DNA of 33,000 nucleotides from Octopus sinensis (lineage: Eukaryota): positions 53,782 to 86,781 of the forward strand of contig NW_021832428.1 of NCBI RefSeq assembly GCF_006345805.1, in the 5' to 3' direction. The position numbers and the translations under genes were made by a program. The notes under the pieces are model-generated. The model ran no database searches and was not told where the DNA came from. It worked only from the letters and a program-made list of their open reading frames with translations. How positions within the stretch are numbered: the stretch's first letter is position 1; each line of letters begins with the position of its first letter. This document shows, in pieces, positions 1-33,000 of the stretch.

Positions 1-3000
1 TAGCGGACGAAGCGGACTGCGTTTGGGTGGACTCGACTCATTATTGTGTCGATGGTCTCCTTCAGTCGGTCTATTCTCTTCTCATCTTCCGCCAAACACT
101 CCAGGAAAGTCTGCAATGAACTGTCCCCTCTTACTTCGTGCTTGTCAATGGCCGACAGCAGTTGGTTCTTGTCCTCGCAGGACGGACGCACTCTCAGCAC
201 TTGTTCTGCCACTTTGATCACCTTTCGGGCGTATTCCACTCCCTTCTCCATGTCCTCTGCCTCCACATTACACACCACTCACACCAATTCCACTGCTCGC
301 CCAAGGTTCCTCCCCCTCTCGGCCATCAGTTCACCCACTCGCCCCCACTCACTCCCCACTCTACTTGCCAACTCCCGTCCCATCTCCTCCCTTTTACTCA
401 CACACCCATACTTTGTGCTGTTCTAACAACATTCCCACTGTCTTCATGTCCCCAAACACATTCCCGTTCGACAACAGATACTCCTCCACTTCACACAACC
501 ACGTCTCCTCCAAACACTCTCCTCGGAATATCTCTCCTCCATCCTCCATCACTCCACTCTTGTGCCACTCCACTCGATTCTATCCTTCACCCACACTCAC
601 TACTCGAATGTATTCACAATATTCCATCGCCCTCCCCCATCCCCTCTCTATTTCATCCACCAAACCACCATCCCCTCCATCCTTTACCACCTCTTTTGCT
701 ACCGCCACACATCTCCGGTAATCGTCCTCGTTCAATTTCTCACATTCCCTCTACCATTAGGCCTGCTCATACCTCGAATCCTTCAATCTGAGTCCTCAGT
801 GTGTCCTCATCCGTCGAAAGTGGTTGAATGTGTATGCACGCACAAAGACTGTTCTCCACCCATTCCAAGTGTCTCCTATAGGACAACACGTGGTTGATCT
901 GAGGACATTGATGGGAGAATATACTCTCATAATATTGGACTCCACCCTGTTGGAGTACACTGAGAGCTGAGAGGACCGTGCATCAATCTCCCTTACTGTG
1001 CTTTGCAATGCTCTGTGTTGGGCCAGTTCTTCCAACTCGGCCTACTGGTCAGAATAATATTCAACTTGGAGAGAGTAATACACATTGTACAGACGTTCCA
1101 AATCAGTGTCAGACTGCCACACACATTCCCGACTGAGGAGTACTCGAGTGTATTCCACATTGCTCTACACAATCGGGAATACTCATCACTCTCAGTTTGC
1201 TCAATTCTTGACAAATGTCCGCCCACGAAAAGACCATTTCTTCAAACCGCGAGTCGCATTGGAAAGAACTCACCGAGTCCAGTAGTCGTTCATAGTTTAG
1301 TAACATGGCTGATATGGCGATCGAGTCATCAAGCAAGTCCTGGTAGTCCACTTTGGACTGCTCATTTGCCAAGGCACACTTCAATTCTCTCATTTTCCTT
1401 TCCAAAGTCTGCAGAAATGAGGGGAATGATGAAAACTGATTCCATTTCCCTCATTGCCTCAGTCCTCGACTCAATCACTTGACAGTGTCGAGACAAAGTC
1501 GCGTGACTCCGTTCGAATTCCTGGAGGGCTACTTGATACCTCATTTCCACTCTCCGAACAATCCTCAATGCCGACTCTCCCAAATACTCCTCCACCGAGT
1601 TGAGAACTCTCATCACTTGCTCCATCCCCCTTCTTTGGGACTCGAATTGGGAAAATATAATCTGTGCATATGTTAGAGGGGACTGCCTGTTGGGGGACAC
1701 TCTCCACGGATTGTGTCATGTGCTCATTGAAGGTGCAAATACTGGACTTGACAAATTCAAAAAATGCGGAAATAATGTCCCACACGTGGGCGGTCTCTTT
1801 ATACACGTGGGCGAGTATTCGTGCCCTGTGTTGTGCTTTGTCAGTCAAATTAAGAATGTCTGAATGAGTGAGTTGTGTGAGGACTGCCAGCAAGTTCTGT
1901 GACAGTGTGGGCGTGGACTTACATTGTTTATATTCTGTTCATGTCTCAACAGGTCGGGGTCGATTGGAATGTCACTCTCGACTGCCTCTTTGCACAAATC
2001 GTGTATTTTCTGAATAGTAACGTGTACATCTCCACAACAGTCGAATTGACTTGTGTCTTTGGCCTGCCTGATGTGGTCGAGTTGTCGTTGAAGAACATGA
2101 GCGCATTCACTGTGTGTGCTCAGTTTGCCAATTCGGGCGATATATAACTGACTGAGGGAAATGTTTCTCAGAATGTAGTGAGACTGGGCAGTTCAAATTG
2201 GGGAATACTTGTAGAATGTCATCTCCCTCAGTGTCCCTCAACTCCTGAAGGACTGGATTAATTCGATTGATAATATTCACTGCCTCCCTAAAGTCACCAA
2301 ACCTACATTTAGTGCAATGTTAATACTTTTTAGTCATGGACTGGAGGACAGCGAGGCTTCGGGTGGCCAATTTATTTCTCAATAAAAGTAATCCCCCGTT
2401 CTCGGTGACTCGAAAGGATGCGAGGGTTGTGAATATTCTCAAGAGTTGTGTCACCTCCCTCATTTTGTCCGACATTGCAGCCTCGATAGTCTGTCGTGGT
2501 CAGAGTGGAATATACAGTCATCATAGTCCCCTCGTTCTGTTCTAGTTGGGAGTCGGTCTTGTCCATCCACGCCAGCAGATTGCTCATGCCCGATTGGACC
2601 TATTTGTCGTACTTGTTTCATACTTTATTGACTACTCGCACTAACACATTTTCTCGCACGACTTTCCAACGCTCCAATAACTCCCCACATCCAATGCAGT
2701 CCGACAGATCCACCACAGCCTGAATGGTCACCCAATCCTCACTTTATCCACACGGTCCCGCGCAGAGGACAGTCGTCTCAGTTGTTCTTCCAATGATTCG
2801 TTTAAACCAGTCTGAAACAAGTCGGCAGTTTCCTTGATAATTCTTTCGAGTGGCTCCAGTCTGGGACAGTCACCAACACAGTCAATACTTGGTTGAGTGC
2901 TTTCCTGCCAGACTCGACAAGTCTGCCACCACGCCCTTCAAGGCGACTGCATTGGCCAACACGGCGAGCGCATTATTCAGCAAATCTCCGAGAGAAGGAT

Positions 3001-5720
3001 CGGACTGTCACAATCAGCAGTTCTTAAACTACTTTAATCATGTCCTCGATCTCATTTTTTAGTCTTTCTGCCACTTGCCACTCCTCCCTCACTTGTTTGC
3101 CTATTTCTGCGATTTCTGTGACCACGTCGTCTGATTGGCTGTCAATCCTCGAAGACAGAGCAGACAGATCAGTCCGGAAGAGAATGAACTTGTTTTTTAT
3201 CCGTTCCAACTCGCCTTCCTTTTCTCGACATAGTGTGTCTGCCCGGCGGGTAATTTGTTCTAAACAATCCGCCAATTCTTCGAAGCGGTGGAGAATCGAC
3301 TTGGCTGAACTGGTCGTTGAGGGAAGATAAATGTGACTCATGCAGTTTTCCGCGATTTTGTTGTTGGGCCAACTGGACGTGATTGTGTCCTAAGGATGGG
3401 TTATTGCCAAAGAGACAATTTTAAATTAATAATATATACTTTACCCGATATTTATTTTGAACTTGCTCCACTTTCAAAATGAACTCTCGCTTTCCATTTT
3501 TCATTTTATTCTCCAAATCCTTGACTGAAGACACGTTGCCCGCCTCTTTCTCGATGGACGACAGGAGTGCCTCACAATCCTCAACCAGTCCTCTGAACAC
3601 CTCGCACGACCAGTCTGTGTAGTCCAAGGCTTCCTTCCCAGCGTGGAAGTAGTCCAATGTCTAATTTGAATGAGTTGGCCGACCTTTTGGAGAGTGTGAA
3701 TTAAATTGGAAGGAGGGGGGTGAGGACTATATGTAATGACTGCCCGCCGGTACATGTCCATGTCTCGAATGAGTGACTCGGTCTCCCTCTTTGTCCAATC
3801 ACTCAAATGATTACTTTGCAGTCCCATGATTGGATGCCCCACTCGTCGGCCAACTTGACTAACAACTCAGTCAAATACTGCACGATCAGTTGGCTGCCCA
3901 GAAAGTATGCCACCCCCGAATTGAAGTCATACAACAATTCACATTCCTGTCTCACCATAAAGGAGACCACATTCCGCGAAATGAGGGACTCTGAGAGTAC
4001 AAAGTCCTGCCCGAATATATTAAATTTAGTAATTTCCCCGACACTGCCCTTAGCAAAGGCAGGTCTTGTTGGGAGGGACAGACTGAGTTCATGAATGACT
4101 TGTTGAGGAGACTTGTTGGTGAGTCCCTGGGCGAATGCAGTCAACGTGCCCATTTGTTGATTCCTCAGACAGTATGTTGTGTGGGGACAGAGGGGGGAGG
4201 GTGGGAAGAACGTGGGAGTAACCAAATCAAAGAACAATCGGAGAGTTCGTTTGTTCCACCACCCACGGGGACAGGTGTATACTTTATAGAATGACTCGAA
4301 TGTTTCCTTTATCCCACAGCGGAAGGAAAACCAGGTCATGTTTATCAGAAACGTGAGGAGTGCTTCCTTCAGCGTGATTGACCTGGACAGAGGATAGTCC
4401 CACAATGGTCTGGTCAATGCGAGAGTGAGGCATTGTGTGATGAGGAGGTGGGGGGAACACACATCCCTCAGCACAAAGTCATTCTGACAGGCAGGCAGTG
4501 GGAGTGAGCAGAGGCACTTCCAATGTGCGTGGTAGACGGGGGGCGACAGGCTGTTGTCGAAGAATGTCTTCACAAGAGAGTGGACGTGCTCCAATGACAG
4601 TCTTTCTTCCCCGAAAGCTTCCTGCACTGAGCAAACCCGTCCGTGTTGTCGATGGTCCACAAATACAAACAAGTCCCCTCTCACTTGATAGTCATCGCAG
4701 TCCTCCAAGGGCGGGGGACTGTGTCCTTCCAGTGGAGTGATTTGGGGATTCAGTGTCTCCCAGGACATTTGGGAACAATTCTCCGAAAGGGTTGAGAAGA
4801 CAAGACCAAAGTTTGGTTGTGGGGGTTGTGTGTTTGGTGGGAGGACGACCAAGCGGAGTCTCCTCTGGGAAACCAATTCGGTGGTGGTGGTGAGGGAATA
4901 CGAGTCATTTGGTTGTTTGACCGCAAACAGGTCTTGTCCAAGAATGGCCAAATGTCCTCTGTCTATAGCACACGTGAGGTCGATTGGGGCAGGGAGTGCA
5001 TCCAGTCTCACCTCCACGACCAATCTCTCTCGGAACATCCTTTCGGGCCTCTCGGAAATGGACAGGACTGAATGTGGACTGGAATAAGGAGGACCCTCAC
5101 TTTGTCCAGATGTATGACTTGGAGGCGTACTGTGTGTTGGTGGAGGTGATTTGGACATATCCAGTGGTCATGTTATGAGTGCCCTCATTGCTGTTCTTCC
5201 TGAAGGTTATCTTTTCGTAAAACTCCATCAGTTCTCGTTTGATTCTGCGAATAATTATAAACAAATCAGTCTCGATCGATTAAGCATGTTGCCTTAAGCA
5301 CTCACTCGCTTAGACTCTCGTCTTGGACAAACAGCCACGGAATGGAGATTCTGTCCCCCTTCGCAGTCTCCACCTGCAATGACATTAGGGAGGCAACCAA
5401 GTAGTCGTCGAGTCCATCCATCTCCATAAACTGCACTCGATCTCCCTCCTTGAGTTGACTCTACCAATAAGGCACGACTTCACTTTGTAGTCAACAAGGA
5501 GGCAGAATGATGTGTTCTTGGGACGCAGGTAGTCCATCCGCCTCAGCAGTTGTGTCACCTTCCCTTCCTCTCTTGATGACATCACCTCCTGCAGTGCTGT
5601 CAAATGGTGTGTCAGGCTGTGTCGTATTCTATCCGCCGAGTAACACCCCCTCTCGTACAACTGGGAACTGGTTGTCAATAGTTGTTTCAGGCAGGTCGAA
5701 ATGTGGTTGACTGTCTCCAT
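1..5720 (-). CDS. Large multi-exon SH3 + spectrin-repeat coiled-coil protein (plakin/spectraplakin/spectrin-superfamily-like); 3' end lies beyond the window start
   Basis: Successive minus-strand ORF pieces join in frame through GT-AG introns at 5461-5483, 5374-5397, 5245-5305, 5079-5100, 3789-3814, 3661-3683, 3390-3444, 3005-3032, 2861-2888, 2720-2742, 2600-2623, 2491-2515, 2303-2326, 2184-2208, 1897-1922, 1662-1683 and 1358-1379 (mostly 22-28 nt). The spliced product has spectrin-like helices (QLYERGCYSADRI; LLERWKVVRENV..LLAWMDKTDSQLE) and an SH3-like segment (LVDYKSQLKEGDRVQF..VETAKGDRISIPWLFV). Splicing between ~430 and 1230 is only partly resolved. Confidence 0.7.
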
Positions 5721-5748
5721 TATATCACTTTACCGCAGTTCTTAATGT

Positions 5749-6660
5749 TCACATTTTTATTCCTATAATATTTCTATTCGTTTTTGTATCAATAACCGTT
5801 TTACTATTTGGGACCAATTTTGAATACCACTTCTTTCTCAACCAGTGGAAGGCTGTGTCTACCACATCAAGAATAATGGAACCCCGCAAACAAGTAAATT
5901 GTGAGTGTGCCAATGGATGGCTGTTAAGAAGTTTGTTGTTTTTGAGCATCCTGATAGCACGAGTGGAGATGTAGTCATGGATTAGTTTATTCGCAGTTTT
6001 CCCATTGTTGGTTGAGAGTATTTTTGATAGACATCTACATTGATCGGCCAGAGTAAAAATGATGTGTCTTTTGTTTTCTGGAATAGAGATTTTGTGACTT
6101 GGATCAGAAGAGTCTTGTATTTCCTGTAGGAATTGGAGTCCTCTCATCGTCAAATGGTCATCGACCGGAAGAATACAGGACTCCCAATGAAGATGATCGA
6201 TGGGAGTGGATGCAAGGCAGCCAGTTATTGTGCGTAGCCCTGAGTTTTGGATTCTTTAGAGTTTTTGGAGGTTTGAATGAGACAAGTTCCATGACCATGC
6301 TGGACTAGCATAGTTCATAGATGTTCTGACAAATTGTTTGTAAACCAAAGTGAGGCATTCTTTGGCTTGGCCTTAAGTTTGCCCAGATAAGGCACGTAGT
6401 GCATTCAGTTTTCGTTTGGCTTTGGTGAAAATGAGCTCCACGTGTTGCGTGAAAGATAGGCATTGATCGAATACGACTCCAAGGATTTTCGGGTTTTTTA
6501 TGACAGGAATTATTTCGCCGGCCACATTGAGGACTGGGTTTAGGTTGAATTGTCTTTTATGTGTTTGTGGAGTAACTCATAGAAGGCGTACTCTTCCAGG
6601 GAATTCAAATTATAATCACAAAGGCAGTCTAATCCCTTCCAGAGAAGTACTTATTGTCGC
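5749..6660 (-). mobile_element. 5'-truncated, decayed APE-type LINE (I/jockey group): RT thumb and C-terminus
   Basis: Translation across stops and frameshifts gives KNPKILGVVFDQCLSFTQHVE..YKQFVRTSMNYASPAWS..LRTITGCLASTPIDHLHWE; similar to the copies at 13250-14931 and 27590-28520. Confidence 0.8.
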
Positions 6661-6722
6661 ACAGGACAATCACACACAACCAAAATTAACTAACAACCAA
6701 ATTTATTATCAAAAAAAGAAAA

Positions 6723-6979
6723 TTAGTTGGAGGCATCAATCTCGGACTGAGTCTGCTCGATCATTTCGTTGATGGAATTCTCCATTTCGTCAATCCGTCC
6801 GCCCATTTGGTCGACTGCGAGTCAGCCACGACAATACTTTTGGCCATTATATCCTCGGACATGCTCTCGAATTTGCTCTGCAGTTGTTCCAACAGATTCT
6901 GGATCTCGTTCGACTCCTCCATTGCCTTTCGAGTTTCCTCGTTTATGTCCATTTCTGACTTGTTTCCCGACTCCGCCAT
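6723..6979 (-). CDS. HSBP1: Heat shock factor-binding protein 1 (77 aa, one 23-nt intron)
   Basis: Removing intron 6815-6837 (gtattgtcgtggctgactcgcag) gives ..IQNLLEQLQSKFESMSEDIMAKIDQMGGRIDEMENSINEMIEQ.., matching the HSBP1 family signature. Confidence 0.9.
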
Positions 6980-7130
6980 CCTACTAAACAGAGATCACTT
7001 ATTGGGCATACCACACAACCAAACAACAATTCCTTTATTTTTATGTCATTTCATTATTACTTAATTATTATTCCTTCAAAATAAATATACGACAAAGGGG
7101 ACGAAGGGTGACAAATAATTTTATTATATA

Positions 7131-7740
7131 CAATCAAATCACTCTAAACCGATTCCTATAGAGAGGAGACCGGTATATTGCACATCAAATTTACTTATAA
7201 CGACAAAGTGATATTAATAAAAATTTGTCAATAAGGATTGGCTCGTTTTTAGCCTCGATTTAGCAATCGTTTTATTTTTTGGATAGATCAGTCTGTCGAC
7301 GGGATCGAGTAATGCAGGGTCTTGAATGCAAACAAAGTGGTAGATTTAGCATTTTTTGAACATTTGTGCGTAGTAATTTCTCTATATTTTCTGGCCTGTT
7401 TGCTTATCTGAGTCATCGTCATTATCTTCAGAAGCTGAGACTGTTTGTATTGGCCAACGGGGAATGATTCCTATTCATTGAGATTTTCAGTGGGTAGTTA
7501 AAAGTCCAAGTTGACAAATTCTTCTTCTGTCACGTCATTATCGACTAGTTTATTCATGAGGGATATGAACACTAAATTGTTTGCATGATTGTTGTGTAAA
7601 TTACATTTTTACAGGAATGCCAGACTTATTAAGCAGGGGAAGATTGTGTTTTATTTCACATCTATCTAAGCTGTGCTAATCCATTAATAGCATCTAAAAA
7701 AGAATTTTTGGCAAGTGGTGTCGCAAAAGAGGAACAAGGA
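7131..7740 (-). mobile_element. Decayed pogo/Tigger (DDE_1) transposon, 3' remnant
   Basis: Remnant motifs LDAINGLAQL..TIFPCL, EEEFVNLDF and QSLIDKFL resemble pogo/TIGD C-termini; a TA + CAATCAAATCACTCTAAACCG TIR-like end lies at 7129-7151. Confidence 0.6.
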
Positions 7741-7792
7741 AATATTAAAGCAAATAATTAGGTTAGTCAATTAGTAACATCCGAAATGTAGG

Positions 7793-8596
7793 TCAAAAGC
7801 AATCCTTCCAGCATAGAAGATTGCTTGATGCGGGATATCGGCAGAGGTTGCAATCTATTGTGAGTAAACTAACACACCATAGGCTTCCTCAGTGATTATT
7901 AGTGTTGCGTCTGTTGTTGCAAATGGATCCATTTCTACACTTTTATCAGTTAATTTGATATCTAGCTGATTTGTCACTGTTGTAATCCTTATATTTGAAT
8001 ATATAAGTATACATTATGGGTTGGGACCCATTTGTGAATATGCACATTTTCTGGCCGTCAATAATACTACAAAGTCAGTAAGTTAAAATACCTCATGTAG
8101 AGGGGAAGACTGATTTTTGGCCTCAGGAAAATGGTATTTAATGGCATGTCACTTTAATGTTAGAATAAGATTTGTACAGGCTTAATGATCCGACTAGACT
8201 TGCAAAGGCATCTACGTTCACGTAACGAAGGTCACTACAGGATTGCAGTTCTCTAATGATTCAAAATATTTGAATGTACATATGGCGTAGGTGAATCAAC
8301 CCGTCAAATGAGTTGTTTAGTATTCTCTTTAGCGAGTCTCCACGACAGTGACTAGTGTTAATAAAATGTTGATTACAATTGCTCCAAGTACGTTAAATTC
8401 GAGAATATTTCTCCATTTGGAAATAGAACGTTGCTAGAAATTGCAATTATTGTGTTATGTTCTGCAGCATTTGCTCCATTGAATTCACAGTTTTGCAAAA
8501 CTCTGATTCAAATAAGAAATTTTTCAAAAACTGTTGTGTTAAATCACAGTCTCTTTGGACCACTAAGTCAACCAAAAGTAGGACAAGTGAAAGCAT
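7793..8596 (-). CDS. Putative secreted/surface leucine-rich-repeat protein (~210 aa) with six 23-27-nt introns; one apparent 1-nt frameshift near 8455
   Basis: Introns 8352-8376, 8253-8279, 8152-8177, 8067-8091 and 7988-8012 (all phase 2) and 7855-7877 keep one open frame: IFSNLTYLEQFHCRGDSLKRILNNSFDGLIHLRHIELQSCSDLRYVNVDAFASL. The hydrophobic N-terminus MLSLVLLLVDLVVQ starts at 8596. Confidence 0.65.
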
Positions 8597-8885
8597 TCTA
8601 ATTAAGGCTAATATTTTATTGCGAATAACTCATTGGTTAGACAACAAATAAATTAAAAACTTTATTAACTAAATCCAAAACCGAAAATAATAAGAAATTA
8701 AGTAATTATTGATCCTAGTTTTTGGAAATTTTTCTCATCTTGAGGGGACTCCATAACTCATTATTTCCACATTTACTTTCATGCTCAGAGTCATTTATAA
8801 CTTGTCAATTTGTTTCATCTGGGGTTTTCGCATTATTAGTTTGTCATTGCAAACAACTGCCGTAATGACTTCTTTATTAGGCATA

Positions 8886-9040
8886 TTAATTCCCATTCCT
8901 ATGCTCCAGAACGATGCTTTCTAGTGTCTTTTTCATTACAAATGCCAGAATGTATGTTCTTGTCGGGCCTTGAATAAATAATCTTTCGATATAGGAGATT
9001 GAACACTTTGTAATACTTTTAAACCTACTCCGTCCCTATT
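8886..9040 (-). mobile_element. 3'-terminal fragment of the R4/Dong-like retrotransposon family
   Basis: ITKCSISYIERLFIQGPTRTYILAFVMKKTLESIVLEHRNG aligns with VTRCFKNYMDKLYIEKSTMTYIQSIVLKRTLESMIIEHKHG of the copy at 9612-13116. Confidence 0.75.
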
Positions 9041-9044
9041 CACA

Positions 9045-9215
9045 AAAAGATAGAACACTATTTTTTTCATTACTGTCGTTTAAATCATATATTTTTACTG
9101 GAATGCCACATTTATTAAAGCAGAGAGAGATTGTGTATTATTTACGTCCATCCATGCAGTGCTAATCCACGGATAGCATATAAGAAAAAATTTTAGGCAA
9201 GCGGTGTCGCAGTGG
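9045..9215 (-). mobile_element. pogo/Tigger transposase remnant
   Basis: Diverged ~120-bp direct repeat of ~7611-7735; translates to YAIRGLAL.WMDV....CFNKCGI, the pogo AW..V...I.NCF.K.G region. Confidence 0.55.
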
Positions 9216-9611
9216 TTTCTGTTTCGGAAGCAGTCAAGATGATTAACAAAGGAATTGTAGAGAATTGAGCAAGAGGAGAAATGCCTGGTTTCAATTACCT
9301 ACAAAACACGGATTGGATGCCACCTACGTCGCACCGACTGCTGAAATCGATTGACGAGATGTCTGATAATATAGAATGATTGAGAAGGAGAGGGAAGAAG
9401 TTTGCAGTACTGTGAGCAAGTGTTGGACTGCCCCACCAATCTCACTCACCCGAGATTAGGGTGTAATACAGTCCGACCTTGAATTGGAACACTAAGTGTT
9501 CCAAAAACTGAGGTTTTGTCAAAAAATTAATATCAATATAAATTTAATTAAGACGTTTATTTACGAAACCAAAATTTAATTAAGATTAAAATATTTAATT
9601 AATTAGGACTT

Positions 9612-12600
9612 TCAATCCTGATTGATAGTCTCTCTTCTCCTTTTAGGAGAAGAGTCTGCTGCTTGTTCCTCTTCATTCTCTATCTCTGCGTCGGTTGTTG
9701 TGCGTCTTTTATCTTTGAATGAATTCCTGGCGGCATGCCATTTCTACTAGTTGATCGGTCGCAGAGGTATATTCCTCGCCAGTTATCTTCATTCCATGCT
9801 TGTGTTCAATTATCATGCTCTCTAGCGTCCTTTTGAGCACAATCGATTGGATGTATGTCATTGTAGATTTTTCAATATATAGTTATCCATATAATTTTTG
9901 AAGCATCTTGTGACAACACCATCCCAGGTCAGAACCACAGGAATAATTTTAACTTGGCATTCGTAGAGTAGTGACAGTTCATTTGCAAGGAAATCATATT
10001 TTGAAGTTTCTCAACTTCCACTTGTTTTAAGCGGTCCTGAGATGTTATGCCCACCTCGATTAAGGTTATTTCCTTTTTAATCTTGTCATAAACAAAGATA
10101 TCCGGTTTATTGAAGTTGACTTTATTTTCTGTTATAATTGACGTGTCAACTTTAATTTCTACATTTTGAGTTGACAATATCGACTGAACTGAATGAGTCT
10201 TTAATTTCCTGTTCTTTTTGATTCCATACATTCGACAAATATGAAGATGGACACATTTAACCACCTCGTCATGTCTTCGGAGGTAATCGCTATTGAGCAT
10301 TTTACCACACTGTGTGGCCAGATGATCAACAGTTTGTTTACTTTTTTTACAATGATTGCATAACGGCCTCGTGTTTGCAAAAAACAAATTTCTATCTTGC
10401 AGAAGGCAGTATAATGCTTCACTTCGGGGGCCATTATTTCCTTTGGCTAACCATTCTGAGGAAGTAGAAAGATCGACATTTGATTCATTCAAGCATTTGA
10501 ACATAACAGAGTGTAGTACTTGGACTTTATTTTGTTTAGCAAATATTTTTTCTGAATGTCTTGGAGAAAATTAATATCTATGCTTTCTGTGTCAGCAATA
10601 GCGTATTTAGAGGTAAGAAATCCTGCGATTGTAGTCAAATGCCATTTCTTTGTTTTAATAACTCGCAGAATCCCCGACCTTCGCAAACACACAGCCGACT
10701 GTCTTTCCAAGCTTTTAAGAAATTGCATGAGTATTAATTCGCTCTTGAACGAGATGGAGGCAAGTCCTCTTCCAAAAGTTTTGCGGTCTAAATACAGCCT
10801 TTCTTTATTTGCAGGCTGGAAATGTAACTTGAGTGTCATGAGCAGTCGACGTATTTGTTTATCAATGTCATCAAATTCATATGGCTCGATATTAATTAGC
10901 CCAATATAATAATTATATAGGGACAATGCATATTCATTTATGGCATAGAATAAATTCACCGAATTCAATTTTGTTTTTGACAACATAGTTATTTTTTTAC
11001 ATTCTCCATTATTGAATCCATAACTTTATTCTTGAGGACATTACTTCCTCCATCTTCAAATACTCCCAAATAGCGATATCCATTGATTCCTTCCAAAGTC
11101 TCACAGCATGATAAAGATTTGACATTAGAGGCCGATTTTTCAGAGTTCATCTCCAGGCCAACAATGTCGAAAAATTCTTTAACAGCTTCCACCATTTTAA
11201 TAACAGTGTCTTCTTTGAGAGCAAATATCTTTAGATCGTCAATAAAAAATAGGTGATTGGTAGAATATGTCAGCATATTTAGATCCTCCTGATTAATTTG
11301 CAATTTGGGAAATTTAGAGTTCAGGATCCTGCTTAGGGGATCCATTACCATAACAAATAGCAATGGGGATAATGAATCTCCTTGTAAAATTCCTCGAGTT
11401 AGCTTTATTGAACCAATTTTTCTTCCATCAAGGTGTAGATTTACTTTCCACTTCTTGACTATACTTTTCACAAAGTTAATAATCCAGAGTGGAATTCCAG
11501 AGCTGTCCATTATGTGAAATAAAAATTGGTGATCAACCGAGTCAAAGGCTTTCTTTACATCCACCCAAGCAGAGTACAGACTGTTTTCATATTCCTTGTT
11601 CAAGCATTGATTAATAAATGCTTGCTCTTTCGCACCCTGACATTGCTTTCTGGTTTCGAGTTGATTGTCTGAAATCAGCCCAAATCCATCCACAAAGTCA
11701 AAGAGTTTAGCATTCACACACTTCGTTACAAGCTTGTACAAAGTTGGCATACACGTTATAGGACGTAAATCCTTTGGATTCTCACAATCATCCTTTTTTG
11801 GAATCAAGTAAGTTAATCCCGTGTAAAACCAACTCTCGGGCATGTACTCACCCTTGATTATCCGGATTACTTCATTACACAAGAATTCATGTAATGATTC
11901 CATTTTCTTGATGAAAAAGTTATATGTTCCATCGCATCCGCACGCCTTCCAATCAGGCACATATTTGAGCATATCTTTAACCAACTCATTTGTGAATTGA
12001 GGTTCTATAGCTTCACCACCGGTAGACCTCACATCCACACAATTATACGAAACGTGATCCATATTTCTCTTTCTCCAGACGTCCTCCCAGAATAAAAAAC
12101 ACTCATTATCATCAAAGCCATATAAGGTTACTTCATTATTCGACGATAAGTTTCGGTAAAACCTTCTGCGGTTTAATTCGAAGCACGCATTGTCTTTTCG
12201 GAACTCTTTCCTCGAGTTATAAATGGATATTTGTTTATCTTTAATTCTGATTAGATCATTGATTAAAGTCTCAATTCTCATTAGCCGTAGCGGCAGAGAA
12301 TATCCATTACATTTTTCTTTTCAGATTGAGGTAATGCTTGCCTCGAAAAGGAATTCACTAATTTAATTTCAGCTGCTAATTTCGAAATTTTGTTTTCTGT
12401 ATTTTCCAACCATGTGCTTTTTGTTTTAGGCCTTATAGTTAAGGCCAAATAAGCACACTGTGCAGCATATAATATGTCTGTAATCTGATCCATATTTTGT
12501 GGAAGATTATCTTCTGTAATACGATAAATTGCAGAATTCAATCCAGACAGAATATTAGTTTTCACTTTATTTTTTTGGATTTTTGGGGTAGGTTTTCGAG

Positions 12601-13116
12601 ACTCTCTAGGAATAGATTTGATTCTTTCGAGTTGGACTTTGAGTTCTTCTAGGCAATTCTTGAAGTTAGAAATTTCAATATTCATGTTAGATTTTCCTTC
12701 ACTACAATCGCCTCTTTTCCCTACATTTTGATTCCCATTTAGTGGTTTGACCATTTTTTTAGTTGATATAGACTTGAGCACTTTAAGTATTTTTCATTGA
12801 ACTCTTTCAGAATGAGATCCCAGCCACCTCTAGGCATCCTTCCAAATCTTTCTTTGATAGCATAGAACACCTGTGACACCCATTCAGTCTCAGAGACACA
12901 CTTGACATCCTTAATAATGGCGGACAGGGAATGAAAGTTAGTTGGTGCAGCACGACTTCCAACTGTAGGATTATTGTTAATATTAGTTCTTGTGCCGTTA
13001 TCCAGCCCCAGAGACAACACTCCTGCATCCACTATACTGTTTTTATTATTTGATTCTGCAGAAAGGCCCATGGGATTCGTTTTCTTCTTATTGATAAAAA
13101 CGGACATGCACAACAC
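9612..13116 (-). mobile_element. Near-complete RLE-type non-LTR retrotransposon (R4/Dong-like): RT, CCHC zinc knuckle and restriction-like endonuclease
   Basis: RT motifs DLRPITCMPTLYK, WVDVKKAFDSVDH, GILQGDSLSPLLF and HLFFIDDLK; knuckle CNHCKKSKQTVDHLATQC; RLE KPDIFVYDK..LIEVGIT..EKLQKYD. The ORF is broken by ~7 frameshifts, mostly single-base losses in A-runs, with no internal in-frame nonsense codon evident. Confidence 0.92.
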
Positions 13117-13249
13117 ACAACAACCATATATATATAAATTTAATAATTTAATTAATGCAAAAAAGTCTTAAATATTATTATTTATTAAAAAATAGTCATC
13201 GATCCTTTTTCCATAACCATAATTTTTCTTCAAACTACTAAACACATGT

Positions 13250-14931
13250 AACTATGGAAGGAAGTCTCTTGTCAAGGAAAGAAATCGTCTTAAAAAAGTA
13301 GGGATCCGAACCCCGATGCAAAAATCTGTTTGAAACTGTTGAACGACGAAATAAAAGCTAGTAAATTCAAAACTCAAAGAGCGAAATGGAGGAAAGTACT
13401 TACGTCCCTAAACCGTAATCGGTCGACATCCGAGATCTGGAAATCTATTCGGAACATCTCGAAGGCTAATGAGGAAACACCTGGAGATGACGAATTCAGC
13501 CAAAAAGACCTAAATGCCTTAATAAAATACTACGCGAAAATCTCTTAAAGGATCGTATGAAGACTGCCCCTTCCAAACCGCCGCTAAGGAAGCTGAAAAG
13601 TAAACATTCAACTCATTTCACTGAAAAAGAAGTATTGGAATCCCTACACCAAACAAAAGTAACATATTCACATGGTCCCGACGGCATTCCTATAATTCTC
13701 CTGAAAAACATAGGGAATGAGGGAATCAGTGTTCTCACAAAATCTACAATTGGTCGATTAACTACAACTCAATCCCAACGATTTGGAAATTGGCGAACAT
13801 CCGCCCAATTTTGAAGAGTGGAAAACCAAAACAAGACCCGGCCTCCTTCAGGCCAATTTCCCTATTATGTTCCACGTCAAAAACTCTGGAAAAACTCATC
13901 CTCACAAGAATCATTAACAGCATGGATTCAAAAAAGATTGTTCCACTGCAAGCTTCCTTAGCTCCTTGACTAACTTTATCCGTTCTGGCATTTCGTGCAA
14001 GCCAAGACATCAGAAAACTGTACTTTGTTCGCTGGATATCCACAAAGCCTTCGACGCTGTGCCTAGAAAAAACCTAGCATGGAAAATCTACCAATCAAAC
14101 ATCCCTGAAGACCTCAAGCTCTGGTTGACTAACTTCCTCAGCGGTCGAAGAGGAAAAGTATGCTTTGGAAACATTCGTTCCATTTCCCGTCTATTCCCAA
14201 ATGGTGTACCCCAGGGCTCACCATTATCACCTCTCCTATTCAAATTGTTTACGGCCGATATTCCGACGCCTAATGGCGATCTGCTTCTGGCCTATGCAGA
14301 TGACATTGTATTGGCATCACGGGACCAGAACATCCAAACAGCAAAAGGAAGATTACAACAAAACCTGGATCACCTAGTTGAGTGGTTTAACGTAAACCGG
14401 ATGTCGATCAACACAGAAAAATCTGTCACAACTCTCTACTCCTCAGCCAAAAGACTATCGAAAACTTCAATCGAAGTTGTTGTGGAGGGAAGAGTATTAC
14501 CTTTCAGCAAATGGCAAAAGATATTGGGATTAACTTATGACACGCACATGAACTTCTCTAAACATGTCACAAATGTGCTGAACAAATGTGAAAAGAAAAT
14601 CAACCTCCTGAAATGCCTAACTGGTCTATGGAAAATGGGAAATCACCCTATACTTAAAACACTCTACTCACAGTATATCGAACCATGTATCTCATATGTT
14701 TGTGCCTCATGGGGGCCACTGATTTCGAATACAAACATCCGTAAAATCTCCGCAACCCAGAAAGAAGCTTTCACACTTACCGAAAGGTGGTATACAGGTG
14801 AAGCTATCAACCACCAATCTCTTTCGAAACTCTCATTGAGAAGAATACAAAAGGGCATCAATGGTATAAAGGAACGATCCGCCCTCAACGATCTTGTGTG
14901 GGCTCAAGAGAGCAGCACAGAGCGAAGCTGA
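13250..14931 (+). mobile_element. Truncated APE-type LINE (I/jockey group): linker and RT domain
   Basis: GPDGIP, FRPISLLCSTSKTLEK, LDIHKAFDAV, GVPQGSPLSPLLF, YADD and KILGLTYD motifs, with frameshifts. Confidence 0.9.
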
Positions 14932-14974
14932 GAGCAATGATCAAATTCGTCAGGATCACCTAGTTAGTTTTTTT

Positions 14975-15218
14975 TTGGTTAACGGTGGTCTTTGGAATAA
15001 ATTTGGATTTGATTTTGATTTGAACAAATTTTGTCTGAAACAGTAAAAATCATTTAACAAAATTGGAGCTATGTCTAGAACTGATTCTTCCAATTCATTC
15101 ACTTTTGTTACTACTTCTTTGACCGTAGTCTGTTTATTTTGCATACCACTGTAAAAAATTTCTTCATTATCGCTGCTTTCCGTATTTTCCAACAATTCGT
15201 CTACAACTTGTTCTATAA
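14975..15218 (-). mobile_element. pogo-like transposase C-terminal/3' region fragment, inverted relative to the right end of the composite
   Basis: Acidic tail IEQVVDELLENTESSDNEE..TVKEVVTKVNELEE; 14975-15014 is a 39/40-identical inverted copy of 16655-16694, which runs into the pogo right TIR. Confidence 0.55.
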
Positions 15219-16644
15219 CAGGGGTGTCAAACATGCGGCCCTCAGCGTACTTTACCAAACATAAGTGCGGTCTGATTTAATGGCTATAAAATGCAAAAAA
15301 TTATTTTTTATTTTTTTACATTTAATTAAAATTTTTAATTGTATTTTTAAATCGTGTTTGTTAATGTCACGTGCTTCTTCTGGAATAAAATAGAAACGCT
15401 CCTTGAAAGATGAACGGAGAGTGTTTCAAGATAAATGGGAACTTCTCTATTTTTGCACAATGGTTGATGGAAAAATACATTGTTTTATATGTAACACGAA
15501 GATTGAACACGAGACTAAAAAATTGCAATCTTTGCAACTTTAGCTTTCTCGGCAAAGCCATTGGCTTCTTCTCGAAGATCATTCTGGAAGCAAGAGCAAT
15601 GGCTATTCCTAAACGTCCACCTCTCGCTGCTTGTAGTCGAAGGATATCCGGTCTGGCCAAGGAGAGAAATCGCCTCAAAAGGTCAAACCGATGTCTTCTG
15701 ACACTTAAACAAGGAACTGAAGTCCAATGAACTCAGACACACCTATTTGAAATGGAATCGAATTCTTTCTACCGTGAACCGCAATCGTTCAACGGGTGAA
15801 GTGTGGAAAGGCATTCGGCACGTGGTCAGGGGGGACGCTCCCGAACCTTTCGAAGATTTTGATAAAAAAGACGTGAACAACCTCATGAATTTCTATGCGA
15901 AAAATGCACATAAAGATCACAGGAAATCCGACTCACTCCCCTCCAACAGAAGCCTAAAAAAACGGGCTGAACCGCTCCTCCTCTCGGTAAAGGAGGTGGA
16001 AGATTCGGCGTCGAAGGTGTCAGATTTCTAACAGCAATCTTCAACCATTCTATTAACAACAACGTAATTCCGGCTTTATGGAAACAGGCCTTAATAAGGC
16101 CGATACTGAAGCCTGGAAGACCAAGAGGGGACTCGCTTGATGAGGTCTATCCCGGGTCATCATTTGCTCATTTTTATTGTATTATTCATCAGCAATATTT
16201 GTGCTCAAAGATATTAAAAATGGAATCGGTGTTAAAGGAATTTCAAGAAAGATTTAATGATTTTTCGTCTTTTGAACAACAATTTTTACTATTCGCATCA
16301 CCATTCTCTTTTAATGTTTCTAATGCAGATGAAAGTTTACAAATGGAACTAATCCACTCAGATTCTATATTAAAGCTAAATATTTGGAGGTTAGAATACC
16401 TGCTTTCTTTTCATATCTTCCTGGAAAGTTTAAAAACTTAAAAAGTTGTCAATCCTCTGGAAGCAACTCTCACCAAAATTAAAAAGCGATAATTGAATAA
16501 TTTAGTAACTAAATTATTAACTAAAACTAAATTTTAGTTTCTCTTATTTTGGTTATTCATCATAATAAATATCAGAACTAATCTTCCCTTAATGAGAAAT
16601 ATTATAAATGCGGCCCTCAAAGCGAAATGAGTTTGACACCCCTG
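15219..16644 (+). mobile_element. Internally deleted hAT element (Charlie/Buster/GTF2IRD2-like)
   Basis: TIRs CAGGGGTGTCAAAC / GTTTGACACCCCTG; N-terminal remnant KDERRVFQDKWELLYFC..IHCFIC; C-terminal remnant LKEFQERFNDF..FASPF..LQMELI. The flanking 8-mers differ (TTCTATAA vs GCCTAGAA). Confidence 0.85.
15540..16145 (+). mobile_element. LINE fragment (EN-RT linker) nested in the hAT element
   Basis: KWNRILSTVNRNRSTGEVWKGIR..LWKQALIRPILKPG parallels KWRKVLTSLNRNRSTSEIWKSIR..IWKLANIRPILKSG at ~13380-13830. Confidence 0.8.
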
Positions 16645-17057
16645 GCCTAGAATAAATCAAATCAAAATTTATTCCAAAGACCACCGTTAACCAAAGTCAT
16701 TTTAAATGAAAACCTCGATTTGGAACCTAGAATCTAGGCAGAGATCCTACAAAGTGTTCCAAAAACTGAGGTTGTTCCAAAAACTGAGGTATTCCAGCCC
16801 AAGGTCTGTTCCAAATCGAGGTCGGACTGTACTACAAAACAGTCGACGACCATCTCTGCTACAAGACGGAAATAGTCGACCCCACCAAGAAAATCTCCCA
16901 TTTTACATGTGTAGAGGAGGTGATACAAATCTTAGAGGCCTATTCGTAAGCACATTAATTGTCTCTGTTCTCTCTGCAGCCCGACAACCTCAACCGACTA
17001 GGGCCTTTCTTCAACTTGGCGGTTTTTCACTGTGAAGTGAAGGAGATGCCTCACAAG

Positions 17058-18225
17058 CAGTGTTCCCTCTAAGCGAGTGGTAGCTATGCGCGCTGGGCAC
17101 ATTGCATTGTGCAGCGTTATAAGTGACGTATGCAAAAAATTTTGGGGGGGGAAAATTTTACAATTAAAAAACAATGGTTAAAAAATAGGTCTAGTCAATT
17201 GGATATTCTTCTGTTTTTATTTTGTATCCAAAATTTGTATACTCGATCAAGATCCACTGTATTCCCACTTGTTAAATAGAACTTAATTTGCATGATCATC
17301 TCCAAATGGTCAATCTCAAGTCTATTACGTAGTTTTAGTTTTGATACAGTTCATCAAACTAAATCCACGTTCAGCATCAGCACTCGACGCTTGAAATGTG
17401 CCACAAATATCCACAAATGTTGCAGTGGCTGAAAATTTTTTCTCCGCTATAAATTACATCTTCAAATGTTTTCAAAGCACCAGAGTGCATTTTTTTCTTT
17501 TAAAATAAACTTGAGATCTGTATATTCCGACTGCAGTTTTATGAGTGGGACTTCTGAAGAGAGTAATTTTCATATTTTTTCGCTAATTTAATTATCTCTC
17601 CTCTTTTCCAAATTCAAAGTTGTCTGATTTTGAATTGCTTGAGTGTCAAATGCTACCATTCTCTTAATTCGTCAGCTGGAAATCTTTCTTGTAAATGCAG
17701 ATAAACATGCTCGATAAAGCATAGGATTTCATCTGTATTTGTATCTCCATAACCAGTTGTTGATAACACATCTTCACACTGTCACTCCAGTAAATTTCAT
17801 TCCATCCAATATTGAGATTTCAGCTTCGAAATTTTTGCTCTGGCAAACTGTACAGCTTCTATGGTCGATATACGCTTCTTGGAAAACTGTGCACAAATCT
17901 GCTAATTCAGCCAAAATTTCATTTAAGACAGTTAAAGCAACATGAATAAGAGGATTTTGAAGTTGTTTTAAGCAATATTTTGCAATCGGATCATTTCATC
18001 TTCAACCTGCTTAAAAGAAGGAGAATTTTTCTTAAGTCTCATATCAATATTATAGACACGTTTTCGTTTTGAAATGAAAATAAGAATATATAAATTCATA
18101 AAAAAATTAAAAAAAATAGCAATTTTTAATATTATACTTTCTACTGCGCAGAAAAAAATTTCGCTGCGCAGCAAGGTGCAAACTGCTGCGCGGCCGCGCA
18201 CGCGTGCAGCTTAGAGGGAACACTG
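17058..18225 (-). mobile_element. Non-autonomous hAT element with perfect TIRs and an 8-bp TSD
   Basis: 16-bp TIRs CAGTGTTCCCTCTAAG / CTTAGAGGGAACACTG; TSD CTCACAAG at 17050-17057 and 18226-18233; minus-strand remnant of the hAT dimerization motif ASSADAERGFSLMNCIK. Confidence 0.92.
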
Positions 18226-18649
18226 CTCACAAGACAATAGAAATGGCGGAACAGTCCGTGGCGACACCAAAGGAGTACTCCACAACAAACACTCCATTTT
18301 CATTGCCAAACTCATCCTGGACAATATATCCGTTGGCCCCCATTCTTATATTCACTCAATATTTCACAAGCTGAACACATCCCACTTCATTATCTCTTCT
18401 TTGCTGTCGATCCGCCTCTTCTGCCAGATTCATAGGCCAGGATACAGCTTTCGTGTGTTTGACAAGTTCCACTGATGTCTCGTGGTGGCTACTTCCTTCA
18501 TTCAGTCGCTTATTGATTGCCCCAACATCCATTGCAATACTTGTACGTGATTCGCCGCCGTGGCTGAGAGTTTATGTTTTTTTAACTGCTGGTGATTCAC
18601 ACACTTGTCATGGAAATTCTACGCTCCTTTTCTGATTTTCCTTGGACAC

Positions 18650-19430
18650 AAATGTGGTTCATTTCAGCAAAGTCTGGAGGAAACAAGGTCTTGACTTTCC
18701 GGAAGATCAAATGTCTCAACGAAACTGGGATCGAATAGGATGCAAGCAAACTTTCAATCTGCTGCTCGAGCATTCCCAAACGCTCTCCTCGACGATGAAT
18801 CGGTAAAAATTGGAATCTCTCTGCGCCTCGAGCTAAGGCAATGTGTCCCGCACGTGTATCGTTGTGGCTGCCCTGTTGAGCCTTTCGGTTTGCATCCTTT
18901 ATCGTGCAGGAGGAGTGCCGGATGGTTTCCAAAACACTCTGCTTTGAATGACATCATACGGAGGGCCCTTGATTCGGCGGGATTTCCTTTGGTCCTCGAA
19001 CCACCGGGTCTTGACCGCGGTGACGGGAACGTTCTGTTGGGATGACCCTTTTCCTTTTGAGGGCGGAAAAGTCTTCGTATGGGATGCAACTTGCTGGGAC
19101 ACTTTTTCTGCTTCACATTTAACTTTGTGTGCTCTAGAGGCTAAATCTGCTGCTAAGCAGGTTGAAGATTTAAAGCTAACCAAATATTCTGCCATTTCGG
19201 ATGAGTTTTTCGTGTTGTCGATAGCGGTGGAGACGTCGGGTGCTCTTGATCCAAAGACGGAAAAATTTCTCTCAAGCTCAAGGTCAAAATCTCAATGCGC
19301 ACTCACGATCCTCGGAAGGTGGACTGGCTTTTCCAACGGTTCTTGATCGCCGTTATCCAGGGGAACAGTTTGGCGATCCGTCAGGCCGTATGCCTTTTCA
19401 TTGATTAATCTTTTAACACATTCTTGGGTT
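18650..19430 (+). mobile_element. 5'-truncated CRE-like RLE non-LTR retrotransposon (3' end)
   Basis: CGCPVEPFGLHPLSC..HSALNDIIRRAL..LEPPGLDRGDG..VWDATCWDTF..IAVETSG..IAVIQGN: the zinc-knuckle/RLE C-terminus typical of the CRE clade. Confidence 0.8.
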
Positions 19431-19488
19431 AAATAAAAAGAACAAACAAAAATGTAAATTTAATTATATCGATGATGTAAAATAAAAT

Positions 19489-19560
19489 TCCCGCGACCCG
19501 GATTCGAACCGGGGACCTAAGGATCTACAGTCCTCCGCTCTACCACTGAGCTATCACGGG
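19489..19560 (-). tRNA. tRNA-Tyr(GTA), intronless
   Basis: The reverse complement folds into a cloverleaf: CCCGTGA/TCGCGGG acceptor stem, GAGGA-CTGTAGA-TCCTT anticodon arm, GGTTCGAATCC T arm, followed by TTTT. Confidence 0.95.
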
Positions 19561-19999
19561 CATTTATTTTTTTTTCCAAATATTATTGGCTTTTAATTGT
19601 TCACTAATGTTTTTTTATCTGTACTTTCGATATTAATTTTGATTTTTCCCCTCGTACACAAATCCTATACAACATTTCTAAGGACTGACATTCAGGCAAA
19701 CAACTGAGGTCGTAGTCGACATATCTAATCTAGCCAGTGATTATTCGACTATGAATTGTATACTTTATAATTTATAACAATAAAAACAACTTCTGGATTA
19801 AAACAATAATGACATACAAATAAAAGTACTCAACCGAAAATTTGACAAACATGTATCCTTTCACATTTTTTAAGTGATGAAACTGGCAAAAAAACAGCTG
19901 AAGTACAAAATAATCAGAACAGAAATTACAATGTTAAATTTAATAAGCAAAAGAAGCAAATTTATTAAAATTCTATATCAGGGGAGAAATTAAGAAGTT

Positions 20000-20430
20000 A
20001 ACCAAATTAGATGGGTCGCCGAGCGGATGGACAGGCAATTTCAACGTAATATCGAGAATGATGTCCGCTGAAAAACCAGCTCGTTTCACCACTGTTGTGA
20101 CTCCTCCTCGAGATGATTAAACCAATCTCTGAGAGGAGTTTGAAGCTTGGGGTCCAATTATCCCACTGGTCTCGAAAGTCAGAGAGATGAAGCAGCAATC
20201 AAACAGCCATATTTTGTAGTTTTTCTAAATTCGGCAAGGGCAGATGCAGATCCAGGACGAGAAGCGGAGTCCATCAACGGTGATGAGGAAAATGAGTCTG
20301 GTAACATTCCACACGAATGCCATTCTCTCCCTGAACGGGAATAAAGTCGACCCATTAGGGCGTTTTCCGTCCCCACGGTCAAGTCCTACCGGTTCTAACA
20401 TTGAGGGGAATTCAGCGGCGTTAAGCGGGA
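20000..20430 (-). mobile_element. Second CRE-like 3' fragment, convergent with the first
   Basis: LEPVGLDRGDGKRPNGSTLFPF..FVWNVT..AEFRKTTKY is homologous to 18990-19230. Confidence 0.75.
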
Positions 20431-21568
20431 TCCTGTCGATGAGTTGTCTACATCTGCAATGATCGGGCTGCCAAATCTCTATGCCCAGCCGTAAACAGAT
20501 TCCGATTTTAATTTCCTAATATTTATTTACCCTTTATTTAATAATTTTTAATTTTACCTTTCATAAGGTATTGAACAATTTTCTTATGGAAAAGAAATTG
20601 ATGAAATTACAAGTTGACCAAATAACTAGAAAAATTGTTTGTTTGCGTGAAATGACTATGCGAAAACTATACTCAGGGAATTATCCTGAGAGGAAAACGC
20701 ATTTTATGGCTTATAGGCAGCATTCATTTGAGAATGTGAATTTTTTACATTGTATTTCGATTTTTCCCAAAGGATTATAGCCAACATTTGAAACTGGTAA
20801 TTCAATTTTATAAAAGAACAGGAATATTGAAAAAGCATACTTAGCTGAAATAAATCTCAATTACAAATCATCGTAGAAAAAATAACTTTTCTGACCTTTT
20901 TTCAGCTGCTGATTTACAAATGAGTTTAAACGAACCATTGTATGTGTCAATGCGGTTTTATACCGGCATTCAAATAAACACAATACTTAAAATCTGTCAC
21001 TAAAACAAACACCCTGATATTTAATGTCAACAAAAATCACATGCCTTATTTGTGAATATCTCGGTCGCTGTCATTTGTGTCATGTCTCAGTAGAATTAAA
21101 TAATATACATTTTGGGGGAAGAAATTTAATAGATTAAGTAGACAATTGAGTGGTACTTATCTAGAATTGATTTGTTTGGATTGTATCCACTGTATTCTCA
21201 GACAATGTAAATAATTTGAATAAAACAATAAATATAATTTAAATTGAGAGATGTAAATGATTATTAATACACTTTCAAATCTAAATTACACAACATTTAA
21301 TATATACAATTAAACATAACAAGTAATCCATATTCGATTATTTGGAATAATTCAAAATTAAATAGATTGAAGAATACCACTCTCAAAAAAGTAAGTTTCT
21401 CCCCAATAACTGAGCATGAGAAAACACTAATTATAATGATTAGGGAATAAAAGTAGTATCCAGAACTAAAGCACACTTAATTTGACTTACTACCATGCAA
21501 ATTTCACGTATTCAATACGGGATATATAATCTAGATTAACGCAAACTATGCATTTGAAATTGTCGAGA

Positions 21569-22148
21569 ATGGAGCCATACAATATTCATTATGAACATAA
21601 ACTCCGCTTTCTTGCAAACAAAGACCGGTCCTATTTAATTCAATACCAACTTGAATATTATCTCTCAGAGTAACTAAACTTTGATCATAAATTAGCACAA
21701 ATATGATGGCTGACGGCTATCTTGCACTTCTTTCTGACGACTTCGGGTTTATAAAGCTTGAAGAAATCCTGCTCTTCCGGAGAATGAGGAAAGTTGGGGC
21801 AACACTTGATGATCTTATATCTGCGGTTAAAAGTAGAATCATATTTATCAAAGCACATTTTTAGACTCGTATTTCCTTATTTTCGACCCGACCCAGACCA
21901 AAGTCAGGGGATAATCACCACACGAGTTATCGAAGTGAAAGGACTATTCAACGGTATTGAAATGACTAGTGAAGAAGTATTGTCTTGAGTACTCATTATA
22001 GTTACTCTGGAAACACCTGCTGACTCCCTTTGGAATTACCCGGGGCTACTTGACTGGGTGGAGAATGTTCGAGGATAAGTGGCTTTTATATGCTGACAAC
22101 TGTTCCACGGACTACATCGTCGAAATACTCCCGCCAGACACTGTTTAA
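21569..22148 (+). CDS. Small La-motif (LARP-family) protein with a degenerate RRM-like C-terminus; three tiny introns and one apparent 1-nt frameshift in a G run near 21907-21910
   Basis: Removing gtaactaaactttgatcataaattag (26 nt), gtagaatc..ttttag (32 nt) and gtattgtc..attatag (25 nt) gives IQYQLEYYLSDTNMMADGYLALLSDDFGFIKLEEILLFRRMRKV..DLISAVKNSYFLIFDPTQTKVR, matching the La motif pattern QxEYYxSDxNxxxDxFL..G(W/F)..L..L..F.R..TKVR. Confidence 0.7.
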
Positions 22149-22629
22149 TTTTAAAATAATAAGTTAGTTTAATTGGAGATATACATACATGCCTCTAAAC
22201 ATGGCGAATAACTACTATAGCACTGTATCAGTGATATTTACATATTTTAAGAGTGAATCTAAAAATGAAAACAATTGACATCCATAAGGGCGTATGATTT
22301 ATATAATGAATATCCAATTTTATTCCCTTTTATCTATTCATGTATTTCGCAAAATAAATTGATTCATATGTTAGATCAACCTCGAGTTTTCTATCAATCT
22401 CGAACTGGTCAACAATTGGATTAAGGGAACATTTATCTAGCAAATCGTTTTGGGTTGGTGATCTTCAAATTTAATTACTTTTTATAGTTTCCCTAAATCA
22501 AAAAACAGTGCAAAAAAGTGGCGGTGAACCAGGGGTGGCCAACCAGTCGATCAGTCAGAAAAATAAAAACTGAACAAGCATGAATTAGACTAGTAATTCG
22601 ATATTATTTATTAGATATTATTTATTTGA

Positions 22630-22860
22630 AAAAAGCGCCTTGTATTGCCGAAGTATGTTTCGGATCATTGTCTTGTTGGGAATTAATTTCGATTTTGTTC
22701 AGAAATGAGATAAGATTATTCGTTTGTATGTTAACATACAAAGCTCCATCCATCTTTTCTTTTCCCAACCAAATTACTGAATCCATATGGCACACCATAC
22801 CATGATATTTCCCTTACTGAATTTTACTGTTTTTCTCTCTACATTAAAAATGTGTTTGAG
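22630..22860 (-). mobile_element. Tc1-type (DD34E) transposase remnant
   Basis: TVKFSKGNIMVWC..KMDGALYVNI..QQDNDPKHTS. Confidence 0.75.
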
Positions 22861-22889
22861 TTAAAATCTAGGAATTTCCTTTTGATAAG

Positions 22890-23144
22890 ACTCTGACATT
22901 GCAAACGCTAATCGATTCGCACACGAATTCACGAGAGATGAAGGCATCTTTCAAATGTATTGCCTTGGCAATCCAAAATTTTAGAAACCAGTCACATTCA
23001 GATTCCTTCTTTATAATAATCAATAAATATTTAGTTTACATTGTCAAAAATGAGTTACATTCAGAATTCAACAAGGATATGTAGCGAGATGGGATTAATG
23101 GTATCAGTAAAAGTTTTTTTGATACCATTCGACATGCATATTAG
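22890..23144 (+). other. Possible 3' exons of an unidentified tiny-intron host gene
   Basis: Two phase-2 GT-AG introns (22957-22984, 28 nt; 23081-23107, 27 nt) join three exons into one open frame ending at TAG 23142-23144. No homology was recognised and no start codon was found. Confidence 0.3.
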
Positions 23145-23227
23145 TTACTGAAAAGTGAAGCGCCTTTAAGTCAGAGATGTCTACCTACTCGCCAGTTTAG
23201 TTTGATTCGCCAGTTTAAACATAATAG

Positions 23228-23675
23228 TTATATTTCCACGAAACGATTTTCTTGATACCTTGTCCAACCTCCCCTGTTGCATGCTAAGTTTCTCATTGCG
23301 TCCAGATCATCCCCATTTTTAAGCTTGCGGTTGATTGATTTGAGGTCAGCATCCAGCACCTCCGGTAGAGTAATGCGCGGGCGTCCCCAAAATTTCTTTC
23401 CACTAGCGGCAAAATATTCTTCCATAGCCAAATTTGCGGGTGACGTCTGGTCCATCCGTAGGACATGTCCGAACAGTCTCCATCGGGCTTCCATCACATC
23501 CAGAATCACAGGTTGCGCTGAGCATTTACGGTAAAGTGCCCCGTTGTTGATCCGGGTCGGCCATTGTACCCCACATAATATACGCAGTTGTCTTCGGTGG
23601 AAGGAGTTAAGGTTTTTAATTTCGGAAGCAGAGATCCCCCAACAGGAGGAGTTGTATAGAACAATGTACAATGTA
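23228..23675 (-). mobile_element. RTE-like LINE, 3'-terminal segment
   Basis: VLYNSSCWG..SFHRRQLR..RWRLFGHVLRM..GRPRITL; homologous to 30570-31035. Confidence 0.85.
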
Positions 23676-25118
23676 CGCTGTAAAGACCAATGCCATCCCG
23701 ATGTCCCTGCAATGGCTGCAAAACAGAAGGCTCTCCGACTCTCGCTAGAGAACACAACGGATATGGTCAGAAAACTTTCTTACAATCGGAACGCACCAGG
23801 ATACAGAAAATGATCAAAAAGTTAAACAGCGAACACATTGCAAACGTTTTGGATGCCAGGCTAAAAGAAGTGGAGAATTTAAAGGATTGTGCACAGATGT
23901 TCTTAGCAATGAGGTTGCTTAAGAGGAGGAAGCAAAAGATTAAACTAAAGATCGAGGACAACAACGGAAATATGATTTTTGGTGCTGCGGAACAAGCAGA
24001 ACTTATTGCTACTCATTTTGAGCGACTTTTTAATGTTGACGGGGAAAAGGTGGACCTAATCACTAGTAATCCGGCAAACCTGATAAATGAAATCACGGTG
24101 GAAGAAGTTATGAAAGCAACGAATAGACTGAAAAGTAATCGCTCTCCGGGACCGGATGGTATAAGTGCTGAGTTACTGAAATAAGGTCCTAAAACACTGA
24201 TGGAAATCATGGCCAAAGTACTAAACAAAATGTTTACAACTAATGATCTTCTTCCTTTGGGCAAAGGAATTCTGGTCCCGATTCAAAAACCAAATAAGAA
24301 GATGGGCTCTGTGGATAACCTGCGACCAGTCATTCTACTCAATACGCTGAGAAAGGTCCTTGCTCTCGTGGTTCTAGACCGTATACAAGAGCCTGCGAAC
24401 GAATTCCTGTCTTTGAACCACAGTGGGTTCAGGACGGGTAGATCTACTGCTGATGTGGTCTGGGGACACAGATGGCGTTGCGCTACTTGCCAAAGATTCG
24501 AGAGTGCGACTACAATTCTAGGGATCGACATGTCGAGAGCCTTCGACACAATTCGCCGAGGAAAACTTATTAGTGTTTTGCGGGGATTCCTCGACGGGGA
24601 TTGCGTCAGGATGATAGAAGTCCTATTGTCGAACACGGAATTAAAAGTACAAATTGGGAGTACGTCATCCAGGAATTTTTCGACGACAGTGGGTACCCCT
24701 CAGGGAGACTCCCTTTCCCCTTTGCTGTTCGTGATATACCTGGAGGCGTGATCTCAGGCTCTTTTATAACGGACAAATCACCGAAATTGTATACGCTGAC
24801 GATGTGGATTTTGTATCACACGACACAGCAGCCTTGAGGCGGTTACTTGATGTTGCACCAGCAGAGTTTGGAAAATGGTTCCTCACTGTGAACACAACCA
24901 AAACGGAAATCACGGAAGTCGCACGCATGAGTTCAAGACTAGATGATGAATGGAGACATTCCAGAAAACTGGGCACACTCCTCGGAGATAGTGAGGACAT
25001 TACCCGAAGGAAAGTACTATCGACGGCCGCGTTGAACAGGCTAAAAACGGATTGGGTGGCTAACAGGCCGGTAACGATTGCGCTTCGTTTGTGCCTCTAC
25101 AATGCATTCGTTCTATAA
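23676..25118 (+). mobile_element. RTE-like LINE, linker and RT segment (inverted relative to the adjacent 3' segment)
   Basis: SPGPDGI, LRPVILLN, GIDMSRAFDTI, GTPQGDSLSPLLF and YADDVDF; ends at LYNAFV. Confidence 0.9.
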
Positions 25119-25302
25119 ACTACCATTTATCATTTGAACTTTTGATACAAAATCAGTCAAATTCAAAATCTTGGACTGATTGATCTCCCGAATATGCTGG
25201 ATAGAATAATGGCAGTTCAGTTAATGTAACAGGACTTGTCTGAAGGAAAGGATATGAGCAATCATAACCCGAACATATTAGCGTTAATAGTGAATTAGTG
25301 TG

Positions 25303-25955
25303 TTAAGAACGAGCCTTGTTCTGGACGGGGAGATACAACTTGAACTCTGCGGGGAGTTCGTCCTCGGAGTAGAGCCTCTCGGAGAAAAAGACTCGTCGAA
25401 TGCGGCAGTTTGCATGGATCTAAAATGGGGAGAGGGAGTGACCTGGACCCTCAAAGTCTCGATGTAATTAGTCCCGTAGGCACGTCTGGTGAAGTCCGAC
25501 AGGTTGAACTGTATTTGGTTCCACCCGTCGTCGAGTCGCATGGGCATGGTGCAGATGAAGGGCTTAACTCGGGTGGTGCTTTGGTAGTTGCTGGCACGGA
25601 ATCGTCGTTTGACGTTTTTGTCGTCGAGGACTTGGACTTCGAAGGTGAAGTACTTTTTGAGGTTTTTGATGATCATGACAAGAAAGGGGAGTTTGATGCC
25701 GAGAGTGACGTCCATAGTGGTGAGGTGATGTAGGTGGTGCTAAGGAGTGGGGGGAATGAGCGGACCTGACATTAGTGCCGGCAATCTCGAGGACGAGTGA
25801 CTGGATGTCGTTGTCGGTGATTCTCTTGATGTGTCCGTTCTTGACCTGTGGTGGTGATAGAGGAGATGTGCCTGTTTGTCCCATATTTGGAGTGGCTTAC
25901 TGCCAATGCTGTACAAAATGGACAACATGCCGCTTTGGAAAGTATTAGTGAACAT
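25303..25955 (-). CDS. CFAP20: Cilia- and flagella-associated protein 20 (BUG22/GTL3), with three tiny introns and an apparent 4-nt deficit near 25715
   Basis: [67 protein letters not shown] is nearly identical to animal CFAP20. Introns: 25846-25871 (GC-AG), 25740-25765 and 25420-25442. Confidence 0.95.
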
Positions 25956-26034
25956 TGTAAAGTAGGATGGTTATCATGACAACTAGAACAGGGTGGCCAC
26001 AATAAAACAAACAAGAAGCCAAATAAAGAATGGA

Positions 26035-26860
26035 CTAGTTAGGTTGGTCGGGAGGAGGGTAGCCCATTTGTTGTGCAGCCCACTGCTGTTGTGCGTAGTG
26101 GTACTGTTGGTCCCAGTAGTCCTGCATAGTCCAGTCAGTGAGCCCTCCAAAGTGGTAGAGAGGCATGTGATATGGGCGTGGCCAGCGAGGGGTGGTGCGA
26201 CGACCAGTGAGTGGCTGAGCCAGTTTGCACTCGACCTACGTTGACAAGATGGGCCAACTCTCTTGCCACTAATGACGACGTATCTCTCCATGCACAGACG
26301 GTTGACGGGCTCTTGTGAATCGAACGTGACGAATCCGAACCCTCGGTGGCGTTCTCTGTTCTGGTCCATCATCAAAATAGTGTCCGTCACCTCACATGTC
26401 ATTCAACCACTCACATTTCCGTAGTACGAAAAAAAGGCCTTTATCGTCTCCTCTGTGCAGTTCGCAGGCAGTCCCCCTATGAAGATCTTCCCGTCCGACC
26501 CATCTCCTCCACCCTTCACTACTCCACCAACTTATTACTTTCCCTCGCGGATTGCACATCTTCGGGTCCACTTGCCTCCCATCCACCACGTGCGTCAATG
26601 TACCCATCACTTTCTGCACTGACAAAGCAGACTCGAATGTCACAAATCCAAATCCACGCGACTGCCCTGTCTCCACGTTCGTCATCACTATGCACTCCTC
26701 CACTTCACCGAACCGACCAAAGTACGCCTTCATCGATTCTTCTATTTCTAACACCCATTACCATTATTTGTCTCTGAGGCTAACCCACCAACAAATAATT
26801 TTCTAATTAATTAAGTTTACTAGTTCTATCATTCATCTACTACCTTTTCTCGTCGCCCAT
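26035..26860 (-). CDS. DAZAP1: Two-RRM hnRNP protein, DAZAP1/Hrb27C (Musashi-related) type
   Basis: Five introns (41, 20-23, 25, 24 and 23 nt) give KLFVGGL..SRGFGFVTF..DGRQVDPKMCNPRG and KIFIGGLPANC..HRGFGFVTF..GKRVECKLAQP, plus a Q/Y/P-rich tail. The DPKxCxPR motif favours DAZAP1/Hrb27C. Confidence 0.8.
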
Positions 26861-26989
26861 CTTATCCACACCACTAAAACTAATCGACTATTTATTTTTT
26901 ACTTTTCTACTCTATTCTATTTTTTACATTTAATTATACTTTATTCCTCCTAATCATCCAAAACAACAAAGTCATGTTTCCTTCCTGAA

Positions 26990-27560
26990 TCGAGTCATGA
27001 GTGTCGTTATGTGTTTGCCAATAATCACCCGATAATGTGCCAGGGTGTCGAACGAGCAATAATTAATCAGTCCATTCACAAATAAAGCGGAAATAATTTG
27101 TTTTTTATCTGGATTGATGTGATAAAGCGTTCCATTCGGTTGATCACGACTTTCTTGCAAACTCGGCCTCCCTCACTCCGACCTTGTCGCAAATTGGAAA
27201 TTAAGCCAATCCCCAACCAGAACGTGATTGGAAAATCAAAATGGAAAGAAACATACTCAGGGTGATTTCTTGTCACTCCAAATCTTTGCATTTGTAATGA
27301 ATCCACTCAGTGAAAGTACCCAAAGTTATGATGGATGACCAAGATGATGGCTACATATACACCAACTGTTCATTGATCATCTACAAATAATAATGACTAC
27401 TCACCAAGGCAGATGTGTACATGCAGGGAGAATGTAATTAAGAAATCAATGAGTTTAAAAATCTACTCTGTTCAGTCAGTGGCTGAGAATAAACACAATC
27501 ACGCTTATAAAATATTGTGCGCATGGCACTCCTCTCATATTAGATGATCTTCAAAAGGTT
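26990..27560 (+). mobile_element. Decayed RT fragment of the R4/Dong-like family
   Basis: MCQGVERAIINQSIHK..WIDVIKAFHSVDHDFL..ERNIL.GDFLSL.IF.FVMNPLS..LFIDHL parallels the RT of 10989-12281. Confidence 0.65.
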
Positions 27561-27589
27561 TGTTTCACAGTGGAGGTTATCAATTGGGG

Positions 27590-28520
27590 TTGATTTTAGA
27601 CACCCACATATTGTGCCTTGTTTTGTACTGATTGAAGTGCCATTGTCGAGTTTATGGATAAGCAGGGCGCCCAGCTTGGACTCGCATAACTTATTGTAAT
27701 GTGACCACTTATTGCTTTGTTTTTGCGTCTGTTTGCCTTGACAGAAATGTTAGAGACATGTGAAGGACATAGTTGGATCAAAAGTAAGTCCGAGGATAGT
27801 AGGTTTTTGCATAGTGGGAGGTCAGAACCAAAGAGAGATAACTTCGGGTGAAGGTTTGATTGTCGGAAGAAAATAACCGATAATTTCGAGGGCGATGTAT
27901 GGCAGCAGTGATTTGTTTGTTTAGATTCATCAGTTCTATCCATTTTCCCGTTTCAGTTTGTTACGAGTCTTTATAAGGGCGTTTACTTCGTGGCTGTAAC
28001 TTTGCGAGAAATTTTGTATAATTCCTTGAGGAAAGTATTTAGGTCGTAAATGACCTTCAAAGAAGTAACAGGGGCCAGAATTGGAGTACACAGCCGGACG
28101 TATGAGTATCCAGGAAAGTGATTTTTGGTCGAGAGCTTCGTTTCTTGCACAAAGGAATGTCGTGCTTCTCCAGGAAAGGAATAAAGTTCAGCAGTCTTCG
28201 GAGCAATCCCATTGATGTTGATCTGCAAGATACGTAATAGGGTCTTCTTGCTGGGGACAGGATTTGGTTCAATGTTTCCGGAAAGGAGAAGGGCGAGTTT
28301 GATAAGCAAAGAGGCCTTTGGGAGCAACGGCTTCGATAGGGGAGTAGTTTGAGTCTTATCGTAGTATAGAACTATCATCTGCCACCGCGAGAAGGTGACC
28401 CACATCGACAGACAAGGCTTTTCCTTTTTATGCCTCATGCAACCACTGAGTGCATTTATGTGTCCCATATTTGTTTAATGTCCTGCCTTTTTACAATAGT
28501 ATGGAAGCAGGGTTTATGGA
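27590..28520 (-). mobile_element. Heavily deleted I/jockey-group LINE: 2A-like motif, APE N-terminus and RT thumb fragment
   Basis: LLLSGNIEPNPVP followed by LRILQININGI and VQETKL; the distal piece reads PTILGLTFDP..ISYASPSWAP. Confidence 0.7.
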
Positions 28521-28554
28521 TTACTATCTGTGAACTGTGAGTAATCCACAGCGT

Positions 28555-28860
28555 AACTATAGCACCATTTGTACTAACATTAAAATGTTGTGAGTAAATT
28601 CTAGAAACATCACTGCGACTAAATCAGTCTGAGGGACCCAAACGAGCTTACATTCAGTCGATGGTTGTCAGGAAAACATTGGAGAGTATGGATGGGGACA
28701 TAAGCTGGAATGATGCCGCCGGAGCAACACCGAAAGACTCAGCTTACAAATAGAGCAACGGAAGAATCTTTGCTAGATGAGAACGACAACAAAAGAGGCC
28801 AGGCCTATGAGATGGATAAGTATGCTTATTAAGAGATTGGCAATCTAGAAAGAGAAAGAA
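28555..28860 (+). mobile_element. 3' end of the R4/Dong-like family, probably continuing the copy at 26990-27560
   Basis: EGPKRAYIQSMVVRKTLESM matches TYIQSIVLKRTLESM. Confidence 0.65.
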
Positions 28861-28899
28861 AATTGATTTGAGATAAATTAAAAAGTACTAATAAAAAAG

Positions 28900-31070
28900 A
28901 GATAAAAACCTATTAAAAATTACGAAGCTAAATATACAAACGCGAAGAAGGCGAGACAAAGGCCAAAATACACTTCCAGCAGAGAATTGTGGCTGGAGCC
29001 CACTTGTAAAGACAATTATCACAAGCAATTGAGACTCTTATGGAGAAAACCACACCAGAACTTCATTACGAACCCGGTGGGACCAAACAAAGCGGGCAAT
29101 CTCCAAGGCGGCCAGTATATGCCTTGGAGTCCGAAATCATTGTGCCCTAAAACTGGATCACCACCCGAACGTGCCAGACATGGCAAAGCATCGCAGAGAG
29201 GTACGGCTAAAAGCCGCAAACACGGCAGACGAGATTAAGAAAAAGGAGCTTAACATCCAACAAGGGAACTAAAGTGCAAAATCCAAAAGATGAACCGAAA
29301 ATACTCACGAGAAATCATTACATCCCTACTAAAAGATGTGGAATGCCTAAAAGACAACTCAAGGATGTATGCGGCCCTACGACTACTGCGGACTACTAAG
29401 AAAGGACAAAACATCCTCCACATTAAAGACAAAGATGGAAAATTCGTGGGTAATCCAAAAGAAAAAGCAGAGCTGATCGCACGAAACTTCGAAACCTTGC
29501 TGAATAGAAAACACGGACTTTCCCTGTTTCCAGGGAGATGCAAAAGCGTTAAAAATCCCAATCACAGCGGAAGAGTGGAACTAGCGATAAATAAACTGAG
29601 GAACAACAAGAGTGCTGGGCCGGACAACATAAGCCCCGAGCTCCTAAAATATGGGCCAAAAAAACTCAGCGACACAATTGCAAAAACCCTAAATGAAATT
29701 TTCGAAACTAATACCGATCTGGGACTTGGAATGGATTACTAATACCCATACAAATCCAACAAACCAAAAGGACCCGTAGAAAATCTCCTCCCGATAATAC
29801 TCCTGAATTCGATACGCAAGGTGCTGGCAGACGTCGCACTAAGGCGGATAAAGGGTGTGGCGGATCAATACTATCACCGAGTCAAAGTGGGTTCCGAGAT
29901 GGGAGGTCTACGGCAGACATTGTATGGAGCCACAGATGGCGCTGCGCAACGCACCAAAGATTCAAGAGCACAACGACCGTGCTGGGAATAGATCTCTCCA
30001 GAGCCTTTGACTCAATAACATACAGAAACTGATGAATGTGCTTGAGCAAATACTGGATGAATCATCGGTTAGAATAATCAGACTACTACTTGCGAACACA
30101 AGACTATTCGTGAGGACAGAAGGAGCAACTTCCCGCAGTTTCAAAACAACGACTGGGACACTCCAGGGTGACTCTCTCTCCCCCCTACTATTCACCATCT
30201 ACCTTGAATCTGCACTCCGCGACCTCCGTAAATGCTATACGGGAGACATAGAAAGAAACATCCTATGCCGATGATGTGGATTTCGTATCACGGGACGTGA
30301 CCGCACTCCAACACCTATGGAGCTTGGGAGCTTGGGAATGGGTCCTCAGCGTAAATGTGAACAAAACTGAGATTACGGAAATCCAAAGAGAATGATACTA
30401 CCCATGAAAGATGGAGACACACTAATAAGCTTGGATCCCTACTGGGAGACGCTGAAGATGTACTAAGGAGGAAAACACTGGCGAATTCGGCATTGGCGAA
30501 ACTGAAGAAAGGATGGCTAAGAGCCAAAGGACTTGGAGTTGGCATCAGATGCAGGCTCTACAACGCGTTTGTGAAACCGATCCTGCTGTACAACGCTGGG
30601 ACATGGGGATGTTCCTTCAACGATCTACTGAAACTGGACTCATTCCATAGAAGGCAACTAAGAAGCTTACTCGGAATGGAGTGGCCACGTCGAATATCAA
30701 CCAATGGTATCTACAACAAGTGTATGTGCTCCTGCATCAGCGGGGATGTGGTAGATGCCCGGTGGAGGCTATTCGGGCATGTACTAAGAATGAACCCGGA
30801 CGCACCAGCTAACAAAGCGATGGAAGACTACTTCGACAGATGCGACATACCCTTCCGCGGACGACCTAGATCGACACTTCCAACTGCCTTAAACAAAGAC
30901 CTAAATCGAGTGAGGAAAAACCTAAAGACGGGGGACGACCTGGAGGAATTAAGATCACTCGCATACGACAGAGGAAAATGGAAAAAACTAACCTTAAATA
31001 TCGTTACATTGAGTGTTGCACATGCGGGGCTATAAACATTATGGCTTTCGTGAAAGTGCTATAATAATAA
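28900..31070 (+). mobile_element. 5'-truncated RTE-like LINE with an intact 3' end
   Basis: SAGPDNI, GDSLSPLLFTIYLE, YADDVDF, LYNAFVKPILLYNAGTWG and RWRLFGHVLRM, with frameshifts; same family as 23228-25118. Confidence 0.9.
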
Positions 31071-31121
31071 ATACAAATAACGTAATATGTATTAGTTTAA
31101 AAGTAATAAAACTATAAAAAC

Positions 31122-31202
31122 ACCGATATGGCCGAGCGGTTAAGGCGGTGCACTTAGATGCATTGGACAATGTCCTCGTGGGTTCGAATCCCACTGTCGG
31201 TA
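31122..31202 (+). tRNA. tRNA-Leu (type II, body resembles Leu-TAA) with a 6-nt anticodon loop; defective gene or assembly error
   Basis: ACCGATA/TGTCGGT acceptor stem, GCCGAGCGGTTAAGGC D arm, GTGCA-CTTAGA-TGCAT anticodon arm, long variable arm GGACAATGTCC, GGTTCGAATCC T arm and a TTTT terminator. Confidence 0.85.
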
Positions 31203-31260
31203 TTTTCTCAATTTTTAAATAAACTTTTAATATTCAAAGTGTGCCGTGGTTGTTGTATAA

Positions 31261-31930
31261 ATGTCGTTTTTTTACATCGTATCTTGATAGCAACGAAGCG
31301 GAGAGAATAAAAGCATACAAATACAATGCTGTAGACAACAGTCCTGTGTCTAAATACATAACCAAGCCATTCTGGCGTTGGATTGCCGAGTCCTACTGCC
31401 CGGTCTGGCTATCCCCGAATGTCCTAACCCTCCTCATTTGTCTGTCCTCATCATAGTCTATTTTGCCATTGACCAATACGACCATAATTTTTGTGGTTCA
31501 ACCTACTTGTCGTCTTCCTTCCCATTCCTGGCTAGGCGTGGCTTGTCACTTCTTTCTGCACATTTCTCTCACACACCCTCGACGGAACTGACGGAATGCA
31601 GGCCAGGAAGTTGGGGATCAGCAGTGCCATGGGGGAACTCCTCGACCACGGCTGTGATAGTTTTTCTGCCTTTTTGTTGGTCATGTTCGTCTTCTCCTCC
31701 CTTTATGTCTGCGGGGGCAGTGGAGGGATGTCACTTGGGAGATTAGTTTTCAATCTTGGCTCAGTTCTCTCTTTGTTTTATCTCTCACATTGGGAGAATA
31801 CATTACTGGCACTCTCTTCCTTCCCTGGGCTTACGATCCTACTTTTCTGGGACTGACACTTTTCTTGGCCGTTCTTCCACTTTTCCAGCCACTTCCAGCC
31901 CTCGGACTGGTTTCCTACAACTTGCACTAA
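31261..31930 (+). pseudogene. EPT1: Ethanolamine phosphotransferase (EPT1/SELENOI-like CDP-alcohol phosphotransferase), frameshifted and 3'-truncated
   Basis: YKYNAVDNSPVSKY..PFW..WLSPNVLTL, LDGTDGMQARK..GELLDHGCD and SHWEKY.TGTLFLPWAYD; about four frameshifts, a TAG at a conserved Trp position, and no intron needed. Confidence 0.75.
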
Positions 31931-31985
31931 TGCACGAGTTTAATGCACGAGTTTTTTGTAGTTCGACTACGATACAAAAATCTGT

Positions 31986-32985
31986 CTAATAACCGATAAA
32001 AGAAAGAGTAACTGTTATGTTTTGCGTTAGTATGATGGGAGAAAAACTTGATCCATTTGTTATTGGAAAAGCCAAAAATCCACGCTGCTTTAAAAGAAGA
32101 AGAAATTTAATTAATAATTTACAAGTGGAATACAAATCAAATAAAAAAGCATGAAAGACATATGGTTATTTCTCAGAATGGCTCATAGAATTGAACAAAA
32201 AATGATTTTGCAAAAAGAAAAATTCTAATTCTACTTGATATGCAACTGTACACTCACGTGATTTAGAGTTCAGTAACATCGAACTCTTTTTCCCTCCAAA
32301 TACAACATCGAAGTTACAACCCCTTGATCAAGGAATAATAAAATCATTCAAAGACAGGTATAGACAACTCCTATGTGCACACTTGATTGAATTTTATACT
32401 AATGATGACAATGTAGATCACGAAAAAGTTACGGAAAAGTTGAAGAAATTCACTCTATTGAATTGCTTGATATTCATAAATCAAGCTTGGTTAGAAGTGT
32501 CGGTAATTAACAATTACAATTGTTTCAAGAAAGCATTTGAAAATGCGTTAATACAGAACCTGACAGAAATAGAAGAAATAGATGATGAAAAATTTTTTGA
32601 TTCATGAAAATGATCAAATGACGACGAAAACTTTATACAAAACTTTGCGAGAAAACTAAAACAGCAAGACCAAGTTGAAGAGGAAGATGAAAAAATTTAT
32701 GTTCCGACACTATATGAGCTAGTGAATATGCGAAGGCGCTTGAATTTATGTTTCTTGAGAATGATTATGAACAAAGAGAAAAGTATACGAAATACAAAAA
32801 ATTTTAAGAAATTTCAAACTAATCATTCTCAAAAAATCACCGATTACATATAAAATCTCTAATAATCTTTGTAATTATACTTTAATATTGTTTATTGTTA
32901 TTTCGATTCCTTTTGTTCACTATAGACAATATGAACATTGTTTTGACCGTGGACATTTTGTTCATTATAGAGAGGGTTGACTGTA
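31986..32985 (+). mobile_element. 5'-truncated pogo/Tigger transposon with a 3' TIR
   Basis: KLDPFVIGKAKNPRCF..FFPPNTTSKLQPLDQGIIKSFK..INQAWLEV....NCFKK; the terminal TIR ..ATAGAGAGGGTTGACTG ends at 32983, followed by TA, with subterminal TTTTGTTCA(C/T)TATAGA repeats. Confidence 0.88.
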
Positions 32986-33000
32986 CATTAATCTAAAGAA

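Follow-up and report, generated by a model that had tools for sequence, protein, structure and literature searches.

The closest described counterparts of the locus analysed here are the processed pseudogenes of human YWHAZ (14-3-3 zeta), of which nine copies, 78-97% identical to their parent, are scattered in the genome (PMC11049341). The locus lies in the window, the whole 33,000-nucleotide stretch of Octopus sinensis DNA that was analysed, and resembles the human copies in being a 14-3-3 copy, probably intronless, without the role of the parent protein. The two would share their mechanism, in which LINEs retrocopy an abundant housekeeping mRNA. The octopus relic differs from the human copies in several ways: its identity to canonical 14-3-3 proteins, whichever is taken, is only about 33%, the N-terminal part is missing, no poly(A) can be seen, and two DNA transposons cut through it. 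No paper linking 14-3-3, cephalopods and pseudogenes was found in the literature.

The two insertions have their nearest relatives among non-autonomous DNA transposons. The first has duplicated a TA target and ends in terminal inverted repeats, as Tc1/mariner elements do; the length of these repeats (about 22 nt, starting CAGT), the short subterminal repeats and the lack of a transposase are as in non-autonomous members, from which it differs in having been enlarged to 7.4 kb by nested LINE and other insertions. The second has duplicated 8 bp of its target and has short terminal inverted repeats, as hAT elements do; its perfect 17-nt repeat starting CAG, its subterminal repeats rich in GC and its body of about 1.2 kb, shortened by internal deletion, are those of a non-autonomous hAT. 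Unlike hAT elements with their enzyme, it has no detected remnant of a transposase or dimerisation domain, and its assignment to hAT therefore draws on the duplication length and the structure of the ends alone.

The locus is very probably a long-dead 14-3-3 pseudogene, likely a retrocopy, that was later hit by two DNA transposons. LINE machinery would have copied a 14-3-3 mRNA back into DNA and placed it in the genome, leaving a copy that had no introns and was cut short at the 5' end. Neutral decay would then have introduced at least four frameshifts and four stops and lowered the amino-acid identity to about 33%. Two DNA transposons of the cut-and-paste kind entered the relic afterwards. 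One, of Tc1/mariner type, went into a TA within the codons of helix 5 and would itself later have been filled by LINEs and another inverted-repeat element; the other, a non-autonomous hAT-type element, went in between helices 7 and 8 and duplicated 8 bp of its target. The locus is ordinary genomic debris, neither a working nor a newly split gene, but it offers a tidy example of nested transposons dating events in a repeat-rich cephalopod genome and illustrates how an empty site can be read back by means of an insertion's target duplication.

Pieces of the relic and the insertions between them

Piece A of the relic (9243-9468, plus strand) consists of four segments and contains three changes of frame. 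The first, at 9243-9323, corresponds approximately to zeta residues 29-55 by tblastn, by frameshift-aware alignment and by our own 14-3-3 HMM; it reads ...EEKCLVSITYKTRIGCH against EERNLLSVAYKNVVGAR in zeta, with an in-frame TAG at 9258-9260. The second (9326-9376, approximately residues 57-73) is shifted by 2 nt relative to the first and reads TSHRLLKSIDEMSDNIE against SSWRVVSSIEQKTEGAE, in an alignment that scores 53 against 29.0+-4.5 for shuffled sequences, none of 300 of which reaches it. The third lies in a third frame at 9370-9444 (approximately residues 82-108; HMM positions 93-106), where YRMIEKEREEVCSTVSKCWTAPPIS aligns to 29 letters of 14-3-3 zeta. The fourth, SPEIRV* (9446-9468, approximately residues 110-117; asterisks mark stops), ends in a TAA at 9464-9466, directly before the left TA copy of the first insertion at 9467-9468. 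Most of 9221-9451 is homologous in frames other than the one that the sequence-only reading used.

Piece B (16832-17057, plus strand; approximately residues 117-187) was recovered by tblastn, Pfam PF00244 and our own HMM, and reads YYKTVDDHLCYKTEIVDPTKKISHFTCVEEVIQILEAYS*AH*LSLFSLQPDNLNRLGPFFNLAVFHCEVKEMPHK, with TAA at 16947 and 16956; the left copy of the target site duplicated by the hAT-type element takes up its final 8 nt (17050-17057). Piece C (18234-18334, plus strand) begins TIEMAEQSVA..., approximately residues 188-197, and continues after a frameshift as DTKGVLHNKHSIFIAKLILDNISV (18263-18334), which aligns to zeta residues 204-227. In a restricted test the score of piece C was reached by 30 of 1000 shuffles and by 15 of 297 random windows (p about 0.03-0.05), and its best alignment varies with the query; its membership in the relic is weakly supported.

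The first insertion occupies 9469-16829 (strand not assigned); it is 7,361 bp long, Tc1/mariner-like and composite, and the DNA flanking it is colinear with 14-3-3 across the join. Its right TA copy lies at 16830-16831, and its terminal inverted repeats (9469-9490 and 16808-16829) match at 22 of 24 positions with the TA included. The repeat, TACAGTCCGACCT[T/C]GA[A/T]TTGGAAC, has these two matches only in the window, and the subterminal 18-nt repeats read TGTTCCAAAAACTGAGGT. The ten largest internal ORFs yielded no DDE/D transposase and only RVT_1 from nested LINEs; the element is non-autonomous. Within it lie a non-LTR retrotransposon on the minus strand (9929-13116; reverse-transcriptase ORF 10989-12281, Pfam RVT_1 E=5.6e-30), a fragment of a second on the plus strand (13280-14931; reverse-transcriptase ORF 13966-14931, RVT_1 E=1.3e-23) and a third element (14974-16695, strand not assigned) with inverted repeats of 42 nt, 98% complementary to each other, at its ends. 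The order of nesting is inferred.

The second insertion (17058-18225, strand not assigned) spans 1,168 bp and is hAT-like and non-autonomous. It is bounded by the perfect inverted repeat CAGTGTTCCCTCTAAGC (17/17; 17058-17074 and 18209-18225), which has these two matches only in the window, and by a perfect 8-bp duplication, CTCACAAG (8/8; 17050-57 and 18226-33). Its longest ORF is at most 77 amino acids, the four ORFs compared with transposase families gave no match, and no hAT transposase or dimerisation domain was detected in it. Elsewhere in the window Rfam gave two tRNA-type matches, and in the locus itself none.

These boundaries bear out the sequence-only reading that the insertions are two and precisely defined, with exact edges, TA and CTCACAAG duplications and inverted repeats unique in the window. 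Joining 9468 to 16832 does read ...EIRV*YYKTVDDHLCYKTEI, and excising 17058-18225 together with one CTCACAAG does read ...EVKEMPHK-TIEMAEQ, as had been proposed; the "20/20" colinear match reported at the first join comprises 8 identities in 20. The rejoining in frame holds locally, but no open reading frame is restored across the stops and frameshifts. That the sites appear to rejoin in frame follows from the excision itself, because the sequence from before the insertion comes back once the element and one of its two target copies are taken out.

Age of the decay and source of the copy

The insertions are younger than the decay of the relic, since the transposon ends are near-perfect (17/17, 8/8 and 22/24) and far less diverged than the relic itself. 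The pseudogene state, taken together with these little-diverged ends, therefore places both insertions in DNA that was already dead. The proposal of a gene split by insertions is accordingly not supported: what they interrupted was a pseudogene with stops, frameshifts and an undetectable N-terminus.

Four stops in about 165 codons already imply that neutral decay had reached some 0.2 substitutions per site. If such decay had run down to 33% identity, a mean of 7.6 stops (range 3-12) would be expected, and the 4-5 observed fall at the low end. This shortfall is one of the observations that would suit an unlikely alternative, in which the source of the relic is a divergent family of 14-3-3-like paralogues specific to octopus or to cephalopods, with most of its distance from canonical 14-3-3 gained while still functional, and the copy died recently. 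Identity to the 322 canonical 14-3-3 proteins compared is uniformly 31-35%, with molluscs no nearer than vertebrates and no candidate parent above 35%; because identity is equally low to all of them, the parent could be a divergent paralogue. Helices 3, 7 and 9 also keep their hydrophobic pattern. Against this history, the stop count lies inside the neutral range, and no member of such a family appears among the 322 proteins, for which the representative listing gave the 150 most canonical of 13,195 family members; the best 120 matches to a gastropod 14-3-3 query include no octopus entry. The phosphopeptide-binding residues of 14-3-3 zeta, K49, R56, R127 and Y128, are half lost: the relic keeps K49 and Y128, whereas R56 aligns to H (at a frameshift) and R127 aligns to C. 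An ordinary copy decaying neutrally would account for the divergence about equally well as a fast-evolving subfamily. That the relic is a dead member of a cephalopod-specific 14-3-3-like family, with living members elsewhere and an altered phosphopeptide-binding groove, is a doubtful proposition, and the locus would gain biological interest only if intact, similarly divergent paralogues exist.

As to how the copy arose, the 14-3-3 zeta gene of Aplysia has introns after residues 110, 155, 210 and 243. The relic is contiguous at positions 110 and 155, and apparently at 210, as judged against this gastropod reference; the DNA of the third segment of piece A is unbroken across the first of these intron positions, and neither insertion coincides with any of them. 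Because the DNA is unbroken across mollusc 14-3-3 intron positions, the relic is probably a processed, retrocopied pseudogene, to the extent that the Aplysia gene represents the introns of the parent. The structure of the parent gene in octopus may differ, and neither a poly(A) tract nor a matching target duplication was found in 8300-9240 or 18335-18700, which is as expected if the copy is old; both points would favour a non-processed duplicate, copied at the DNA level with its introns deleted or from an intron-poor parent. Such an origin seems improbable to us, as the DNA crosses at least two Aplysia intron positions without a break, a dead copy is not likely to lose several introns precisely, and the window has no second 14-3-3-like sequence nearby. 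On its 3' side the relic's DNA leads into another retroelement-like ORF.

Coding state and 14-3-3 ancestry

The relic carries disabling mutations, and the locus encodes no 14-3-3 protein. Four in-frame stops are independent of the insertions (TAG at 9258; TAA at 9464, 16947 and 16956), and at least four frameshifts occur, at about 9324, at 9370-76, at 9445 and at 18262. The N-terminal helices were not found upstream of 9243, and the first 28 or so residues are undetectable. An uninterrupted frame of about 245 residues is thus absent, broken by the stops, the frameshifts and the two transposons in addition to the missing residues 1-28. The O. sinensis record VCDQ01006524.1 (GCA_006345805.1), 99.5% identical to the window, has no gene call over piece A. 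In annotation the locus calls for masking or a pseudogene label and should be left out of 14-3-3 family counts.

A live gene, with its stops read as sense codons or spliced out in small introns and with both transposons intronic, is given almost no credence here. All four stops are TAA or TAG, as an alternative code with these as sense codons would have it, and a 34-nt GT..AG stretch (16946-16979) spans two of them. Splicing it out would throw the reading out of frame and abolish the RLG..NLAVFH motif, while the unspliced DNA keeps the exact 14-3-3 spacing, with 16 residues on either side, and the intron was rejected. The alternative code was likewise rejected: the frameshifts persist under it, and ORFs of 451 and 430 amino acids elsewhere in the window are free of TAA and TAG, which argues for the standard code. 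The positions of the insertions off the introns of the family and the lack of a gene call in the public record also speak against a live gene.

The flanking DNA derives from 14-3-3, in agreement with the sequence-only reading. A tblastn search with 14-3-3 zeta matches 16830-17069 at E=1.8e-5. In frameshift-aware alignment, piece A scores 51 against 31.5+-4.4 for shuffles, piece B scores 59 against 28.1+-4.3 and the joined flanks score 74 against 33.9+-4.6 (8.7 SD above), with none of 150 shuffles reaching the score in each case; the joined flanks align to residues 82-193 in a single alignment that stays continuous over both empty sites. Among the 1,740 stop-free pieces of the window, piece B ranks first with our own HMM (E=9e-4) and the first segment of piece A ranks second (E=0.22, HMM positions 44-62). 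The HMM positions are met in order on one strand (44-62, 93-106, 126-146 and 167-199), so that the locus shows colinear similarity along the helical repeat.

The Pfam check suggested by the sequence-only reading gave a partial answer. With stop-free pieces searched separately, PF00244 matches 16959-17057 only, at 14.6 bits (E=0.025) and below the gathering cut-off of 33.2 bits, and the other 11 stop-free stretches tested gave no match; because there is a single weak match, Pfam on such pieces cannot decide family membership. A PDB sequence search with the best piece returned 14-3-3 sigma alone (E=1.3). Chance similarity in AT-rich intergenic DNA, to which these sub-threshold Pfam scores and the single matching piece might be credited, has a negligible probability and was rejected, given the four colinear pieces in the right order on the same strand, the placing of both top-ranked pieces in the locus, the failure of every shuffle of A, of B and of the join to reach the observed score, and the family-wide tblastn matches, in which 250 of the first 266 14-3-3 proteins tested match piece B with E values down to 2e-7.

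14-3-3 ancestry and condition of the relic

Three pieces of the window (A, 9243-9468; B, 16832-17057; C, 18234-18334), together called the relic, flank two insertions and derive from 14-3-3. In a tblastn search of the raw window, human 14-3-3 zeta (query sequence 98-100% identical to database entries; residues of the relic are numbered as in this protein) matches 16830-17069 over residues 118-191 (E=1.8e-5, 34% identity), with weaker colinear matches at 9243-9317, 9379-9414 and 18263-18334, the frame differing each time. Among the 266 14-3-3 proteins fetched first, 250 match piece B (best E 2e-7). Six-frame translation of the window gives 1,740 stop-free pieces, all of which were searched with a family HMM built from 81 of the fetched proteins; its top match is 16959-17069 (E=9e-4, HMM positions 167-199) and its second best 9261-9341 (E=0.22, positions 44-62), while 9370-9456 (positions 93-106) and 16788-16946 (positions 126-146) are likewise colinear. 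In a frameshift-aware alignment piece A scores 51 and piece B 59, with shuffle means of about 30 (SD about 4.4), and neither score is reached in 150 shuffles. Piece C alone is weak: its score in a test of the C-terminal residues is reached by 30 of 1000 shuffles and 15 of 297 random windows, and its best alignment varies with the query. When the flanks are joined in silico, solely to display the empty sites, a single alignment of residues 82-193 spans both junctions (score 74 vs 33.9±4.6 shuffled). The tblastn match and the shuffles of pieces A and B bear out the 14-3-3 resemblance noticed in an earlier sequence-only reading; the 20/20-position match it described comprises 8 identities in 20 residues. 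The official Pfam search, restricted to stop-free pieces, gives a single match, to the 14-3-3 family PF00244 named by that reading (16959-17057), but at 14.6 bits it falls far short of the 33.2-bit cut-off.

The relic is not a gene, and the description of a gene split by insertions does not hold, as its reading frame is disabled quite apart from them. In-frame stops that owe nothing to the insertions occur at 9258 (TAG) and at 9464, 16947 and 16956 (TAA), the frame changes independently near 9324, 9370-76, 9445 and 18262, and residues 1-28, sought upstream of the relic, were not found. Insertion 1 did not make the TAA at 9464, since this stop precedes the TA target. A 34-nt GT..AG stretch (16946-16979) was rejected as an intron; its removal breaks the frame and ruins the best-conserved motif, RLG..NLAVFH, and the unspliced DNA retains the exact 16-residue spacing of 14-3-3. 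No gene call covers piece A in the record of VCDQ01006524.1, an Octopus sinensis contig (GCA_006345805.1, an assembly assigned to this species in a genome paper) whose fetched part is 99.51% identical to window 1-14753 (31 mismatches and 19 small gaps over 14.8 kb) and shares with it piece A as well as the leftmost 5.3 kb of insertion 1. On this evidence the window represents a different haplotype or assembly, from the same species or a sister one.

The locus is previously unannotated and a very familiar kind of thing. The human YWHAZ processed pseudogenes are nine intronless copies, 78-97% identical to their parent (PMC11049341); compared with these, the octopus locus is older, far more decayed and carries nested transposon insertions.

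The two insertions and their age

Both insertions are real and have exact boundaries, as the sequence-only reading proposed. Insertion 1 (9469-16829, 7.4 kb) is bordered by TA at 9467-68 and 16830-31 and terminates in inverted repeats of TACAGTCCGACCT[T/C]GA[A/T]TTGGAAC that match at 22 of 24 positions; this end sequence has two matches in the whole window, both its own ends, where chance predicts zero. It contains subterminal 18-nt repeats, no transposase was found among its ten largest internal ORFs, and its end structures are those of a Tc1/mariner-type element. Nested material makes up most of its length, with two non-LTR retrotransposon copies, each with a reverse-transcriptase ORF (Pfam RVT_1, E=5.6e-30 and 1.3e-23) and a third element of 1.7 kb with 42-nt inverted repeats (14974-15015 and 16654-16695, 98% complementary).

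Insertion 2 (17058-18225) has perfect 17-nt inverted ends, CAGTGTTCCCTCTAAGC, found nowhere else in the window, and lies within a perfect 8-bp duplication, CTCACAAG. None of its ORFs is longer than 77 aa, and the four tested against transposase families gave no match; its end structures are those of a non-autonomous hAT-type element.

When neutral decay was simulated from a mollusc 14-3-3 coding sequence, 4-5 stops per 165 codons already implied about 0.2 substitutions per site, and an identity of about 33% implied about 0.5, a level at which 7.6 stops are expected (range 3-12). Across the 25 paired positions of the hAT-like ends and duplication there is no difference, while the Tc1-like ends differ at two of 24. 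Because the transposon ends are so much less diverged than the relic, both insertions are much younger than its decay; both transposons landed in already dead DNA.

Origin and parentage of the relic

Four introns interrupt the 14-3-3 zeta gene of Aplysia californica, following residues 110, 155, 210 and 243. The relic DNA is unbroken at positions 110 and 155, and apparently also at 210, and neither transposon site coincides with an Aplysia intron position. This continuity points to a processed pseudogene, probably 5'-truncated, in which a 14-3-3 copy would have been made by the LINE machinery abundant in the octopus genome here and lost its 5' end by truncation. A poly(A) tract and target duplication were looked for around the relic and not found, and the absence of introns is judged against the Aplysia gene; we therefore only infer the retrocopy step.

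Identity to every canonical 14-3-3 is flat at 31-35%, molluscs being no exception, and the stops are somewhat fewer than neutral decay predicts on average. The parent itself could therefore, though this is unlikely, have been a member of a divergent, lineage-specific 14-3-3 paralogue family.

Surroundings of the relic

The window is transposon-rich animal DNA. Directly downstream of the relic, 18700-19400 (+) holds ORFs that overlap one another and have a retroelement-like C-terminal region rich in cysteine and histidine; this sequence probably replaced or buried the original 3' end. Further non-LTR retrotransposon fragments, RTE-like from ORF translations judged by eye, lie at 23228-25118 and 27983-31035 on both strands. 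A CFA20-domain (CFAP20-like) exon at 25284-25715 (-, E=2.7e-44) and RRM-domain exons at 25983-26754 (-) belong to real genes, and the window is therefore not wholly a repeat desert. There is a clean tRNA-Tyr(GTA) gene at 19489-19560 (-, 71.5 bits), and a tRNA-like sequence at 31122-31202 (+, 52.5 bits), assigned no anticodon by ARAGORN, may be the head of a tRNA-derived SINE. A 451-aa ORF at 3803-5158 (-), carried on VCDQ01006524.1 too, is an orphan gene or else an over-called ORF: it has no significant Pfam family, and a comparison with 5.8 billion proteins matched it to nothing but the 321-aa gene call of this ORF. The first 1000 nt are low-complexity sequence. Their plus strand is strongly C-rich (GC skew -0.43), and ORFs rich in proline, serine and histidine overlap there in several frames.
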